IMG/VR virus record: IMGVR_UViG_3300030329_001359
Coordinates: 32,001-96,000 of that record
DNA length: 64,000 bases
From: a virus
Reading direction: 5' to 3' (one strand)
Below, in pieces: positions 1 to 64,000 of the stretch; within the stretch, counting starts at the first letter, position 1, and the number at the start of each line of letters is the position of its first letter. The notes below the pieces were generated by a model. That model did not search any database. It had not been told where the DNA came from and saw only the letters and a program-made list of their open reading frames with translations. A program made the translations under genes and the position numbers.

Positions 1-2440
1 CGAGGTATCTCATAGAAGGGAATGAGTTCACCCATTTAATAAGTTTCTCAGCACTTTGAGATGTGAACTTGACACCACCTCTTATAAGTGGGGGAAGATT
101 ATTTAACTGTGTAGCTACATTACTATACCCTCCTGTCTTCCCTGTGATGAATGATGTAGACCTTGTATCTGAATCACCAACAGACATCTTAATTCTATTC
201 ACTAAGTAATCAACTACACCTTCAGGGACAACTTGCTGTTTTTCCATTTGCATTAACTTATCTACAGCCTCAACTGTGTCATTCATTAAATCGTTTCTAT
301 GTAATGAAGCAAATATGTTCTTTAAATAATCAGCGTGTACATCAGAATCAGTCCTCATAAAAGAAGCATCAGTCCAAGAAGTAATATGTTTTAAGTTTGG
401 ATTAGCTTGAGCTAAGACCATCCTACTCATAGATTCTATATCATCATCTGTTGTTCTTCCAGATAACCTAGCGTTCATATCTTGTAAATGTTCTAAGCCT
501 TTTTGCATGAGTTTATATTCGTCACTATTTTCATCACCTTGAAACTCTGCAATCTGTTCTTCAAGTCTATCAACAGCGTTATCAAGCATTGTCCATAGGT
601 CTTGCTTTCTAAATATATGAGGGAAATAATTATCTTTCTTTAAAGAGAAAAACGAATCTGGTGTACTGATAGAACCATCTTCATCTGGAGAAGTAGGAGC
701 ACTATAGTTTACTTTAGACCTCATACCCCCTATTGAAAATAGGTTATTCATGAAGTCTTCCATCTCTACTGCATCCATACCAAGTTTCTTTAATCTATTT
801 TCAACTTTAGTTTTTAAACTGTCTAGTTTTTCTCTGTTAGATTTCTCAAAATCTTTAACAGCAGTACCCACAGCTTGATATGTATCTCTCATTTCTCCTA
901 GTGCTTGCCAAAAATTATTATAACCAACCTCTGTCGCAGCTTCACCAGTTGTAGTCTCTTCAATTAATTCTTGAGGAGGTTGTTTTTCTACATACTGAAA
1001 CTGATGCCAAGCTTTTCTTGCGCTACCAGCAAGCATCTCTTTGGTCTCAGGGTCTCTCAATCTGCCATAATATTTTTCTTCTTGCGCTCTATACCAACCT
1101 TCAGCCATATCAATGTTATCCCACTCTGCCATATCATATTCACCATCAGCAAAATTAGTTCTCTTAGCAGGGTCTTCATTTTTATATGGTTCTTTGCTTA
1201 AAAGGATAGCAGTATAAGTTTCTCTACCTCCTACCTCAGTATCTTTAAATAAAGCATACTTATACTGACTACCATCCTTGCCTCTAACAAAATGAACATT
1301 GGGAGTAGACCTTTTTTCATCATTAGTCTCTCCATATTCATAATCTTCTTTCATTTCCTCTAATAAATATGAAACTCTTTTCTTATATTTCTTTTCATAT
1401 TCTCTTCTTTCTTTTGATTCATTTTTTATTGTTCTTTTTATTCCCCTATCCTCATATAAATCAAACTCTGGAGGAATGATTCCAAATTGTACATACCTAA
1501 CTCTACCATCCATTACTTCGTTAATAAAATCTCCAACATAGAATCCAACCATACGATTTCTGACTTCAGTTGCATTAGCATTTAAATGGTCTTTATTTAA
1601 TGCAGATACTTCATCGTTTATAGTTCCATCTTCGTTATAATATTTAACAAGATATACAGGGACTCCCTGTTGAACATCTTCACCTACCAACACAACTCTT
1701 TCACTTGGATTTGGAGCTTCTACTTTGGTAATAAATCCTTCTATACCCCAAGCACTTGCATTATTTAAATTAAATACTGACCTTATTTTAGGGTTGTCCA
1801 TTAGATTGTTTTTAAATTTCTCTAATGTGCTTCTTATTCTATTAGCATAACCCTCATAAGATGAGATTTCATTATCACTAAGTCTCAATCCTTTTCTTAT
1901 TGCTTTCATCATAACACCAAATCTATCTGCCTTGATAGATATAACTTCTGGTGTAAAGGCTGCAACTTCTCTAGGACTTAGCTTACCTTTCTTTAAAATC
2001 TTTTCTCTTTTTTCAGTAATCTCTCTTACTCTTGTTAAAGTAGACTTTACTAATCTTGGACTTTGGAGTATTGTTATTGGGTCTAGATTTAAATTAAATC
2101 TTTTAGAAAAGTATACCCTCCAAGCATCAACAGCATCAATTGGATTGCTATCAAAATTTAATTCTTGAGCTGAACTAAATATATCAGCAGACATCATATC
2201 AAATAATGTGTTATGGTCTGCATACTTAGCTTCTTCACTTCTTAATAACTTAGTAGCTTTCTTTCTTTCTGACCTAGTTACAGCATTATCTAATCTTGCT
2301 TGTGCATTTTTTATTCCAGACTTACTAGGGTATCCAATAAAACTAGCAACAGCAGATATAACATCATTCTTAAATGTGTTTATATCTTGTTGAACTTGAG
2401 TTTCTATACCATCTATAACTGTTTTACAATCTGAAGCCAT
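1..2440 (-). CDS. Large internal virion/ejection protein (partner A), 813+ aa, runs off the left edge; paralog of 57614..60334
   Basis: Absent from the ORF track, consistent with no stop codon before the edge. ATG at 2440 overlaps the upstream TAA (TAATG). Spot translation: MASDCK.., SPREVAAFTPEVISIKADR, KKDNYFPHIF, ANPNLKHIT, LIKWVNSFPSMRYL. These motifs align in order with the 906-aa protein. Confidence 0.8.
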   Translation of the reverse strand, partial: MASDCKTVIDGIETQVQQDINTFKNDVISAVASFIGYPSKSGIKNAQARLDNAVTRSERKKATKLLRSEEAKYADHNTLFDMMSADIFSSAQELNFDSNPIDAVDAWRVYFSKRFNLNLDPITILQSPRLVKSTLTRVREITEKREKILKKGKLSPREVAAFTPEVISIKADRFGVMMKAIRKGLRLSDNEISSYEGYANRIRSTLEKFKNNLMDNPKIRSVFNLNNASAWGIEGFITKVEAPNPSERVVLVGEDVQQGVPVYLVKYYNEDGTINDEVSALNKDHLNANATEVRNRMVGFYVGDFINEVMDGRVRYVQFGIIPPEFDLYEDRGIKRTIKNESKERREYEKKYKKRVSYLLEEMKEDYEYGETNDEKRSTPNVHFVRGKDGSQYKYALFKDTEVGGRETYTAILLSKEPYKNEDPAKRTNFADGEYDMAEWDNIDMAEGWYRAQEEKYYGRLRDPETKEMLAGSARKAWHQFQYVEKQPPQELIEETTTGEAATEVGYNNFWQALGEMRDTYQAVGTAVKDFEKSNREKLDSLKTKVENRLKKLGMDAVEMEDFMNNLFSIGGMRSKVNYSAPTSPDEDGSISTPDSFFSLKKDNYFPHIFRKQDLWTMLDNAVDRLEEQIAEFQGDENSDEYKLMQKGLEHLQDMNARLSGRTTDDDIESMSRMVLAQANPNLKHITSWTDASFMRTDSDVHADYLKNIFASLHRNDLMNDTVEAVDKLMQMEKQQVVPEGVVDYLVNRIKMSVGDSDTRSTSFITGKTGGYSNVATQLNNLPPLIRGGVKFTSQSAEKLIKWVNSFPSMRYL

Positions 2441-5400
2441 TACTTACACCTCGGTTGAATTTGTTGACCAGCTTTCTTATATGCTTTACTACCTTGTATG
2501 CTAAGTTGTGAAAGTTTTTTATACCCAGCCATTGCTTTTTTATTCCCAGTTTGGGCTGAGAAATCAGACTCTTTTAATGCTTTTAAATTCTTTTCAAATA
2601 AAGGTAAAAACTTTGTAAGAACTCTATGACTCATTAAATCAATAGGCATAAGAGTTAATACATTAGTTCTTTTTCCAATCCCTTTTAAAAATAAAGAAGT
2701 CACTAAATCTTGTACACTATCTGGTAATGATAACCAATCTTCTACATGGTCTTCAACAAATTTATTAAGAAATTCATTGTAATCAGCAGATATATGTAAA
2801 GGAACATCATCAGTAGACTCTCTTTGGGCTTCGTGATATATATTCCAAAAAGTTTCATTGAAAGATGTTTTCTTTGTAACCTCACCTTTTTCATTTAAAA
2901 CATCTATTCTATTAGAAACTAAAAATTCGTAAGCCAAAGATAAATCATTGCTACTCCATTTATCTGCATCAAAAGATGGGTCATTACCTAATTCATCTAC
3001 TGTAATACTATGAGCTGCTTGATATGCTTCTTCAGACCAGTCAAGAAAATGGGAACCAGCTTTTTCTACATCTTGTATATCACCTACCATATCATTGTAA
3101 GCAATACCAACACTTGCTATGAGAGATTCACCTGGCGTTATCTTACCATTTGTTTGTATTAAGGCAGGTCTTTCTAGGTTCTTAGGTTTAAACCTCATTC
3201 TTTCTACCATTTTTTGAAATTCTTTTATCATCTGAATACCTAATTCTTCTTTAGGTGCTTTCTTATTTTCATCTGTAAAGAATCTTGATGTAAGGTCTCG
3301 ACTATCCTCTATAATCCTAGACATACTTGCTACATTTCTAGCTGTAGTTAAACCAGATCTTTGCCCACTAAAATTTTGAACTTTAAATACTAGTCTCATA
3401 GTTTTTATATTACCTTTAGTAAGCTCTTCTCCATCACTTCTTTTAAATATTCTTCTAATTACAAAATCATTATTCCAACCAATCTTACTTAATAATCCAA
3501 ACTTCTTATTATCAACAGCCATTTGCAATAGTATTGCTAGCTCACCTTCAACTGTTGTTTTAAGATACATTGGTTCGCCTTTATTATCTATAGATAGACT
3601 TCCAGCCACTTCTCTTTCTTCAATTGGAGCATCTCTAGTTGGAATATCAGATATAATATTAACTTCGTTTCCATCAGCATCAACTATTGTATCTCCATTT
3701 CTATAAATAAGGTCTATTAAATCTCCATTATCTTTATTTAATTGATTTTCATCTAACTCTATATAATCCATAACAACAGAATCACTAGGATTTTTAGCAG
3801 ATATAAAACCACCTTCCATACTATTAAGATAAATCTTAGCTTCTTTATAAGCTAACTGAGTCATAACAACTTTAGCATTTGTAGCCCTACCTTGAGCACC
3901 ACTTACAGCGGCTTCACCTAGTATAGCTGCGTCCCTAGAGTCTTTACTTACATAGGAAGTATTTGAATCTTCTACATCTTCAAGTTTTTCTCCAAACATA
4001 GGAAGAGCAACAACTGTATTTCTATCTTCAAAGGTTTCACTATTTTGCCAATCTTGATATGCTTGTAAAAATTCACCACTAATAAACTCAGCAAATCCGT
4101 GGTCTCCATCCCAGTCACCATCAAGTACCTCAACGACATCACTATTCTTTAGAAACATGGTGTCTCCATGACCACCTTCTACCAAAAATTGTACACGCCT
4201 TGTAACTACACCAGTAACTTTAGCAATAGGTTGACGATGAAGTATAACATTGACACCATCTCCTTGCATCAATGCTTCATTAAGAGCATCTAACTTCTCT
4301 TTTTCATCCATGTTTTTTGAAAAATGTTTCCAAAGACCATTAGCATCCCAGTCTTTTGCATATGGAATAGCATTTACAATAGAGTCTCTATTTAATGAAG
4401 CCCAATGTTCTATAGCTTTAAATCTTACAGTTGAGTTATCATAACTAACAGCTACATTACCATCATCTATAAGATTATTAAGATGCCTTGCTGGTTTTAG
4501 ATATGCATGAGTAGCATTTCCTTTAGCTAATTGTCTACCTTTATAGATACCATCAGTAAAATATCTATTCTTTAAATAAGATACGAATAAATTTGTAATA
4601 TACTTATGAGCTACTCCCTCACCACCAGTTTCTTCAAGTAAGTCCATCCACTTTTCAGCATCTGTTGGTATTCTTCCTTCTTCCCTAGTCCTTTTAACTG
4701 CATTTAAAAATGTCTTAGGATTCTTTCTCATTGATTTAAGCATAGATAAATAATCTTTAGCAACATCACCATAATGTTTCATTATAGCTTTTGCTAAATT
4801 CATAGCTTCTGGAGTGTCAGGGTTTTCAATAATAGAAGGGTCTAACAATATCTCACCGAGAGCTATAGGATGAGCTGCAGTATTAGATGAACCTACTGGA
4901 TTCATAATGATTTTAACATCACTTTCAAGTAGGTCATGTATAACATAGTCATCTCTAAACTTCCCAGCCCTTTGTTTACTTTCATTATTGGTATTCAAGT
5001 GGTCAAATTCACCAGTTACATTACCATTTTCATCTAGTGCTTCAAAATATGTACCATCAGCACCCTCGATAACCCTAGCAAATGGAAAGTTTTCCCCAGG
5101 TCTATAGTATTCTTCACCTTTAAACGGAACCATTTGAAGATGCTTCATTGCTATATAGTCATCTTCTTTATTTTCATTAAATGTTTTATGTCTTATAACA
5201 GTTTTAATAGCTGATAATTCTGGAGTTCCAATATTTTCTCCAAGTCTATTAAACCACCTAGAGCCACTTTGAGTATGTCCATCTCCATCTCCAAGAACAC
5301 CACTTTCTAATACTGTACCATCATCCATAGTTTTTCTAACTATAGTACCTCTTGGAACAATCATAACTTTAGAATTTAAACTACCATCTCCTGTATGTGG

Positions 5401-8400
5401 ATTATAACCATTGGTAAGGTCAAGCCTTAGCCTATTATAAGTATCAAGAATATGTTTTTCATCCATAGCATAAGTATCATACTTGATTGCTTTCATATAT
5501 TCATGTATACCTATAGCTTGTTGTATTCTCATATTTTTAACATATGGAACAATTTCTCTTGCTACTCTTATTTTAGAATCTTTTAAAGTTTCTCCCTCCA
5601 ATAGTTCAGGAGTATAAGTTTTTATAAAATCAACAATCCATTTCTTAACAGCTTTATCTTTTCTCAGCCAATCTTCAAGCATTACTTCAACATGGTCTTT
5701 TCTTAACCTACCTGCTGCAACTTCAGCGTTCAAGTAATTCTCGAAGTCAGCCTCTGTAAAGTCAGCATATTGGTTATCTGCCTTACCCATTAAAATAGAA
5801 TTATCATTTCCACCTTTCATTCCAATAATAAATAATAAATTAGCATCATCTTTGCCATGCTTTATAACTTGTCTTATATAGCTTTTATGTTCAGAATCTT
5901 CTATACTGTTTAACACTTCCTCTGTAAGTTTTGTACTTGCTTGCCAATATATATATTCACCTTCATCATTCAACCATTCATTCATTATATCTTTCGTTCT
6001 AAAATGAATAATTTTTTTATTATGCTTTCCAAGTCTTAAATCTTCTTCAAAGAAATTTGTAGTTTCGTACTGAGATTCTTTTGTTTTAGTGTCCAATCTT
6101 TCTACTGGGGAAACCCTAACTCTTCTTTTTGTCTTTGTTTTTTTCCCTGTTGGTAGTATCAAAGACCTATAAACCCTAGTAAACAACCCTTCTTGTTGCT
6201 TTGGAACATATCTAGGTATCTTATTTCTATCTTTAAGATATGTTATTTTTAAATCATTTAAATCATCTTGATTATATTCTGTTTTTATATTAACTCTATA
6301 TGATTTTTCTTTAGCTTGTTCTTTAGCCCAATCTTTAATAGCCTCAATATATTCTTCAAATGTATCATTCTGTTGAGCCATTTCAGAAAGAATTGGTACT
6401 TGAGCTTTTGATATATGTACACCAAATACTCTATGAAAAAATTCTGATTGATGTAAATCTGAAGGAATGTCACTAGAGCTATGCCTACTGCTATTCACAC
6501 CAGTATCATTGCCATCCTCATCAGTAGCTCCTTGTTCTTGAAACTTTGCATAAGGGTCATACTCTAATCCTACCTTACCTGCCCATCTACCTTGATAAAA
6601 CTCTTCAGCAACAAAGTCGCCAAGAGCATCGTCAGGTACTTCCCTGAATATATTTCTTAATCTATTAGCAAATTGTTTTAACCATATTTTAATCCTGTTA
6701 AGAATGCTCCTGTTTTGTATCCTATTGGCATAATACTCGCCTATGTATTGTACAAGTTTCTCTTCACTTCCAAATTGATTAATAGCTCTTTTAATTAAAT
6801 CTGTATCTTTAAGTAATCCTACATATATATGAGCATATTCGTGTGGCATAGTATCTAAAGTAGCATCTGTACTCGACCATAAGGCTACATTACTTATAGC
6901 AACACCAACAGCTCTCTTACCATTCTCTTCCAGTACTCCTTCAAATGTAGCATCTGTTATGTAATTACCAAAATGTCTACGAAGTCTTGATACAATTTTT
7001 TCAGCAAGTTCAGCATTAGAAGTTATTTTAGGTAATGGAGATACTTTAACCTCTTGGAACATATTTATATTTTCATCATCATCCTGTTCAATATCCCCTG
7101 TATTAGTATCACCAGTTTCTTCTTCTGTATTACTAGCCATATTACCAAGAACTGTATCTAGGAAATTACCTATTGTTTCATCATCTGGCTCTTCTCCAAG
7201 ACCTATTGGAGTTTCATCCTTTTTTTCTTTTACTTCTTCTTTTGGAGGAAGTTCTTGAGGTATGTTTTCTGAAAGTTTATTAGGCTCTATAATTGAATCA
7301 ACAAAAGCTTTATCAAAATCTAAAGATACACCAGATTCAGGTGTTAAAGATGTTATCTTACCTCTCTTATTATATTTAACTTGGAATGGAAATATTGCTA
7401 TCTTCTCAACTCTAACACCATATTGATTCTCAACTAATCGTTTATAAGCACTTAATTGAGCTTCATGTTGTTGTTTTTTACTTCTTTCTATTCCATTGCC
7501 CTTCCATACTTTAGTGTAAGCCCCTGTTTTTGTAGATGCTTTACTTGTTTTGACATCCCATATTTGTATATTACCAGTTTTAGGATTCAAAACAAACAAG
7601 TCTACTTCCCCAGCTACACCACTTCCATCATCCCAAACAATAATATTATTAGCGAGTACCCTAAGACCTTTGGCATCTATTTTTTTCTTAACTTCTCCTA
7701 AAGCTCTCATTAAGTCATCAAATGCATCTTTAGACATATCTATGTCTGTATGTACTGGTACCTCACCATCTGTAAAGAAAGCACGAACAAGACCATCAAC
7801 TGTATTACCTGCTTTGATTGCACTTTTGTCTGGTTCTCCACTATATGTAGTACCTATAACATTTGAAACCCTTTGGTAACTAACTCCATCAATTAAATAA
7901 TCTTTAGTTCTTTGTTCAGCTCTAAATTGATTTTCATTTACTTCAGATTCTAATTCTTCTATTGATTCTGGAGCTGTAGCTACGTCAGGAGCACCTTCAG
8001 GTAATTCAGGTTTACCTTCTATATCTGCTGTTGTAACATCATCTTTAGATTTTAAAGTTGCTCTAGGTCTTGCATATCTTACACCCCCAACTATTCTTCC
8101 TTTAATAGCAGATATAAGATTAGACCTTTCATCTGAAGTCATATCATCTATGTTTCTTTTACCAGTAACATTTTCAGAAAAATCCATAAACTCTTTATTA
8201 TCATCCCAAGCTATGCCCTTAGCTTCGGCTTCTCTATGTACATCTTCAGCAGTAACTTCAGCAGGAGTTGTTAAAGTTTCAACTTTTCCTTGTGAAGCTT
8301 CTATATTTGATAACATTCCCTGCAATACCTTTACATTAGCAATCTGGTCTTCCCCAATTTTCCTATTCATTGCTGATGTTCCAACTTCACGATTAATATA

Positions 8401-11007
8401 ATTAAGAATTGCACCTCGCCTACCTCTTTGTACTTCGAGAGAATATTCAATACCTTTTTTAATATCAACTCCATTACCTTGAATATCAACAGTCGAAATA
8501 AACTTTGCTGGTAAGCTTTTAAATACTTCTTGTGATTCTGGAGAAGTAAGTTCTTTTGGTATTTCAACTTCTGCTAAAGTTTCAACTTCTCCTTTTAAAG
8601 CTTTCTTAAGCATTTCTCTTTCATTAGGGAGCATTTTAGAAATTGAATCTGTTCCTATAAGTTTCTTAGCAAAATCTTTAAATTCTTTACTATCAATACC
8701 TCCTTCAAATTTATTTTTTGCTAATTCGGCTATAGATTCTGTTGGTGAATCTGGTGCTTTATCTGGCTCTCCAAATATATCAGCTTCAGTTACTTCATCT
8801 GTAGTAACTTTAGGTTCAGGCTTAGGTGTTACCTTTTCTCTAAGAAGAGCTTCTACTTCTTGATTTTTATCTTGCCTAACCATCTCCTCATTTTTAGTTA
8901 AAGGCTTACCTTCTGCTATCTTATTAGCTATATTTACAAGTACACCTTGAGGAACTTCACCAGTTTGTACAAATTTCTTTCTTATAGATTTAGTTATAAC
9001 TTGAGGTTTTACTTCTTTAGGAGCTTTTGTTTCAACATCTGGAGTAGTTTGTTCTTGTATTTGAGAAGGTGTAACATATTTAATCGGTCCAGTTAGTTTA
9101 CCATCTTCTCCAACTTCTCTTATCTTATACATTTTTGGACCAGCACCAAGAACAGCAACTTGTTTACCTTCAAAGCCTTGTATATTTTTACCTTCAAGCT
9201 TGTCAGGAAGAGTAATTGTTTTACCTTTTAATGTTTTGTCTGGTACATTTACTTTAGGTTTTTCTTCTGCAACATCAGCACCAGTAATCTTTTTAATTAT
9301 AGCCCTCTGAGCTGCTTCAATATCTTCTGGTTCTTCTTCTAATTGTACACCTATATCTTTATCTGAAGGTTCTTCTTTGGGAACAAATAAAGATTCATCT
9401 ACTGGCTCTTCTAACCAAGCTGGGGAAAAGTTAATATCTGGAGCTTCAGGTGACTGAGTTAAATCTGCTGGAGCTTCTTTCTCTACAATGCTACCCTTTT
9501 GAGCAAATGCTTTAAGAGCATTAATCATCTCTTGAGTATCTTCTGTATTTATCTGTCTTTGATTTGGATTTTGTTGGTTTAACTTTTCAGTAGCTAACCT
9601 TAATATTGAATCTCTATCTGGATGATTTTCTATTGCAGATATAACAGTAGGGTCATCAACAATTAATGAAAGAATTGCATTTGAAGAAGACTGTGCTTGT
9701 TTATTTTTTGCAATAGACTTAGAAGTTTTATCATCTCCCTCTTTAAAATCATCCCAAAATTCACCCATTCTTTCTCTTGGGTTAGCAAGAGCAGATAAAT
9801 AATCATCTACAACATCAGCACTTGGTGGTCTAGCATCTGGATCATCTGGGTCAAATGGTTCAAAAGCATTAGCTGCAGCTTTATTCTTAACAGACTCTAG
9901 TATTCTTTCTGATTGCCTTTGAGATACAGCTTTACCCCGCCCAGGTAAAAATATTCCAAATGGAACACCCATGACACCACCACCATAAGCTTCTTCTAAT
10001 ACACCTTCTGTTTTAGCTATTTCTGTTAGTGTCTTTAAGAACTCTCTATTGTTTTCAAATCCATGCTCTGTTGCATATAAACTTGTTTGTTCTAATGTAG
10101 CTTGAGACCATTCAGTTCCACCTTCAATCATAGCTTTTTCTACCATATTGGTCAATCTAGCTACGTTATTCATACCCATTCTTGCGATTGTTCCCTTATT
10201 AGCCCCAGACTCTACAAGAGATTCAGTAATTTTTCTCATCATGGCTTTCTCTGGAATCATTTCTTTAAACCCAGGGACGCCTTTCATCAATGACCTAGCA
10301 CCAGTTCTTTCAAGCATTGAAGCTAAGATACCATATGTAGTAGCCGCTAACCCAGCGTATTCCCTAGCTTCTTCTGGCTCCATACCCATATCATCAACCA
10401 TTAAATTCATTTGTTCTATATAATTACTAGAGCTTTCTAATAAGAACATAGGAGCAAGAGAGGCAACTGTTGCTGTCAAAGACGTACCACCAGTAGAAGG
10501 AGCAAGTGCGATACCCATAGCAGTGCCAGCAACACTAGTTGCCAAAGAAGGAATAACTTCAGACATAGCCCTCATAGTCGTGTCAAATCCAGTCCAAGAA
10601 GGCTCATCTTCTTTCCATGAATAATAAGCTTGAAGTTCAGGGTCTCTAGCTACGCTTTCAGCTACAGACTCATTAGCCCATTTTCTTAAATCTTCAGATG
10701 CTTTTACTGCCCATTCAGAACTTGAAAGAGCTAAAGCATTTCCAACAGAACCAGCCACCAAGTTATGACCCATAGTATCTGCTGTATGTATCATTCTTTT
10801 TAAGAAACCAGCAGAATCTTTCTTCCCTTCCATTTCATACCTAGCAACACCAGAAGGCAAAGAACGAAGATGTTGTCTTCGTATCTCAGCCATCGTTTCA
10901 TCTGTGGCTTGTATTACTTGTTGTGGACTAGGTGTTTCTCCAAGCTCTTGAAACCTTTGAAGAACTTGAAGCTTAACGGTCATTCTATCTGGCAGACGTT
11001 CAGCCAT
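2440..11007 (-). CDS. Giant virion polyprotein (2855 aa): hydrophobic N-terminal region, acidic linker, PD-(D/E)XK nuclease, zincin-like HExxH domain and C-terminal two-barrel RNA polymerase (RNAP-1)
   Basis: Beta'-like barrel VILHRQP...VLDGDWDGDH (DWDGD at 4102-4116). Beta-like barrel DGDG/AIKTV/AMKH/FDHLNTNNESK. Nuclease AGEVDL..IWDVKTS..QLSAY (~7300-7900). HEYAH at 6829-6843 followed by EEKLV. Confidence 0.85.
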   Translation of the reverse strand: MAERLPDRMTVKLQVLQRFQELGETPSPQQVIQATDETMAEIRRQHLRSLPSGVARYEMEGKKDSAGFLKRMIHTADTMGHNLVAGSVGNALALSSSEWAVKASEDLRKWANESVAESVARDPELQAYYSWKEDEPSWTGFDTTMRAMSEVIPSLATSVAGTAMGIALAPSTGGTSLTATVASLAPMFLLESSSNYIEQMNLMVDDMGMEPEEAREYAGLAATTYGILASMLERTGARSLMKGVPGFKEMIPEKAMMRKITESLVESGANKGTIARMGMNNVARLTNMVEKAMIEGGTEWSQATLEQTSLYATEHGFENNREFLKTLTEIAKTEGVLEEAYGGGVMGVPFGIFLPGRGKAVSQRQSERILESVKNKAAANAFEPFDPDDPDARPPSADVVDDYLSALANPRERMGEFWDDFKEGDDKTSKSIAKNKQAQSSSNAILSLIVDDPTVISAIENHPDRDSILRLATEKLNQQNPNQRQINTEDTQEMINALKAFAQKGSIVEKEAPADLTQSPEAPDINFSPAWLEEPVDESLFVPKEEPSDKDIGVQLEEEPEDIEAAQRAIIKKITGADVAEEKPKVNVPDKTLKGKTITLPDKLEGKNIQGFEGKQVAVLGAGPKMYKIREVGEDGKLTGPIKYVTPSQIQEQTTPDVETKAPKEVKPQVITKSIRKKFVQTGEVPQGVLVNIANKIAEGKPLTKNEEMVRQDKNQEVEALLREKVTPKPEPKVTTDEVTEADIFGEPDKAPDSPTESIAELAKNKFEGGIDSKEFKDFAKKLIGTDSISKMLPNEREMLKKALKGEVETLAEVEIPKELTSPESQEVFKSLPAKFISTVDIQGNGVDIKKGIEYSLEVQRGRRGAILNYINREVGTSAMNRKIGEDQIANVKVLQGMLSNIEASQGKVETLTTPAEVTAEDVHREAEAKGIAWDDNKEFMDFSENVTGKRNIDDMTSDERSNLISAIKGRIVGGVRYARPRATLKSKDDVTTADIEGKPELPEGAPDVATAPESIEELESEVNENQFRAEQRTKDYLIDGVSYQRVSNVIGTTYSGEPDKSAIKAGNTVDGLVRAFFTDGEVPVHTDIDMSKDAFDDLMRALGEVKKKIDAKGLRVLANNIIVWDDGSGVAGEVDLFVLNPKTGNIQIWDVKTSKASTKTGAYTKVWKGNGIERSKKQQHEAQLSAYKRLVENQYGVRVEKIAIFPFQVKYNKRGKITSLTPESGVSLDFDKAFVDSIIEPNKLSENIPQELPPKEEVKEKKDETPIGLGEEPDDETIGNFLDTVLGNMASNTEEETGDTNTGDIEQDDDENINMFQEVKVSPLPKITSNAELAEKIVSRLRRHFGNYITDATFEGVLEENGKRAVGVAISNVALWSSTDATLDTMPHEYAHIYVGLLKDTDLIKRAINQFGSEEKLVQYIGEYYANRIQNRSILNRIKIWLKQFANRLRNIFREVPDDALGDFVAEEFYQGRWAGKVGLEYDPYAKFQEQGATDEDGNDTGVNSSRHSSSDIPSDLHQSEFFHRVFGVHISKAQVPILSEMAQQNDTFEEYIEAIKDWAKEQAKEKSYRVNIKTEYNQDDLNDLKITYLKDRNKIPRYVPKQQEGLFTRVYRSLILPTGKKTKTKRRVRVSPVERLDTKTKESQYETTNFFEEDLRLGKHNKKIIHFRTKDIMNEWLNDEGEYIYWQASTKLTEEVLNSIEDSEHKSYIRQVIKHGKDDANLLFIIGMKGGNDNSILMGKADNQYADFTEADFENYLNAEVAAGRLRKDHVEVMLEDWLRKDKAVKKWIVDFIKTYTPELLEGETLKDSKIRVAREIVPYVKNMRIQQAIGIHEYMKAIKYDTYAMDEKHILDTYNRLRLDLTNGYNPHTGDGSLNSKVMIVPRGTIVRKTMDDGTVLESGVLGDGDGHTQSGSRWFNRLGENIGTPELSAIKTVIRHKTFNENKEDDYIAMKHLQMVPFKGEEYYRPGENFPFARVIEGADGTYFEALDENGNVTGEFDHLNTNNESKQRAGKFRDDYVIHDLLESDVKIIMNPVGSSNTAAHPIALGEILLDPSIIENPDTPEAMNLAKAIMKHYGDVAKDYLSMLKSMRKNPKTFLNAVKRTREEGRIPTDAEKWMDLLEETGGEGVAHKYITNLFVSYLKNRYFTDGIYKGRQLAKGNATHAYLKPARHLNNLIDDGNVAVSYDNSTVRFKAIEHWASLNRDSIVNAIPYAKDWDANGLWKHFSKNMDEKEKLDALNEALMQGDGVNVILHRQPIAKVTGVVTRRVQFLVEGGHGDTMFLKNSDVVEVLDGDWDGDHGFAEFISGEFLQAYQDWQNSETFEDRNTVVALPMFGEKLEDVEDSNTSYVSKDSRDAAILGEAAVSGAQGRATNAKVVMTQLAYKEAKIYLNSMEGGFISAKNPSDSVVMDYIELDENQLNKDNGDLIDLIYRNGDTIVDADGNEVNIISDIPTRDAPIEEREVAGSLSIDNKGEPMYLKTTVEGELAILLQMAVDNKKFGLLSKIGWNNDFVIRRIFKRSDGEELTKGNIKTMRLVFKVQNFSGQRSGLTTARNVASMSRIIEDSRDLTSRFFTDENKKAPKEELGIQMIKEFQKMVERMRFKPKNLERPALIQTNGKITPGESLIASVGIAYNDMVGDIQDVEKAGSHFLDWSEEAYQAAHSITVDELGNDPSFDADKWSSNDLSLAYEFLVSNRIDVLNEKGEVTKKTSFNETFWNIYHEAQRESTDDVPLHISADYNEFLNKFVEDHVEDWLSLPDSVQDLVTSLFLKGIGKRTNVLTLMPIDLMSHRVLTKFLPLFEKNLKALKESDFSAQTGNKKAMAGYKKLSQLSIQGSKAYKKAGQQIQPRCK

Positions 11008-11016
11008 ATATTACCT

Positions 11017-13104
11017 TTATCGTAACTCTTCTATTCTATCGAATTGAGACCTATGTTTAAATCGTGACCCTATACCTTCTGAAAATCTAATTTGAGGAGC
11101 TTCGTCTAAACCTATCATTAAAGGCTCTCTACCACTTCCATATATATAATAATCCCAAAGACCAGAATCTCCTATTTTCGCAGCTACATCTCTTATTTCT
11201 TTTAACTCATCTACTAAATCAGCACCTTCTTCATGTAGAGTTTCCCAACCTTCTCCCATATATGAATAAGAATCGAAATAACCTTTACGATAATATTGCA
11301 ATTGGTCATCGCCTTCAGCCTCTAACCATTCTGAAAACTCATCTTTCTTATCTCTTTCTATTTGCTCAAGCCTTGCTATAATCTCAACAGCCCTTTCAGA
11401 CGCAGGAGTACCATCTCCTTCCATACCAGTTTCATAATAAGCAGTACGAGCTTGTTCATCTGTCCAATTAAATGAAGGTCTCATTGCTTTTCCTCTGTAC
11501 TCATTCATGTATCCAATGACATCGTTACCATAACCAGCATCTCTAGCATTTTTATATATAGCTCCATACTCCATATTAAATTCATCATTGAATTGTTGCA
11601 TTGCTATTAGCTCATCTACTTCTTCTTGGTTATTTACATTATCTACAATTTCATTGCCAAGTCTATCTGTTCTTGCACCAACATTACGACCTCCACTAAC
11701 AGGGTCTGCATTAACACCAATAGAATTTAATAATAAACCTTTTTGGTCATTAATCCCACTATACAATTCTTTAGCTTTACTATATTCTCTAAAAAATGAT
11801 ATAGCTCCATTAATAACAACTTCAGGATTGGCTAATGGAATTTCTATTCCTAATATTGTACCACCATCTAAATCTAATTCATCTATTCTCTCAGCTGCAT
11901 ATTTAAGCTGACTATCTTCATGTGGCACAAACATAAACTTCTCACCATCTTTTCTTACAAAATCAGCTTTACTTGATTTGTATTCAGGATTATCTTTTAC
12001 AAATTTATCCATTTCAACTATTTGACCACTATACCATAAAGCTAATGACTCGTAATCATTACGAAAACCAGAGTCAATATCTTGCAATCCAATTTCATAC
12101 TTATCAAGTTCTCTAATAGCACTAGTCATTCTTTGTTCTAGCTTAGACATATATTGTTTTGAACCAGCAAGACCAGACCTATCTGGTATTGTATCTCCTT
12201 GAAAAAATTCTAATACTGGATTGTCCTCTATTTGTTTAGCTGTAAAATCAGAACCCATTTGAGTAACAACCCCATTAAATTCTTTAACATTTGCATCAAG
12301 TTGTTTCTGCATAGCCTTTGCAGTTACTTGAGCTGCAGGAGGAAGTAATCCTATTTCTTGTTGTCTCTTTATTACATTTGCTCTATTTGCTTGAACAGCG
12401 TATACATCATTAAGAACTTGCATTTGTTCTTTTGTATATTGACCAAAGTGACTTCTTAATCTACGTTGTACTTCAGCTTCATTTCCTCCAAACTGTTGAA
12501 CAGTAGCGTTATAATCTTCTTCATTAATACCTATGAAGCCAGCCATTTCCCTTTCATCTACAACCCAATCTCCCATCACACCTTGAGCCATTTCTGATTC
12601 ATAGAACTGTTTAGACATTTCTTTTAATGAATTATCTACAGCGTCGTATTCTCTTTTATGTTGATTTAATACAGCAATCCTTTCTTCTAAATCTTCATTT
12701 TGACCAGTAACTGCACTAATTTTCTCACCAACACTAGCACTTGCTAATTGATTAAAATCAAGTTTAGCTATATTGTCTTCATATACAAGGTCTAATATTC
12801 CCCTAGCGTCATCTGTTTGGTCTTCAGCTTTTAATTGACTTTGTTCTTGAATAGAAATTCCTAATCCTTCTAAACCAGTTTCAAGAACTTTAACTTCTTT
12901 TTCCAAAGCTCTTTGGTCTTGTAAAGCAGAATTAAGAAGATACATATTAGCTTGATGTTTCCTAGCTAAAGCTGTTTCGTGAGCACGAGCTTCTTCTCTT
13001 CTTGTTTCAAGATTGGTCGCCAAAGTAAGCTTCATGTCAGCATCGACTTCAGCTTTCTTTTGTCTTTCTAAAGACGCTAATAATTGTAAAAATTGACCAG
13101 CCAT
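11017..13104 (-). CDS. Putative internal virion/ejection protein (695 aa)
   Basis: Helical, coiled-coil and acidic; lies between small Ala/Gly-rich ejection-type genes and the giant cargo gene. Confidence 0.55.
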   Translation of the reverse strand: MAGQFLQLLASLERQKKAEVDADMKLTLATNLETRREEARAHETALARKHQANMYLLNSALQDQRALEKEVKVLETGLEGLGISIQEQSQLKAEDQTDDARGILDLVYEDNIAKLDFNQLASASVGEKISAVTGQNEDLEERIAVLNQHKREYDAVDNSLKEMSKQFYESEMAQGVMGDWVVDEREMAGFIGINEEDYNATVQQFGGNEAEVQRRLRSHFGQYTKEQMQVLNDVYAVQANRANVIKRQQEIGLLPPAAQVTAKAMQKQLDANVKEFNGVVTQMGSDFTAKQIEDNPVLEFFQGDTIPDRSGLAGSKQYMSKLEQRMTSAIRELDKYEIGLQDIDSGFRNDYESLALWYSGQIVEMDKFVKDNPEYKSSKADFVRKDGEKFMFVPHEDSQLKYAAERIDELDLDGGTILGIEIPLANPEVVINGAISFFREYSKAKELYSGINDQKGLLLNSIGVNADPVSGGRNVGARTDRLGNEIVDNVNNQEEVDELIAMQQFNDEFNMEYGAIYKNARDAGYGNDVIGYMNEYRGKAMRPSFNWTDEQARTAYYETGMEGDGTPASERAVEIIARLEQIERDKKDEFSEWLEAEGDDQLQYYRKGYFDSYSYMGEGWETLHEEGADLVDELKEIRDVAAKIGDSGLWDYYIYGSGREPLMIGLDEAPQIRFSEGIGSRFKHRSQFDRIEELR

Positions 13105-13622
13105 TATAACATCGCCAATAGTTCTTCTCGTTGAGCTTCAAGACCACCCATAATTTCTTCATGTCTAAGAAATGCTGACCTTTCAGCTTCTTTATCTCTT
13201 AATGTTATTTCTTCCATGCTCATATCGTAAGACTCTTTTAAGTCTCCCATAGTTTCTTCATACTTTGCTTCAACATCTACCTTAGCTCTTTCAGATGCTC
13301 CTCCCCCGTATCTGCTTTTTCCAACTAATTGGGTAAGGGCAGTTCCAACTTCCTCTTCTAATCCTTCTGCTTTTTGCCCAGTTCCTAGCTGAAGTTTCTC
13401 AGTAGCAAGAGCAGTTTGTTGTTTAATCATATCCAACTCATCTTTATAAACAAGTTTTTCAGCATTTAGTTGAGCTAGTATATCTTGAGCTTGTCTTTGT
13501 CTTAAATTTCTAATTTTCGTTTGTTCTTCTTTACCAGCCACAGCAGATTGATGAGACCTATAGCCTGAATAAACAGCCGAACCTGCTGAAACTGCTCCAG
13601 CTATTGCTGTTACACCAGCCAT
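13104..13622 (-). CDS. Putative small ejection protein (T7 gp14-like position and composition)
   Basis: Ala/Gly-rich hydrophobic N-terminus MAGVTAIAGAVSAGSAVY followed by coiled coil; TAATG-coupled. Confidence 0.55.
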   Translation of the reverse strand: MAGVTAIAGAVSAGSAVYSGYRSHQSAVAGKEEQTKIRNLRQRQAQDILAQLNAEKLVYKDELDMIKQQTALATEKLQLGTGQKAEGLEEEVGTALTQLVGKSRYGGGASERAKVDVEAKYEETMGDLKESYDMSMEEITLRDKEAERSAFLRHEEIMGGLEAQREELLAML

Positions 13623-14011
13623 TATAAAGCCTTCACATAGGTATCTAAACCTATGTCTCCACTTTCATATTTTCTACGTTTCATAAATTTTTTTAATTTA
13701 TTATTTTCTAAAAATGTTAATACCATTTTATATCCATCTCCTTTAGCTAAATCTTCTATTGTTTCACACAATAAAGATAAAGCTTTAATAAATTGTTTAG
13801 GCTTTGCTTCAGGATTCTTTACAATCCATTCTACTAAAGCTGTTAATCCATTTGTCTTTACATACCAACCAGCCACAATTGGCAAGTCTTCATCCATTAT
13901 TAGAAAGCCAGAGTTTGTCAATAAGTATGGATGTACTGGTTCCCAATCGTGAGATTTCCACCATTCACTTATTGTTTCATAATCGTCTGAGTCTATCAAT
14001 TTAATTTTCAT
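13622..14011 (-). CDS. GNAT-fold acetyltransferase-like protein
   Basis: 129 aa with GNAT-like pattern (GFLI..DLPIVAGW..VEWIV..AKGDGYKMVL); typical position next to podovirus ejection genes. Confidence 0.65.
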   Translation of the reverse strand: MKIKLIDSDDYETISEWWKSHDWEPVHPYLLTNSGFLIMDEDLPIVAGWYVKTNGLTALVEWIVKNPEAKPKQFIKALSLLCETIEDLAKGDGYKMVLTFLENNKLKKFMKRRKYESGDIGLDTYVKAL

Positions 14012-14970
14012 TTTAAATCTTCATATCGATGATAATCAAAATCTTTAGGGTTTAACTTCATATCCCTTAATCTTTGATTAAACTCAGTAAAACTTTCTCC
14101 TTCCATTGGAGATGCTACATCTTTTTCTGTAACATATTCAGCTTTTTGTTTATTTAATTGTTCAAGATGGTCTAACTCTGCTGCTTTTTCAGCTTTTGTT
14201 TTAAAGTTTTTTAAATATTCTTTATGTTCAGGACTTCCAGTTTTGACAACTGTTCCATCTGGTAATTTAAAATCTATTGGTTCTGGTGGCTGACCACCAG
14301 TAGCATTTTGTTTTTGTTCTTGTTGATTATTATTTTCAATAACTGTAGTTCCATCTAAACCAGCAGAATCAGATTGTTCCATTCCAGCAGCTTTCATAGC
14401 TTCTTTTTCTGCCATTGCAAGTTGGTCTGAAGTTATTCCACCTACTGCAGTTTCTGTATCTGTACCAATACTTTCATATAAACTCTTGTATCCAGTAATT
14501 GTACCAGATTCATCTCTTATAGCTGTTCCCATCCTAGTAGCAGCAACAGAATCTGCTCTACCAACATTCATTAAGTCAGCAACAGAAAATTCTTTACCCC
14601 CTATAGTTTGAGTTTCAACTTCTTCACCAGCACTCTTAAACCATCTATCCATCCAATTATCAGCTCCTTGATAACCAGATTCTTCAAATGTTCCCCCCAA
14701 ACCAGAACCTTCAAATACAGTTCTAGCTCCTTCTTCAGCTTGTTCCCAAGACTTTATATTCTCTCCTATCGCTGATGATAGTTGAGCGACTCCACCAGCA
14801 ATGCCCTGAACTAAACCTAAACCAGATTGTACAACAGCTTCTTCAGCAAGCCTTTCTTGCCTATCAGCCCTTACTCCAGCTGTATAGTCCCTACGAACCA
14901 TTGAACGACCTCTTATAGCCGAACCTAAACCTGAAGGTGCTTTATAACCATTTGACATAATCGAATCCAT
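14008..14970 (-). CDS. Putative internal virion protein (320 aa)
   Basis: Gly/Ala-rich amphipathic segment GLGLVQGIAGGVAQLSSAIG; located in the ejection block. Confidence 0.5.
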   Translation of the reverse strand: MDSIMSNGYKAPSGLGSAIRGRSMVRRDYTAGVRADRQERLAEEAVVQSGLGLVQGIAGGVAQLSSAIGENIKSWEQAEEGARTVFEGSGLGGTFEESGYQGADNWMDRWFKSAGEEVETQTIGGKEFSVADLMNVGRADSVAATRMGTAIRDESGTITGYKSLYESIGTDTETAVGGITSDQLAMAEKEAMKAAGMEQSDSAGLDGTTVIENNNQQEQKQNATGGQPPEPIDFKLPDGTVVKTGSPEHKEYLKNFKTKAEKAAELDHLEQLNKQKAEYVTEKDVASPMEGESFTEFNQRLRDMKLNPKDFDYHRYEDLK

Positions 14971-15004
14971 TTAAATTTAATGCTTGTAATTTATATTTCA
15001 TAGT

Positions 15005-15676
15005 TTAACTTAGGTCTACTTCTACTTTCCAAACTGATGTCGCTAACCAATATGTAGTCCCAGAAGGGTCTGTATTTGCTTGAATACTTATACCAGTTTT
15101 CTGTCCAATGTCTACAGTTAAGCTATCATAGGGAGAGTTAATAAGAAAATCAGAACCATTTACCACAAAATACTTTCTATCATCTGTTGATAAAACATTT
15201 CTATGTGTATAACTACCCAATTCATTTATCGCAGTATCACCATCTTTTACAAAATCTATAGTAAATGTAAAGTCAGCATTTGCTGTTACCGATACTGGTC
15301 TAACTAGAATTTTGTGAAATGTCATTTTAAAAGGAGGAAGGTATGCATCAAAATATCTCATATTAGTATTTTCTTCATGTGCTCCCCACGGAAAATAATG
15401 TTTATCAGTTCCTATATCATCTTGAAAACTATGCTGAAATGTTCTGTAGTCTGTAAATTTAGTATAGCTTAAATCTCCAGCTTCAACACTTCTAGGAGTT
15501 ATTTTATTAAGAGACTTATCAATATTAGCTGAAGAATTGAACTGAGTATGAAATAATTGACTTCCTTGTTTTGTATACATAGCAACGCCTTTAGAGTTTC
15601 TAGCAAATACTATTTGTCCATCTCTCATTGAAGATGCTGAAGGAGGGCTATTTCTAAATGTAATATTTTGTTGCAC
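15005..15676 (-). CDS. Putative tail accessory protein (223 aa)
   Basis: Directly downstream of the nozzle gene; beta-rich C-terminal domain. Confidence 0.4.
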   Translation of the reverse strand: MQQNITFRNSPPSASSMRDGQIVFARNSKGVAMYTKQGSQLFHTQFNSSANIDKSLNKITPRSVEAGDLSYTKFTDYRTFQHSFQDDIGTDKHYFPWGAHEENTNMRYFDAYLPPFKMTFHKILVRPVSVTANADFTFTIDFVKDGDTAINELGSYTHRNVLSTDDRKYFVVNGSDFLINSPYDSLTVDIGQKTGISIQANTDPSGTTYWLATSVWKVEVDLS

Positions 15677-18600
15677 TATGATACTCTTTTATGTATAGTT
15701 CTATATTCAAAACTAATATCATTAATAGAAACTCCATTTGCAGTACCTCCATCATTGAAATATAAAGCTATACTTTGACAAGGAAATGGATTGTCAAAAC
15801 TAAAAACAGCTACATTCCATTTAGATTGACTAGCAAGAAATGAACCAGTTAATGCATAAGTGGAAGCAGAATGAGGAGTTGAAATACTCGTTTGAGCAAA
15901 TGTTGTATTTCCATCTGCTGCTACTTTTATTAAGTTATCTAATTGACTACCAGCTGAGTTCATATATGTTATATATATTTTATATATCTTTTTAACTCTA
16001 CTAGGGTCATCAAAATCATAATCTTTTGTTATAAATGATGGTGCTGCAGTCGCAACAGAAGTTGGACTTAATTGTTTAAATGCTGCCTTGTATGCATATA
16101 TAGACCTACTAGAACTATGAGCAATGCTAGATGTGGAATTATACCCAGGTTCTACAACAACTTTATCTGATATTACATTTTTAACAAAAAATTCTTCATT
16201 TCCGTCTCCAACTTCAGGAACAGAGTCGTCACTAGAATCTGCTGCTACAAGCCTATCTCCAACTTGAATATTATTTGCTGCAGATGCGTTCAAATCAAGA
16301 GTTATATTTTTTATAGAAACTTCATTTATATACCAAGCTGTTTCTACTGCTGTTCCTGTACCATCACTACCATCGTGATATATCATAATACAGGGGTCTG
16401 CGCTCGCAGAAGAACATTCTACATCAAGGGTATACTCAGTAGAAACATTTGTTATTGTTCCTATGTCAACAATATTACTAAAAAAATTAAGTTTAAAAAC
16501 TATATTTTCAATATTATCACCAGCACTACCAGCGTGTTGCAAATTAATAGTAACTCTATAAAAAGAAGATGCAATTATAGCAGCACTCGTTAATTTATTA
16601 AGAGCCAATTGAGCACCTTCTTTATTACCATTATTGTTAGTATGGTCTAATTCAAGTCTATCATTAGCAGTACTATGAGAAAAAGCAGGGGCTACTCCAT
16701 CTGGGGAATACTCAGTCCAATCTTGACTACCAGAGTTAAATCTTATATTTTTAGTATCAGTTATAACATCAACATCAAAATCTGGAAAATCTGTTCCTAA
16801 ATTTAGACCAGTATCAACATAACCTTCATGAGCTATTACAACATTATCATTCCAATCCTTAATTGGATTTGTATAAGCAACCCCATCAGTAAATATACTA
16901 TCATTATAAGTCCAAGATTTAGTCATGAAATTATATATATAGCATATATCTTCAGTACTTCCACCCTTAGTAGGGTCTTTCATTATGTATATTTGTTTTT
17001 CTTTTGGAGCAAACATTATTAATGGATTTACAGTATAAACAGCAGATTGAATAAATGACTCCCAACTAGGAGGAAGAGTTGCCCCATGATAAGAATTTTC
17101 TGTATCTTTTATTTTTTGCTCTGTCAAGTCAGTAACATTTTTACCATCGTAATAAAAACAACCGCTTCTATTAGCCCAAACTATTCCATAAGGAGTATCT
17201 ATAGCACTAGCTGGATGCTGTAAACCATTATTTTTCATTGTTTGCTCTGGAAACCAGTTAATAGGTTCTGGTTGAGCCACATTCCAAATGTGTACACTAT
17301 TTGATTTAAACACAAAAAGTTTATTTGTAAAAAATTTTATTTGAACAATATCATCCGAATCTCCTTCAGATACATTAATATAATTAAACCCAGGGATAAC
17401 ATCATATTTTCTATATTCGCTATACATAACTCTATCACCAAACCTAGTTAAAGAACCAGAAGAGTTTTCTCTTAATTTAACATTTCCATACCAAGCTCTT
17501 TCCCCTCCAACAGTAGAACATTTATAACTTTCACCTAAATGACCTATGCTATTTCTAATCATATCTGGATAATAATTATTAATATCTTCATATTTATATG
17601 GAGATACTTCTTCAGAAATTAAGTTTTTAGATACATCACCACCCCCAGGTACTGGATGAGATTGTATTTCTCCAAGATAAAAACAATCATTTGGAACAAC
17701 TCCACTTGCCCATATTTGGTCTGCGTCTGTAGCATCTCCATCAGTTTCAGTACCAGTTACTTTTCTCCAAGTGACATAATCACCAGTTAAACTAGTTCGA
17801 CCACCTTTTGCTAAATCAATATCAACTAATAAAGACCAATTCTCATCTCCAATTTTTTTAATATAAATTCTACCACCAGTTACTCTTGCTGGGTACGGTC
17901 CGAAAGCCGCTACCCTTATTCTTAATCTCATGCCTTCATTGTTCTGAGGAATAGTAAATTTTTTAATTGTATCTGTGTTTACATAATCTTTTTTAGTTCT
18001 TAATAAAGATTCTTGGTCTCCATCATATATAAAAGATTGAGCAAATTCATAATCTCCAGATTCATAACCTAAATAACCTTCACCATCAGTATCATATTGA
18101 ACAGTAAAGTTAAAACCACATCCATATTGAACTATATTTGGATAAGCATCTGTATCTATAGTTGTAGGATTAGTAGTCCCATATCCTCTATAAACATACA
18201 TTCTATTATTTTCTATATCTAAATTTCTAACAACCATCCTTTCAGCGTAAAATGTAACCCCAGAATCAATTCTTCCATTTGTATTTGATAAACCAATAAC
18301 AGCTCCAATAGGGATTTTACTGATAGAAGAATTTCTTACTTCTATATAAGTTTGAGTTGCAGTTGGATTTTTGTTTGCATCTGATTTTATTTGACAAGCA
18401 CCTTGAGGGTCTGTTTCGTATACACCAGTTGTACTTGAAAGAATATTATTTAAAGACCTAACTAAATGATAATCAGTATTAACTTTTTGGCGTTCCCCTG
18501 CTGTGGTTGTAGTATCTGAAAAACCATAAAATTTTGTATCATCAGCTCCCCCAAGAACAATACCATCTAAATACCAATTGTCATTTGAAAATCCCCCAGC

Positions 18601-19236
18601 TGATGAAGAACCTATTGTCAATAATCCTCCACTAGAGGGCTTTGGTAAAGTATTTATAGATTCTTGCCAGCCTAAAAAACTCCCAGTTCCATGTGTACTA
18701 GCAAAAGAACCAGAGCTATTAAATTGTACAGTTTCATAAAATTTATAATGTTTTATTAATGAGGTATTAGTATCATTAGAATCGCAAACTCTTAATGAAC
18801 CTTGACCAGCGGTAAATACAAATTCAGCATTACTACCAGACATAACTGGACTTATTGCATTTGCAGTCCAACCACTTGTCCCAACTTCAACTCCTGGGGT
18901 TCCAGATTCTATTACAGTCCCAGTGCTAGAATTGGTAGAGCCATTATAAGACCAAATATTTACAGTACCAGAATCTTCATCTCCTAATGCTACTAATTTA
19001 TCGCCAGTTGTTCCTACTGGAATAATATCTACATCAGTTTGGTCTAATTCTTGTGTAATTGGAGGACCAGTCAATCCCATATAGGAATGACTTCCATCTG
19101 TTGTTATTGCATTTACTGTATATATACCATCATTATCATCAGTATTTTTAACAATTACAGTATCCCCAACTGAAAAATTTGAAAATCCAGTTTCTGTATT
19201 TAGTTTTTTTACAAATTGACCAACTGGGAGAGCCAT
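15676..19236 (-). CDS. Tail nozzle / stabilisation protein (P22 gp10 / T7 gp12-like), main part, with inserted domains
   Basis: Propeller-like motifs (RVMYS..DDIVQIKFFTNKLFVFKSNSVHIW, TPYGIVWANRSGCFYYDG) and C-terminal FITKDYDFDDPSRVKKIYKIYITY. Confidence 0.7.
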   Translation of the reverse strand: MALPVGQFVKKLNTETGFSNFSVGDTVIVKNTDDNDGIYTVNAITTDGSHSYMGLTGPPITQELDQTDVDIIPVGTTGDKLVALGDEDSGTVNIWSYNGSTNSSTGTVIESGTPGVEVGTSGWTANAISPVMSGSNAEFVFTAGQGSLRVCDSNDTNTSLIKHYKFYETVQFNSSGSFASTHGTGSFLGWQESINTLPKPSSGGLLTIGSSSAGGFSNDNWYLDGIVLGGADDTKFYGFSDTTTTAGERQKVNTDYHLVRSLNNILSSTTGVYETDPQGACQIKSDANKNPTATQTYIEVRNSSISKIPIGAVIGLSNTNGRIDSGVTFYAERMVVRNLDIENNRMYVYRGYGTTNPTTIDTDAYPNIVQYGCGFNFTVQYDTDGEGYLGYESGDYEFAQSFIYDGDQESLLRTKKDYVNTDTIKKFTIPQNNEGMRLRIRVAAFGPYPARVTGGRIYIKKIGDENWSLLVDIDLAKGGRTSLTGDYVTWRKVTGTETDGDATDADQIWASGVVPNDCFYLGEIQSHPVPGGGDVSKNLISEEVSPYKYEDINNYYPDMIRNSIGHLGESYKCSTVGGERAWYGNVKLRENSSGSLTRFGDRVMYSEYRKYDVIPGFNYINVSEGDSDDIVQIKFFTNKLFVFKSNSVHIWNVAQPEPINWFPEQTMKNNGLQHPASAIDTPYGIVWANRSGCFYYDGKNVTDLTEQKIKDTENSYHGATLPPSWESFIQSAVYTVNPLIMFAPKEKQIYIMKDPTKGGSTEDICYIYNFMTKSWTYNDSIFTDGVAYTNPIKDWNDNVVIAHEGYVDTGLNLGTDFPDFDVDVITDTKNIRFNSGSQDWTEYSPDGVAPAFSHSTANDRLELDHTNNNGNKEGAQLALNKLTSAAIIASSFYRVTINLQHAGSAGDNIENIVFKLNFFSNIVDIGTITNVSTEYTLDVECSSASADPCIMIYHDGSDGTGTAVETAWYINEVSIKNITLDLNASAANNIQVGDRLVAADSSDDSVPEVGDGNEEFFVKNVISDKVVVEPGYNSTSSIAHSSSRSIYAYKAAFKQLSPTSVATAAPSFITKDYDFDDPSRVKKIYKIYITYMNSAGSQLDNLIKVAADGNTTFAQTSISTPHSASTYALTGSFLASQSKWNVAVFSFDNPFPCQSIALYFNDGGTANGVSINDISFEYRTIHKRVS

Positions 19237-19598
19237 TATAAACCTGAAGGTGGTGTAGGAGCAGTAGGACTACTTAAATTAGCCTCAGTTCCACCAGTAT
19301 GAAATTCAACAGTAGCACCAGTAAGACCAGTTCCACCAGAGACATCATGGTCGCTTTCAAAATAAAACAGATTTCTACCCCCAGAATTCCCAATAATAAA
19401 AGAACTTTTACTAGAAATACTTTTATTTGATACTAGACCATTATGGGCTATCAAGCTACCAGAAGGTCTTAAAGCTCCAAGTTGGTCTACATAAAAGTTG
19501 TTTAAGTAAGCAAACTCTCTTTTATCAATATCTCTAGGGTCTTGTACTGAATTAATCCCACCAGAAAAATCTCTAACAGTAAATATTTTCTTAGGCAT
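19236..19598 (-). CDS. N-terminal piece of the tail nozzle/stabilisation protein
   Basis: MPKKIFTVRDFSGGINSVQDPRDI..LNNFYVDQLGAL resembles the usual nozzle-family N-terminus; start moved to the ATG at 19598. Confidence 0.6.
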   Translation of the reverse strand: MPKKIFTVRDFSGGINSVQDPRDIDKREFAYLNNFYVDQLGALRPSGSLIAHNGLVSNKSISSKSSFIIGNSGGRNLFYFESDHDVSGGTGLTGATVEFHTGGTEANLSSPTAPTPPSGL

Positions 19599-19599
19599 A

Positions 19600-20079
19600 T
19601 CACGAGCCACCATCTGCTAATATTGCAGCAACATGGCAATTTACAGTACCACTATGAGTCCCACTAGGTTTACCAGATGCTCCAGTCATTGTAACTGGTA
19701 TAACATGGACAGAGCCAATTGGAGTTAAACGACATTTCATAACTAACATCTCCCCAGCTCCTATAAACATATTACCAGCACTATTCCAAGCGGCTGTACC
19801 AGCGTCTATTCTTACAGCTATTCCATCTGTTGCTGTTCCAGATATATTTTTTATAGCTATCCATTCTACATCATCATCAGCTACTACGATTGCAGTTGTT
19901 GTACCAAGAAAATTTGTTGTTCCAAGTAAATCACCACTACTACCAGTAACTCCTACTTCAGCAAATACCCATTTATCACCAGAATCTGCAGGTGTATAAT
20001 CACATATACCAGATATTTTAGAACGTATTTCATCTAAAAATATTTCAGTAGATATATTTGAAGTTCCAGCGTCAGCCAT
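19600..20079 (-). CDS. Putative virion structural protein (159 aa)
   Basis: Gly/Thr/Ala-rich beta protein in the tail block; weak resemblance to 29740..30228. Confidence 0.45.
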   Translation of the reverse strand: MADAGTSNISTEIFLDEIRSKISGICDYTPADSGDKWVFAEVGVTGSSGDLLGTTNFLGTTTAIVVADDDVEWIAIKNISGTATDGIAVRIDAGTAAWNSAGNMFIGAGEMLVMKCRLTPIGSVHVIPVTMTGASGKPSGTHSGTVNCHVAAILADGGS

Positions 20080-20082
20080 TTA

Positions 20083-20175
20083 TTAATACCTTTTCTTCAT
20101 TTTTTTAGATGATTTCTTACCTTTCTTAGGTGGTCTACCACGCTTTGAACCATAAGTTCCTTTTCCTTTAGGCAT
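20083..20175 (-). CDS. 30-aa basic AT-hook-like peptide
   Basis: MPKGKGTYGSKRGRPPKKGKKSSKKMKKRY; upstream AAGGAG Shine-Dalgarno; exactly fills the intergenic gap. Confidence 0.75.
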   Translation of the reverse strand: MPKGKGTYGSKRGRPPKKGKKSSKKMKKRY

Positions 20176-20177
20176 AA

Positions 20178-20336
20178 TTAACTCCTTATTCCCATTCTTG
20201 TTTCTAGTTTAGTCAATCTTGACTCAATAATTTCTAACTTAGAAAGAACTTTTAAAAACCTTTTTTGAGAATTAGATAATTCTTTCTTTGGTTTAGTTTC
20301 TTCTTTTTTAGAAAAAGCATTAGTAATTGATTGCAT
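20178..20336 (-). CDS. Hypothetical protein (52 aa)
   Basis: ATG (MQSITNAF) immediately after the upstream stop; coiled-coil end. Confidence 0.55.
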   Translation of the reverse strand: MQSITNAFSKKEETKPKKELSNSQKRFLKVLSKLEIIESRLTKLETRMGIRS

Positions 20337-20337
20337 A

Positions 20338-20565
20338 TTACTTACCTTTAAAAACGCCTTCAAGAACATCTGTAACCACGTCAACTACTTTTTCAAAGAA
20401 TATTTGCTCTTTATCTTCAGAAACAAATGGGATGTCGATTCTTTTATTGATTGCACTAGCAATCTTTTCAGTCATCTCATCTGAGCCTAGATGCTTTACA
20501 GCCTCTTCTTGCATTTTCTCTGCTTGCTGTTCAGCAAGTTTAATTAACATTGATTTAATATCCAT
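20338..20565 (-). CDS. Hypothetical protein (75 aa)
   Basis: Strong AAGGAG SD; motif IASAINKRIDIPFVSEDKEQ. Confidence 0.7.
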   Translation of the reverse strand: MDIKSMLIKLAEQQAEKMQEEAVKHLGSDEMTEKIASAINKRIDIPFVSEDKEQIFFEKVVDVVTDVLEGVFKGK

Positions 20566-20576
20566 GTTTTCTCCTT

Positions 20577-20780
20577 TTATTTTAAAGCTCCAAGTAAAAC
20601 AGTTAACAAAGCCATTCCTCCTAGCATATAATTACGCCAGTTTTCAAGAGACCTTGTTCTACCATTTGACAATCTGAGCTGTTCTTTTATGTCAGGTAGC
20701 TCCCTATGTAGAATAGTTTCTATTCTAGTAAGTCTTTCTTTTATATCAAGTCTATACTTATCAATCGGTTCGTAGTCCAT
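20577..20780 (-). CDS. Small coiled-coil protein with C-terminal TM helix (holin/hemolysin XhlA-like candidate)
   Basis: RLTRIET..NGRTRSLENWRNYMLGGMALLTVLLG. Confidence 0.5.
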   Translation of the reverse strand: MDYEPIDKYRLDIKERLTRIETILHRELPDIKEQLRLSNGRTRSLENWRNYMLGGMALLTVLLGALK

Positions 20781-20958
20781 TTTCTTTGCTCTTTATTTCC
20801 ATTATTTCGTCTCGAAGTAAAGCCATCTTTTCATTATGTTCTATTTTCATTTCTAAAGCCTGAACTCTTAACTCCATTTGATACCAGCCCCAAGCGACTG
20901 CTCCAAGTACGCTAATAATATTAAAGATAAATTTTGCATCTAGTTTAATGCCGCCCAT
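20761..20958 (-). CDS. Small membrane protein
   Basis: One TM helix FIFNIISVLGAVAWGWY followed by coiled coil. Confidence 0.5.
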   Translation of the reverse strand: MGGIKLDAKFIFNIISVLGAVAWGWYQMELRVQALEMKIEHNEKMALLRDEIMEIKSKENGLRTD

Positions 20959-21262
20959 TTATTCTGCTCATTGAGCCTTTTAATTCTGATACTTGATTAT
21001 CAAGGTCATTTATTTCTTTTGTAATAGCGTCGAACTTTCTATCTAATTTATCATCAGATGTATTCCATCTGCCAATTAATTTAATAATCATGCCTTCCAT
21101 GTTCTCAAGTGTTTCTGATTGACCTCTGTTTTCAACTTTTAATTTTTCTAATGCTTCTTGCTGAGTTTCAGATTTTTTAGATAAAGACATAACTAGATAT
21201 ACAAACATAACTCCAACAACTCCAATCATTCCAGCTTCGCCATATACTGCCATGAAATCCAT
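20945..21262 (-). CDS. Putative holin-like membrane protein
   Basis: N-terminal TM AGMIGVVGVMFVYLVM plus long coiled coil (BhlA/UviB-like architecture). Confidence 0.5.
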   Translation of the reverse strand: MDFMAVYGEAGMIGVVGVMFVYLVMSLSKKSETQQEALEKLKVENRGQSETLENMEGMIIKLIGRWNTSDDKLDRKFDAITKEINDLDNQVSELKGSMSRINGRH

Positions 21263-21376
21263 TTAAGCCTCTGCCATTTTTATAGTTGGATTATACATCC
21301 TATTTTCCCAAAAAAGAACTGTTAATTCCTGCATTTCTTTTAAATCATATCCCATAAGATAAAATATTGTATTCAC
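21263..21376 (-). CDS. Hypothetical protein (37 aa)
   Basis: GTG overlapping the upstream TGA; MNTIFYLMGYDLKEMQELTVLFWENRMYNPTIKMAEA fills the gap exactly. Confidence 0.45.
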   Translation of the reverse strand: MNTIFYLMGYDLKEMQELTVLFWENRMYNPTIKMAEA

Positions 21377-21696
21377 TTTTTCTTCTTTTTTGCAAAAGGA
21401 TTTATATTTTTTTCGTACCATTTTAGTTCTGCTTCCATTTCTTGATAACGTTGTTGTTCTTCTTCTATATGTTTTTCAACTAATTCTGTAATTGTATTAT
21501 TTGCATCTGACATTTCTCTTTCTAACTCAGTAATTCTCTGAATGACTGAATAATATGAATACACCAATCCCGCAATAACGACAGCTGACTGAAGTAACCA
21601 TTTAATATTAATAGATATAATGGCGTTATCATCAACGACTGAACCTCTATAACTTCGTGCTGTTTCAGGTTTTCCACTCAAAGCACCATCCACCAA
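21373..21696 (-). CDS. Membrane-anchored coiled-coil protein (lysis-associated candidate)
   Basis: TM WLLQSAVVIAGLVYSYY then coiled coil and basic tail; start uncertain. Confidence 0.5.
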   Translation of the reverse strand: MVDGALSGKPETARSYRGSVVDDNAIISINIKWLLQSAVVIAGLVYSYYSVIQRITELEREMSDANNTITELVEKHIEEEQQRYQEMEAELKWYEKNINPFAKKKKK

Positions 21697-21968
21697 GCCA
21701 TAGCTGTTTCAACTATTAAATCTGAAGCTGTATTATAAGCCCATTTCTTTTTAGAACCATAAGGTCTCCAATCTTCAATTATCCATTCAAATATTTCCCA
21801 TAATACACCAATAATAAAGACACCCATTACACACCAAAAATCACTCCAATGTAGCCATTGAAATATCTTGCATAAAAACGCACCTGCAGCAATATGATAC
21901 GCTGTCCAACCATCAAGTTGACCAGTTCTTTGTTGCCATGATACTAATTTTGCTATTGGATTATTCAT
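21678..21968 (-). CDS. Small multi-pass membrane protein
   Basis: Likely start MNNPIAK; DGWTAYHIAAG..GVLWEIFEW..ASDL with hydrophobic helices. Confidence 0.6.
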   Translation of the reverse strand: MNNPIAKLVSWQQRTGQLDGWTAYHIAAGAFLCKIFQWLHWSDFWCVMGVFIIGVLWEIFEWIIEDWRPYGSKKKWAYNTASDLIVETAMAWWMVL

Positions 21969-22069
21969 AATAGCTTTTTCCTTTATATTTTTAAAGTCAC
22001 ATTTAAATTCATTTTCTACATCTCTATGAGGAAATTTTTTCCCCAATCTAGCTAAACGAGTTCTTCTGC

Positions 22070-22390
22070 TCACCCTCTGTAAGCTATGCACGTTGCTGTG
22101 GAATTTGTATGATTAATGATGCCACTAAAATTACCATAAAATATCTCACCTGGCACCATATAAAACCAACTTGTAATGCTATCTCCAATGTTTGAATTAA
22201 CTTTTAATTGTAAAAATTCAACAGCCGCGTCACCACCACCTTTACCAAGTGCTTGTATTGCTATCCAATTGCCACTATCGGGTTCTGATGTATTTGTATC
22301 ATGTTCTGCAATTACGTCAAATCCTAACTGCCCTATAGCTAAAGAAGTAGCTTCTGCTGCTGTATACTTTCTCATTCCTTTTTGAGCCAT
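22070..22390 (-). CDS. Putative virion structural protein (106 aa)
   Basis: Beta-rich with WIAIQAL and PGEIFYGNF, in the tail fibre block. Confidence 0.45.
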   Translation of the reverse strand: MAQKGMRKYTAAEATSLAIGQLGFDVIAEHDTNTSEPDSGNWIAIQALGKGGGDAAVEFLQLKVNSNIGDSITSWFYMVPGEIFYGNFSGIINHTNSTATCIAYRG

Positions 22391-22391
22391 A

Positions 22392-22841
22392 TTAAACCTT
22401 TATATGTTTAGACACTTCTTCAGTACCTTTATATTTAGGAACTATCCTTGACAATAATTCCGATTTAGTTTCACTAGAACTATAAGAAATTCCTCGTTTA
22501 TCATAAAAATCTTTTATTTTTGCTTTAGTATTATCCATAGTAGGATAATCTGATTGACTTGTAGCTACTCCATTAATCAAATGATGACCTCCTACTACTA
22601 ACCTACCATGTCCATCATCATGCTTTTTTTTACATTCTGATACATAGTATTCTTCTGCAACTTTAAAGCTATTACTTTTCTTTGCTACAGTTCCATCTAC
22701 ATCTACAAAATAATCATAAGACGAAGGGTAAGCCAGAGTCTCTTTCGTTCCATCTGGATATGTTTTTACTCGGGTTGCTCCTGGGGTTGTATTTTTATGG
22801 AGTCTTACTCGATGACCCTGACTACACCTTCTTACAATCAT
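22392..22841 (-). CDS. Hypothetical protein with C-terminal HeH/LEM-like motif
   Basis: TKAKIKDFYDKRGISYSSSETKSELLSRI resembles phage HeH/LEM/SAP-type domains. Confidence 0.45.
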   Translation of the reverse strand: MIVRRCSQGHRVRLHKNTTPGATRVKTYPDGTKETLAYPSSYDYFVDVDGTVAKKSNSFKVAEEYYVSECKKKHDDGHGRLVVGGHHLINGVATSQSDYPTMDNTKAKIKDFYDKRGISYSSSETKSELLSRIVPKYKGTEEVSKHIKV

Positions 22842-23107
22842 GCTTCTGCTTCTACCTCTTCAGGTTCTAAAGCTTTTTTAAGATCTGCAAAACCTTTTTG
22901 AAACTTCTCTACAAATACTTTTTCACATTCAACTAATTGTTGTCTCATGAAAGCATTTGTATTCAGCTTATTTTGTATGTCTCTTACATGGTCTTGGTCT
23001 AATGCAACCTGACCTGCAAGTTTTTTTTGTGAATCAGTCATATCATCGATAAAAAAGTCTTCTCCATCGAGTTTTAAGACTGGCTTTTCTTTTTGTTCTT
23101 TAGCCAT
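22838..23107 (-). CDS. Hypothetical protein (89 aa), tail-fibre associated
   Basis: Strong SD; LKLDGEDFFIDDMTD followed by coiled coil. Confidence 0.6.
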   Translation of the reverse strand: MAKEQKEKPVLKLDGEDFFIDDMTDSQKKLAGQVALDQDHVRDIQNKLNTNAFMRQQLVECEKVFVEKFQKGFADLKKALEPEEVEAEA

Positions 23108-23129
23108 TTCGTGACTCCTTGTTAGTTAA

Positions 23130-23414
23130 TTAAAGTTTTTTGAAATCTGCTATTGCTTTTGCTAATTCATCACTTTCTGCTTTTGCTCTTGCCATATCTT
23201 TATCATAACGAGCCTTTTCTCCTTCTAAATCAGATAGAGACCATTCTCGTTTTGAATCATCTAAGGCTTCGCCAGTTTCACTATCAAAGCGTTTCTGAGC
23301 TAAGACAACATGAGCTTGTTTTGTTACATTGTCATCGCTATCTTTTTCTTCAGCAACCTTTTCAAATGCAACCTTCTTTGCAGTTTTTAGTGTACTATAT
23401 TTAGACCATCTCAT
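23130..23414 (-). CDS. Hypothetical protein (94 aa)
   Basis: Co-oriented, gap-filling ORF. Confidence 0.6.
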   Translation of the reverse strand: MRWSKYSTLKTAKKVAFEKVAEEKDSDDNVTKQAHVVLAQKRFDSETGEALDDSKREWSLSDLEGEKARYDKDMARAKAESDELAKAIADFKKL

Positions 23415-23416
23415 TA

Positions 23417-23656
23417 TTAATCCTTTTTACTATCTTCATACGCTTTTTTAACTGCATCTGTCCATAGACTATTTGCCAATGCTTTTAATTCATCAGATTC
23501 ACCACTTACATCAGCATCTGGCATAAATGATGTTCGGTTATATGAAAATGATATTTCTTTACCATCTTCTTCAATCGCAGTTCTTTTTCGTTGCTGAATA
23601 ATTTTGTACTCACCACGAACTTCATAATCGTATGTTACTTTCTTTTCTAAAGCCAT
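23417..23656 (-). CDS. Putative tail fibre assembly chaperone
   Basis: IEEDGKEISFSYNR..DVSGES..LWTDAVKKAY; this gene type typically follows fibres ending in a DDYEEG domain. Confidence 0.55.
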   Translation of the reverse strand: MALEKKVTYDYEVRGEYKIIQQRKRTAIEEDGKEISFSYNRTSFMPDADVSGESDELKALANSLWTDAVKKAYEDSKKD

Positions 23657-23729
23657 TCTAACTCCTTGTTGTTATTCGTTTCCAACTATATATCTATATA
23701 GTATTGAATTATAAATCTTTGATAGTTTA

Positions 23730-26700
23730 TTATACAGTATAAGTAACATCAACAGCAACCGCCCAAGCCCCATCTACATCTGACTCATCTAAATAATTTC
23801 TATCTCCATTATCTTCAATTTCTACTAAAGTAAAAAATGCTTCACCTTCTTCAATCGAAACCATCACAGTTCCATCTATCGTTCCTCCGTGATTATACAA
23901 TACACAGCTTCCATACGACCTTGCTCCTAACCCAGTTGCATTTCCTGATGTAAACGGCAACGAAACTCGAATTGTTCCCGATGAAGAGTTGTCTGAATCA
24001 ATACTAAGAAGTCCTTGCACATGAACAAGCCTACCTATTTTTGTATATCGAAAAATATCATTTGTACTATTTACAACAAAATTGCCAGAGGTTGTTCCAG
24101 TCACAGTAGCCGTGTGTTCACCTTCTTCATAATCGTCTTGCACATTTGCTCCACCGCTTGCTGATTGAGTTGCTGGAAATGATACACCAGAACAATGAAC
24201 ATGAGCACCACCATCTGAACCTGCATAAACATTCAATATAGATGCATTACCAAGTGTTACTGAGTTGTCTCCAACGCCTTGTGCATCTCTACCAATGACA
24301 ACTTGATTTGTAGAGTCAGCGGCAGATGTTCTTGCATTATCTCCTATGACTATATTTTGAGTACCACTTGTCAACTGTACTGTATCGTGTCCTGCTTGAT
24401 GCCCAATTAAAATATTTAAAGCCCCTGTAACTCCATAACCAGCCCTATATCCTACCGCCACATTCCCATTGCCACAATTTGCAGATAAGGATTGATAGCC
24501 AACGGCAGTATTAAGTCCTCCATCATCAGTTGCATCTAAACATTGATACCCCACAGCAGTGTTCCCAGCACCAGAAGTAATCGCATTTCCTGCCGCATAT
24601 CCCACTGCAACTGTCCCATCAGCGGCAGAAGTCAGGTTTGCTCCACCAGCATCTCTCCCAATTATGACTGCATTATCTACGTCTGTTGTGGCACTTCCTG
24701 CGGCTTGTCCGATGATGACATTGCCCCCTCCAGAAGTAACTGCTACTCCTGCACTTGCACCAAGTGCTACATTATTATCGCCTGTAGTCAATGCACCTAA
24801 AGAATGTCTCCCTATTGCGACATTGTAATTTGCCCCATCAAGAGCCGCATCCATAGTATAATTTCCAATAGCAACATTATAACTTGATGCTGTATCAGCC
24901 CATGTACCACCACCAGAATCAACTCCAATAAATATATTTTCGGTGCTACCTAATGAATTATTACCAGCATTGGTATCATCCATTGCACCATAGCCGATAG
25001 CCATATTGTATCCACCAGTCGTATGAACTAAACCAGCGTTGTGACCAATAAAAGTTGAGTATCCAGCGGTTGTGAGAGCATTCATAGCCGCATATCCAAG
25101 TGCTGTATTACCAATTCCAGATGTTAAACTTTCACCAGCATCACGCCCCACAATAGTTGTTCCATTAGCATTGTTGTGATTGATGGCTGTTCCAGCATTG
25201 CGACCTATAAGCACACAATCAGATGTTGTAGTTATCGCATCTCCTGCGTTTACTCCAATAACTGTATTTGAACCGCCTGTACTAAGAGATAACAAAGCAT
25301 TTGTTCCGAGGGCTATATTATTATCACCTTGAGTCAATGCATTTAAGGTTGCATATCCAACGGCTGTATTATTAGTAGCATCATCTAAGGTTGCACCACC
25401 AGCAGAAACATAACCTATAAAAGTATTATAATTTGTACCTGCATCTATGTTTAAACCTGCGGAATGCCCGAAGACTGTATTCTGTGTACCAGCATCATTA
25501 TTAGATAGTGAGATTCGGGAGTTGATGTCAAATTTTGCAACAGATGTGAAAGTAAAAGTACCAGTACCAGTTGCGGCACTTCCAAATGTATGAACTCCAC
25601 CTGCTTGGATATATTCACTTGCTTCATCATCACTTATTTTTGTCCAAGCAGAACCACTATGATAAGCATTTTGTAATATTTTTAATTCGCCACTTGCACC
25701 AGCAGATGTTGTTGCTTCGATTGCTCCATTACCACCAATTTGGACAGCAGACATAGCACTATTCCAAGTTTGTGGCGTAACTCCAATTCCGACATTGCCT
25801 GAACTATCAATTCTCATTCTTTCAGTCCAACTACCAGAACCATCAGCAGTGGTCAGGAATCTAATCCTACCCGGCATATCATTTGCTCCGGGTGTACCAT
25901 CTACCTGTATTTGAATACCACCAGCAAATGAATTAAAATCCCCATCTCCGTCATAACCATATGCTTGAGCTTGCCACAAAGTGTCTCCATCCTGAACAAT
26001 CGCTGGAGAAGCCTTTGAACCACGGGCATGTCTTCCCGCAAAATTAGGTTGACCAGCATCATTTCTATACGATGTAACAAATATTTCTGATGGCCCCCCA
26101 TCCTTTACTAATTCCAGTTCAGCCGCTGGAGAATTTGTATTAATTCCAATGTTGCCATCAGCAGTAATTCTCATTTTTTCAGTTTCAGTATCATCCTTAG
26201 ATGTTTTAAAACTTATAAAAGCAGACCTTGTGCTTGAGCCTGAAAAATTCTCTTCTCTTCCAACTTGTATTTTAGCGGCTGTTCCACCATTATGTCTAAA
26301 TCTAAACCCAACTAATTCATCTGTTGAATCTCCAGCGGCACTATTATCAAGAATTATTTCTGTAGCACCACCATCTGATGCACTTACGATATGAAGAATA
26401 TCACCTGGTGCTTTTGTGCCGATTCCAGTATGTCCCGACTCATTTACATATATTCCATTACCATCATCTGGGTTATCATCAATACCAAAATACGCAGTAT
26501 CTGCTGAGTTTAATAATAGCCCCATGTAAGCGGCTTTACTGGAGTGACCAACTCGTATTATTGAATGTTCTCCATTAGCATCTATCGCACTTTGAAAATT
26601 CGCTACTGTTACATCTGAATTTGCTGTAGTTTCGACATCTAATTTAAAATCGGGGCTTGTATCGCCAATTCCGACATTGCCCAATGCATCGAAGCGTACC

Positions 26701-28358
26701 CTCTCAATTAAACTTCCACCTTTAGACCTTCTTCCTGCGGGGTCGGTTGTTCCTCCGGGTTGAGTATAAAAAGCAAGACCACCAGCATATGAAACATTAC
26801 CTGAATTAGTATACATATCAACGCCTGCGATATATCCTTGAGTCCAGTAATCAGAACCATTGTAGGTACGAAACTCAAGTAACCCTCCAGGATTATCCGT
26901 AGCACTTTGTTGGTTTATAATCAATCCAGGTTTTTCTGAGCCATATGTTGTAACAGTTCCTTGTGCTACGCCAACTATATCAAGGCTACCCTCTGGATCA
27001 TTGATACCAATACCGACATTGCCATTAGAACCAATTCTCATCCTTTCACTTGGAGTTGCAGAACCATCAGGCGAGGTTTTAAAAACCAAATCTGCTGGCA
27101 TATCTGTGCCTGTTGATGATGTTGCTATACTAACAGCAGTTATTTCAGCCCCGAACCTATCGTTTGAACCATCAAAACCAGAAAAGTATAATGTACCTAA
27201 TAGGTCTCCACCAGCAGTATTAATTGCTGACCTACTACCAACCGAACCTCTGGCTTTTGCAAAATGTAAGACCGGTCCTGTTACAGTATTTCCAGACATT
27301 TCCATTGTAATATTTCCTGCAACGGCAGCAACACCAGTTGCAACGTGAAGCCCTGTTGCTTGTATTGCAGATGCCGCTGAACCAATATTGACATTACCAT
27401 TATGGTCAATGGTCATTCTCGCATCAAGTGTAGCACTACTATTATCTGTTGTATGAAAAACTAACTTAGTACCTTCAGCACTACCCTCAGTCCACGCTTC
27501 AGTTGTTAATGCTTCTATTCTTGCACCATATCCAAAGTTTGAATGAGCATTCTCTGTTCCTACAAATGAAATTTGCCCTAACCTTTCTCCAGATGTTATC
27601 GTACTATCATTTCTAATTATATTTATACCAGCACCAGAAGTTGAAGATAAGGATAAGGTGTCTTGTGGATTTGAATGTCCGACACCTATATTTGCCCCAG
27701 TAAAATAAAAAGAACCAGCACCAGTATAAAATTGCATTCCATTAGCATTATTATAACTATTAAAGTACCCCCAACCATTATCATCGTAACATCCAGTCAG
27801 TATGTAATTATCACCAGAACCATGAATTTTCAACCTTTTAGTTGTTCCCTCACTTGTAAGACCGACTCCATCAATATCAATAGCATATCCTGTACTATCT
27901 TGTGTAATCTTTAATGCTGTAGCACCAGTTGCACTTGCATGGTCATTATGTACAAGCATCACATTTCGAGTATTAGTATCAGATGAATTACTTGCAACTC
28001 TTAAAGCATTTGCAGTAGTTAAACTATCTGCATCTATGTTGACAGCATCTCCAGAGGTATTAGTTGCACTTACATTAATAGCCTGTTGATTTGTTCCTTC
28101 GTGGTCTATATTTAAGGCTATAGCATTCGCATTTTGGTCAATCAAAACAGCAGTACCAGCACCTGTATTTTGTTCTACCTCAAAAGCAGTACTTGCGGCA
28201 GTATTAGTAATCTTCATATCTCCAGTTAATACTTCTGAATATGAAAATCCTCCACCACCATTTACAGTTAAATCACCATCAATGGTAACATCACCAGATA
28301 TTGTACCCCCTGCCGAGCCTATGTCATGTGTAATTGCGTCTGCGAAACCTCTATTCAT
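23730..28358 (-). CDS. Tail fibre / receptor-binding protein (1542 aa)
   Basis: Repeated ERMRI-x-GNVGIG modules, many N(T/V/I)A(V/I/L)G beta-roll repeats and a C-terminal DDYEEG..YTKIGRLVHV domain. Confidence 0.85.
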   Translation of the reverse strand: MNRGFADAITHDIGSAGGTISGDVTIDGDLTVNGGGGFSYSEVLTGDMKITNTAASTAFEVEQNTGAGTAVLIDQNANAIALNIDHEGTNQQAINVSATNTSGDAVNIDADSLTTANALRVASNSSDTNTRNVMLVHNDHASATGATALKITQDSTGYAIDIDGVGLTSEGTTKRLKIHGSGDNYILTGCYDDNGWGYFNSYNNANGMQFYTGAGSFYFTGANIGVGHSNPQDTLSLSSTSGAGINIIRNDSTITSGERLGQISFVGTENAHSNFGYGARIEALTTEAWTEGSAEGTKLVFHTTDNSSATLDARMTIDHNGNVNIGSAASAIQATGLHVATGVAAVAGNITMEMSGNTVTGPVLHFAKARGSVGSRSAINTAGGDLLGTLYFSGFDGSNDRFGAEITAVSIATSSTGTDMPADLVFKTSPDGSATPSERMRIGSNGNVGIGINDPEGSLDIVGVAQGTVTTYGSEKPGLIINQQSATDNPGGLLEFRTYNGSDYWTQGYIAGVDMYTNSGNVSYAGGLAFYTQPGGTTDPAGRRSKGGSLIERVRFDALGNVGIGDTSPDFKLDVETTANSDVTVANFQSAIDANGEHSIIRVGHSSKAAYMGLLLNSADTAYFGIDDNPDDGNGIYVNESGHTGIGTKAPGDILHIVSASDGGATEIILDNSAAGDSTDELVGFRFRHNGGTAAKIQVGREENFSGSSTRSAFISFKTSKDDTETEKMRITADGNIGINTNSPAAELELVKDGGPSEIFVTSYRNDAGQPNFAGRHARGSKASPAIVQDGDTLWQAQAYGYDGDGDFNSFAGGIQIQVDGTPGANDMPGRIRFLTTADGSGSWTERMRIDSSGNVGIGVTPQTWNSAMSAVQIGGNGAIEATTSAGASGELKILQNAYHSGSAWTKISDDEASEYIQAGGVHTFGSAATGTGTFTFTSVAKFDINSRISLSNNDAGTQNTVFGHSAGLNIDAGTNYNTFIGYVSAGGATLDDATNNTAVGYATLNALTQGDNNIALGTNALLSLSTGGSNTVIGVNAGDAITTTSDCVLIGRNAGTAINHNNANGTTIVGRDAGESLTSGIGNTALGYAAMNALTTAGYSTFIGHNAGLVHTTGGYNMAIGYGAMDDTNAGNNSLGSTENIFIGVDSGGGTWADTASSYNVAIGNYTMDAALDGANYNVAIGRHSLGALTTGDNNVALGASAGVAVTSGGGNVIIGQAAGSATTDVDNAVIIGRDAGGANLTSAADGTVAVGYAAGNAITSGAGNTAVGYQCLDATDDGGLNTAVGYQSLSANCGNGNVAVGYRAGYGVTGALNILIGHQAGHDTVQLTSGTQNIVIGDNARTSAADSTNQVVIGRDAQGVGDNSVTLGNASILNVYAGSDGGAHVHCSGVSFPATQSASGGANVQDDYEEGEHTATVTGTTSGNFVVNSTNDIFRYTKIGRLVHVQGLLSIDSDNSSSGTIRVSLPFTSGNATGLGARSYGSCVLYNHGGTIDGTVMVSIEEGEAFFTLVEIEDNGDRNYLDESDVDGAWAVAVDVTYTV

Positions 28359-28368
28359 TATTTACTCC

Positions 28369-28704
28369 TTACATATGTACAATTTTTAAATATTTAGCAG
28401 AAGCTGATGTTGCTTGTTTTGCATGGAATATTATTGTATCACCAACACCTCTAGGGACTTTTAGAAATACTAATGTATTAGCTGGTATTGTTGGGTCGTT
28501 ATTAGCTGAGATAGTATCAGACGTTGATGAATCAAATCTAAATAAAATTTCTGATTCACTTTCAATGCATATTTGATTTGCGGCACTAACATCTGAAGTT
28601 ACATGAGCAGCTGAACTAATTGTTAATCTATCTTGAACGTCCCACCCTGCTGCTGTATCTACATTTAAAGATTCGTGGGCCCTGAATTTTTGAAGTGTTG
28701 CCAT
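28369..28704 (-). CDS. Putative virion structural protein (111 aa)
   Basis: Strong SD; directly upstream of the fibre gene. Confidence 0.5.
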   Translation of the reverse strand: MATLQKFRAHESLNVDTAAGWDVQDRLTISSAAHVTSDVSAANQICIESESEILFRFDSSTSDTISANNDPTIPANTLVFLKVPRGVGDTIIFHAKQATSASAKYLKIVHM

Positions 28705-28775
28705 TTACTTCTCCTTTTAATTTAATGCTTGTCTTGCGAGGCGAGAATGCTCCTTATACAAGCACATTAATTTAA

Positions 28776-29462
28776 TTACCTTACTGCAAAATTACTAACA
28801 GGAAATGTTATTGATATTTTCCTTCTATTACTTTGGTCATCTGCAATCTTTTTATAAAAATCTCTCATAAAATATTCTTTCATATTAATATCACCTTGCT
28901 CTAATGCTACTTGAGCTTTAATATAATCTATAACAGCTAATGATAATAATCTGTTTAAATTCATATGTGATGTTTCGTCAACACTTGAATCTGCTACAGG
29001 TTTAGGTATTTGATATACAGTAATACTTTCTCCAGCTGATTCTGCTGTAAATGTAGAAGATGCAAAAACAAGAGTGTTGCTACCTGAGCTTATTGATGTA
29101 TAAACACCATCATTGCTAGCTGAACCTATAATTCTTACTTTATCACCAGTAGCAAATCCATCGCTAGTACCAGCTCCTGTAATAGTAGTTGTAGAAAATG
29201 ATATATCAGTCCCAGATGCTCTTTTAGTTGTATCTTCTAATGACTCAGATATAAATGGCTCATATAAAGCTGTGTATTCAACTCTAAGACCATTAGTTAT
29301 ATCCTCATTAGGATAAATAAGTTGACTACCGTAAAACTCAGAAGGAAGCTTTACTCTATAATTAGCTACTGTATCGCTAGCCGCTGTTTCAACCCATTGC
29401 CATAAATGTACTTTTCTACCATACAACTCATAGAACCAATTTCTATCTGTATCGTAACTCAT
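28776..29462 (-). CDS. Head-tail adaptor-like protein, C-terminal piece
   Basis: LIYP..GLRVEY and C-terminal helices LSLAVIDYIKAQ..KEYFMRDF as in podovirus adaptor proteins. Confidence 0.5.
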   Translation of the reverse strand: MSYDTDRNWFYELYGRKVHLWQWVETAASDTVANYRVKLPSEFYGSQLIYPNEDITNGLRVEYTALYEPFISESLEDTTKRASGTDISFSTTTITGAGTSDGFATGDKVRIIGSASNDGVYTSISSGSNTLVFASSTFTAESAGESITVYQIPKPVADSSVDETSHMNLNRLLSLAVIDYIKAQVALEQGDINMKEYFMRDFYKKIADDQSNRRKISITFPVSNFAVR

Positions 29463-29740
29463 TATTCAGGGTCTGTATCTTCTCTCATAACAGATTCAGA
29501 ACCTAGTCTTCTGATTCTTTTATATTTTTTATCATTAGTATCTTTTACAGATATTGATTTTACAGCAATAACGTCATTAGGAAGATGATACTCTCTTTGA
29601 CCATCTATGATATTTTGTTTGTCTTCTACTAATTCTTCAAAATTACCAGATTTAATTATATTAATAGCGTCTTCTATCCATGACTTAACCAATAAAGTAT
29701 TTTTACCGCCAGTACGTTCCATTACTTCTAATACAGTCAT
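29462..29740 (-). CDS. Head-tail adaptor-like protein, N-terminal piece
   Basis: MTVLEVMER..WIEDAINII..DGQREYHLPNDVIAVKSI resembles an adaptor N-terminus. Confidence 0.5.
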   Translation of the reverse strand: MTVLEVMERTGGKNTLLVKSWIEDAINIIKSGNFEELVEDKQNIIDGQREYHLPNDVIAVKSISVKDTNDKKYKRIRRLGSESVMREDTDPE

Positions 29741-30228
29741 TATTGACCAGCTATCATTACGTTAACAGTTGCTTCTCTTGACCCATTGCTATAATTAGCG
29801 TCATGAATTCCAACAGAACCTACAGCTTCTCCCATATGCATAGGTATAACTACTGATTCACCAGGTGTCAAAGCTGCGAATATCTCACCACTAACTGTTA
29901 CATTAACAACACTATCAGAACCTAATTGAGATACATATTCAACAGCTACTACATATGCAGTTGCAGGAATTGTACCATCAGTCACATCAGACGCTTCTGT
30001 CCATCCACTATCATTTAAGTAATCTACTGATGTTGCTGACACAACAACATTTTTCCAATAACATACATCATCATCATTATAAGCTGTTGATATATTATAA
30101 TTTCCTCCCCATGTCCTTGAATCTGCGTTCCCATCTAATATTTTATGAGTATAAGATATTCCTTGTACTGTTACATCATTATCTTGAACCACTTCACAAG
30201 ATGTATGAATTCTTATTTGGTTTGCCAT
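29740..30228 (-). CDS. Putative virion structural protein (162 aa)
   Basis: Beta-rich with LTPGESVVIP, in the structural block. Confidence 0.45.
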   Translation of the reverse strand: MANQIRIHTSCEVVQDNDVTVQGISYTHKILDGNADSRTWGGNYNISTAYNDDDVCYWKNVVVSATSVDYLNDSGWTEASDVTDGTIPATAYVVAVEYVSQLGSDSVVNVTVSGEIFAALTPGESVVIPMHMGEAVGSVGIHDANYSNGSREATVNVMIAGQ

Positions 30229-30231
30229 ATT

Positions 30232-31989
30232 TTACGTCCCTTCTCCAGCAGCTATTTTAGTTGCCATTGCTTGTCTAATCATTTTAGAATTATTTTGCAT
30301 ATAAGAATTTACCTCCAATTTTGCCCAATTATAATATTTTTCAGCTTCTTTTGCATAGTAAGCTGCGTTCTGTGTTGCAAATGTAGATTTTTGAGCTTTC
30401 TCACCAACTTCAGATGCGTACTTTTGAACATTTGAATTATATAATGCTAATTTACTTTCATATTCTTTCATATTCTTTTGTAGAGAATTAGCATAATTTT
30501 GTACTGTCTTATCTATATCATCCTTATATGACTGTAATTCAGTAGAATATTTTTGAATTTTTTGAGCATCATCTTGAGAACTTAACTGAGCATCTTGTAT
30601 AGATATTTGTAATTGGGCCTGATATTCAGAATTCTCTTTATTAAAACTATTTAAACTATCTTGCAATTTAGACTGATATATCGCCATCTTTTGAGATTCT
30701 TCATTTTGCCAAGCTTGTACAGATGTAGATAACTCAAGTTGATACTGGGCCATTTTTTGTTGATATTGCTGTACTTCTTTAGATACATCAGATTGATAAG
30801 TTTGAACTTCAGCTGAGTATTTTTGAAGACTTGCTGCGTATTCTTGATTCTCTTTTTGTAACAACAAGTTAGTTTCTTGCTGAGCTTCTTGAGCATTTAT
30901 CTGAGCTTGCTGTATAGCTTCTTGTAACTTACCTTGGTATTCTGCGTTTTCTTTATTAAACTCATTTAGTTTATTTTGCATTGCTTGAGTATAAGCATTT
31001 ATATATGTAGAAATCTTTTGTATTTGAGCCGCTGCTAATTCTGTATCTTCTTCATCTTCTATTAAATGAGCAGCTGTAGACCACCATTGGTCAAATTCTA
31101 TAGCATTACCATCAAAATCATCAATAGTATTTTGTGCATCTAATTGAGTTATCGCAGTTAATTCTATAGTACTGTCACTAGCTACAAGTGGAGCTGTATA
31201 AGTAGGTGGAATACCTAAATTAGATATATTAATTGAATCTACATCAGGCGTAGTAAAACTTGGAGCTGCAGGAGCTGAAGGTGATATAGATGATATTGAA
31301 AATGTTCCAGGGTCGCTTTCACTAAGTCCACTAGAATAATATTTAAAAGCTGTCCTAGATTCTAATATTGGAGCAACATATGTAGGAGCTGTAGTACTAA
31401 AAGAAACAGAACTACTAGATAAGCTAGGAGCTGTAGGAGGAATTGATGATATATTCAAATCAGAACCAAAACTTGGATTAGATAACGGGATTGGTACTGT
31501 AATATCTGACCAATCTAAAATCTTTGAAGATGCTAATTTTGAAAATTCTTTTGAAGCTGCGTGATAAACAACAGCATTTCTTAAATCACTATCATCATCT
31601 ATTTTTGAATAATCTATATAATACACATATCCAGCATTGCTTCCATCTGTAACTGGAGCAAAATGTACAGCTCCTTGTTTATGATACCAAACTGGATGTC
31701 TAGCTGTAGCGTATTTTAAACTTGATGAATCTAATGCCCATGCAGCATCAGACATCGGTATTTCTCTGCAACTATATCCATTTCTTTGTACATCTATTAT
31801 TGAATCGTTTACTGAAAATGTTATAGCAGTTCCATCAGTAGAAGCAGATGAAACTTTTTGTGCAAAACTTAATAAATTTTTTGGAATACTAGATACTATA
31901 GATTTTTGCGCAGATATTATAAACTGGTCATTAGCATCAGATACACCAGTTATATTTTCAATATCTAGTTCTATGTTTGTTGTAGCCAT
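30232..31989 (-). CDS. Adaptor/ring-like protein with long Pro-rich and Gln-rich coiled-coil insertion (585 aa)
   Basis: YATARHPVWY..HFAP..AVVYHAA adaptor-like motifs; duplicated FNKENxEYQ..QKYSxE repeats. Confidence 0.5.
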   Translation of the reverse strand: MATTNIELDIENITGVSDANDQFIISAQKSIVSSIPKNLLSFAQKVSSASTDGTAITFSVNDSIIDVQRNGYSCREIPMSDAAWALDSSSLKYATARHPVWYHKQGAVHFAPVTDGSNAGYVYYIDYSKIDDDSDLRNAVVYHAASKEFSKLASSKILDWSDITVPIPLSNPSFGSDLNISSIPPTAPSLSSSSVSFSTTAPTYVAPILESRTAFKYYSSGLSESDPGTFSISSISPSAPAAPSFTTPDVDSINISNLGIPPTYTAPLVASDSTIELTAITQLDAQNTIDDFDGNAIEFDQWWSTAAHLIEDEEDTELAAAQIQKISTYINAYTQAMQNKLNEFNKENAEYQGKLQEAIQQAQINAQEAQQETNLLLQKENQEYAASLQKYSAEVQTYQSDVSKEVQQYQQKMAQYQLELSTSVQAWQNEESQKMAIYQSKLQDSLNSFNKENSEYQAQLQISIQDAQLSSQDDAQKIQKYSTELQSYKDDIDKTVQNYANSLQKNMKEYESKLALYNSNVQKYASEVGEKAQKSTFATQNAAYYAKEAEKYYNWAKLEVNSYMQNNSKMIRQAMATKIAAGEGT

Positions 31990-32004
31990 TTAATCTTATC
32001 TTTA

Positions 32005-32073
32005 AATAAGGCTATGCTGTAACTCAATATTAGAAAGGAAGCTAAAAAATACCGAGAAACAGCATGCCTTATT
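32005..32073 (-). terminator. Long stem-loop after the head genes (terminator or processing site)
   Basis: AATAAGGC(T)ATGCTGT / ACAGCATGCCTTATT inverted repeat with an inner stem. Confidence 0.55.
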
Positions 32074-32081
32074 ATTTTGTT

Positions 32082-32504
32082 TTAGGATACTGTGAATCCT
32101 GCACTAGCGTGTTGACATTGACCTTTAACAAACCAATATGTACCATCGCTAATTAATTCAAGCCAATCACCAGCTGCAGCACTTGTACCAATGGTAACTG
32201 TAGTGCTTCCTGATACATTAGTTGAATCATTATCATCTGTAAATACACCATACAACTGTGTACTTTCAGCATTAATAGTACTAGCGGCAGTCGAATCTGT
32301 AACAATGAACTTATAACAAACTCCAGCTTTAGGGGCTGGCAAGTTAATAGTTCTTGCTACTGTAGAATGTACAAGATACGTTCTACCGCTTTCCTTAGGT
32401 TCGAGATCATGTGTAGAAGCAGCTGAATCATTCATTCTGAAGATATATTCTCCATCTTGATAATTTGCTCTGCCTTTTATTCTAGCACCTTTACCATCAG
32501 CCAT
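32082..32504 (-). CDS. Putative capsid decoration / head fibre protein
   Basis: LEPKESGRTY..TINLPAPKAGVCYKFIV..ISDGTYW; located downstream of the capsid gene. Confidence 0.55.
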   Translation of the reverse strand: MADGKGARIKGRANYQDGEYIFRMNDSAASTHDLEPKESGRTYLVHSTVARTINLPAPKAGVCYKFIVTDSTAASTINAESTQLYGVFTDDNDSTNVSGSTTVTIGTSAAAGDWLELISDGTYWFVKGQCQHASAGFTVS

Positions 32505-32515
32505 GATTTACCTCC

Positions 32516-33313
32516 TTACTGTAATCCAGTTTCGAGCTCTTCAAGAATAATATCGCAAGAAGCTGCACTGGAGTGAAGCATAAACATGAATGGTGTAAAC
32601 ACATCACCAGTATCGAATGTAACATCTGCCGTAGGAGATGTAGTTACCGCTCTTCCATCAAGGTAATATGAAGCAACACCAGCTTTAGAGATACGAACTT
32701 CTAAAGTATGTGATTCTCCATCACCCCAATTGTCAGTAGTATCAGTAGTAACAGTAGTAGCATTATTTAAAATACTTTCTACTTTAATGTCTCCACTAAT
32801 TACGTTTAGACATGCTACGTCAGTATAGTTATCCAATGCTGCATTTGAAGCTTGTGATTTTAGTCTAAAACCAAAAGCACAGTCATCTGTAACACTAACA
32901 TCTTCAATACTAAACTTCAATTTAGCATAAAACGCAGGTCCGCCAATCGTAAATGAATCAATATTCTTTAGACCTTGACACCCTGGATAACTCATAGCCC
33001 ATTGAAAACCTTCATCGTCAGCTTCATCACCTTCATAATTCATTCCAGTAGATGCAACTGAAGGACCGTCAATAGCCTGAGTTCCATTATATGAAGCAGC
33101 TAACTGCAAACCATACAATGAACCTTTACCAGCTGGATACTGATGCAAAACAACATCTTGAGCAGCACCATCAGGAACGTCCCATGCTGCTCCCAATGCT
33201 CCATCATCCATTAGTATCGGAGGTCTTTCAAATGTCCACTTATGAGTATCATTTACCAAATTGTCAATAGCGGAGCCATCTTTATTTTGTCCATACATTG
33301 GTATAGCCATCAT
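32516..33313 (-). CDS. Putative capsid accessory protein with lectin-like beta sandwich
   Basis: Immediately after the major capsid gene; strong GGAGG SD; starts MAIPMYGQNKDG. Confidence 0.5.
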   Translation of the reverse strand: MMAIPMYGQNKDGSAIDNLVNDTHKWTFERPPILMDDGALGAAWDVPDGAAQDVVLHQYPAGKGSLYGLQLAASYNGTQAIDGPSVASTGMNYEGDEADDEGFQWAMSYPGCQGLKNIDSFTIGGPAFYAKLKFSIEDVSVTDDCAFGFRLKSQASNAALDNYTDVACLNVISGDIKVESILNNATTVTTDTTDNWGDGESHTLEVRISKAGVASYYLDGRAVTTSPTADVTFDTGDVFTPFMFMLHSSAASCDIILEELETGLQ

Positions 33314-33321
33314 CTACCTCC

Positions 33322-34911
33322 TTATGACCAGTAAGCATGGGCTTCTGGCATTTGCCATTCCATCCCAGCTTCTGTTTGAATTAAGTCAACCCTTCGGTCA
33401 ACACCACTGTTTTCTAAGGTTTGTACACCAACATAGACAGCCGTATCACGATTCAATCCGTTACCAACAAGAGGTCTGTATTTACAGTACTTCATGTTAA
33501 CAGCAAGAATCTTGATAGGATGACCATCAAGGTGAATATTCCTAGCAACATTCATATCACCAAAAGGTGTAGAGATAACACTAATGTCAACTCCAAATGT
33601 CTTCTTTTTACCTGTAAGCGACATATCAGCTCTGAAATTGGATGAAACTTCAAGATTATTCGAGAAGTATCCACTCAACTTATGTAACCAATTGTATGTC
33701 GGGGTATCACAGAAGAACAATGAAGCATTAGCATTATTGTACCTTGGGTCAAGGAAGTTACTAAGGTCGTCTAAGAAATCGTCTTGTGTTTTAGTTGAAT
33801 GAGTCAAACTAAAAACATTACCATAACTTGAAACGAAATCAACAGCACCTTGTGTATACCATTCATCACCAGAATCATACTGAGAACCAAACAATAAACT
33901 TTGTTCGATATCCCATTTATGTTCAATCAACTTTTCTTTCCAGACACGGGCCCACTCATTAGGTTCATACTTTAGGACAGTAGCACGAGTTGTGTTATCC
34001 ATCGCCATAGCTGTTTTCCAAATTTGAGTACGACCATATCCAGTTGTGAAAGGTTGGTCTTTCCATGTTTCTGGATAACCACTACCTTGTGAATGAGCTG
34101 TACCAACTACATAAGAACGCATTGGTTCTAACACTTTAGCAATCGAAGCACTATATACTTCACCAAGAGGGTCATCAGCTACGAAAGAACAAAGTTCTTT
34201 ATTCGCTGCTGCGTCCAATGGTCTTACAATAGTACCAGTGATTGGTGTATAATAATACGTTTTAGCAGATTCTACAGCACCATCATTTAATCCACGACCA
34301 ACAACACTTCCAGTACTGGTGTTTGCATGAACAGTATCAATCTTAACAATGATATAATCTTGTTGATTAACACTTGTAACTTCAGATCCACCACTATGAC
34401 CGCCAGTATCATTACTTGTCATATTTACTTTGACCATTTGACCAGGTAAGAAAAATCCTGGCTGCGTACCATCGTCACCAACACTAACTTCACTATTGGA
34501 CTGTCCAAAAACACTTGATTGGTTACCTGATGATTTATAATCAGTAGCCATGTGTAATTTTACTTGTTGTCCAGCAGTTGTAGTAAGAGCTGCTCCGCCT
34601 GAAGTCAGTAGTTCGGAACTCGCAAAAGTATCTGCGGAACCATTATAAAAACCGACTACATACGCATATCGTCTGTAAAATGAAGGTCGTCTTTCTGTAT
34701 ATTTGAATTCTGGGTCATCTGTAGGTCTTTTAGCGACTTTTGAAACAAACCTAAAGAAAGGGTCTTGCTGAATTGAAAGTTCAGACACCCTATCTCCAAA
34801 GTTATATTTCCGTCTAAGGTCACCAGTATCTAAACTGGAAGACGCAGGACTTATACCGCTAGGAGAACTATTTTCAGTTAATCCAGATTCCAACTGAAAT
34901 AATTCAGCCAT
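33322..34911 (-). CDS. Major capsid protein (SU10/DUF5309-like)
   Basis: PFFRFVSKV..DPEFKYTE, TQIWKT, EHKWDIEQSLLFG, STPFGDMNV, TEAGMEWQMPEAH; follows portal and scaffold. Confidence 0.85.
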   Translation of the reverse strand: MAELFQLESGLTENSSPSGISPASSSLDTGDLRRKYNFGDRVSELSIQQDPFFRFVSKVAKRPTDDPEFKYTERRPSFYRRYAYVVGFYNGSADTFASSELLTSGGAALTTTAGQQVKLHMATDYKSSGNQSSVFGQSNSEVSVGDDGTQPGFFLPGQMVKVNMTSNDTGGHSGGSEVTSVNQQDYIIVKIDTVHANTSTGSVVGRGLNDGAVESAKTYYYTPITGTIVRPLDAAANKELCSFVADDPLGEVYSASIAKVLEPMRSYVVGTAHSQGSGYPETWKDQPFTTGYGRTQIWKTAMAMDNTTRATVLKYEPNEWARVWKEKLIEHKWDIEQSLLFGSQYDSGDEWYTQGAVDFVSSYGNVFSLTHSTKTQDDFLDDLSNFLDPRYNNANASLFFCDTPTYNWLHKLSGYFSNNLEVSSNFRADMSLTGKKKTFGVDISVISTPFGDMNVARNIHLDGHPIKILAVNMKYCKYRPLVGNGLNRDTAVYVGVQTLENSGVDRRVDLIQTEAGMEWQMPEAHAYWS

Positions 34912-34947
34912 CTTTTTTAACTCCTTATTTTAATTAAGGCATTTAGC

Positions 34948-35805
34948 TTAGCTAAATACCGAGTCTAATTCAGAGTCAAGTCCTGCTATAGCGTCAAATA
35001 CTGAATCATCCGCTGATTGTTCTACCTGTGCACTTCCTGTTGTAGCAAGAGAACGAGGCTGTTCTTGAGCTTTACGCATCTGGTCAGCCATTTGTTTTCT
35101 TGTACTATCAGCAATATTAGCATCCCTGTTTTCACGATTCTTTAAAAAGTAAATATCTTCTAGCTCAAGTGATTTGGATTTAGCAAAGTCAACAAAATCT
35201 TTCCACTCTTCATCAGTCATTTCATGTTGCTGTCGAAAAGCAGTTTCTTTAGCCAACCTTTGGTTTTCAGTTCTCTGTGATTGTAAAGCTGTATTAAGTC
35301 TACGCTGTACAATTCCATCAACTGTTGCACCTAGCACTTTCGCTGAATCGGAATCAGGTGTACTGAAAGCATCATCAGCATCGAATACAAAATCTTCAGG
35401 TAATTCAAGTCTTTCTGACATAGTTTCAGGAGCTTGACCTCCACCCTCAAAATAATTCCGCACATGCTGAATTAAATTAGGGTCTTCTCTCATTGCATCG
35501 AGTATAGGCATATATGGTTCAATTTCTTTTAGCTGTCCGTTTAATCTTTTAGCTTCTCTACTTGAATCACTATACCTCTTTTGCAAAGCATCATCGCCTT
35601 GCTGCTGAACTTCACTAGGGCTCTGTGGTGTGTTATCACCTTCTACCGAGGTTGACTGTGTTAGTTCTGTTTCTTCTTGGATACCGCCATTTACAGATGA
35701 ATCTAATGCACTAAAAAAATCATCAGAATCACCTGAGTCAAATACGCTATCCTGGACCGTACTTTCAGGGGCCGTTTGGGCGTTGCTTACTTGTTCTTGT
35801 TCCAT
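34948..35805 (-). CDS. Capsid scaffolding protein
   Basis: Acidic helical protein with KRYSDSSREAKRL, located between portal and capsid. Confidence 0.75.
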   Translation of the reverse strand: MEQEQVSNAQTAPESTVQDSVFDSGDSDDFFSALDSSVNGGIQEETELTQSTSVEGDNTPQSPSEVQQQGDDALQKRYSDSSREAKRLNGQLKEIEPYMPILDAMREDPNLIQHVRNYFEGGGQAPETMSERLELPEDFVFDADDAFSTPDSDSAKVLGATVDGIVQRRLNTALQSQRTENQRLAKETAFRQQHEMTDEEWKDFVDFAKSKSLELEDIYFLKNRENRDANIADSTRKQMADQMRKAQEQPRSLATTGSAQVEQSADDSVFDAIAGLDSELDSVFS

Positions 35806-35828
35806 TTGCTATCCTTTTTATTTATTAA

Positions 35829-35858
35829 AATATAATATATATAAAATACTATTCACAA
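35829..35858 (-). promoter_or_regulatory. Possible sigma70-like promoter for scaffold/capsid
   Basis: TTGTGA-N18-TATATT in the only gap between portal and scaffold. Confidence 0.35.
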
Positions 35859-35865
35859 CTAATCT

Positions 35866-38106
35866 TTATTTTTCTTCATTTGAAGATACTTGTTGCTTAA
35901 TAGCCATTTTTTCTTTCTCAAATTCTGTTTTTAACATACCTCTAAGAAGCTTTTGCTGAGCTTCTGTTTCTAACACATCTTTACGAACTTCGTTAGCAGC
36001 ATCACCAACTTTCATTTTAATACCAGCTTGTACTAATTGACGTTCTAATGTTTCTATGGTCCCTTCTTTATCTTTTAAAGCTTCTTCCATAGATGATATT
36101 TGACCTTGCATTTGAGAATACATTGATTTTCTTTCCACAATACTCTTCTTATTTCTTATATCAGTTTCAGATATCATAGCTATATCATCAATCAATCCAG
36201 CTTGGAACCATTTAAAATATTCTTCTAATAAGGCCCATCTATTTACTGGCATTGTGGCTCCAGCTACGAGTCTAACATCAAATCTACCTGCGTTATAATC
36301 TCTAAATAATCCAATCGCTTTACCATAGTCATTGTATATAGGTACATTAATTCTTGATTCTTTATCAGCATCAGGTCTTTGACCAGCTTCTGGTTGAACA
36401 ATCCTAAATACTTTTTCAGCTGTATAATGATTTTGAGATACCATTTGAAAACATTTACCAAGATGTTCAAGAGCAGGTTCCACTATAGAACCCATCCATG
36501 CTTTTAATCTACGAGTACCAAATTCATCATTCGCAAGTAATCCTCTATATGTCTCAGCTTGTTCTTGAGCAAATCCCATCATAGCTGAAGGAACACCAGC
36601 GATATACTCAGCATCTTGTTTACCTTGTTGAACAACAGAAAAGAATGCATTATTTATAGGAGCTGGTAATACAGGAGTTGGAGGATTAAATCCTTGCCTA
36701 TATTTTAATAAGGCTCCAGGGGCCGATGAATATCGTTCCCATTCTTCTTCAGGTACAGAACCTTCTTCATACATCCATCTAAGATTAGAAGCTAAGTTAG
36801 CATTGTGAAGCATGATTTGATGAGCTTTATTTATTTCTTGTTGCTTACCAATAAGAGGAGTCACAGCACTCATAGGATACGGTGTTCCTGTATACATATA
36901 AGGAATAGGTATAATAGGATACTCTGAAATCTCTAATGTTCTTTCATATAATAAAACATCATCTCCTACAGAACAAACTAATACAATTCTATTTTCATAA
37001 AATTTTATTGAATCTACTATGTTATCTGCCATTCCACCACCATCAACAAGGTCTTTAAAACCTTTCTCTGACATTATACGCTGGTCTATAACAGTTGCAG
37101 CATCTTGAGCTTCAGATGTAAGTTGCATTTCTTTTTCGCGCATAGCTTGCTGAGACATCTCTTCAGCTTTCTTCATTTCAAGCTCAGCTCTTTCAGGTAT
37201 CATTTCACCTGCTTCTACAGATTGCTGTATTTGCAAAGCTTTTTCTTTTAAACCTACATCTACTTCTTCTTTAAACTTATCCATCTCTTTTTGAACATGA
37301 GCTTTTATATTCTGCATTTGAGCTGGAGTTGGGTCAATTCTTATAAATACATTTCTGTATGGAAACTTTACTTTTTTATATGTCTCATAATATGGGATTA
37401 TATCATCATCTTCAGCATCTAAATTGATACCTAGTGTTATATCTTCTTGTTGGATAGTAGGTGATTGGTCTAGGTCTCTTTGAGAATATGTAACAACTTC
37501 ATTTGATTTTTCAACTTTCTTTATCTTGGCTGAAAATTGAGGAAACATATTAAGTAGTCTTGTACGAGATAAATTCTTACGAACACTAATAAAAGAAGCA
37601 TCTCTAAATAAAAAATCTTTACTAGCAGGGTCTACATATACATCATATGGCTCAATTCTTTTAAATAATACTTCACCCATTCCTCTGTCCATATCTGGGT
37701 CAACATCAACCATAAAATATCCAATACCCTTCGTAAGAGCATCTAAGGCTACTTGGCTATATATAGATTTACCATTGGAAAGATGCCAACAATAATCTGT
37801 TATATCAGAATGAACTTGAGCAATATCTGTATCATCCCCTGTAACTCCAACAGCTTTCCATCTTGGATTGTTAGATGTCACAAAATATTTCATTATCTCA
37901 ACAATAGGTGTAACCCTATTAATGATAAATGTAGGCATCCCTGATTCTTGAAGGACCCGTTCTTCTTCTTTTGTTAATTGCTCATTTAAATAAAAATCAT
38001 ATGACTTTTGAGATATTGATTGCCATTTTGTTCTATGAGATGTATTTGCTCTATCCCATAATTGTTTATTTATCTGGGCTTTTGTTTTCTTGGTTTTTCT
38101 TGCCAT
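35866..38106 (-). CDS. Portal protein (P22/SU10-like)
   Basis: 746 aa; MPTFIINRV, DVYVDP, YPIIP, LIGKQQEINK, AGVPSAMMG, RFDVRL; lies between terminase and scaffold. Confidence 0.9.
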   Translation of the reverse strand: MARKTKKTKAQINKQLWDRANTSHRTKWQSISQKSYDFYLNEQLTKEEERVLQESGMPTFIINRVTPIVEIMKYFVTSNNPRWKAVGVTGDDTDIAQVHSDITDYCWHLSNGKSIYSQVALDALTKGIGYFMVDVDPDMDRGMGEVLFKRIEPYDVYVDPASKDFLFRDASFISVRKNLSRTRLLNMFPQFSAKIKKVEKSNEVVTYSQRDLDQSPTIQQEDITLGINLDAEDDDIIPYYETYKKVKFPYRNVFIRIDPTPAQMQNIKAHVQKEMDKFKEEVDVGLKEKALQIQQSVEAGEMIPERAELEMKKAEEMSQQAMREKEMQLTSEAQDAATVIDQRIMSEKGFKDLVDGGGMADNIVDSIKFYENRIVLVCSVGDDVLLYERTLEISEYPIIPIPYMYTGTPYPMSAVTPLIGKQQEINKAHQIMLHNANLASNLRWMYEEGSVPEEEWERYSSAPGALLKYRQGFNPPTPVLPAPINNAFFSVVQQGKQDAEYIAGVPSAMMGFAQEQAETYRGLLANDEFGTRRLKAWMGSIVEPALEHLGKCFQMVSQNHYTAEKVFRIVQPEAGQRPDADKESRINVPIYNDYGKAIGLFRDYNAGRFDVRLVAGATMPVNRWALLEEYFKWFQAGLIDDIAMISETDIRNKKSIVERKSMYSQMQGQISSMEEALKDKEGTIETLERQLVQAGIKMKVGDAANEVRKDVLETEAQQKLLRGMLKTEFEKEKMAIKQQVSSNEEK

Positions 38107-38125
38107 TATTTTTTATAAAAAAAGA

Positions 38126-38515
38126 CTACTTGTGCCATCTTGATTTTTCTTCTGCTTTGCGCATTTTTGCTTTCCAATTTGCATCCGATCTTTCATCAAA
38201 CAAATAATCTTCTAAAGTCCTTTCTCTTCCTTTCGTGTCCCATAAACCTTGTTTTCTTTCATAAAGTTCTTGAGCCTGTTCTAAAACTGCCTTTTTATCA
38301 TTTACATGCTTTATAGCTTTTATAAATCCTGCACCATATTTTTGTATTTTTTCGTCTCTTTCACGATATAGTCTATCTATGTCTGCATATGACTGTTCTC
38401 TTTCTGCATCCATATTGATTCTATTTCTTACATGATTAACACATTTTTTCTTTTTATCACCTTTAAGATTTCCACATGCGCTATTAATTTGTTCAGATAA
38501 TTTATTTTTTGCCAT
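38126..38515 (-). CDS. Hypothetical basic protein (129 aa)
   Basis: Co-oriented, gap-filling ORF. Confidence 0.55.
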   Translation of the reverse strand: MAKNKLSEQINSACGNLKGDKKKKCVNHVRNRINMDAEREQSYADIDRLYRERDEKIQKYGAGFIKAIKHVNDKKAVLEQAQELYERKQGLWDTKGRERTLEDYLFDERSDANWKAKMRKAEEKSRWHK

Positions 38516-38526
38516 TTTTTTCTACC

Positions 38527-39021
38527 TTAGCGTTTTGAAATTGTGTCTCTTACTTTGGAACCTGACTTTTTACTTTTTCGACGCACACCAGTTATACAAA
38601 AACCTTTACTGTAAATACCACCTTTTTCTGTACAAGCTTTTCTTGCTTTTAAACTTTTTCCAATTTTTTTAGCACCTTTAACAGCTCCTTTTGCAATTTC
38701 AGCTCCAGTTAAAACAGCAGCAACTCCTGGCAATGACCTTCCTAGAGCTTTTACACCTTTTTTCATAATTTTTTTGCCAACACTTTTTGATGCGCGAGGT
38801 TTATATTTTTTAAATGCTTTTGAAAGCTTATCCACATCTGATTTCGGAATTTTACCTGTTGGAATTTTACGTTTTTTTGCAATAGCTGTTTGCGTTTTTG
38901 GCTTAGGTTTTTTTAATCTTTTCCCTGTGGCGCCTGCAATCATTTTATCATAGTCCTTTTTAATAGCAAGGAGTTCTTTCTTTGATTTTCTTCGTTTTAT
39001 TTCACGTTCTTTATTAGTCAT
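38527..39021 (-). CDS. Very Lys-rich protein with an amphipathic segment (164 aa)
   Basis: Strong SD; K/R-rich; LGRSLPGVAAVLTGAEIAKG. Confidence 0.6.
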   Translation of the reverse strand: MTNKEREIKRRKSKKELLAIKKDYDKMIAGATGKRLKKPKPKTQTAIAKKRKIPTGKIPKSDVDKLSKAFKKYKPRASKSVGKKIMKKGVKALGRSLPGVAAVLTGAEIAKGAVKGAKKIGKSLKARKACTEKGGIYSKGFCITGVRRKSKKSGSKVRDTISKR

Positions 39022-39035
39022 TTTTTATCTCCTTA

Positions 39036-39416
39036 TTAATCTCTTAGTTCTACATGAACTAGGTCATCAAATTTGTTATCTTTTATTTCACCATCAGAAT
39101 CCCAGTCACCACCCCAACGAATCTTCAATCCTAATTTATGTCCAATCCCTCTGAGCATACCACCCATATAGTGAAACCTTTCTCTATCATTCCAATCTAT
39201 CGGGTAAGGAGCGAGGTCAACAGCTTTTCCTTCCATGTGTTTGGAATACTTTACTTTCGTTTTCCCTTGTGCTAATAATTCCTGCTGCCGCTCCTTACTC
39301 CGTAATCCTTCAATAATGGTTACATCCATTATTTTTATTAATTCATTTAGGACATTAACAAGTCTAGCATCAACACCTTTTAATCGCTGCTTAGAACGTT
39401 TACCAAATCTAAACAT
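39036..39416 (-). CDS. Endolysin, peptidase M15 family (L-Ala-D-Glu peptidase-like)
   Basis: EGLRS..RQ..SKHMEGKAVD..RWGGDW..DLVHVEL zinc-peptidase motifs. Confidence 0.9.
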   Translation of the reverse strand: MFRFGKRSKQRLKGVDARLVNVLNELIKIMDVTIIEGLRSKERQQELLAQGKTKVKYSKHMEGKAVDLAPYPIDWNDRERFHYMGGMLRGIGHKLGLKIRWGGDWDSDGEIKDNKFDDLVHVELRD

Positions 39417-39877
39417 TATTTTTTCCTATTTGTCACTATGTTTTTTCCGTCTTTACCTCTTTTAGCTGGCTTGTCATCTGCTCTCGAGCAACTATAAGAA
39501 CGTCCTTGCCAAGTAAAAGGCCCTTTACCTCCACCTGAACAAGCTTTTTTGAAAGCAGCTCTAAAACTACCAGCTGATTTTGATTCTTGTTTGTATTTTG
39601 GATATACACCAGCTTTTGTCAACTGAGAACCTTTATCGGCTAGGTCTTTTTTCGTTACTTTGGATTTAATACCCATTGCTTTTTTCTTAGCGGCTACTGT
39701 CCCTGGTGAACCTGATTTACCACCTTCTTTCATACCTGCAACTGTTTTTATTTTGCCACGAACTTTTTTCGTCATCTTTCTGCGGCGGGCTCTTTCTCTT
39801 CCAGCCTTAGTAAGTTTTTCACCAAGAACCCATTTATCTTCAGATGCTCGTTTTTTTCTTCTTTTTAATAAACTCAT
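39416..39877 (-). CDS. Very Lys/Arg-rich protein (153 aa)
   Basis: K/R-rich; contains SFRAAFKKA..FTWQGRSY. Confidence 0.6.
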   Translation of the reverse strand: MSLLKRRKKRASEDKWVLGEKLTKAGRERARRRKMTKKVRGKIKTVAGMKEGGKSGSPGTVAAKKKAMGIKSKVTKKDLADKGSQLTKAGVYPKYKQESKSAGSFRAAFKKACSGGGKGPFTWQGRSYSCSRADDKPAKRGKDGKNIVTNRKK

Positions 39878-39901
39878 TTTATTGACTTTTTTTTGTTTAC
39901 G

Positions 39902-41470
39902 CTATGCTACTATCCAGCTTTTTGCACGTTTTTTAGGCTTAAACCACGACTTTTTATCATCATTTCTACTTAAATCTGATGGAAAAGCATGTAAATTTGC
40001 ATAAAAAAGAGCTTCTATAGTATCATCATGTGCCATTCTAGGTCCAAAAGTAACAATTTCGTTATTTAAATCAAACATATTTTCTCTAATATGTATAGTT
40101 CCCATGCTAAATCGACCTGAAAGACCACTATATATACGATTTATCTTCTGTCTACCTCCTGGCTTCTCTGGAATAACAGCAACATCAAACTTATTCAACC
40201 TTCTTCTTTCATCATTTAATGCTTGAAATACGCTTCTATTCATTGCTACGTCTTCAACAGTAGAAGATATGCAATGGTACTTTTGATGTAAATCCAGTAT
40301 ATAGTCAACAACACCTTTTCTATCTATTATCTCATTTTTATCATTCTTAGCTCCTATAGTAGGAATACTTCTATGTCTTTCGTACTCAAGTACATAAAGA
40401 TTATTGTCGCTATCAATGGCAATACACATGATAACAGAGAAATCAGATTCTTTAGTATCAATATCTGTAGCAGGGTCACACCCTACAAAACAATTAACAG
40501 GAAATCTTTCACCTTCGACAACAAGAAAACTTTGATTTTCATCAGCATTGTAATCATAGTAACCTTTCCAATACTTTATATGGTCTCTTGTCCATAAAGC
40601 ATCTTCAGCACTTTGGACCTCCATCATATACTCTTGATAGAATTTTGAAGCTTGACCTGAATCTTGATAGAATTTCTTTTTCTCTTCTAACTTAGATGAT
40701 GGAAACCAAGATGACCACAATGGGTCTCCTGATTTAGTATAAGCTTTATATGTTATAAGTTTCCATGCGAAATCTTCATTATTTGATTGAGCTCTTGAAT
40801 GGTTTATAAGAAGATTATTGATAAATGAATCATAGTGAACTGGTGTACCATTTACTCTTAGTCTCCCAGTATGAGGTTCAATAGCAGGATAGACAACAGC
40901 AGTTACAAGATTAGCATTCTTATCACGGGCCTCTCTTGTAATAGTATTTGCTTCATGTTCAAAGTCATCAAGTATAATAAGGTCATATCTTTTATGAAGT
41001 TTTGCACCTCCGCGAATACCAGCAACATTAGACTTTGATATAAGTTTACAACCATTAGACAACTCAATATCTTCTTCAGTCCATTTACTGCCTTTCATTT
41101 TACCAAAATAATATATGAATCTATCATTGAACTCAAGATGATGTTTAATATAGTCCATGTTACCAACAGATAGTTTCTGAGTTGCAGATACCCAAGCGTA
41201 GAATAACATATCATCTTTAGGGCAGAATACAAAGTCTTTAAGTATTGATGCTTTTGTTAATACTGTCTTTCCATGACCACGAGGTAAAATAATAGCAAGC
41301 TGCTTGACAGATTTATTATCTATCGCATCTGATACTTCGTAGTGGAAGGGGGGAGTTTCGCTGCGCATGAAGTCATCAGGAAGAAACAGCTTGCCAAATG
41401 ATATTAAATCTTTACTTGCTAATTCAAATACTTCTTCAGCTTGAGATACATTTTGTGAATTAATATTCAC
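39902..41470 (-). CDS. terL: Terminase large subunit
   Basis: Walker A PRGHGKT, IRG..RYDLIILDDFE, VNGTP, nuclease GCDPA..DFS and HDDTIEAL. Confidence 0.95.
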   Translation of the reverse strand: MNINSQNVSQAEEVFELASKDLISFGKLFLPDDFMRSETPPFHYEVSDAIDNKSVKQLAIILPRGHGKTVLTKASILKDFVFCPKDDMLFYAWVSATQKLSVGNMDYIKHHLEFNDRFIYYFGKMKGSKWTEEDIELSNGCKLISKSNVAGIRGGAKLHKRYDLIILDDFEHEANTITREARDKNANLVTAVVYPAIEPHTGRLRVNGTPVHYDSFINNLLINHSRAQSNNEDFAWKLITYKAYTKSGDPLWSSWFPSSKLEEKKKFYQDSGQASKFYQEYMMEVQSAEDALWTRDHIKYWKGYYDYNADENQSFLVVEGERFPVNCFVGCDPATDIDTKESDFSVIMCIAIDSDNNLYVLEYERHRSIPTIGAKNDKNEIIDRKGVVDYILDLHQKYHCISSTVEDVAMNRSVFQALNDERRRLNKFDVAVIPEKPGGRQKINRIYSGLSGRFSMGTIHIRENMFDLNNEIVTFGPRMAHDDTIEALFYANLHAFPSDLSRNDDKKSWFKPKKRAKSWIVA

Positions 41471-41850
41471 TTAAATTGTTTTTTCTTACCACCATCATAT
41501 TCATATGCATGGCCATTTTCTTTTAACAACTCATTCAAACTTTTTTCTTCGTCTTTAAGGAATATTTCTCCCAGTACTCTACCATATTTACCAGTACCAT
41601 GGGACTTTATAGTAAAGTTCCCTTCATCTGTATTCTTTAATTTATCTTTTGTATATGCTTTTGCTTCTAGGCCCTTCTTCTTTTCATCAATATCTTTAGT
41701 TCGAGATTCCCAAGTGTCTACACCCATGAATCGTATACGTTTTTTTACCCAAGTATCAAACCCTAGGTCAATCATAGCATCACAAGTATCTCCATCAACA
41801 ACCCGTACAAGAGTAGCATTGTATATGAATTTGTCTAATTTCTTACCCAT
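41467..41850 (-). CDS. Thermonuclease (SNase-like) family protein
   Basis: RVVDGDT..RIRFMGVDTWES..GKYGRVLG..LLKENGHA. Confidence 0.9.
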   Translation of the reverse strand: MGKKLDKFIYNATLVRVVDGDTCDAMIDLGFDTWVKKRIRFMGVDTWESRTKDIDEKKKGLEAKAYTKDKLKNTDEGNFTIKSHGTGKYGRVLGEIFLKDEEKSLNELLKENGHAYEYDGGKKKQFK

Positions 41851-42628
41851 CTATTTTCTCTGGTAATACAGCTTGTTTAGCCCCTTCTAATTGTTCTGGT
41901 GAGAACCCTTGAAAGACACCAAAGACGCCTACATCCTTGTGTTTAACAGTATTGACAGATGTTCCAATTATTTTACCTAATTCTTTTGTTGATTGTAATA
42001 TGATATTATCATCTTCACTATTATCAGCTAAGCATTTTAGTCTATTAAGTACATATTTATGGTCAACGCCTAATTCTTTAGCAACGTCTAGTACTGTTTT
42101 TTCTATTTCTTGCATTACTCTCTCCTGTTTTAAAAGTACTAAAGCTTTCTTTTTAGCTTTGTTCTCATCTGAGACACCTTTAAAAGCATCCATGTAAGCT
42201 TTAACTGGACCCATGCCAGTAACGACATTAGTAGCAAATATCTTCTCATTGTTCGTAACCTTTTTCCTTTTTTTAACTCGCATATTCGTATACTTAATCT
42301 TTTTAGAAAAAGTATATCTATTAGGATGTTGGTCAAAGTCTGTATCCATGAATGTATTTTTGTTATTAACAAACGTACCTACAATCGTTCTGACATAATT
42401 CTTGGCCCACTTATAATTTTTTCTATCATTAGGGTGATTCAAATCAGATACTTTTAATAATTGAAGAATCCTATCATCATCACTATATACCCATTGATTC
42501 TCTTCACCATCTCTCCAATCTTTACATACAGGCAAAGCTTCTTCTTTGAAATGCTCTTGATATTCTTCTATATTGTCGAAGATATAGTGTCTTTTACCTT
42601 TAATTTTTCGGTATTCCATCCAATTCAC
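41843..42628 (-). CDS. Putative terminase small subunit
   Basis: Upstream of terL; C-terminal helical TerS-like pattern (KIFA..PVKAYMDAF..LLKQERV..YVLNRLK..ELGKIIG). Confidence 0.55.
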   Translation of the reverse strand: MNWMEYRKIKGKRHYIFDNIEEYQEHFKEEALPVCKDWRDGEENQWVYSDDDRILQLLKVSDLNHPNDRKNYKWAKNYVRTIVGTFVNNKNTFMDTDFDQHPNRYTFSKKIKYTNMRVKKRKKVTNNEKIFATNVVTGMGPVKAYMDAFKGVSDENKAKKKALVLLKQERVMQEIEKTVLDVAKELGVDHKYVLNRLKCLADNSEDDNIILQSTKELGKIIGTSVNTVKHKDVGVFGVFQGFSPEQLEGAKQAVLPEKIDG

Positions 42629-42833
42629 TTATTTGATTCTTGTATCTAATGCAGTCTTCTGTCAATTTTTCTACTAATGTAGCAACAGGTTCTTCTACAA
42701 AATATACTACATCATCAATCTCAAGAGGGCAATCTTTATTAACTCTCTTGGATAGCATCCTCAAAATATCTTCTTGCAACTCTATTGGAAGGTGGTCTAT
42801 GAAATCTATGTTAACAGCCATATATCTCACCAA
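42600..42833 (-). CDS. Hypothetical protein (77 aa)
   Basis: Overlap-coupled ORF. Confidence 0.55.
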   Translation of the reverse strand: MVRYMAVNIDFIDHLPIELQEDILRMLSKRVNKDCPLEIDDVVYFVEEPVATLVEKLTEDCIRYKNQISELDGIPKN

Positions 42834-43147
42834 TCCTTTCTTTCTGTATAATTATGTTTTGTCTTGTACACTCTCTTCTTCCTTGGTTTGCTATAATAAG
42901 CCTTTTTCTTTATTGGTTTGAATTTATTACCAATAACCTCCCCATCAAATACCTCAATCAATTTTAATAATAATTTAGATTCTTCAATATGGTCAATATC
43001 TAATTCATGCTTTACACACCCTTTTTTGAATACATCAGTAGGAATATTCTTAGGGTGAAACTCATTGTTTCTCTTAACAAACCAATAGCATTGGTTCTTA
43101 TGTTCTAAAAAGCAGCTGTTACAAGTTCTATTATTTTTATTTACCAT
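42827..43147 (-). CDS. Hypothetical Cys-containing protein, first gene of the late strand
   Basis: CNSC..C..C; follows the promoter and AT-rich region. Confidence 0.6.
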   Translation of the reverse strand: MVNKNNRTCNSCFLEHKNQCYWFVKRNNEFHPKNIPTDVFKKGCVKHELDIDHIEESKLLLKLIEVFDGEVIGNKFKPIKKKAYYSKPRKKRVYKTKHNYTERKDW

Positions 43148-43156
43148 TTGTTTATG

Positions 43157-43247
43157 TATATATATATTATATATATATTATATATATTATATATACTATA
43201 TCCCCCTATTCTTTTCTTTTCTTTACTCCACTTTCTTTTCTTTTCTT
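43157..43247. repeat. (TA)n-like tract plus duplicated TTCTTTTCTTTTCTT; candidate origin region
   Basis: About 45 bp of near-pure alternating A/T, then a pyrimidine tract, at the strand switch. Confidence 0.6.
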
Positions 43248-43262
43248 ATGAAAAGTAGCACG

Positions 43263-43292
43263 AATATACAAAAATGCCCATGTGTTAGTCAA
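43263..43292 (-). promoter_or_regulatory. Sigma70-like promoter for the packaging/late operon
   Basis: TTGACT-N18-TATATT. Confidence 0.5.
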
Positions 43293-43424
43293 CAGTAGCA
43301 TCATTTTGATATGGGGTGTTTTATACAGGTACACCGGTCTCATAGAGACTTTCCGTAAATAGGATTTACGTTATTTTTGATTTAGGAATTAAGAAGTTTA
43401 CACTGAATAATAAAGGAGACATAT

Positions 43425-43832
43425 ATGTCAAATCTCACACCTAACCCTATCTTGAACGTACTGCCTCAACTGGCTGCTATTAAAGAGATGGGCTCGCGGT
43501 TCCCTTCGTGGCCTAAAGTAATGAACCTTGCTAATCAATGCATGTATGCCCAAGCAGGCATAACAGTTCTTACGGATTCAATGGGTAACTCGTTTCAGGT
43601 TCCTCAGGCTCAACTAGCTCAGATACAAGGAGCTCAACCTCAGGCTCAACTGACTGCTGCCAATCAAGTAGCTGATACTACTGATGAGATTCAGGCTCTT
43701 AAAGCTGAAATCAATAAGACTCAGGGTAGAGCTCTACACAATGTTGAATCTAAGCTTAATGCTAGATTTGATAAGATTGAGAAGTTTCTTGAGTCTTTAC
43801 CAACTGTACCAGTGGTACCGGACTCCGCATAA
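43425..43832 (+). CDS. First early-strand gene, Gln/Ala-rich hypothetical protein
   Basis: AAAGGAG SD and its own terminator. Confidence 0.75.
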   Translation: MSNLTPNPILNVLPQLAAIKEMGSRFPSWPKVMNLANQCMYAQAGITVLTDSMGNSFQVPQAQLAQIQGAQPQAQLTAANQVADTTDEIQALKAEINKTQGRALHNVESKLNARFDKIEKFLESLPTVPVVPDSA

Positions 43833-43836
43833 GGCT

Positions 43837-43866
43837 AAAAGGGCCCCTTCGGGGGCTCTTTTTTTT
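43837..43866 (+). terminator. Rho-independent terminator
   Basis: GGGCCCC-TTCG-GGGGCTC followed by T8. Confidence 0.9.
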
Positions 43867-43984
43867 AAGAAGTTCTTTGATATCTATCGCTTATACACCT
43901 GCAATGCTACAGCAACAGCAATATAATGCACCATTATAGTTGTATGCTACATATAATCTACTTTATATAGTACTTGTATTATAC

Positions 43985-44140
43985 AAACATGGTCATGCAA
44001 CATGCTCGTGTTGGTCATGCATTCTAAGCTCAGTATGAATGCTATATCGAGTGTGCGTCCCCTGAGTTTCCGCTTAGTGTTGGAGAATCTAAGTATTGAC
44101 AGACAGAGCGTCCAAAGGCTAGTGTCGAACCTACTAGCCA
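43985..44140 (+). ncRNA. Candidate structured RNA
   Basis: Several hairpins in a non-coding, GC-enriched gap (see findings). Confidence 0.3.
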
Positions 44141-44164
44141 AATCTTTATAGAATTTTTTATGAA

Positions 44165-44437
44165 ATGATTAAAAAAGGAACTGTTATGAGAAAAGCAAAG
44201 CTAATAAAAAAGGAAAAGAAAAAACTAAACGATAAACTTGCAGCTGAAGGTAGAACAAAGAATCAAAGAAGGAAGAAGAAGATGAAGGCTGCTGTTGATA
44301 CTTATGATGGTCGTTTAGGTGCATTGAAAGGTGAAACACTTAGAGAAAAATATCTTCATATGCATAGATTGATTGGTGATGAGAACACAAGGCTTAAGAA
44401 AGAAGCTGAAGAGAAAGAATCAAAGAAAACTGAATAA
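44165..44437 (+). CDS. Basic hypothetical protein
   Basis: K/R-rich; the true start is probably MRKAK after AAGGA. Confidence 0.6.
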   Translation: MIKKGTVMRKAKLIKKEKKKLNDKLAAEGRTKNQRRKKKMKAAVDTYDGRLGALKGETLREKYLHMHRLIGDENTRLKKEAEEKESKKTE

Positions 44438-44449
44438 GATTAAAAAGAT

Positions 44450-44518
44450 ATGCAGGGGTCTATCCATTTGTTACCCACAACTACTTGTATCATATGGACC
44501 AACCCTAGGCCCCTGTAT
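44450..44518 (+). ncRNA. Candidate stem-loop RNA or RNase III-type site
   Basis: 13-bp stem 44450-44462/44506-44518 with two G.U pairs on the plus strand. Confidence 0.45.
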
Positions 44519-44552
44519 TTAACACATACTGAAATACCAAAAGGAGCACAAA

Positions 44553-44675
44553 ATGAGTATTGAAAAAGTAAACCATGTTAGCTATGCTGTTTGGGATAAT
44601 ATAGGCGGTTTTTGCTTATTTATAGGTACATTACAGCAATGCAGACAATATATAAAAGAATGCAAGGAGGAATAA
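44553..44675 (+). CDS. Hypothetical protein (40 aa)
   Basis: AAAGGAG SD; MSIEKVNHVSYAVWDNIGG... Confidence 0.6.
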   Translation: MSIEKVNHVSYAVWDNIGGFCLFIGTLQQCRQYIKECKEE

Positions 44676-44679
44676 AATA

Positions 44680-45078
44680 ATGATACTACCAAAAGTATTA
44701 CATAAGGAGTTTCTTCATTATTATAATGAGTGTGAAATAGCTGGATGTGAAAATGATACAGACTATTATAGTGAACTTGAAGTTCGAGTATGCTTTAATC
44801 ATCAGGATAATTATTTTGAACAATATAAAATTCAAAAAGCAAAATGGGTATCCAGAGAAAGTCGTGCGAGTGAAAAACATGAAAAAGATATGAGAAATGC
44901 TAGTAAAGAGCTGGATATTTATCAAAAGAAACTTATATATGCTGAAAGAGATATAGAACGTTTAAAAGAAATAATATCAAGACCATTATGGTCCATTGCT
45001 AAAGACAGGATTATAATTTTCTATTTAAAGCATATTAAAAGAGAAGAATTTAAAATAGCAATTAGAAAGGCTAAGTAA
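44680..45078 (+). CDS. Hypothetical protein with putative Zn ligands and coiled coil
   Basis: CEIAGC..CFNH; GGAGG SD. Confidence 0.65.
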   Translation: MILPKVLHKEFLHYYNECEIAGCENDTDYYSELEVRVCFNHQDNYFEQYKIQKAKWVSRESRASEKHEKDMRNASKELDIYQKKLIYAERDIERLKEIISRPLWSIAKDRIIIFYLKHIKREEFKIAIRKAK

Positions 45079-45081
45079 TAC

Positions 45082-45285
45082 AAGGACGCTTGGGCGATGG
45101 TATGCCATAGCCAATTTGCCCTTTCTAAAAGAGGGTGTCAATGATGGTCGGAATGTTCTTTTACACAAACCTGAGGCAATTCGGCGGATTAAGGCACCCT
45201 CTGCTTTTCGCATCCCAGCAATGTCTTTAGAGAGTAGTACTAAGTCACGTGGATATGTAGTGCGCAAAAGGTCAGACCTCTCTCT
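45082..45285 (+). ncRNA. Candidate structured ncRNA (~200 nt)
   Basis: GC-enriched gap with nested long-range helices (see findings). Confidence 0.5.
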
Positions 45286-45327
45286 TTAGATATTCTAATA
45301 ATAAATAATTGAATTAAAGGAGCAACA

Positions 45328-45573
45328 ATGTTAAAAAATAAAAATCTTAAAGAATTGATACCAATATTTCATAAAATATTTCAAATGTTATTTACTGAAA
45401 TGAGAAATAGTGGAATTAACGATGAAAGAGTTAAATGGTATGCTGATTCCATAGCTACTTTATTAAGCTTTACAATAGTTCTTATCTATGAAGATAAGGA
45501 AGAATTTGATAAATATGTGAATGAACTTGATGATAGATATGATGATGAATTAGAACAAAAAGCAAGGGCTTAA
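45328..45573 (+). CDS. Hypothetical protein (81 aa)
   Basis: AAAGGAG SD. Confidence 0.65.
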   Translation: MLKNKNLKELIPIFHKIFQMLFTEMRNSGINDERVKWYADSIATLLSFTIVLIYEDKEEFDKYVNELDDRYDDELEQKARA

Positions 45574-45582
45574 AGAAATATT

Positions 45583-45756
45583 ATGAAAAAAGAAAACAGA
45601 TATCAAATAACAGTTAAAGAATTGCAAAAGAATGTAAAAGATAGAATAGTAGATGTATACACACAAGGCGATGTAACTGTTGTTGAAATACCTAATGGTA
45701 GGGTAAAAATTATGCCAGAACATAAAAAACCGAATGTTAAAAGGGGAAGCAAATGA
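45583..45756 (+). CDS. Hypothetical protein (57 aa)
   Basis: MKKENRYQITVKELQ..; its TGA overlaps the next ATG. Confidence 0.55.
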   Translation: MKKENRYQITVKELQKNVKDRIVDVYTQGDVTVVEIPNGRVKIMPEHKKPNVKRGSK

Positions 45757-46007
45757 GTAAACAAAAACTATTTCCAAAACATAAAGATGATATAGAAATA
45801 AAACTTACGGAATGTTTAGAAAAAAAATATACTGACTTTAATGTAGAAGCAAAAGCAGTAAATCATGGATGGATACAAGCATTGAAATGGGTAAAAGGAT
45901 ATGATAATTTATTTAAAAATAATGATAAAGATGTTCCAGTAATAACTGGAGATAAAGATACGGATGCTTTATTGGAAGATGAAAGAATAGCTCAAGAAGA
46001 ATTATGA
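45753..46007 (+). CDS. Hypothetical protein (84 aa)
   Basis: GWIQALKWV motif; ATGA-coupled. Confidence 0.65.
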   Translation: MSKQKLFPKHKDDIEIKLTECLEKKYTDFNVEAKAVNHGWIQALKWVKGYDNLFKNNDKDVPVITGDKDTDALLEDERIAQEEL

Positions 46008-46282
46008 GTTATTATAATCAATATTCTCCTATTACACCAATAGAATATAAGATAACTCTTTTATTGGTAATGGAAGGATATAAAAAAGATGACATACATT
46101 TTAGAAATGAACTTGGAAGTAAAAATAGATATCTAAGATGTGCATATTGGGAATACATCAAGACAGAAACATTAAAATATGTTGAAGAGCACGCCAATGT
46201 ATCTTTTAATATGGAAGTCATAGAAGATAGTGATTGTTTAGATAAATATTGTTATAAATATAAAATAAAAGGAGATGTATAA
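46004..46282 (+). CDS. Hypothetical protein (92 aa)
   Basis: ATGA-coupled. Confidence 0.6.
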   Translation: MSYYNQYSPITPIEYKITLLLVMEGYKKDDIHFRNELGSKNRYLRCAYWEYIKTETLKYVEEHANVSFNMEVIEDSDCLDKYCYKYKIKGDV

Positions 46283-46794
46283 TGGGATTTGATTTATATG
46301 GAATGAATCCACAAGAAAATACAAAAAAACCAGCTATATTAGAAAAGCCTTGGTGGGAATGTGAAACAAACAAAGAAAAAGAAAATCATTCTATTGCTTT
46401 AAATGAATATGAAAAACAGAATCCAGGTGTTTATTTTAGATTAAATAATTGGGGATGGAGACCTCTTTGGGGATTTATTTATGCATCTTGTGATGATATA
46501 TTAACTGAAAAAGATTACGATAATGGCCATGCTAATTCGGGTCATCGTATATCAAAAACAAAAGCAACAAGAATATCAAAAAGACTGCAAAAACTTGACA
46601 AATTAGGAATACTTGAAACATATCAAAATGAAGTTATAGATATTATTGAAAAAGCTGAAAAGAAAAATAAAAAGCTTAAATTATCTGTATCAGATAAAGA
46701 ATACGACTGGGCGGCCCACTATCCATTTCGTAGAGATTGGGTGGTTGAATTTGCTAACTTCTGTGAGCAATCCGGAGGGTTTGAAATATGTTGA
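46282..46794 (+). CDS. Conserved-looking phage hypothetical protein
   Basis: MGFDLYG..GVYFRLNNWGWRPLW..FANFCEQSGGFEIC. Confidence 0.75.
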   Translation: MGFDLYGMNPQENTKKPAILEKPWWECETNKEKENHSIALNEYEKQNPGVYFRLNNWGWRPLWGFIYASCDDILTEKDYDNGHANSGHRISKTKATRISKRLQKLDKLGILETYQNEVIDIIEKAEKKNKKLKLSVSDKEYDWAAHYPFRRDWVVEFANFCEQSGGFEIC

Positions 46795-46798
46795 CCGC

Positions 46799-46827
46799 TT
46801 GACAAATAAACTGATTTAAAGTAAATT
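46799..46827 (+). promoter_or_regulatory. Sigma70-type promoter for the recombination/replication operon
   Basis: TTGACA-N17-TAAATT, followed by AAAGGAG and the nuclease start. Confidence 0.75.
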
Positions 46828-46844
46828 CTATACATCAAAAGGAG

Positions 46845-47648
46845 TTGATATTGTTGAACTTAGAGACAATATATGATGACTACCTTGAAAGGCTCCAAGA
46901 AGAGCGTAAAAAAGAATATAAAGAATACGAAGAATGGTTTTCAGGTTCATCTGCTGGAAGTTGCTATAAAAAGCAATGGTACAAAATCAAGCAATTTGAG
47001 CCTGAACCATTTGACCTAAGAACTAAAAGACTACTAAGACTTGGTACTATAGTTCATGCTGATATAGAAAAAGCAATATCTGAAGCAGAGCCTGCTGATG
47101 GTGTTGAGGTCCTACTTGAGCATGAAATAAAGATAGATGAATGGAATGTAGTTGGACACTTAGACCACTGTTTCCTAAGAAGAGATGGTGATAAGATTGA
47201 AATGTATGTTAGTGATTTAAAAACACTCGCTGCATTCAGTTGGACAAGTAAGTTCGGAAGGAAAGCTAAAAAGCAAAGTATTAATATGATTCCTACGTTT
47301 GGACATTATGAGCTTCAAGTAGCAACATATGCATTAGGAATGTTAAAAAGTGTTATGCCTGAACTACCCAATTTTAATAGTGGAGACCATATTCATTATG
47401 AAATTGATAACTTGAAAGATAATATTTCTATCAACATAGTTTGGTATAATAAGAATGATTCAAAAATGAAGACAGTAGAAATATCTACAGAAGCATTACA
47501 TGCTGCTATAGCATATTGGAATGATTTAAATGATTTTATAAATGAAGATAAAAACATTGAATCAATACCACCAGATGGAGCTATAGGTATACCAATGCAA
47601 GGATGGGAATGTAAATACTGTCAATATAAGAAACATTGTATTAAATAA
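46845..47648 (+). CDS. Cas4-like PD-(D/E)XK exonuclease
   Basis: SSAGSC..GTIVH..GHLD..DLKT..QVATY..CKYCQYKKHC (1+3 Cys Fe-S pattern). Confidence 0.85.
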   Translation: MILLNLETIYDDYLERLQEERKKEYKEYEEWFSGSSAGSCYKKQWYKIKQFEPEPFDLRTKRLLRLGTIVHADIEKAISEAEPADGVEVLLEHEIKIDEWNVVGHLDHCFLRRDGDKIEMYVSDLKTLAAFSWTSKFGRKAKKQSINMIPTFGHYELQVATYALGMLKSVMPELPNFNSGDHIHYEIDNLKDNISINIVWYNKNDSKMKTVEISTEALHAAIAYWNDLNDFINEDKNIESIPPDGAIGIPMQGWECKYCQYKKHCIK

Positions 47649-47659
47649 AAGGAAGACAA

Positions 47660-48274
47660 ATGGCAAAAAAAGATAATAAGATAGCTGTTCTAAATGAACA
47701 ATCTATACAAAATATAGAAAGTCGTAGAGAGCATCATTCTTATCATAAGACTGTGAGTAATATGAAAACTCCACAGAAATATATAAAACAAAAGATGGGC
47801 CTTGATTATGTAGAGTATGGATATATGAGAGACCTAGCTGATAAGTTTTATCCTGGGTGGAGTTGGACAATCATAAGATGTGCAGCTTTAGGAAGTGAAG
47901 CATATGAAGTTCATGGTAGACTTAAATGGTTTGATAATGGTATATGGAGAGAAGGTGATTGTATTGCAGCTCATAGAATACAGAAGAAAAGAGGTTCTGA
48001 TGAGTTTGTAGACGTTGGAAATGATTTAAAAGCCGCTAATACAGATACTATTAAGAAAGCATTTAATATGTATATGAACATCGCTGATGATATTTATCGT
48101 AATCAGATTGACGAATATGAATTAGAGAAAAGTCAGATACAACAGTTACTTGATAGTGCTGGTAATGTAGATGAAGATACTCAAACTATTATTGCTGAGA
48201 AGATAGATACTAGAGAAATAAATGCATATAACTTTGAACAATCATTAGAAAAGCTAAAGGAAATGAATAAATGA
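47660..48274 (+). CDS. Rad52/Sak-family single-strand annealing protein
   Basis: LDYV..GWSW..GNDLKAANTDTIKKAF..IADDIY. Confidence 0.8.
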   Translation: MAKKDNKIAVLNEQSIQNIESRREHHSYHKTVSNMKTPQKYIKQKMGLDYVEYGYMRDLADKFYPGWSWTIIRCAALGSEAYEVHGRLKWFDNGIWREGDCIAAHRIQKKRGSDEFVDVGNDLKAANTDTIKKAFNMYMNIADDIYRNQIDEYELEKSQIQQLLDSAGNVDEDTQTIIAEKIDTREINAYNFEQSLEKLKEMNK

Positions 48275-48555
48275 AAAGTATAAATAATTATGGAGAGATT
48301 CATTCTCTTCTACATGAAGATGAAGTTTATACAGTAGGAACGAATGACGGAAAAGAATTTAGGAGAGTAGTATACAAAGGAACAAAACTCTTAAATGGAA
48401 AGTCTATGATGGTATTTAAAACAGAAGACAATAGTCGATTGACAATAAATCCATCATTTCACACTTTCACAATAGAAGAACATCCATTACCTCAACCTGA
48501 GGACTTTGAAAGTAAAGTGGATGTTTACATTGAAAATAAAACAAAGGAGAAGTAA
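48271..48555 (+). CDS. Hypothetical protein (94 aa)
   Basis: ATGA-coupled. Confidence 0.65.
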   Translation: MKSINNYGEIHSLLHEDEVYTVGTNDGKEFRRVVYKGTKLLNGKSMMVFKTEDNSRLTINPSFHTFTIEEHPLPQPEDFESKVDVYIENKTKEK

Positions 48556-48558
48556 GGC

Positions 48559-48825
48559 ATGGGCCGATTAACAATAAAGGAAGTAGACGAACTAAAAAAA
48601 GCTGGTGTTCTTGATAGTAAAGCTGTAAAAGAGCTTGAAAGTAAGAATCTTGTAGGCACTAGAACTCGTGGAACTAAGTATTATTTTAAGAATGGTAAAG
48701 GGAAAGTACATCCTCAACTATACTTTAAAGGGCTTGGTAAAAAGACAAAGCCATCTAAGGAAATGTCAACATTTAGGCAAGAGTTTAATAAACTGCTTGA
48801 TAAATACGCAACTAAAGAACAGTAA
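48559..48825 (+). CDS. Hypothetical basic protein (88 aa)
   Basis: AAGGAG SD. Confidence 0.65.
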   Translation: MGRLTIKEVDELKKAGVLDSKAVKELESKNLVGTRTRGTKYYFKNGKGKVHPQLYFKGLGKKTKPSKEMSTFRQEFNKLLDKYATKEQ

Positions 48826-48833
48826 TTGGAGTA

Positions 48834-49409
48834 TTGATGAAACAATTTGATGCAACGTTTGACGATGGAAAAGATGGATATCAGTCTGCTAACCCAGGCA
48901 AATATCCAGCTCATGTTTCAGGCTTTGATGTTAGAACATTTGAATCAGGAAGCAAGGTTTTCAATATTGAATTCACACTTGCTGAAGAATGTAAGAACAT
49001 GAAAGTTCATAAACATATAAGAAATGGAAATGAATACGAACCATGTTTTCATAAAAATGAAGACCCTGAAAAGATTTCAGCTGGATTCATGAGTGGTAAG
49101 AAGTATTTCTCAGCAGGCGTATGGTTAACACCTAACTTACCTAAAGACCAAGGATGGAAAAACAGAACATATAAGGAATTCTTTACTAATATAGGTATTG
49201 AATTTCCAACTAACGAAAGTGGCACTATTGAATTACAAGAAGTAGAAGAAGAAGATGTAATTGGTATGCCATCTCTTGTTAATGTTCAACCATATTCATA
49301 TACAAATAAAGATGGAAGTGAAAAAACAACTTTAAGAGTAATGAATGTGTTTCCTTGGAATGATGGATCTCGTAAAGAACCACCTAAGGATACTGACGTA
49401 CCATTCTAA
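48834..49409 (+). CDS. Putative ssDNA-binding protein (DUF669-like)
   Basis: PGKYPAHV N-terminal motif and acidic DTDVPF C-terminal tail. Confidence 0.65.
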   Translation: MMKQFDATFDDGKDGYQSANPGKYPAHVSGFDVRTFESGSKVFNIEFTLAEECKNMKVHKHIRNGNEYEPCFHKNEDPEKISAGFMSGKKYFSAGVWLTPNLPKDQGWKNRTYKEFFTNIGIEFPTNESGTIELQEVEEEDVIGMPSLVNVQPYSYTNKDGSEKTTLRVMNVFPWNDGSRKEPPKDTDVPF

Positions 49410-49420
49410 ATGAACAATAT

Positions 49421-49499
49421 ACTAAGGGCTAAAGTGGATAACTTAAAAGGGTGCATCTGTTCTTTTAGGTTGGCTGGAGGTTCCTGCCATGCCCTTAGT
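49421..49499 (+). ncRNA. Candidate three-way-junction RNA element
   Basis: ACTAAGGGC/GCCCTTAGT stem enclosing two hairpins. Confidence 0.45.
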
Positions 49500-49525
49500 T
49501 CATTTTGTTTTTATAAAGGAGAATT

Positions 49526-49921
49526 ATGGATTGGGTAATAAGAAGATTAAGTAGAAAGGTTTCTTCTTCTAGGAATAAATCTAATAGTAGAAATAGCAAC
49601 TTAAAGGAATCTAAGAGACTTAAACTTTGCAATATGTGTAAAAATGTATGGGAAATATCTCATACTGGAACCACGATGTATTATAATTCATTCCCTACAT
49701 ACAAACTTGAAAGAAGATTATGTAGAAAATGTATAGGAGTTATCATGAAAAGAAAAGAATTAATAGATGAAATGGAAGAACATATATATGATTTAGGATG
49801 GGAAAGAGATAGAATGACAAGTAGTGGAACTGAAACATTAGATAAAATGGAAAAACTTTTAATTAAAATAAAAAGAGAGGTTAGAAATGCCGAGAAAAAA
49901 GAGAAAGAATATTCCAAATAA
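49526..49921 (+). CDS. Zn-ribbon-like protein with an in-frame internal start at 49744
   Basis: CNMC..CRKC; internal AGGAG-N5-ATG. Confidence 0.6.
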   Translation: MDWVIRRLSRKVSSSRNKSNSRNSNLKESKRLKLCNMCKNVWEISHTGTTMYYNSFPTYKLERRLCRKCIGVIMKRKELIDEMEEHIYDLGWERDRMTSSGTETLDKMEKLLIKIKREVRNAEKKEKEYSK

Positions 49922-50000
49922 CTTTCGAGGAAAAGAAGATAGATTCTGGACCAAGATAGTTAAAGGATTAAAGAAATTCTTAGAATCTCCATTTAAGTAG
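49887..50000 (+). CDS. Hypothetical basic peptide (37 aa)
   Basis: GAGG SD; MPRKKRKNIPNNFRGKEDRFW... Confidence 0.5.
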   Translation: MPRKKRKNIPNNFRGKEDRFWTKIVKGLKKFLESPFK

Positions 50001-50002
50001 TC

Positions 50003-50194
50003 ATGCCTAAAGCATCTACATTAATGAAAGCAAAAAGGATGTCATGTTGTCCATTATGCCTTAATGTTATACCAAAAGGTACCAACATAAAAGTATATAG
50101 TAACGCATGGTATCACCCTAAATGCTGTGATGAGATAATCAGAGCAGTAGAATCAAAAAAGAAACTAAAAGAAAGGAATAGTTATGCCACATAA
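50003..50194 (+). CDS. Small Zn-finger-like protein
   Basis: CPLC..I..G..WYHPKC. Confidence 0.6.
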   Translation: MPKASTLMKAKRMSCCPLCLNVIPKGTNIKVYSNAWYHPKCCDEIIRAVESKKKLKERNSYAT

Positions 50195-50399
50195 ATATAC
50201 TAAAGTGGGTTCAGGTAATGCATTTAAAAACAAAGAAACTGATGGAAATAGACCTCCATATTCAGGTAATAAGTTTGAACTTGAATTAGGTGGTGAAAAA
50301 TATGAATTGCAATTAGCTATATGGCCCGGTAAAGCAAAGAATGGTAATGAATATCTTAGAGCTGTATTAACACAAGTAGAGGAGATTCAAGGTGAGTGA
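50184..50399 (+). CDS. Small putative ssDNA-binding protein (DUF736-like)
   Basis: FKNKE..RPPYSG..LAIW..NGNEYL. Confidence 0.55.
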   Translation: MPHKYTKVGSGNAFKNKETDGNRPPYSGNKFELELGGEKYELQLAIWPGKAKNGNEYLRAVLTQVEEIQGE

Positions 50400-50727
50400 T
50401 TTTACAGTAAGAGTAAGAAATGAAAGACAGAACTTGAGAGATAGAATTGAATGGTTAGAAAAAGGAATGAAAGAAATAATTAACCATTATAGTTACAATA
50501 CAGTTCCAAGAGAAGTAAGAGACATTGCTAAATCATATCTTGATGGGGAACCTACAACTGCAGATGAATTCAACCCAAAATTAGAAGACCAACAAATGGA
50601 AGGTATTCAATTAAAGGAAGAATTAGAATCTGAATATGATAATCTAAATGCTGAAATGGAAGAAGGGTATGACGATATTGAGAAATTTAGAGAAGACCAT
50701 CTAACAATAATAGAGGAAGAAGAATGA
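50392..50727 (+). CDS. Hypothetical acidic protein
   Basis: Overlap-coupled ORF. Confidence 0.6.
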   Translation: MSDFTVRVRNERQNLRDRIEWLEKGMKEIINHYSYNTVPREVRDIAKSYLDGEPTTADEFNPKLEDQQMEGIQLKEELESEYDNLNAEMEEGYDDIEKFREDHLTIIEEEE

Positions 50728-50975
50728 ATAAAAAAAAATGGTTAAATCAAAATGTAATGGTTGATGAATGGGGTAGACCTCCTTCATTGGCAGACGTTCC
50801 ATTAACCGTTATGAGTAGAACAGAAATGTTTAAAAAAAGAAATATGGACAAAAAAGAAATAGATAGAATATGGAATGTAATGAAAGAATATGGTTCAGAT
50901 AAAACAGATTTTAATAAAGACCTACTTTTTGATAGAAAAAAAGGTACTTATTATTATAAAAAGGAGAAGAAATGA
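50724..50975 (+). CDS. Hypothetical protein (83 aa)
   Basis: ATGA-coupled; DEWGRPPSLADVP. Confidence 0.6.
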   Translation: MNKKKWLNQNVMVDEWGRPPSLADVPLTVMSRTEMFKKRNMDKKEIDRIWNVMKEYGSDKTDFNKDLLFDRKKGTYYYKKEKK

Positions 50976-51109
50976 TACAAGCATTAGCAGAAGTAATACG
51001 GATGTTTGGAGAATTGGTATCTTACATAGTTCTAAGTGGAGTTGGTCTCTTCTTATTAGCAATGTCATTGGTGATATTTAAAGACTACAAAGGGAGGAAC
51101 GATGGATAA
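50972..51109 (+). CDS. Small membrane protein (45 aa)
   Basis: AAGGAG SD; TM LVSYIVLSGVGLFLLAMSLVIF. Confidence 0.6.
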   Translation: MIQALAEVIRMFGELVSYIVLSGVGLFLLAMSLVIFKDYKGRNDG

Positions 51110-51281
51110 ATTTTCAAGGAATGAAGTATTCTTATATCTTGAACAATTAAGAGATTCAGGTGAGACAAATATGTGGGGAGCCGCTCCATACTTAGAAAAA
51201 CATTTTGAGATTGATAAAAAAACAGCAAAAGAATGGCTGTTGAAATGGATAAAAAGTTACAATAAAGGAGTAGAAGAATGA
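51102..51281 (+). CDS. DUF5049-like small protein (59 aa)
   Basis: GGAGG SD; LEQLRDSGETNMWGAAPYL. Confidence 0.65.
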   Translation: MDKFSRNEVFLYLEQLRDSGETNMWGAAPYLEKHFEIDKKTAKEWLLKWIKSYNKGVEE

Positions 51282-51454
51282 GATATTACTGGGAAGTTCT
51301 ATTTAGTACTGAATACTTTCCATATTGGGAGTTCACAATGCTTATGATGTTAGCATTACAACTCAGCCAACTATGGAGACTTCATAGAATAGAAAATAAA
51401 ATAGAAAGAGATAACGAATTGTTGCATCATATAATAGATGAAGTAGAGTTATAA
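51278..51454 (+). CDS. Small membrane-associated protein (58 aa)
   Basis: AAGGAG SD; MRYYWEVLFSTEYFPYWEFTMLMMLALQL... Confidence 0.6.
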   Translation: MRYYWEVLFSTEYFPYWEFTMLMMLALQLSQLWRLHRIENKIERDNELLHHIIDEVEL

Positions 51455-51550
51455 ATGAATTTAGTAATTAACATAATATTAATATTAGCATTGTGTTTTG
51501 TATTTGTATACGGACTATCTATGCTAATGTTTGATGAGGAGGAAGAATGA
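51455..51550 (+). CDS. Small membrane peptide (31 aa)
   Basis: MNLVINIILILALCFVFVYGLSMLMFDEEEE fills the gap. Confidence 0.5.
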   Translation: MNLVINIILILALCFVFVYGLSMLMFDEEEE

Positions 51551-51759
51551 GTAAAATGTCATGGATAAGTTATCTGTGTGAATCTGGTAACACAAAAGAG
51601 TTAATAGAAGAGGTCGGTGAAGAACTTGCCAACCAATTCTTACATGCTCATAATCAAATGAGAGATAACAGAGACAACCCTGCATATGATAAATTGAATG
51701 AAATTCATGATGAAATGCAAAAAGAGGCAAAGAATGAAAGAATCGTCAGCAACGATTAA
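51547..51759 (+). CDS. Hypothetical protein (70 aa)
   Basis: GGAGG SD. Confidence 0.6.
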   Translation: MSKMSWISYLCESGNTKELIEEVGEELANQFLHAHNQMRDNRDNPAYDKLNEIHDEMQKEAKNERIVSND

Positions 51760-51988
51760 ACTAACTAAATCCGAAATAGAATGGAATATACTTGCATTGG
51801 TCATAGCTGAGAAATCATCAGAAATGCATGACAGATTTGGAAATGCAAAGACATTTAAAAAACTAAGAGAGGATTTAATTAAAATAAAAAACGATATAAT
51901 AGAAGGAGAAAAAAAAATTGAAACCAGAAACAAAACAGAAGAGAAAATTAGGACAGGCCCGAAAACTTGCGAAAGCTGCATTGATTGA
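51698..51988 (+). CDS. Hypothetical protein
   Basis: Probable start MKESS; ends CESCID. Confidence 0.55.
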   Translation: MKFMMKCKKRQRMKESSATIKLTKSEIEWNILALVIAEKSSEMHDRFGNAKTFKKLREDLIKIKNDIIEGEKKIETRNKTEEKIRTGPKTCESCID

Positions 51989-52205
51989 TAAACCAATTTG
52001 GAAACCTTCTAAAGGTAAAGTATACCTAAAAGATGTTCCAGTAGGAAGTTTATTCAAAACATCAGGCATTAAAGGGATATTGCTAGATATATCAGCTTCT
52101 TCAGCTTCTGTTGTTATAACTGAAAAATATGGGCCAGATAGTGAAGATTCATTTTATCTAGGGAAAAGATTGATAGCACCAACTACGGAGGTAGAAAAAT
52201 TATGA
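51918..52205 (+). CDS. Hypothetical protein (95 aa)
   Basis: YLKDVPVGSLFKT; AAGGAG SD. Confidence 0.55.
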   Translation: MKPETKQKRKLGQARKLAKAALIDKPIWKPSKGKVYLKDVPVGSLFKTSGIKGILLDISASSASVVITEKYGPDSEDSFYLGKRLIAPTTEVEKL

Positions 52206-52597
52206 AGAAATGCCCGTGTTGTGGATATGAGTTCGGAAAGAAATACAATCCATCAATGCAAATTGTAACATTACTATCTAAGAGAGATATGATAACTAAG
52301 AATATGATTAATCAGGCTTGCTCTTATATTCAATCTGAAGTACCTTCTGATGACAATATAAAGAAAAGATTTCAATTTATTCAGGGTATCTCTCATGTAG
52401 ATAATGAAAATATCCAATACACAATAGCAAGATTCGTATCACAAAAACTTTTCATGCAAGGGTATGGATACAGTTATCTAAGAAGCATGATAATTAGAGA
52501 ACACATAGATTCACCAAAAAAGAAACTAAATGAATTAAAGAGGTATGGAAAGCCTCCAAAGAAAAGAAAAAAGGAGAAAGATAATGCAGAAACATAA
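52202..52597 (+). CDS. Hypothetical protein with N-terminal CPCC knuckle
   Basis: GGAGG SD; YSYLRSMII resembles C-terminal motifs of replication initiators (weak). Confidence 0.55.
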   Translation: MKKCPCCGYEFGKKYNPSMQIVTLLSKRDMITKNMINQACSYIQSEVPSDDNIKKRFQFIQGISHVDNENIQYTIARFVSQKLFMQGYGYSYLRSMIIREHIDSPKKKLNELKRYGKPPKKRKKEKDNAET

Positions 52598-53366
52598 CAT
52601 TAATGATTCGTATTTCCCAGTAAAAGAAATACCAGCAGTTGGTAGACATTTAGATAAAGATGTTACATTGCTAAATAATACTGGATACAAGTTCATTGTA
52701 AGAGAAGATACTGGAAAAGTACTTAGTTGTATGACAGATAACTATAAACTTGTTACGAATAAAAGTATAATGGAAAAAGCGGAACCTGTTCTTAAAGAGC
52801 AAGGAGCTGTGCTTTCAGATGTTCGTGTCTTTGGAAATGGTGCAAGAGTAAGATACAAGTACACATTTAAAGATACAAAAGTGGAAGTAGAAAAGAATGA
52901 TTGGTTGAACCCTGAGATAATCATTAACAATAGTTATGATGGTACAAGTGAAGTATCAGCAATGGGAGGAGCATTTAGAATGATATGTTCTAATGGTCTT
53001 ATCATAGGATACACTATTGGAAAGGAAGGTTCAAGACATACAGTATGGAATAATAAAGCAGACATAGAAGCAATAGTTAAATCCGTCATTAATAAAACAA
53101 CAACAGTATTTACTAATGACTTTCCTGCAATGATAGAGAAAGGTGTTAAGAAGAAAGATACTCAGAAACTTCTTGAATTATTCCCAGGATATACGATGGA
53201 ATCAATGGTACAGTATATGTTGAATACGCCACCTAAGAACTATTGGGATTTGTTAAATGCTGCTACTTGGGTAACAACTCATGTAATGAAGCGTGAAGCA
53301 GAAGCAACTCATAAGTTTGAATCAAGGATATTTGATACTGTTAAGAATATGGCTGCAAGGGCCTAA
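52584..53366 (+). CDS. DUF932/DUF945-family protein
   Basis: IVREDTGKVL..YKLVTN..NSYDG..FRMICSNGL..WDLLNAAT; start at MQKH after AAGGAG. Confidence 0.85.
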   Translation: MQKHNINDSYFPVKEIPAVGRHLDKDVTLLNNTGYKFIVREDTGKVLSCMTDNYKLVTNKSIMEKAEPVLKEQGAVLSDVRVFGNGARVRYKYTFKDTKVEVEKNDWLNPEIIINNSYDGTSEVSAMGGAFRMICSNGLIIGYTIGKEGSRHTVWNNKADIEAIVKSVINKTTTVFTNDFPAMIEKGVKKKDTQKLLELFPGYTMESMVQYMLNTPPKNYWDLLNAATWVTTHVMKREAEATHKFESRIFDTVKNMAARA

Positions 53367-54187
53367 TGGACGTTGATTGTCCTGTAGTAATTCCTTATTA
53401 TGGGGGAAAATTTACCATGAGTAGACAACTTGTTGGTATGATTCCCCCACATAGGAGATACTTTGAACCATTCTTTGGCGGTGGTTCAATGTTTTTCAGG
53501 AAAAAGAAAGCTGAATGGAACGTTTTAAATGATATAGACAATGACCTTGTGAACTTGTATTTGTGTGTTATTTCGAGGTTTTCTGAATTATGTGAGTATG
53601 TAGAGTGGCTTCCTAGAAGCAGACAAGTATTTGAAGAAGCTCAGTCATTGATAAAAACACCAGTAATAGATAATCCAAATCCTAAAAGAGCTGCTATGTA
53701 TTTCTTTGCAGTTAGGAACTCATTTAATAATATACCAACAGGTTCATTTAGTAAAGACACTAAGTGGGATGTAAGTATAATAAATGAATTAAAAGTATCT
53801 AAAAAGAAACTGGATAATTGTACAATAGAGAATATGCATTTTGGTGATTTAGTTAAAAGGTATGAACCTAGAAAAGGTGATTTCTTTTACTTTGACCCTC
53901 CGTATGTAGTTACAGATAAGAAAACTAAGAAGAACTATTATAGAAATGTTTTCGATGATAAATTACATGATGAATTAAAAGAGATATGCGATTTTATAGA
54001 TGAAAGCGACGCTAAATTCATGGTCAGTTATGATAATAAAGAAGAAATATCAAATCTTTACAAAGACTATAATCTCAATCATATTAAAACAAAGTATGTA
54101 GGCACAAAAGCTGAAGACCGAGGTAAGGTTAGGATAGAATTGCTTATTACAAACTATAAAATACAGGAGCAAGGAGTATTGTTTTGA
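53366..54187 (+). CDS. DNA N6-adenine methyltransferase (Dam/D12 class)
   Basis: PYYGGK, EPFFGGGS, NDID, DPPY, ELLITNY. Confidence 0.9.
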   Translation: MDVDCPVVIPYYGGKFTMSRQLVGMIPPHRRYFEPFFGGGSMFFRKKKAEWNVLNDIDNDLVNLYLCVISRFSELCEYVEWLPRSRQVFEEAQSLIKTPVIDNPNPKRAAMYFFAVRNSFNNIPTGSFSKDTKWDVSIINELKVSKKKLDNCTIENMHFGDLVKRYEPRKGDFFYFDPPYVVTDKKTKKNYYRNVFDDKLHDELKEICDFIDESDAKFMVSYDNKEEISNLYKDYNLNHIKTKYVGTKAEDRGKVRIELLITNYKIQEQGVLF

Positions 54188-55260
54188 GTTTAGGAGATGA
54201 TATAAGAAAAGATATTGATGGCAATGTAATAGGTTGCCCTCATTGTGGTTCTAGGTCGATACATAAAAGTGGTTTTTTGTATAGAGCTAGTTCAAAAAGA
54301 CAGCAGTATAAATGTACTGCGTGTGGAAGAAAAACAGTAAAACCTTCAATATTGGAAAAAAGTCCATTTAAAGTAGACAATGTTGACCCAGAAAACATAC
54401 CAATAGAAGAACTGATAGTACATAGAAAGAAGCAGTATAAACAAAAGAAAATATCAAAAGAAAGCAAGAAGTTAGTAAGAATCAATATCAATATGGATGG
54501 GCCCATAGGGATTGCTCATTTTGGAGACCCTCATGTAGATGACGACGGAACTGATTTGTCTCAAATTATCAGATATATGGATATTATAAATGATACAGAA
54601 GGGATGTTTGCTGGTAATCTTGGAGATATACAGAACAACTGGATAGGGAGACTCTCATACCTCTATGGTCAGCAGTCTACATCTGCAAAGGAATCTTGGA
54701 GATTAACTGAATACTTCGTGAATAAAATGAATTGGTTATACTTAGTAGCAGGTAACCATGATGTGTGGAGTGGTGATGGTGACCCGTTAGAATTCATTAT
54801 GAGAGACCATAAAGGATTGTATGAAAGATGGGGAGCAAGAATGAGATTATTATTTCCAAATCAAAAGAGTATTAGAATAAATGCTAGACATACATTCAAA
54901 GGTAACTCACAATGGAATACAGCTCACGGTGTAGCTAAAGCTGCGCAAATGGGATGGTCTGACCATATATTAACTTGTGGTCATACCCATGTATCAGGTT
55001 ATCAGGTAATAAAAAGTCCTTCTACGGGATTAATAAGTCATGCATTACAAGTAGCTTCATTCAAGATAATGGATAACTATGCTGATAAGTTAGGATTAGA
55101 CGATAAGAATATATTTAATTGTCCTGTTACAATCATTGACCCTCAGTATGACGATGATGATAATAGATTAATTACAACAATATTCAACCCAGAAGAAGGA
55201 TGTGAATTCCTTAAATACAAAAGAAAAGAATGGAAACAAAAAAACAAGGAGGCTAAATGA
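54184..55260 (+). CDS. Calcineurin-like metallophosphoesterase with N-terminal Zn ribbon
   Basis: CPHCGS..YKCTACGR; GDPH, GDIQNN, GNHD, GHTH. Confidence 0.85.
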   Translation: MSLGDDIRKDIDGNVIGCPHCGSRSIHKSGFLYRASSKRQQYKCTACGRKTVKPSILEKSPFKVDNVDPENIPIEELIVHRKKQYKQKKISKESKKLVRININMDGPIGIAHFGDPHVDDDGTDLSQIIRYMDIINDTEGMFAGNLGDIQNNWIGRLSYLYGQQSTSAKESWRLTEYFVNKMNWLYLVAGNHDVWSGDGDPLEFIMRDHKGLYERWGARMRLLFPNQKSIRINARHTFKGNSQWNTAHGVAKAAQMGWSDHILTCGHTHVSGYQVIKSPSTGLISHALQVASFKIMDNYADKLGLDDKNIFNCPVTIIDPQYDDDDNRLITTIFNPEEGCEFLKYKRKEWKQKNKEAK

Positions 55261-56582
55261 CAATAAGAATACAACCTCACAGCGAAGAAGCTGAGAAAGC
55301 ACTTCTTGGTTCTGTTTTAACAGGTGGAAGTGAAGTATTTGAAAAATGTAAGCACTGGATAAGACAATCTGATGCATTTTATAATGATTGCCATAAGAAA
55401 ATATGGATTGCAATGCACAGATTATATAGAGATAAAGATGGAATTGATTGTGTAACAGTTGTTGATAAATTCAAAAGGTTAAACCCAGATGAAAGTGATA
55501 CAAGAGATATAACGTATTACATATCAGGATTACCAGATGAATCACCATCTCCAGCTTTAGTAGAAAAGTATAGCAAGATTGTATGGGAAAAATATCTTAG
55601 AAGGTCTGTTAGTAAAAGCGCTATTAATTTAAATAGCACAGTTCTACAAGACGATAACCAATCAATGGAAGAAATAGTAGGTGAACATATTAGGTTATTG
55701 GAAGAGATAAAGAATATACAACCTACAAAATTAAATGATATTGAAGAAATAGTAGAGAAAACTAGAGAATTGGTAAACTCAGGTGATAACATTATAAAGT
55801 TTGGTATTCCAGCATTGGATATACCAGCAGGCGGAATGACAAGAAAAGAAATAACTGTACTAGGAGGAAGACCTGGACATGGTAAAACAACATTAGTTGT
55901 TAACATTGTAAGGTCATTGATAGAACAAGGGAATAAAGTAATAATATTTAATAGAGAAATGTCAAACCCTGAAATGATAAGAAAACTTGTAGTAATGGAA
56001 GGAAATAATCTTTCGTATTCAAAAGTTAGAAAAGGCGATTTAAATGGAACAACGGATGAGTTCAATAAATCAATAGATAAGATTAAAGATAAGTATAAAG
56101 ATAAATTACTTATGTTTGATGATGTCAGTACACTTGATGAAGCAATGCTTGAAATATCAAGACATAAACCGGATGTAATTATTGATGATTACATTCAACT
56201 AATTGCTATGCCGGAGAAACAAGAAAGAAGATTCCAGATAGAAAAGATAGTTCAAGACTATAAATGGATATGCAAGAAAGAAGATTGTTCAGCATTATTG
56301 GTCAGTCAATTAAATAGAGACATAGAAAAAAGATATGAACCTAGACCAAGACTATCAGATTATTCTGAAAGTGGTGTAATTGAGCAAACAGCAGAGTCTG
56401 CATTATTTGTATGGTATGGATATGTATTCAATGATGAAGAATATAGTCCTTATCAATCAGAAATCATATCAGCTAAGACAAGATATGGTAAAGTAATGAC
56501 AGAAGAAGTAGGATTTAATGGTGATAGATGTAGGTTCTATGAATCAAAAGAGCAAGCATTAGAAGACACACCTAAACAATAA
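55257..56582 (+). CDS. dnaB: Replicative DNA helicase, DnaB family
   Basis: PHSEEAEKALLG, GGRPGHGKT, REM, IDDYIQL, SQLNR, RPRLSD..ESGVIEQ. Confidence 0.92.
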   Translation: MTIRIQPHSEEAEKALLGSVLTGGSEVFEKCKHWIRQSDAFYNDCHKKIWIAMHRLYRDKDGIDCVTVVDKFKRLNPDESDTRDITYYISGLPDESPSPALVEKYSKIVWEKYLRRSVSKSAINLNSTVLQDDNQSMEEIVGEHIRLLEEIKNIQPTKLNDIEEIVEKTRELVNSGDNIIKFGIPALDIPAGGMTRKEITVLGGRPGHGKTTLVVNIVRSLIEQGNKVIIFNREMSNPEMIRKLVVMEGNNLSYSKVRKGDLNGTTDEFNKSIDKIKDKYKDKLLMFDDVSTLDEAMLEISRHKPDVIIDDYIQLIAMPEKQERRFQIEKIVQDYKWICKKEDCSALLVSQLNRDIEKRYEPRPRLSDYSESGVIEQTAESALFVWYGYVFNDEEYSPYQSEIISAKTRYGKVMTEEVGFNGDRCRFYESKEQALEDTPKQ

Positions 56583-56589
56583 AGAGAAT

Positions 56590-56707
56590 GGGCAGATGCA
56601 AGGCTAATGTCGTTACTGGTGGAGAGAAACAGTTAACTGTATTGCCATGGCTATACAAGGATACAGCGAAAGATTGCTGGGTGGGATTGTTTCAATAGTA
56701 TCTGCCC
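56590..56707 (+). ncRNA. Candidate multibranch structured RNA
   Basis: 10-bp outer stem and 9-bp inner stem with further hairpins. Confidence 0.5.
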
Positions 56708-56731
56708 CTTCCACTAAAAAAAGGAGATAGT

Positions 56732-56920
56732 ATGAGTAAAACAAAAAAGAAAGATACACTTGGCATGGAGCCAGCTGTACATAGAGCAAACATAGAAGAA
56801 AGAATAGATGAATTGGATAAAAGAATTGATGATCTTATAGTTGATTTTGGAGACATAATAGATGGTATGCAAAAAACACTAGATAAGATATGTGTTCGCA
56901 TGGGCCTACCAAAAAATTAA
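56732..56920 (+). CDS. Hypothetical coiled-coil protein (62 aa)
   Basis: AAGGAG SD. Confidence 0.65.
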   Translation: MSKTKKKDTLGMEPAVHRANIEERIDELDKRIDDLIVDFGDIIDGMQKTLDKICVRMGLPKN

Positions 56921-56921
56921 T

Positions 56922-57398
56922 ATGATTGCTGTTGGTATTGACCCTGGAAAATCTGGAGGTCTAGTTATAATTCATTCAAATAATAATGAGTGTTCTATGC
57001 ATAAATGCCCAGAGAATGCTAGTGGTATGTCAGATATTCTATTAAGAGCTAAAGATAGTGCTTACTCAGATAATGTACCAATAATGATATCAATAGAAAA
57101 AGTTCATGCGTTTCCAACTGACGCTAGAAGTGCTGCGTTCAAGTTTGGAATGAACTATGGTATGTGGTTAGGTGTAATAGGGGCATTGAATATACCATTC
57201 ATTGAAGTTGCTCCCAAGGTTTGGATGAAATCTTATGCCCCTTTACCTAAAATAAAACAAGAAAGAAAGAAAAAAATAAAAGAGATAGCAACTGATATAT
57301 ATTCAGATGTCTATAGTAATACAAATAAAATAACATATGCCGTTAGCGACGCTGCATTAATAGCTATATGGTGCTTAGAAAGGAGTAAAGATGACTAA
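56922..57398 (+). CDS. RuvC-like Holliday junction resolvase
   Basis: GIDPGKSGG, IEKVH, FKFGMNYG, PKVW, SDAALIA. Confidence 0.85.
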   Translation: MIAVGIDPGKSGGLVIIHSNNNECSMHKCPENASGMSDILLRAKDSAYSDNVPIMISIEKVHAFPTDARSAAFKFGMNYGMWLGVIGALNIPFIEVAPKVWMKSYAPLPKIKQERKKKIKEIATDIYSDVYSNTNKITYAVSDAALIAIWCLERSKDD

Positions 57399-57558
57399 TG
57401 AAAGAAAGATAGAAGTTATGGACGAATTGAGTCTAATGAGAAAAAAAATGAAAAATGTTATGGATTCAGAATTTAAAATAATAAAAGAAGCAAAGAAGAA
57501 TATTGATACGATTGATGAATTGTTGATAAATCTAAGAGGAAATAATAAGAAAAATTAA
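57391..57558 (+). CDS. Hypothetical protein (55 aa)
   Basis: AAGGAG SD; MTNERKIEVMDEL... Confidence 0.55.
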   Translation: MTNERKIEVMDELSLMRKKMKNVMDSEFKIIKEAKKNIDTIDELLINLRGNNKKN

Positions 57559-57582
57559 TTGCCTTTATTATTCATATGGCAT

Positions 57583-57615
57583 AAAGGGGTAGCTTGTATA
57601 GTGCCCCTTTTTTTT
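57583..57615. terminator. Terminator between convergent operons (probably bidirectional)
   Basis: AAAGGGGTA...TGCCCCTTTTTTTT. Confidence 0.75.
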
Positions 57616-60334
57616 ATGCTACCTGATTAGCCTGCCTATTTTTTATGCTATCAAGTAAAGATAACATTTGTTTGTTGCGACCCCTACTTGTCCTAGGTGA
57701 TTTAGATATACCTTCGAGAGCAAGCATTATATTCTCACCTTCTGTTCTTATGTCTTTTGATGCTTTCTTTTTCTTCTTAGCATATGAAGGAATTGGTATT
57801 GATTTACCAACTACAGGTAGTTTACGAGCTTGTTTAATCCAAGCAAGTTTACGTTCTTTTAATTCTCTTGATGGATATATGCCTGTCTGTAATGAAACAA
57901 GGTCACCAAATCCAGCACCATTATACATTCTAGGCCCAACAATAAATAATTGTCTTGCTATTTCTGAATTAATAGTTCGAGCTACATCAAATACTTTTTC
58001 ACTCTTTCTAGTACCCGAGTAATCATGGTAACCAGCTAAGTAACCTAATAACCCAGGGTCACCACGTTCAAAGTTTAAAAATAAATCATAGAAACCAAAT
58101 ACATTACCAAGTGTAACCATGTCAGCAACAAAAGGACCACCTAATGTACCTATGACTGGACCTTTACCAAAAAATGCTTGTCTCTGTCTCTCTTTATCGC
58201 CAGAAGCCATGTCTAAGAACTGTTTAGCTCTTTCATATGTATCATTCTGTATGAGATTACCGAACTTACTATTTGTAGCTGTACTTAATACACCGTCAAT
58301 AAATAACTGCATCATGCCCAATCTATACAATCTCCAGGCCCTTTCAGATTTCCAATCACCTGCTAATATATCTTCAGCTCCACGTTTAGCTATCTTTCTT
58401 TGGTAATTAAAAAAGTTAATACTATATGTAGCAAACTGACCAAGAACAGCACCTTTAGCCGTCCTCAATGCTTTAGGCTTAGCAAATGGAGAATACTCAT
58501 AGTGTATCTCTTTTACCATTTCAGCTGCAAACCTACCAGCTTCATTATTTATATGTGTTTCTACTTGCTTAGATATTGTATCACCATACTCTGTCTTAGT
58601 AAAAAATTCTGGATGTTGGTCTATAAACCTTTCAATATTCTCTCTCTCTGAGCTTAATTGTTTATGTCTTTTTGCAAATGCCACTCTAAATGTTAGATTA
58701 CGATTGATTTTATTTTCAACCCATGACATAGGTTTACCAGCTTTCTGAGCAACTGTTTCCAAACCAGATAAAAACTTTTCGCCTGTAGTGTCTGTTTTCC
58801 ATGTCATTACTTCTTGACCATTAACTCTACTTACTTGAGTATCTGGAAATAATCCTGTAACACCAGCTAATTCTCTAGCTTCTTCAAAGAACACACCATG
58901 TCTTTCCATCTCATTCTTTAATACCGTATCCATTTCTCTTGTTTTTAAATACTGCTCAGCCTCATACCATCCTTTACCACCAAAGTAAACAAAGTTTTGC
59001 AATGACTGGGTTGCATTTCTAAATGCTGAACGTATATTGAGACCTAGTTTAGATATAAATTCCCATGATGTTATTCCTCTAGCTAGAGACCTATATAAAG
59101 GACTCTGTATGTTATATCCTAGCATGGTTGCATGAGTATCAGTTAAATAATCTATATAAACTTTTGCAGCATCAGCTGTCTGCTCATTGCTCATATCTCT
59201 AAGCTTTCTAACTCCATCTATTAATGTAGCCGATGTATTTACAGTATAATTAAATCTAGTTACATCACGAATATAATTATCAAGAACACCAATAACATTT
59301 TTATTTCTACGGTCAGTAGGTAGAGCTGTTTTCTCTTTAAGATGACCACTAATAGGTACTCTATCAAGTACATTCTTTACCATAGAACTCACATATGTAT
59401 TTAGTTGTTCCATGTTAACAGAACCAGAATCTTTAGTTTCATACACACTATCAGTAATAGCTTTCATTGTAGGGAATATATTAAGCAATGAAGTAGGGAA
59501 ATAATTTTCAGAAGGCTTTAGATTATCATTCAATTCTTTCAGCTTATCTATAACATTTTTATATTCAGCAGCATTGTTCTGACTCTCAAGTACTCTTACA
59601 TATTTAGACAATCCATTTCTTAGACTATTAAATAACTGTGGTCTTATTACTTGCCACTCATCAACAACAGGCTTAAATATCTTATATTTATCTTGTAAGA
59701 TAAGTTTAGGATTTCTTAATACTTCATCAGCCATCTCAAATACTTTGAATTGCTGTTCTTTAGCAAGGTTAGCTAAGTTTTCTTGGTAGTATTCTTCAGC
59801 TGCAACTTCTTTAGCTGGGCTGGTAGCAGATTCTTCTAGTAATTTAGTGTATTCATTATATCTACGCTGTAATTCTCTCCTAGCTTTTGACATATTAGGA
59901 GCTTTTATTCTTTCAGCGATAGCCATTTCTTTAGAGATATTACTTAAAGAGTCTGCAATCTTTATCATACTTGCATTGTATTTATCTTTCTCACCTCTAA
60001 AGTAATTATGATTAATAACAAATTGGTCAAATGTTTTCTTACCTACTGGATTTGTTTTAAGAAATTCTTCAGGTAAATAAAACAACTCAGCAAGCTTACC
60101 AGGTGTTCTCTGTTTTATCTTTGCTTGAAATTTATCTATCCTTTTACTAAGCCTATCTAAACTCTTTTCACTAGGAGCATCTCCATAATCAAAATCTTTA
60201 CCAGTAACAGCTCGATACATCTTCTTATATTCACCGCCACTATTAGATGTTAATCTTACTGTTAAAGGGTCGTCAAACCATTTATCTATTGTTTTATCTA
60301 TTTTTTCTTGTAATTCTTTTGGTGTGCAAGCCAT
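57614..60334 (-). CDS. Large helical internal virion/ejection protein (partner B, 906 aa)
   Basis: True start MACTPK by TAATG overlap; NYFP, KLGLNIRSAFRNATQ, VENKINR, IHYEYS..LGQFATY, as in large polyvalent/ejection proteins. Confidence 0.7.
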   Translation of the reverse strand: MACTPKELQEKIDKTIDKWFDDPLTVRLTSNSGGEYKKMYRAVTGKDFDYGDAPSEKSLDRLSKRIDKFQAKIKQRTPGKLAELFYLPEEFLKTNPVGKKTFDQFVINHNYFRGEKDKYNASMIKIADSLSNISKEMAIAERIKAPNMSKARRELQRRYNEYTKLLEESATSPAKEVAAEEYYQENLANLAKEQQFKVFEMADEVLRNPKLILQDKYKIFKPVVDEWQVIRPQLFNSLRNGLSKYVRVLESQNNAAEYKNVIDKLKELNDNLKPSENYFPTSLLNIFPTMKAITDSVYETKDSGSVNMEQLNTYVSSMVKNVLDRVPISGHLKEKTALPTDRRNKNVIGVLDNYIRDVTRFNYTVNTSATLIDGVRKLRDMSNEQTADAAKVYIDYLTDTHATMLGYNIQSPLYRSLARGITSWEFISKLGLNIRSAFRNATQSLQNFVYFGGKGWYEAEQYLKTREMDTVLKNEMERHGVFFEEARELAGVTGLFPDTQVSRVNGQEVMTWKTDTTGEKFLSGLETVAQKAGKPMSWVENKINRNLTFRVAFAKRHKQLSSERENIERFIDQHPEFFTKTEYGDTISKQVETHINNEAGRFAAEMVKEIHYEYSPFAKPKALRTAKGAVLGQFATYSINFFNYQRKIAKRGAEDILAGDWKSERAWRLYRLGMMQLFIDGVLSTATNSKFGNLIQNDTYERAKQFLDMASGDKERQRQAFFGKGPVIGTLGGPFVADMVTLGNVFGFYDLFLNFERGDPGLLGYLAGYHDYSGTRKSEKVFDVARTINSEIARQLFIVGPRMYNGAGFGDLVSLQTGIYPSRELKERKLAWIKQARKLPVVGKSIPIPSYAKKKKKASKDIRTEGENIMLALEGISKSPRTSRGRNKQMLSLLDSIKNRQANQVA

Positions 60335-63300
60335 TAGCAAATCCCATTTTCGTTACCATGCCTAGATGATGTTCTTTTCATAGCCTTTCTATTTGATTGT
60401 AAGGATTCAGGGCCTCCGTATATATCACCAGCAATAGACTCTTTCCTTCCTGTAAACAAATTCCTACCATCATGTGGTTGACCATAAAACAACTTTACTT
60501 GATTCATCTTATGTCTAAAATACGAATTTATACCATGTACTGGTACAATTTTACCACTCATTGTAAGAGCATTTCTAGGTATTCTTCTCATTTCAACAAG
60601 AGATGATAGATTAGCTATAAGGTCAAGACCTCCGCCTGGAAGTTTATATGATATATAATCAAGAGATAAATCTCCTGTTAGACCTAATACATTAAGAACA
60701 TTTTCATTTACTTTCTCAAATTGTTTCCATTCTCTTAAATCAGCAGGTAAAGATTCATTTATAGATAGTCTTTGAGCAATCGTGTCTACTTTTTTAACTA
60801 AATCAGATTCATATTCTATTAAAGGAGAACCACCTTCTGAATCTTTAAATGATAAAGCATTATAATTTTTAAGGTCTATTTGCTCAAAATTATACTTAGG
60901 GTCTATCTCACCTCTAAGCCATGCTAATTGATTGCTTATAGGTTTAGCAATCTCTATCATTAAATGGTCAGATAAAGTTGTATTTAATCTTTCAAAGAAC
61001 CTAAGTCCCAATGTAATAAATTTAGTTTGACTATTAACTTTATTAAAACCAGGCATCATTGTACCATTATGATATGTAACAGTATTAGTAGAAATTTTAG
61101 GTGTCATGAGTGAAAGTACAAATTGCTTACCAAGACCAGGGTGACTTCCTTCCCAGTCATAATATAATTTTTCTAACTTTATTATTGCTTCATTCATTAC
61201 AGAATTAGCATCCATGTCATCTGTTAATCTATTATTAAATAACTCCCACCATTTCTTACCATATTCACCTTTGAATTGTCTAATATCTTGTTCCCATTTC
61301 ATAGCTGTAGATTTTTCTACAGTTGCAGGATTAAGACCTACACCAGTAAGCCTTGAAAGGACATTGTATGTAGCAAGTATTTGAGCATAATCATCTGAGT
61401 TAACACCTCTTATCTTTAATCCAAGTTGTTTATTTCTTGTATCCCATATACTGCTAGTTATTTGTGGTTTTATTTTTTCTATAGCTTTAAATCTTTCACT
61501 TCTACTTCTTATTTTTGAGAAATCATGAGTTTTACCATATTTATCTGTCCATGTTCCTCCTGACGCTAATGTACGATAAATCTGTCTTAGTATTCTAGTT
61601 CTTACAGCCTTTTGAACACTTTTACTAGCCATTACCTCTTTAGTTAGGTCTGATTTTAAATCTCTAAGCCTAGCATGGCTCTCTCCAAAACTACTAGCCA
61701 TCTCATGGTTACCGTTCCTTTCCATCCTTCTTTGAGACCTTCGATATCTACGCATTCTATAGTCTATGCTGTTTATAGCATTTAACTTATCAAAATCAGA
61801 ACTGAATCCTTCAACTATCTTTCTTACGGCTCCGTCAACATCTCTAGTATCTCCTAGTAAAAAGTCATATATAAATCCATCTGTTTTATATTGAACATCA
61901 GGGTTGACCTTCTTCATTGACATTCTATCCATGCCTGCAAGGTTAGCAATCATTCTATCAGCTGCTATCATTCCAGTATTTTGACCAGCAGCATCTACAC
62001 CAGAAACTGCATCATCAAACCTAGTGTCTCTTAATCTAAATGGGTCTACAAAACGACCTTGTTCTTTAAAAATAGAATCAATATCATCACCACTCCATTT
62101 ATTTTTAGAAAGACCTCTTCCATTTCTCAATCCCCAATAAACATATCTATTTAAATTGCTCATTATATAAGAATATCTTTGAGTATAATCTATGAGAGTA
62201 TCGTAATCAACTTTCTTTTGTTCACCACTTTCAAATACACTTGTACGAAGACCTAAGAATCTTTTATAGGGCGTCAAAGCTAAACCAACCATATCTTGTT
62301 CAAGCTTATCAAGCCTAACTCCATTATCTACCCAAGATTTAGTTTTTTGGTCATACGTTTGCTTAGAGAATATACCAGGGTATGTTTCACCATCTCCAAA
62401 TAATAACTTACTCTCCCACTGCTTGTCGAATGTACTTTTATCATAACCTCTTCCACCAGCATCAACAATTCTTTGTATATCTGTAGCTAATAAATATTCT
62501 ACTTCTTTTATTTTATCAGCATCTCCTAATACTATTCTTCCTCTATCTAGTTTTATATTAAATCCTTCAACATCAGTATAATTTGCTCCACGATATGACT
62601 TTAAAAATTGTATTGTATTTTTGGCTTTAACAACAATACCTCTATACAAAGAACTATTTGCTTCGCTAAAATTATAATTCATTAAAGCTTTTCCATTAAA
62701 TGGATTTAAACCATGTATTGATGTTCTTTGTTGTGTGCCTTTTACAGAAGGAACTTCACCAGACTTACTATCCCAAAATCTTAATATATCAGAAGGTGTA
62801 TCCCACCAGTAATTTATCTTGTCTATATCAAAATCCATCTCAAGTCTAAACCATCCATCAGCATGATTTATTCTAGCTGCATTACCAGTTAAATCACCAA
62901 ATCCTTTTAACCCAACAATAACTTTATCAGATGAACGAGTTGTAGGTGTTCTATGAGCAACCAGTGCTATTTCATATCTTTTCCCTTCTATGCCATCGTT
63001 AAAAGCTTCAACAGACCTATAAAGGTCATTGAGTGTAACAGCTTGTTTACCATCTAATAAAGATTGAATTTCTTTTGATAATTCATTAGCTCTGACTATC
63101 TTATCTTTTGCTGTATAATTATGCTCAATAAATCTTATTCTTTCTGGAGCAACTAACTTACCTTTATTTGTAGCATCTATTTCTATCTGTCCATATGTCC
63201 ATACATCTCTTGATACAATATCAGCAGGATTACCTGACCTTTCTCCATTAAGCCATTCAGTTTTAAATAATGTATTTCTTAAATGACCTTTTGTTCCAAA

Positions 63301-64000
63301 ATCTGTAAAATCAGGAACCACAACACTTTGACTGCCGTATTCATTACGAGGTGTTAAGAGATTTCTTTTGTCAATTAATTGACTTTTGATTTGATTCCTT
63401 ACAGTTCTTTTGAATGGTATATATGTTGGGTCACCTCCATGACTTATCCATCTTTCAAACATCGCCATTTGGTCAGTATCGACATCTAATTCATCAAAGT
63501 TTATTTTAAGCTTTGTTGCTATTTCTGATGTTTTACCATCTCCAAATATTGTATTAGCCTCTGTTATAAAATCTCTTACTCCTCTGACTAATTGCCATTC
63601 GTAAAAAGAATTATTTAATTTAGGTGTATTAAAATCATTAGCTACTTGCAAAGGTAGAGTTGATGATTTCTGAGGCTTTACAGCACTTGCTATTGAGAAA
63701 GTATTTATAGGTAGTGTAATACGATTATTAGATAAATCACTTTCTGTTCGTATTAAGTCAGACATAGAATTAAAATCGCTCATGTATATTACTTTTTCAG
63801 AAGCACCGTCAGGAGATTTTTCTCCTGTTATGTCAGTACCAGACATCTTATTAGCAGAATCCATTATAACCATGTCAATCTTATGTCTTTCTAAGTATTT
63901 ATCCCATGTTCTATCTGTTATCCAAGCTGTTTTATCTAAGAATACAGCATTGCCATTTGATGATGATGCTCCAACAGCTTTAAGATGTTCTACTCCGCTA
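60334..64000 (-). CDS. Two-barrel RNA polymerase, crAss/phi14:2 gp66-like (RNAP-2), N-terminally truncated by the right edge
   Basis: Frame stays open to 64000: HLKAV..FLDKTAW..HKIDMVIMDSANK (beta-like barrel). VAHRTPT..GDLTGN..EMDFDIDK (DFDID at 62821-62835). Confidence 0.85.
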   Translation of the reverse strand, partial: SGVEHLKAVGASSSNGNAVFLDKTAWITDRTWDKYLERHKIDMVIMDSANKMSGTDITGEKSPDGASEKVIYMSDFNSMSDLIRTESDLSNNRITLPINTFSIASAVKPQKSSTLPLQVANDFNTPKLNNSFYEWQLVRGVRDFITEANTIFGDGKTSEIATKLKINFDELDVDTDQMAMFERWISHGGDPTYIPFKRTVRNQIKSQLIDKRNLLTPRNEYGSQSVVVPDFTDFGTKGHLRNTLFKTEWLNGERSGNPADIVSRDVWTYGQIEIDATNKGKLVAPERIRFIEHNYTAKDKIVRANELSKEIQSLLDGKQAVTLNDLYRSVEAFNDGIEGKRYEIALVAHRTPTTRSSDKVIVGLKGFGDLTGNAARINHADGWFRLEMDFDIDKINYWWDTPSDILRFWDSKSGEVPSVKGTQQRTSIHGLNPFNGKALMNYNFSEANSSLYRGIVVKAKNTIQFLKSYRGANYTDVEGFNIKLDRGRIVLGDADKIKEVEYLLATDIQRIVDAGGRGYDKSTFDKQWESKLLFGDGETYPGIFSKQTYDQKTKSWVDNGVRLDKLEQDMVGLALTPYKRFLGLRTSVFESGEQKKVDYDTLIDYTQRYSYIMSNLNRYVYWGLRNGRGLSKNKWSGDDIDSIFKEQGRFVDPFRLRDTRFDDAVSGVDAAGQNTGMIAADRMIANLAGMDRMSMKKVNPDVQYKTDGFIYDFLLGDTRDVDGAVRKIVEGFSSDFDKLNAINSIDYRMRRYRRSQRRMERNGNHEMASSFGESHARLRDLKSDLTKEVMASKSVQKAVRTRILRQIYRTLASGGTWTDKYGKTHDFSKIRSRSERFKAIEKIKPQITSSIWDTRNKQLGLKIRGVNSDDYAQILATYNVLSRLTGVGLNPATVEKSTAMKWEQDIRQFKGEYGKKWWELFNNRLTDDMDANSVMNEAIIKLEKLYYDWEGSHPGLGKQFVLSLMTPKISTNTVTYHNGTMMPGFNKVNSQTKFITLGLRFFERLNTTLSDHLMIEIAKPISNQLAWLRGEIDPKYNFEQIDLKNYNALSFKDSEGGSPLIEYESDLVKKVDTIAQRLSINESLPADLREWKQFEKVNENVLNVLGLTGDLSLDYISYKLPGGGLDLIANLSSLVEMRRIPRNALTMSGKIVPVHGINSYFRHKMNQVKLFYGQPHDGRNLFTGRKESIAGDIYGGPESLQSNRKAMKRTSSRHGNENGIC

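Follow-up and report, generated by a model that had tools for sequence, protein, structure and literature searches.

Two highly diverged polymerase-partner cassettes in a marine podophage record that very probably joins two genomes

We analyzed a window of 64,000 nt (positions 32,001 to 96,000 of the IMG/VR record IMGVR_UViG_3300030329_001359) that has a giant gene for a putative RNA polymerase at either end, each followed by a gene for a protein called here its partner; all four genes are on the minus strand. At the left end, RNAP-1 (2440..11007; 2,855 aa) carries a PD-(D/E)XK nuclease-like region at aa ~1039-1242 and the motifs HRQP...DGDWDGD with aspartates D2298/2300/2302, the motifs being invariant in 10 relatives. 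It is followed by partner A, of which the N-terminal 813 of 1,259 aa are inside the window (2..2440). At the right end, the C-terminal 1,221 of the 2,993 aa of RNAP-2 are seen (60334..64000), with DFDID at aa 2161-2165, and next to them partner B (57614..60334; 906 aa).

The initial annotation had placed a stop/start overlap, TAATG, at both junctions, and both are there. RNAP-1 ends with the TAA at 2442-2440 and the ATG of A is at 2440 (overlap at 2438..2442, minus strand, context AAG TAATG GCT); the stop of RNAP-2 overlaps the ATG of B at 60334 (60332..60336, minus strand, context TGC TAATG GCT), hence B starts with MACTPK and has a length of 906 aa. The TTG at 60340 is not the start of B. 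This overlap is not special to polymerase-partner pairs, being present at seven gene junctions within the window. A suggested fusion of A to RNAP-2 is excluded by the flanking sequence: beyond the left edge A has its own stop at genome position 30661, after 1,259 aa, and beyond the right edge RNAP-2 has its own ATG at genome position 101315, after a 343-aa gene. A simple scan of the sequence 3' of A and of B revealed no terminator.

Both polymerase families show the motif pair of two-barrel RNA polymerases, DxDxD with R-x-P ~35-40 residues upstream: R643, P645 and D682/D684/D686 are invariant in the RNAP-2 family (22 sequences), and R759, P761 and D799/D801/D803 in the RNAP-1 family (10 sequences). 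An AF2 model of RNAP-2 aa 1480-2560 (pLDDT 81.5) had the virion RNAP of phi14:2 as its best Foldseek match (6vr4, E 2.3e-7), then QDE-1 (E 5e-6); in VIA-align the best 16 rows were all RNAPs, among them QDE-1 (Z 13.5, 519 aligned residues), Pol I/II (Z 11) and 6vr4 (Z 9.7, 604 aligned residues). Judged from this model, RNAP-2 is a crAss/QDE-1-type two-barrel RNA polymerase with the double-psi beta-barrel fold. The fold evidence comes from RNAP-2; at the sequence level, RNAP-1 appears to be linked to it through the motifs and through hhalign of the catalytic regions (E 7.7e-5, 368 columns, 62% probability), where R-x-P and DxDGD are in register. The alignment of the RNAP-1 profile to full-length RNAP-2 was weaker (hhalign E 0.02), and pairwise BLASTP of the two polymerases was not significant. 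PHROG and Pfam scans of RNAP-1, RNAP-2, A and B matched PD-(D/E)XK alone, with no RNAP family match for the polymerases; the PD-(D/E)XK region of RNAP-1 is similar to the crAss001 'RNAP subunit'. Neither single sequences nor profiles retrieved anything from the PDB sequences, and tblastn of RNAP-2, A and B versus 50,697 phage records gave no match.

A series of ordered motifs had been reported to be common to A and B, and profile comparison bears this out as real homology. Pairwise BLASTP was not significant. In the comparisons of polymerases and partners, shallow profiles (5-6 sequences) gave no more than 2.7% and 11% probability; deeper alignments were needed. In an earlier comparison the family profiles had E 3.4e-5 over 229 columns, and profile-profile alignment gave 95.6% probability with E 1.1e-8 over 426 columns (A 600-1211 versus B 276-711), with E 0.41 for an unrelated pair used as control. 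A and B are truly related, though at a great distance, and very probably did not arise as copies in a single genome. The B family has 569 representatives at 50% identity; the best 150 matches of hmmsearch with the B profile were all B-type, which makes this search uninformative on whether A-type proteins would surface.

The AF2 model of B is all-alpha-helical (pLDDT 75, pTM 0.74). Its BFVD matches were polyvalent-protein helical domains and proteins annotated as podophage internal virion proteins, the latter with E 1e-4 to 1e-5 and TM-scores 0.2-0.4. In PDB, 7k5c (Z 5.5), 9jyy (Z 6.0) and 8vb2 (Z 5.0) were all below the helical background; the similarity to T7 gp15 and the PhiM1 ejectosome is weak, its Z of 5-6 lying under chance level for helical proteins. 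Partner A has two C-terminal hydrophobic stretches (1163-1181 and 1226-1244), and B has no hydrophobic segment at Kyte-Doolittle >= 1.4. In a protein-atlas search both A and B fell near the same LPD39- and LPD38-bearing clusters; the Pfam models LPD38/LPD39 (PF18857/PF18858) had no match in B and nothing consistent across 38 A-family members. An ejection or channel-like role of the partner is plausible.

The scaffold holding the window is 111,116 bp long, and two complete, syntenic, diverged phage genomes are seen in it: P' (scaffold 1-57,714, ~57.7 kb), with RNAP-1 and partner A, and Q' (55,108-111,116; 56,009 bp), with RNAP-2 and partner B. There are ~35 collinear ORF pairs across the two halves, with 35-89% aa identity, and P' and Q' have ~75% nt identity where alignable; nearly all genes occur twice, including TerL, TerS, portal and capsid genes. 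The cassettes had been put on a circular map with an unseen gap between them; the record is linear, a scaffold interrupted by a 10-N gap rather than a closed circle, and the unseen part is 47 kb long and holds a second full gene set.

We conclude that the record is very probably a composite scaffold, put together from the genomes of two marine podophages that are related but distinct and have one cassette each, the cassettes being extremely diverged counterparts of one ancestral module. The joint of P' and Q' is a single-copy 2.7-kb segment, S (23076..25799, unstranded), made of an intergenic stretch and the C-terminal part of a tail-fibre ORF. The first 85 nt of the scaffold are 100% identical to 57715-57799, the last 85 nt of S, and the last 32 nt are 100% identical to 55076-55107, the first 32 nt of S; the scaffold-end repeats are edges of one internal segment, a signature of a figure-8 assembly graph. 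P' and Q' would have a near-identical S in common, and the assembler would have walked both loops of the figure-8. The tail-fibre ORF (23730..28358, minus strand; 1,542 aa), which has PHROG tail-fibre matches and the 85-nt exact repeat inside, is probably a chimera of a Q' N-terminal part and a shared or P' C-terminal part; the exact protein is on record from this scaffold alone. The 10-N gap, accompanied by a frame change, is at genome positions 277-286, beside the P'/Q' junction. Composite viral contigs produced by figure-8 graphs of co-occurring related phages likewise have two complete syntenic units at about twice the expected length, ends in exact repeats common to the units and a scaffold gap adjoining the junction; the difference is that the units here are diverged.

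Some observations count against a composite assembly: the repeat lengths of 85 and 32 nt fit no single k-mer size, a de Bruijn graph with segment S equally fits one ~113.7-kb circle holding S twice, and a search of IMG/VR and JGI metagenomes found no independent contig with the 85-nt repeat, with the Q'-S junction or with P' closed as predicted. When proteins around the 85-nt repeat were used for the scan, the best match was a relative at 88% identity. Direct repeats in the intergenic regions between A and its early gene and between B and its early gene were considered as the chimeric joint and rejected, as there is no similarity between the two regions; both adjacencies are natural, as relatives show.

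Four related contigs (G002, G005, G006 and G007) were checked in full, and each has one giant and one partner; the cassette is B-type in G002 and G005 and A-type in G007 (58,280 bp, 100% complete by CheckV). G006, an independent 49.9-kb contig with a single TerL, is collinear with a scaffold 1-57.7 kb joined end to end, the order being early genes, A-type partner, RNAP-1-type giant and then the genes at 2-7 kb. Between TerL of G006 and the two scaffold copies, identity is 96% for the 11.7-kb copy and 85% for the second one; the early genes of G006 are 77-88% versus 34-58% identical to those of the two scaffold units. CheckV estimates for relatives imply genomes of ~53-57 kb. Near-identical proteins in other assemblies are carried by >30 contigs, all <=57 kb; the largest contigs with near-identical A, RNAP-1, RNAP-2 and TerL have 57,073, 56,702, 51,118 and 54,675 bp, respectively. 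A-family homologs of 1,244-1,314 aa are located directly 3' of giant genes in five IMG/VR contigs. In both scaffold units and in 9/9 relatives examined, the partner is the last late-operon gene, directly after the giant RNAP protein, and RNAP type and partner type were always paired alike (9/9 relatives). With the record being a composite of P' and Q', each phage would have a single cassette, with which its late operon ends on the 3' side.

A whole genome present twice, single-copy relatives with the topology of one unit and scaffold ends in exact repeats together indicate that the cassettes are counterparts in two phages rather than paralogs. The initial annotation had proposed an ancient tandem duplication of the RNAP-plus-partner cassette alone in one circular genome, with A possibly fused to RNAP-2, in line with the presence of both cassettes in one record, with TAATG at either junction and with the homology of A and B. 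The shared ancestry holds, for the partners and for the catalytic regions of the polymerases; the paralogous duplication is not supported, as the ~56-kb genome in whole occurs twice, the cassettes are ~56 kb apart, each occupying the equivalent place in a full set of genes, none of the four fully examined relatives has two cassettes, and A and RNAP-2, with stop and start codons of their own, are 47 kb from each other. We consider such a duplication extremely unlikely. It is also very unlikely that the scaffold depicts a real molecule, either a heterodimeric phage genome of ~113.7 kb or two diverged units in stable tandem, with both cassettes and with S twice. The deposited scaffold does link both units, IMG/VR/CheckV lists it as one 100% complete record and an assembly graph alone cannot separate one large circle from two small ones; however, every core gene would be redundant in such a molecule, 4/4 fully examined relatives are single-unit (the CheckV-complete one having 58 kb), the >30 contigs with near-identical proteins stop at <=57 kb and, from general phage biology, a ~56-kb capsid would be unable to package twice that.

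Yet another explanation, that the cassette types are unrelated modules swapped by recombination with convergent similarities of motifs, would account for the lack of BLASTP matches in either pair, RNAP-1/RNAP-2 and A/B, though TerL is 83% identical, and for the two changes of cassette type needed on the TerL tree. The well-supported branches of this tree, however, are compatible with a single change, and we rejected the tree as proof of module exchange, which it cannot show. The profile-profile homology of A and B, the RNAP catalytic regions aligned with motifs in register and a single-terminal-cysteine architecture common to both types make unrelated origins very unlikely.

On the reading of the record as a composite, the entry given as a single complete virus of 111 kb almost certainly contains two genomes, and it would be wrong to claim from it that one phage has two polymerases or that a duplication took place inside a genome. 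As the P'/Q' units are diverged (~75% nt), concatemer checks based on k-mer repeats would not be expected to flag the record; diverged concatenations of this kind likely escape such checks.

The cassette appears to be a conserved late-operon module of a ~2,900-aa, presumably virion-packaged protein with a crAss/QDE-1-type two-barrel RNAP and an all-helical, probably ejected partner; it would extend the crAss-type virion RNAP to marine podophages of ~56 kb that form a large uncultured family. The crAss-like RNAP block (Cellulophaga phage phi14:2 gp65-gp66-gp67, PDB 6VR4) similarly has a two-barrel RNAP of the DFDID type within a giant virion protein; its neighbouring virion proteins are sometimes one fused polyprotein, with a zincin-like domain nearby (bioRxiv 10.1101/2020.03.07.982082). 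In contrast to crAss-like phages, the genomes here have ~56 kb rather than ~100 kb, TerL is nearest (~25% identity) to small podophage and Mu-like terminases, there is no sequence-level match to crAss RNAP models, and RNAP-1 has DWDGD in place of DFDID. No cultured phage gave a match to the partner family.

A precedent for a giant RNAP followed by a helical partner is gp50 (vRNAP):gp51:gp52 of Schitoviridae (N4, DEV); the N4-type operon encodes a ~3,500-aa ejected virion RNAP and slender alpha-helical ejection proteins that build a trans-envelope channel (PMC13434306). The N4 vRNAP, however, is a T7-like single-subunit polymerase, not a two-barrel one, and in N4 the partners are two small proteins (644 and 150 aa) where we see a single one of 900-1,300 aa; we obtained no match to gp51/gp52 by sequence and no significant one by fold. 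The T7-like gp14-gp15-gp16 core/ejectosome is comparable in its all-helical fold and its gene position at the end of the structural operon, and in the BFVD matches to podophage internal virion proteins and weak PDB matches to 7k5c (T7 gp15 tunnel) and 9jyy (T7 core), these (Z 5-6) being below the significance level for helical proteins. Here, though, no lytic transglycosylase domain was found, and the neighbour of the partner is an RNAP rather than gp16.

In the proposed working of the module, the giant would be an ejected polyvalent protein whose C-terminal half would start early transcription; the TAATG overlap would keep the helical partner in fixed proportion to it, and the partner, co-packaged and ejected, would probably help to build or anchor a trans-envelope conduit. 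RNAP-1, RNAP-2, A and B have one Cys each, at the abutting termini (RNAP-1 2854, A residue 5, B residue 3), and these single cysteines may hold giant and partner tail-to-head. One could speculate, tentatively and with doubt, that the two form a covalently tethered ejection pair, in a module of at least two allelic types that BLAST does not recognise as related, on closely related ~56-kb marine backbones. All cysteines would have been purged except the one at the extreme C-terminus of the giant and the one at the extreme N-terminus of the partner; a tail-to-head disulfide would chain both proteins (~3,900-4,100 aa) for ordered passage through the tail, and the reducing cytoplasm would cleave it, freeing the polymerase from the envelope-bound partner. 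The cysteine pattern suggests, in concrete terms that can be tested, how an enzyme of ~3,000 aa may be handed through a phage tail.

All-against-all ORF comparison of the 111,116-bp virus record revealed ~35 collinear ORF pairs, 35–89% identical, across the entire contig; large terminases (83% identical), small terminases, portals and capsid genes were all present twice. Thus, the record consists of two syntenic units of ~56 kb. The initial annotation had assumed a tandem duplication, inside one circular genome, of a cassette made of a giant RNA polymerase gene and a partner gene (RNAP-1 with A, RNAP-2 with B), with A possibly fused to RNAP-2 across an unseen gap. Neither idea survived: the ‘gap’ holds 47 kb of ordinary phage genes, partner A (1,259 aa) ends at genome 30661 while RNAP-2 starts at genome 101315 (‘genome’ meaning scaffold coordinates), and nearly the whole gene set is doubled, with one cassette per phage. 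The cassettes are equivalents from two phages rather than tandem-duplication paralogs, and the apparent duplication within one genome arises from the composite scaffold.

Scaffold nt 1–85 are identical to 57,715–57,799 and the final 32 nt to 55,076–55,107; hence both scaffold ends lie inside exact repeats, which flank a single-copy 2.7-kb segment, S, containing an intergenic stretch and the C-terminal part of a tail-fibre ORF. Two circular or permuted genomes with S in common would form a figure-8 graph and give the scaffold as seen. Its resolution gives P′ (1–57,714, with RNAP-1 and A) and Q′ (55,108–111,116; 56,009 bp, with RNAP-2 and B). A 10-N run with a frame change, at genome 277–286 (outside the window; given as 190 nt from the left end), is a scaffold gap directly beside the junction region; it interrupts the reading frame of the second tail-fibre copy. 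The 1,542-aa tail-fibre ORF at window 23730–28358 covers the 85-nt exact repeat at the genome joint; as it spans the repeat joining the genomes, its protein is probably a chimera. The exact sequence of this protein is on record from this scaffold only.

One could consider, instead of two genomes, a real dimer of ~113.7 kb, which we regard as very unlikely. CheckV completeness estimates for relatives lead to genomes of 53–57 kb. The largest contigs elsewhere with near-identical copies have 57,073 bp (A), 56,702 bp (RNAP-1), 51,118 bp (RNAP-2) and 54,675 bp (TerL); among the records with these near-identical genes only the present one exceeds such lengths. Searches of IMG/VR and JGI metagenomes found no independent contig across S, which leaves the dimer a small probability. 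The reading as two genomes agrees with single-unit relatives among IMG/VR contigs. Contig G006 (49,891 bp) has a single TerL and parallels P′ one gene after another, across the closure between scaffold ~57 kb and ~2 kb as well; TerL identity is 96% with the P′ copy and 85% with the Q′ copy, and the early genes show 77–88% identity versus 34–58% to the other unit. After the early genes come an A-type partner, an RNAP-1-type giant, the 43–55 kb genes and finally the 2–7 kb genes. In each of two other contigs, G002 and G005, there is a single RNAP-2-type giant with a single B-type partner. Contig G007 (IMGVR_UViG_3300030376_002414; L094–L096), 58,280 bp long and 100% complete by CheckV, has one TerL, one giant and one A-type partner. 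G007 is listed as linear, yet both of its ends fall inside the giant gene (1,630 aa at the first end, 1,657 aa at the last), and it has the appearance of a whole single-unit genome that is circularly permuted. Chimeric joints in the intergenic stretches that follow A and B were also considered; this was ruled out, since the same adjacencies occur naturally in relatives.

The window covers bases 32,001–96,000 of the record, and all four cassette genes are on the minus strand. RNAP-1 (2,855 aa) occupies window 2440–11007; A starts at window 2440 and runs past the left window edge to genome 30661. RNAP-2 (2,993 aa) extends from genome 101315 to window 60334, and B (906 aa) occupies window 57614–60334. 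The TAATG overlaps described initially were read at both junctions, as AAG-TAATG-GCT at window 2440 and TGC-TAATG-GCT at window 60334. The latter sets the start of B at ATG (MACTPK); an upstream TTG start was rejected in favor of the ATG of the overlap. Seven such stop/start overlaps are present in the window (2440, 13104, 13622, 19236, 39416, 53366 and 60334); TAATG is the usual gene joint in these phages and no mark of RNAP/partner pairs. Still, the cassette is a real, conserved unit: the giant gene is directly followed by the partner gene in all nine relatives examined, where giants of DGDWDGD type are paired with A-type partners and those of DFD(I/G)D type with B-type partners.

Ordered motifs shared by A and B, as proposed initially, did not reach significance in BLASTP (22% identity over 265 aa, E 8.5, for the alignment that contains them); the homology itself was recovered by profiles. 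Family alignments were drawn from IMG/VR loci and the protein collection. Small A and B profiles gave 2.7% probability in profile–profile comparison; with 38 and 56 sequences in the profiles, the match reached E 3.4e-5 over 229 columns. With the B profile broadened by remote members found in an exhaustive HMM search, the probability was 95.6% (E 1.1e-8, 426 columns, A 600–1211 versus B 276–711); an unrelated control profile gave E 0.41. Independently, A and B fell close to the same clusters in a protein-atlas search. The profile match, the control and the atlas placement show that A and B are true remote homologs.

The catalytic regions of the two giants also align (E 7.7e-5, 368 columns), and in the RNAP-1 family alignment the R-x-P and DWDGD motifs are invariant. 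The PD-(D/E)XK region of RNAP-1 resembles that of the crAss001 ‘RNAP subunit’. For RNAP-2, residues 1480–2560 were modelled with 22 homologs (pLDDT 81.5). The best Foldseek match was the phi14:2 virion RNAP, 6VR4 (E 2.3e-7), followed by QDE-1 and plant RDR2 and then by largest subunits of cellular RNAPs. An exhaustive structural scan ranked QDE-1 first (Z 13.5, 519 residues), and all top 16 rows were RNA polymerases, including 6VR4 (Z 9.7, 604 residues).

Partner B is predicted to be all-helical (pLDDT 75). Among predicted structures, its model resembles helical domains of polyvalent proteins as well as proteins that carry an annotation as podophage internal virion proteins (E 1e-9 to 1e-4); similarity to solved T7 and PhiM1 ejectosome proteins is weak (Z 5–6). 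In crAss-like phages the neighbours of RNAP are virion proteins, at times fused to it (bioRxiv 10.1101/2020.03.07.982082), and in N4 helical channel-forming ejection proteins are encoded in the vRNAP operon (PMC13434306). By analogy with these operons the partner would most likely be packaged and ejected together with the polymerase. What is left is a new form of what is probably a virion-RNAP ejection module, carried by a large, uncultured family of marine podophages with genomes of ~56 kb.

Each of the four proteins has a single cysteine: residue 2854 of 2855 in RNAP-1, 2993 of 2993 in RNAP-2, 5 in A and 3 in B (window 2425–2450 and 60320–60345; genes at genome 30661–43007 and 89614–101315). 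Cysteine makes up 0.81% of the remaining proteome, with ~23 expected per giant. A terminal cysteine is present in 20/21 RNAP-2-type giants (single in 21/21), 5/5 RNAP-1-type giants, 55/56 B-type and 34/38 A-type partners. A tail-to-head disulfide or common metal site between giant and partner would be an attractive hypothesis for this sequence pattern. The genes just upstream of the giants, at window 11017–13104 (695 aa) and genome 101316–102347 (343 aa), are without cysteine; the ORF comparison detected no similarity between them, and their products could be additional ejected proteins that lack cysteine.

P′ (genome 25061–30343) and Q′ (window 52545–57398) differ in gene order at the end of the early plus-strand module: a 271/355-aa gene pair follows the 450/154-aa pair in P′ and precedes it in Q′. 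G006 has the P′ order; G002 and G005 end as in Q′. A 250-nt island of 93.6% identity (window 50723–50972, genome 82723–82972, versus genome 24108–24357) encodes an 83-aa ORF with 89% aa identity, in an early region otherwise 35–55% identical; a recent exchange could account for it, as could strong constraint on a small gene.

What the first reader, a model, noticed from the sequence alone, without database searches (positions are those of the whole stretch)
60320..60345. Terminal cysteines face each other at both RNAP-partner junctions
Seen: RNAP-1 ends ..QIQPRCK and partner A starts MASDCK (2425-2450). RNAP-2 ends ..NENGIC and partner B starts MACTPK. In the given translations of RNAP-1 (2855 aa), RNAP-2 (1179 aa) and partner B, I see no other Cys. 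Inference: tail-to-head disulfides or a shared metal site could chain the cargo proteins, fixing stoichiometry and ejection order through the tail, with release in the reducing cytoplasm.
Basis: partly seen in the sequence, partly recalled or inferred. Interest (0 to 1): 0.8.

Follow-up and report, generated by a model that had tools for sequence, protein, structure and literature searches.

The report
Terminal cysteine pair links phage cargo proteins
Two giant, otherwise cysteine-free proteins of a marine phage (an RNA polymerase of about 2,900 residues and the protein encoded next to it) each keep one cysteine at the ends that face each other; over a hundred relatives keep the pair and fused forms lack it, which points to an untested end-to-end disulfide like one seen by cryo-EM in a cyanophage.

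Summary
Giant-1 (2855 aa) has one Cys, at 2854. The next protein has one, at residue 5 (1259 aa once completed from the genome). "RNAP-2" is cut by the window edge: it is 2993 aa with one Cys, its last residue. Partner B (906 aa) has one Cys, at residue 3.

The pattern is conserved:
- All 81 partner homologues have one Cys at residues 3-11.
- All 12 giant-2 homologues have one Cys at the last or second-last residue.
- About 44 of 49 long giant-1 relatives keep a C-terminal Cys.
- All 47 IMG/VR loci holding both genes keep both.

Three relatives that fuse polymerase and partner into one chain have no Cys. They fall in two separate clades.

The same pattern occurs in phi14:2 gp67/66/65, crAss001 gp47/50/49 and cyanophage A-4L gp27/gp26, where cryo-EM shows a Cys1715-Cys5 disulfide (PMC12002296). 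A tail-to-head disulfide is therefore the best reading, but it is not shown here.

The two junctions are orthologous sites in two phages, not two links in one virion.

This scan has already noted the same rule on many other crAss-like genomes.

The parts
2440..11007 (-). Giant-1, 2855 aa. N-part resembles crAss001 gp47 (PD-(D/E)XK-like region, aa 1037-1235), HExxH at aa 1389-1393, C-part is a two-barrel RNA polymerase. Single Cys at 2854.
2446..2448 (-). Cys2854 codon (TGT) of giant-1, second-last residue
   Evidence: Invariant column in alignment A1
2..2440 (-). Partner A. The window holds its first 813 aa; the full gene is 1259 aa (genome 30661-34440). Single Cys at residue 5.
2426..2428 (-). 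Cys5 codon (TGT) of partner A
   Evidence: Invariant C5 in A6
60334..64000 (-). Giant-2, C-terminal 1221 aa of a 2993-aa ORF that runs off the window end (genome 92334-101315). Single Cys, the last residue.
60337..60339 (-). Cys2993 codon (TGC), last residue of giant-2
   Evidence: Invariant in A2
57614..60334 (-). Partner B, 906 aa, single Cys at residue 3
60326..60328 (-). Cys3 codon (TGC) of partner B
   Evidence: Invariant C3 in A3
4102..4116 (-). DWDGD catalytic motif of giant-1 (D2298, D2300, D2302 invariant)
62821..62835 (-). DFDID catalytic motif of giant-2 (D2161, D2163, D2165 invariant)
11017..15676 (-). Four Cys-free small proteins upstream of giant-1 (695, 172, 320, 223 aa), presumed further internal or ejection proteins. 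The 172-aa one weakly resembles T7 gp14.

Best explanation
Each of the two ~55-kb podophage genomes in this record encodes a Cys-free block of internal (ejected) virion proteins. The block ends with a giant protein of about 2,900 residues that contains a crAss/QDE-1-type two-barrel RNA polymerase, followed by a partner of 900-1,260 residues.

The single Cys at the C-end of the giant and the single Cys at the N-end of the partner most likely form one intermolecular disulfide inside the particle. That would join the two chains head to tail into a linear pseudo-polyprotein, the covalent equivalent of the peptide bond in relatives whose two genes are fused.

Shown here: the Cys pattern, its conservation, its loss on fusion, and the polymerase fold. 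Inferred: the bond itself; that it forms without a phage enzyme after assembly or release into oxic water; that it keeps the pair at 1:1 and lets them leave the capsid as one thread; and that thiol reduction in the host cytoplasm separates them.
For: 1. Cys pattern and depletion.
2. Conservation. Partner B family 64/64 and partner A family 17/17 have exactly one Cys at residues 3-11. Giant-2 family 12/12 have exactly one Cys, last or second-last. Among giant-1 relatives of 1800 aa or more, 41 have only a Cys in the last 1-7 residues and 3 more have that plus internal Cys. C2854, C2993, C3 and C5 are invariant columns beside the catalytic Asp.
3. Pairing. All 42 IMG/VR loci of the partner B lineage that hold both genes, and all 5 of the partner A lineage, keep both Cys. 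Intergenic gaps range from -11 to +212 nt, so this is not a signal in the overlapping DNA.
4. Fusion. P0148, P0152 and P0154 (3651-3902 aa) carry a partner-A-like C-terminal 1200 aa (HMM E 1e-106 to 1e-138) and have no Cys. P0152 aligns to unfused P0144 up to its last residues, with Ser in place of the Cys. The fused forms sit in two separate, well-supported clades.
5. RNAP-only split relatives P0191 and P0203 carry a Cys at both ends. So does phi14:2 gp66 (Cys3, Cys2179), flanked by gp67 (only Cys is its last residue) and gp65 (only Cys3). crAss001 gp47/gp50/gp49 follow the same rule.
6. Precedent. A-4L gp27 has its only Cys at 1715 of 1717 and gp26 its only Cys at 5. The cryo-EM paper PMC12002296 reports the Cys1715-Cys5 disulfide in the packaged pre-ejectosome.
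7. No conserved metal ligands lie near either Cys.
Against: No experiment or structure exists for these proteins. The bacterial cytoplasm where virions assemble is reducing, and no thioredoxin, glutaredoxin or Erv1-type oxidase was found in the record, so when the bond forms is unexplained. The partners and giants show no detectable sequence similarity to A-4L gp26/gp27, so the precedent is an analogy, not shown homology. Two fusion events are few.
Confidence: 0.65

Rival explanations
1. The two terminal Cys jointly bind a metal ion or other ligand, forming a non-covalent clasp between the two proteins rather than a disulfide.
For: Loss of both Cys on fusion fits any bridging role.
Against: Two thiols alone make a poor site. 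No conserved His, Asp, Glu or second Cys lies within 6 residues of either Cys, and the Cys position floats (3-11 from the N-end, 1-7 from the C-end). The one solved case shows a disulfide.
Confidence: 0.08
2. Each terminal Cys acts on its own, for example by linking to another virion component (core, portal) or a host factor, or by forming giant-giant and partner-partner homodimers. The facing position would be incidental.
For: Stoichiometry and contacts in the particle are unknown. Structural proteins of the record do contain Cys.
Against: Both Cys vanish together when the chains are fused, in two separate clades. Both are present in 47 of 47 split pairs. RNAP-only split forms gain an N-terminal Cys exactly where a new chain break exists. 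A4 shows the hetero-link.
Confidence: 0.12
3. One reading: one virion carries two polymerases and two partners chained through both junctions.
For: Both cassettes lie on one 111-kb IMG/VR record that CheckV rates complete.
Against: The record has two full collinear sets of terminase, portal, capsid, tail and replication genes at 35-89% aa identity. It has a 10-N scaffold gap, and its first 85 nt repeat 57715-57799 exactly. Giant-2 also occurs on a 51-kb contig, and relatives are 52-57 kb.
Confidence: 0.05
4. Chance or annotation artefact: the Cys happen to lie near the ends of Cys-poor proteins.
For: Ejected phage proteins are known to be Cys-poor.
Against: Placement P is about 1e-6 per unit, and the Cys are invariant across more than 140 homologues.
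Confidence: 0.01

Closest known systems
Cyanopodophage A4 (Anabaena phage A-4L) ejection proteins gp27 and gp26, Cys1715-Cys5 disulfide in the pre-ejectosome (PNAS 2025, PMC12002296)
   Same: Adjacent genes at the end of the internal-protein block, with the same gene order (terminase, portal, capsid, tail, small internal proteins, giant, partner). The giant's only Cys is 3 residues from its C-end and the partner's only Cys is at residue 5. The bond was seen by cryo-EM.
   Different: No detectable sequence similarity. The A4 paper does not describe gp27 as a polymerase. It reports one bond in one phage and does not state the Cys-free background, the conservation or the loss on fusion.
crAss-like virion RNA polymerase modules: phi14:2 gp67-gp66-gp65 (gp66 structure 6VR4) and crAss001 gp47-gp50-gp49 cargo proteins
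   Same: Two-barrel polymerase with a DxDxD motif. The giant-1 model matches 6VR4 and QDE-1. The giant-1 N-part matches crAss001 gp47. The same terminal-Cys rule holds at every chain break. Fusion into polyproteins in some phages is noted in the phi14:2 preprint.
   Different: Here the gp67/gp47-like part and the polymerase are one chain, so there is one junction instead of two. The genome is about 55 kb with an SU10-type capsid protein and a P22-type portal, not a ~100-kb crassvirus. Neither the phi14:2 preprint nor the crAss001 atlas mentions cysteines in these proteins.
Cysteine suppression in ejected proteins of N4-like phages (N4 gp50-52, DEV gp71-73; PMC11445570)
   Same: Giant virion polymerase and companion ejection proteins almost devoid of Cys, explained there by passage through the oxidising periplasm.
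   Different: Those proteins have no conserved terminal Cys. Here the depletion is complete except for one conserved, facing pair.

Membership tests
Head-to-tail disulfide-linked ejection protein pair (A4 gp27-gp26 type) | Upstream giant internal protein with its only Cys within a few residues of the C-end | tested here: met
   Giant-1 C2854 of 2855 and giant-2 C2993 of 2993. Conserved.
Head-to-tail disulfide-linked ejection protein pair (A4 gp27-gp26 type) | Next-encoded protein with its only Cys within about the first 10 residues | tested here: met
   Partner A C5, partner B C3. 81 of 81 homologues.
Head-to-tail disulfide-linked ejection protein pair (A4 gp27-gp26 type) | A physical disulfide between the two in the virion | not testable with these tools
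   Needs virions; no isolate exists for this lineage.
Head-to-tail disulfide-linked ejection protein pair (A4 gp27-gp26 type) | Sequence or fold homology to A4 gp27/gp26 | tested here: inconclusive
   phmmer and hhalign find nothing. The partner A model is too poor to compare folds (pLDDT 53.5).
crAss/QDE-1-type single-chain two-barrel virion RNA polymerase | Invariant DxDxD metal-binding motif | tested here: met
   Giant-1 D2298/2300/2302 (DWDGD) and giant-2 D2161/2163/2165 (DFDID).
crAss/QDE-1-type single-chain two-barrel virion RNA polymerase | Two-barrel polymerase fold | tested here: met
   Giant-1 aa 1830-2620 model (pLDDT 86.7) matches QDE-1 at E 8e-10, phi14:2 gp66 (6VR4) at E 2e-7, then beta-prime subunits. 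Giant-2 is linked only indirectly, by profile-profile match to giant-1 (probability 90.8%, E 1e-6).
crAss/QDE-1-type single-chain two-barrel virion RNA polymerase | Packaged in the virion and ejected | not testable with these tools
   Inferred from its position at the end of the structural operon, the Cys depletion, and proteomics of phi14:2 and crAss001 homologues.
Order Crassvirales | crAss-type capsid, portal and terminase, and a genome of about 100 kb | tested here: inconclusive
   Pfam gives an SU10-type capsid protein and a P22-type portal. Units are about 55 kb. No phylogeny of hallmark genes was made.

The most novel reading that the evidence does not exclude
Terminal-cysteine stitching is a general, ancient alternative to gene fusion in podophage ejection machinery. 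It would be shared by crassviruses, this ~55-kb marine lineage and cyanophage A4. Giant Cys-free proteins are tied end to end into one linear thread that can be packaged at fixed ratio and pulled unfolded through the tail. The host's reducing cytoplasm then cuts the thread, a redox-gated counterpart of polyprotein cleavage.
Probability: 0.4. Interest if true: 0.8.

Novelty: new member of a known kind. Interest (0 to 1): 0.62.

Why it matters
If the bond is real, it explains how phages package megadalton polymerase complexes at fixed ratio and deliver them through a narrow tail. It also gives a simple sequence rule for finding ejected proteins and their order in uncultured phages: Cys-free chains with one Cys at each facing end. 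The rule makes cheap, decisive predictions for the cultured models phi14:2 and crAss001. Here it extends from crassviruses to a different, smaller marine podophage chassis. Gene fusion and fission provide a natural control.

Tried and rejected
- Complex prediction with the giant-2 C-terminal 190 aa and partner B residues 1-806, single sequences: no verdict (score 0.03). This is neither for nor against binding.
I used the search for related loci instead.
- The partner A model (aa 1-1199) was poor (pLDDT 53.5) and Foldseek found nothing. Whether the partners share a fold with A4 gp26 or crAss gp49/gp65 is open.
- Direct sequence or profile searches of the giants against PDB sequences found nothing.
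- BLASTP and hhalign found no similarity between partners A and B, or to phi14:2 gp65, crAss001 gp49 or A-4L gp26. The idea of a duplicated paralogous cassette in one genome was rejected in favour of two genome units.
- A DNA-level signal at the TAATG overlap was rejected because relatives keep the Cys with gaps of up to 212 nt, and crAss001 gp47 is not adjacent to gp50.
- No thioredoxin, glutaredoxin or Erv1 family gene was found in the record. The Erv1 search rang in no control genome, so it is uninformative.

Full report
**What is in the sequence**

Both junctions lie on the minus strand.

At 60334 the upstream ORF ends ...NENGIC, with TGC at 60337-60339 and its stop TAA at 60334-60336. The stop overlaps the ATG of the next gene (60332-60334), which begins MACTPK with TGC at 60326-60328. 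At 2440 the upstream ORF ends ...QPRCK (TGT at 2446-2448) and the next gene begins MASDCK (TGT at 2426-2428).

The 2855-aa protein has one Cys, at 2854. The 906-aa partner B has one Cys, at 3.

Two details needed correction once the whole record was laid out:
- "RNAP-2" is open to the window end. It is really 2993 aa (genome 92334-101315), and its single Cys is the last residue.
- Partner A is 1259 aa (genome 30661-34440), with a single Cys at 5.

The small proteins encoded just upstream of each giant have no Cys at all. Other ORFs of the record carry 0.81% Cys. The two blocks of 5524 and 4715 residues should therefore hold about 45 and 38 Cys, but hold 2 each (P 3e-17 and 2e-14). Both lie within 5 residues of the shared junction (P about 1e-6 per unit).

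**What the proteins are**

- *Giant-1, N-part.* Residues 1037-1235 match crAss001 gp47, annotated "RNA-polymerase subunit" (tblastn 2e-27; phmmer 4e-34). This overlaps a weak PD-(D/E)XK signal. An HExxH motif at 1389-1393 is nearly invariant in relatives.
- *Giant-1, C-part.* D2298, D2300 and D2302 (DWDGD) are invariant. An AlphaFold model of residues 1830-2620 (pLDDT 86.7) matches QDE-1 (E 8e-10), the phi14:2 virion polymerase 6VR4 (E 2e-7) and then bacterial beta-prime subunits. Giant-1 is therefore a single-chain two-barrel RNA polymerase fused to a gp47/gp67-like N-part.
- *Giant-2.* It has an invariant DFDID (D2161, D2163, D2165). Its catalytic region matches that of giant-1 at profile level (hhalign probability 90.8%, E 1e-6). 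I did not fold it.
- *The partners.* They match no family in Pfam or PHROGs. They do not match each other, nor phi14:2 gp65, crAss001 gp49 or A-4L gp26.
- *The head genes.* They are SU10-type capsid, P22-type portal and a terminase.

**One phage or two**

The 111,116-nt IMG/VR record contains two complete, collinear gene sets: small and large terminase, portal, capsid, tail genes, cargo block and a plus-strand replication block. They share 35-89% amino-acid identity.

Several further points bear on this:
- The record has ten N at 277-286.
- Its first 85 nt are identical to 57715-57799.
- A protein identical to giant-2 is also on record from a 51-kb contig.
- Related IMG/VR contigs cluster at 52-57 kb.

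I read the record as two related ~55-kb phage genomes joined in assembly. A real co-integrate is not excluded. Either way, the two junctions are orthologous positions in two diverged genomes. They serve as an internal replicate of the pattern, not as two links of one cargo chain.

- Partner B family: 64 of 64 homologues (28-90% identity) have exactly one Cys, at residue 3-11.
- Partner A family: 17 of 17 (42-100% identity) have one Cys, at residue 4-7.
- Giant-2 family: 12 of 12 proteins of about 3000 aa (38-100% identity) have exactly one Cys, last or second-last.
- Giant-1 family: the C-terminal 1100 aa were searched against 50%-identity representatives, giving 49 hits of 1800 aa or more.
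  - 41 have a single Cys within the last 7 residues.
  - 3 have that plus one or two internal Cys.
  - 1 is a C-terminally truncated ORF.
  - 1 is an unrelated repeat protein.
  - 3 have no Cys at all.
- The terminal Cys are invariant alignment columns, alongside the catalytic aspartates.
- In IMG/VR, every locus holding both genes keeps both Cys: 42 of 42 in the partner B lineage and 5 of 5 in the partner A lineage. Intergenic distances range from -11 to +212 nt.
- Beyond the Cys itself, the flanks show only a Pro two residues after the partner's Cys, in 36 of 81 partners, and a preference for small residues (mostly Ala) just before it. No metal-ligand residues are conserved.

**Fusion and fission as a natural experiment**

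The three Cys-free long proteins are P0148 (3651 aa), P0152 (3902 aa) and P0154 (3654 aa). An HMM of the partner A family matches their C-terminal ~1200 residues at E 1e-106 to 1e-138. They are polymerase-partner fusions.

P0152 aligns with the unfused P0144 right to the latter's end. Ser stands where P0144 has its Cys (KSNV against KCKV), and a linker then runs into the partner.

A quick maximum-likelihood tree was built from 49 polymerase regions. Rows under 1800 aa or covering under 550 profile positions were left out. It places P0148 as sister to unfused P0135 (support 100). It places P0152 and P0154 as sister to unfused P0144 and P0162 (support 100), in a different major clade. There were therefore at least two independent changes of state, each coupled to presence or absence of the Cys pair.

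The converse also holds:
- Relatives in which the polymerase is a separate gene (P0191, P0203) have a Cys at both ends.
- In giant-1 and giant-2, where the gp47/gp67-like part is fused to the polymerase, there is no Cys at that internal seam.

**The same rule in studied phages**

- *phi14:2.* gp67 (1797 aa) has its only Cys as its last residue. gp66, the crystallised polymerase, has only Cys3 and Cys2179 of 2180. gp65 has only Cys3.
- *crAss001.* gp47 has only Cys2339 of 2341. gp50 has Cys5, Cys2404 and one internal Cys. gp49 has only Cys5.
- *The literature.* Neither the crAss001 structural atlas (PMC10172136) nor the phi14:2 preprint mentions cysteines in these proteins. The preprint does note that the three proteins are fused in some phages.
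- *Known background.* Cys suppression in ejected proteins is known for N4-like phages, and is attributed to passage through the oxidising periplasm (PMC11445570).

**The experimental precedent**

I checked it.

In the A-4L genome, gp27 (1717 aa) has Cys1715 as its only Cys and gp26 (1114 aa) has Cys5 as its only Cys. The gene order matches the one here. I found no sequence similarity to the window's proteins.

**Mechanism**

The best-supported reading is one intermolecular disulfide that joins the giant's C-end to the partner's N-end, giving a linear pseudo-polyprotein. This explains four things:
- why the Cys must be terminal (a linear thread, not a branched one);
- why all other Cys are purged (no stray bonds in an oxidising particle or periplasm);
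- why the exact position and flanks float;
- why fusion makes both Cys dispensable.

Fixed 1:1 packaging, joint ejection and release by cytoplasmic reduction are inferences. When the bond forms is open. No thiol oxidoreductase was found in the record, so spontaneous oxidation after assembly or lysis is the default.

**What failed**

A complex prediction gave no verdict. The partner model was too poor for fold comparison.

**Novelty**

A single such bond is published for A4. The Cys-free background is known for N4-like phages. I did not find the conserved rule and its coupling to fusion and fission in the searchable literature. This scan has already recorded the rule on many crAss-like genomes.

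This window adds a two-protein version, in a non-crAss-looking ~55-kb marine podophage lineage. It also adds a clean fusion control.

Noticed in passing
Whole record; window 1-64000 = genome 32001-96000: The 111,116-nt IMG/VR record holds two collinear, diverged ~55-kb phage genome units (35-89% aa identity, two full sets of head, tail and replication genes). It has 10 N at genome 277-286, and its first 85 nt are identical to genome 57715-57799. Probably two related phages joined in assembly, although CheckV calls it 100% complete.
   Followed up: partly
window 6829-6843 (-) and 7282-7893 (-): Giant-1 carries a nearly invariant HExxH (PHEYAH, aa 1389-1393) and a PD-(D/E)XK-like region (aa 1039-1242). 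The latter is the only part directly similar to crAss001 gp47. The roles of this protease-like motif and nuclease-like region are unknown.
   Followed up: partly
window 13104-13622 (-): The Cys-free 172-aa protein has a weak, sub-threshold match to the T7 gp14 internal virion protein family (PF24072, E 0.007). This fits an ejection-protein block.
   Followed up: no
P0191, P0203 (relatives of giant-1): Polymerase-only proteins of about 1480 aa have exactly two Cys, one at each end. This matches phi14:2 gp66 and implies a three-protein chain in those phages.
   Followed up: partly
L060 (IMGVR_UViG_3300030012_002820): One partner A relative has a second Cys at residue 25 besides Cys3. It is the only partner with two Cys among the 47 IMG/VR loci that hold both genes.
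   Followed up: no
L013 (Anabaena phage A-4L) gp28: The A-4L peptidase-type ejection protein gp28 has only two Cys, a CxxC pair at 1036 and 1039 near its C-end.
   Followed up: no
window 52545-56582 (+): The plus-strand block encodes DUF932, a D12-class N6-adenine DNA methyltransferase, a zinc-ribbon protein and a DnaB-type helicase. No DNA polymerase was noticed among the ORFs scanned.
   Followed up: no
Partner N-termini (81 homologues): A Pro lies two residues after the conserved Cys in 36 of 81 partners (C-x-P). The residue before the Cys is usually small or Lys.
   Followed up: no
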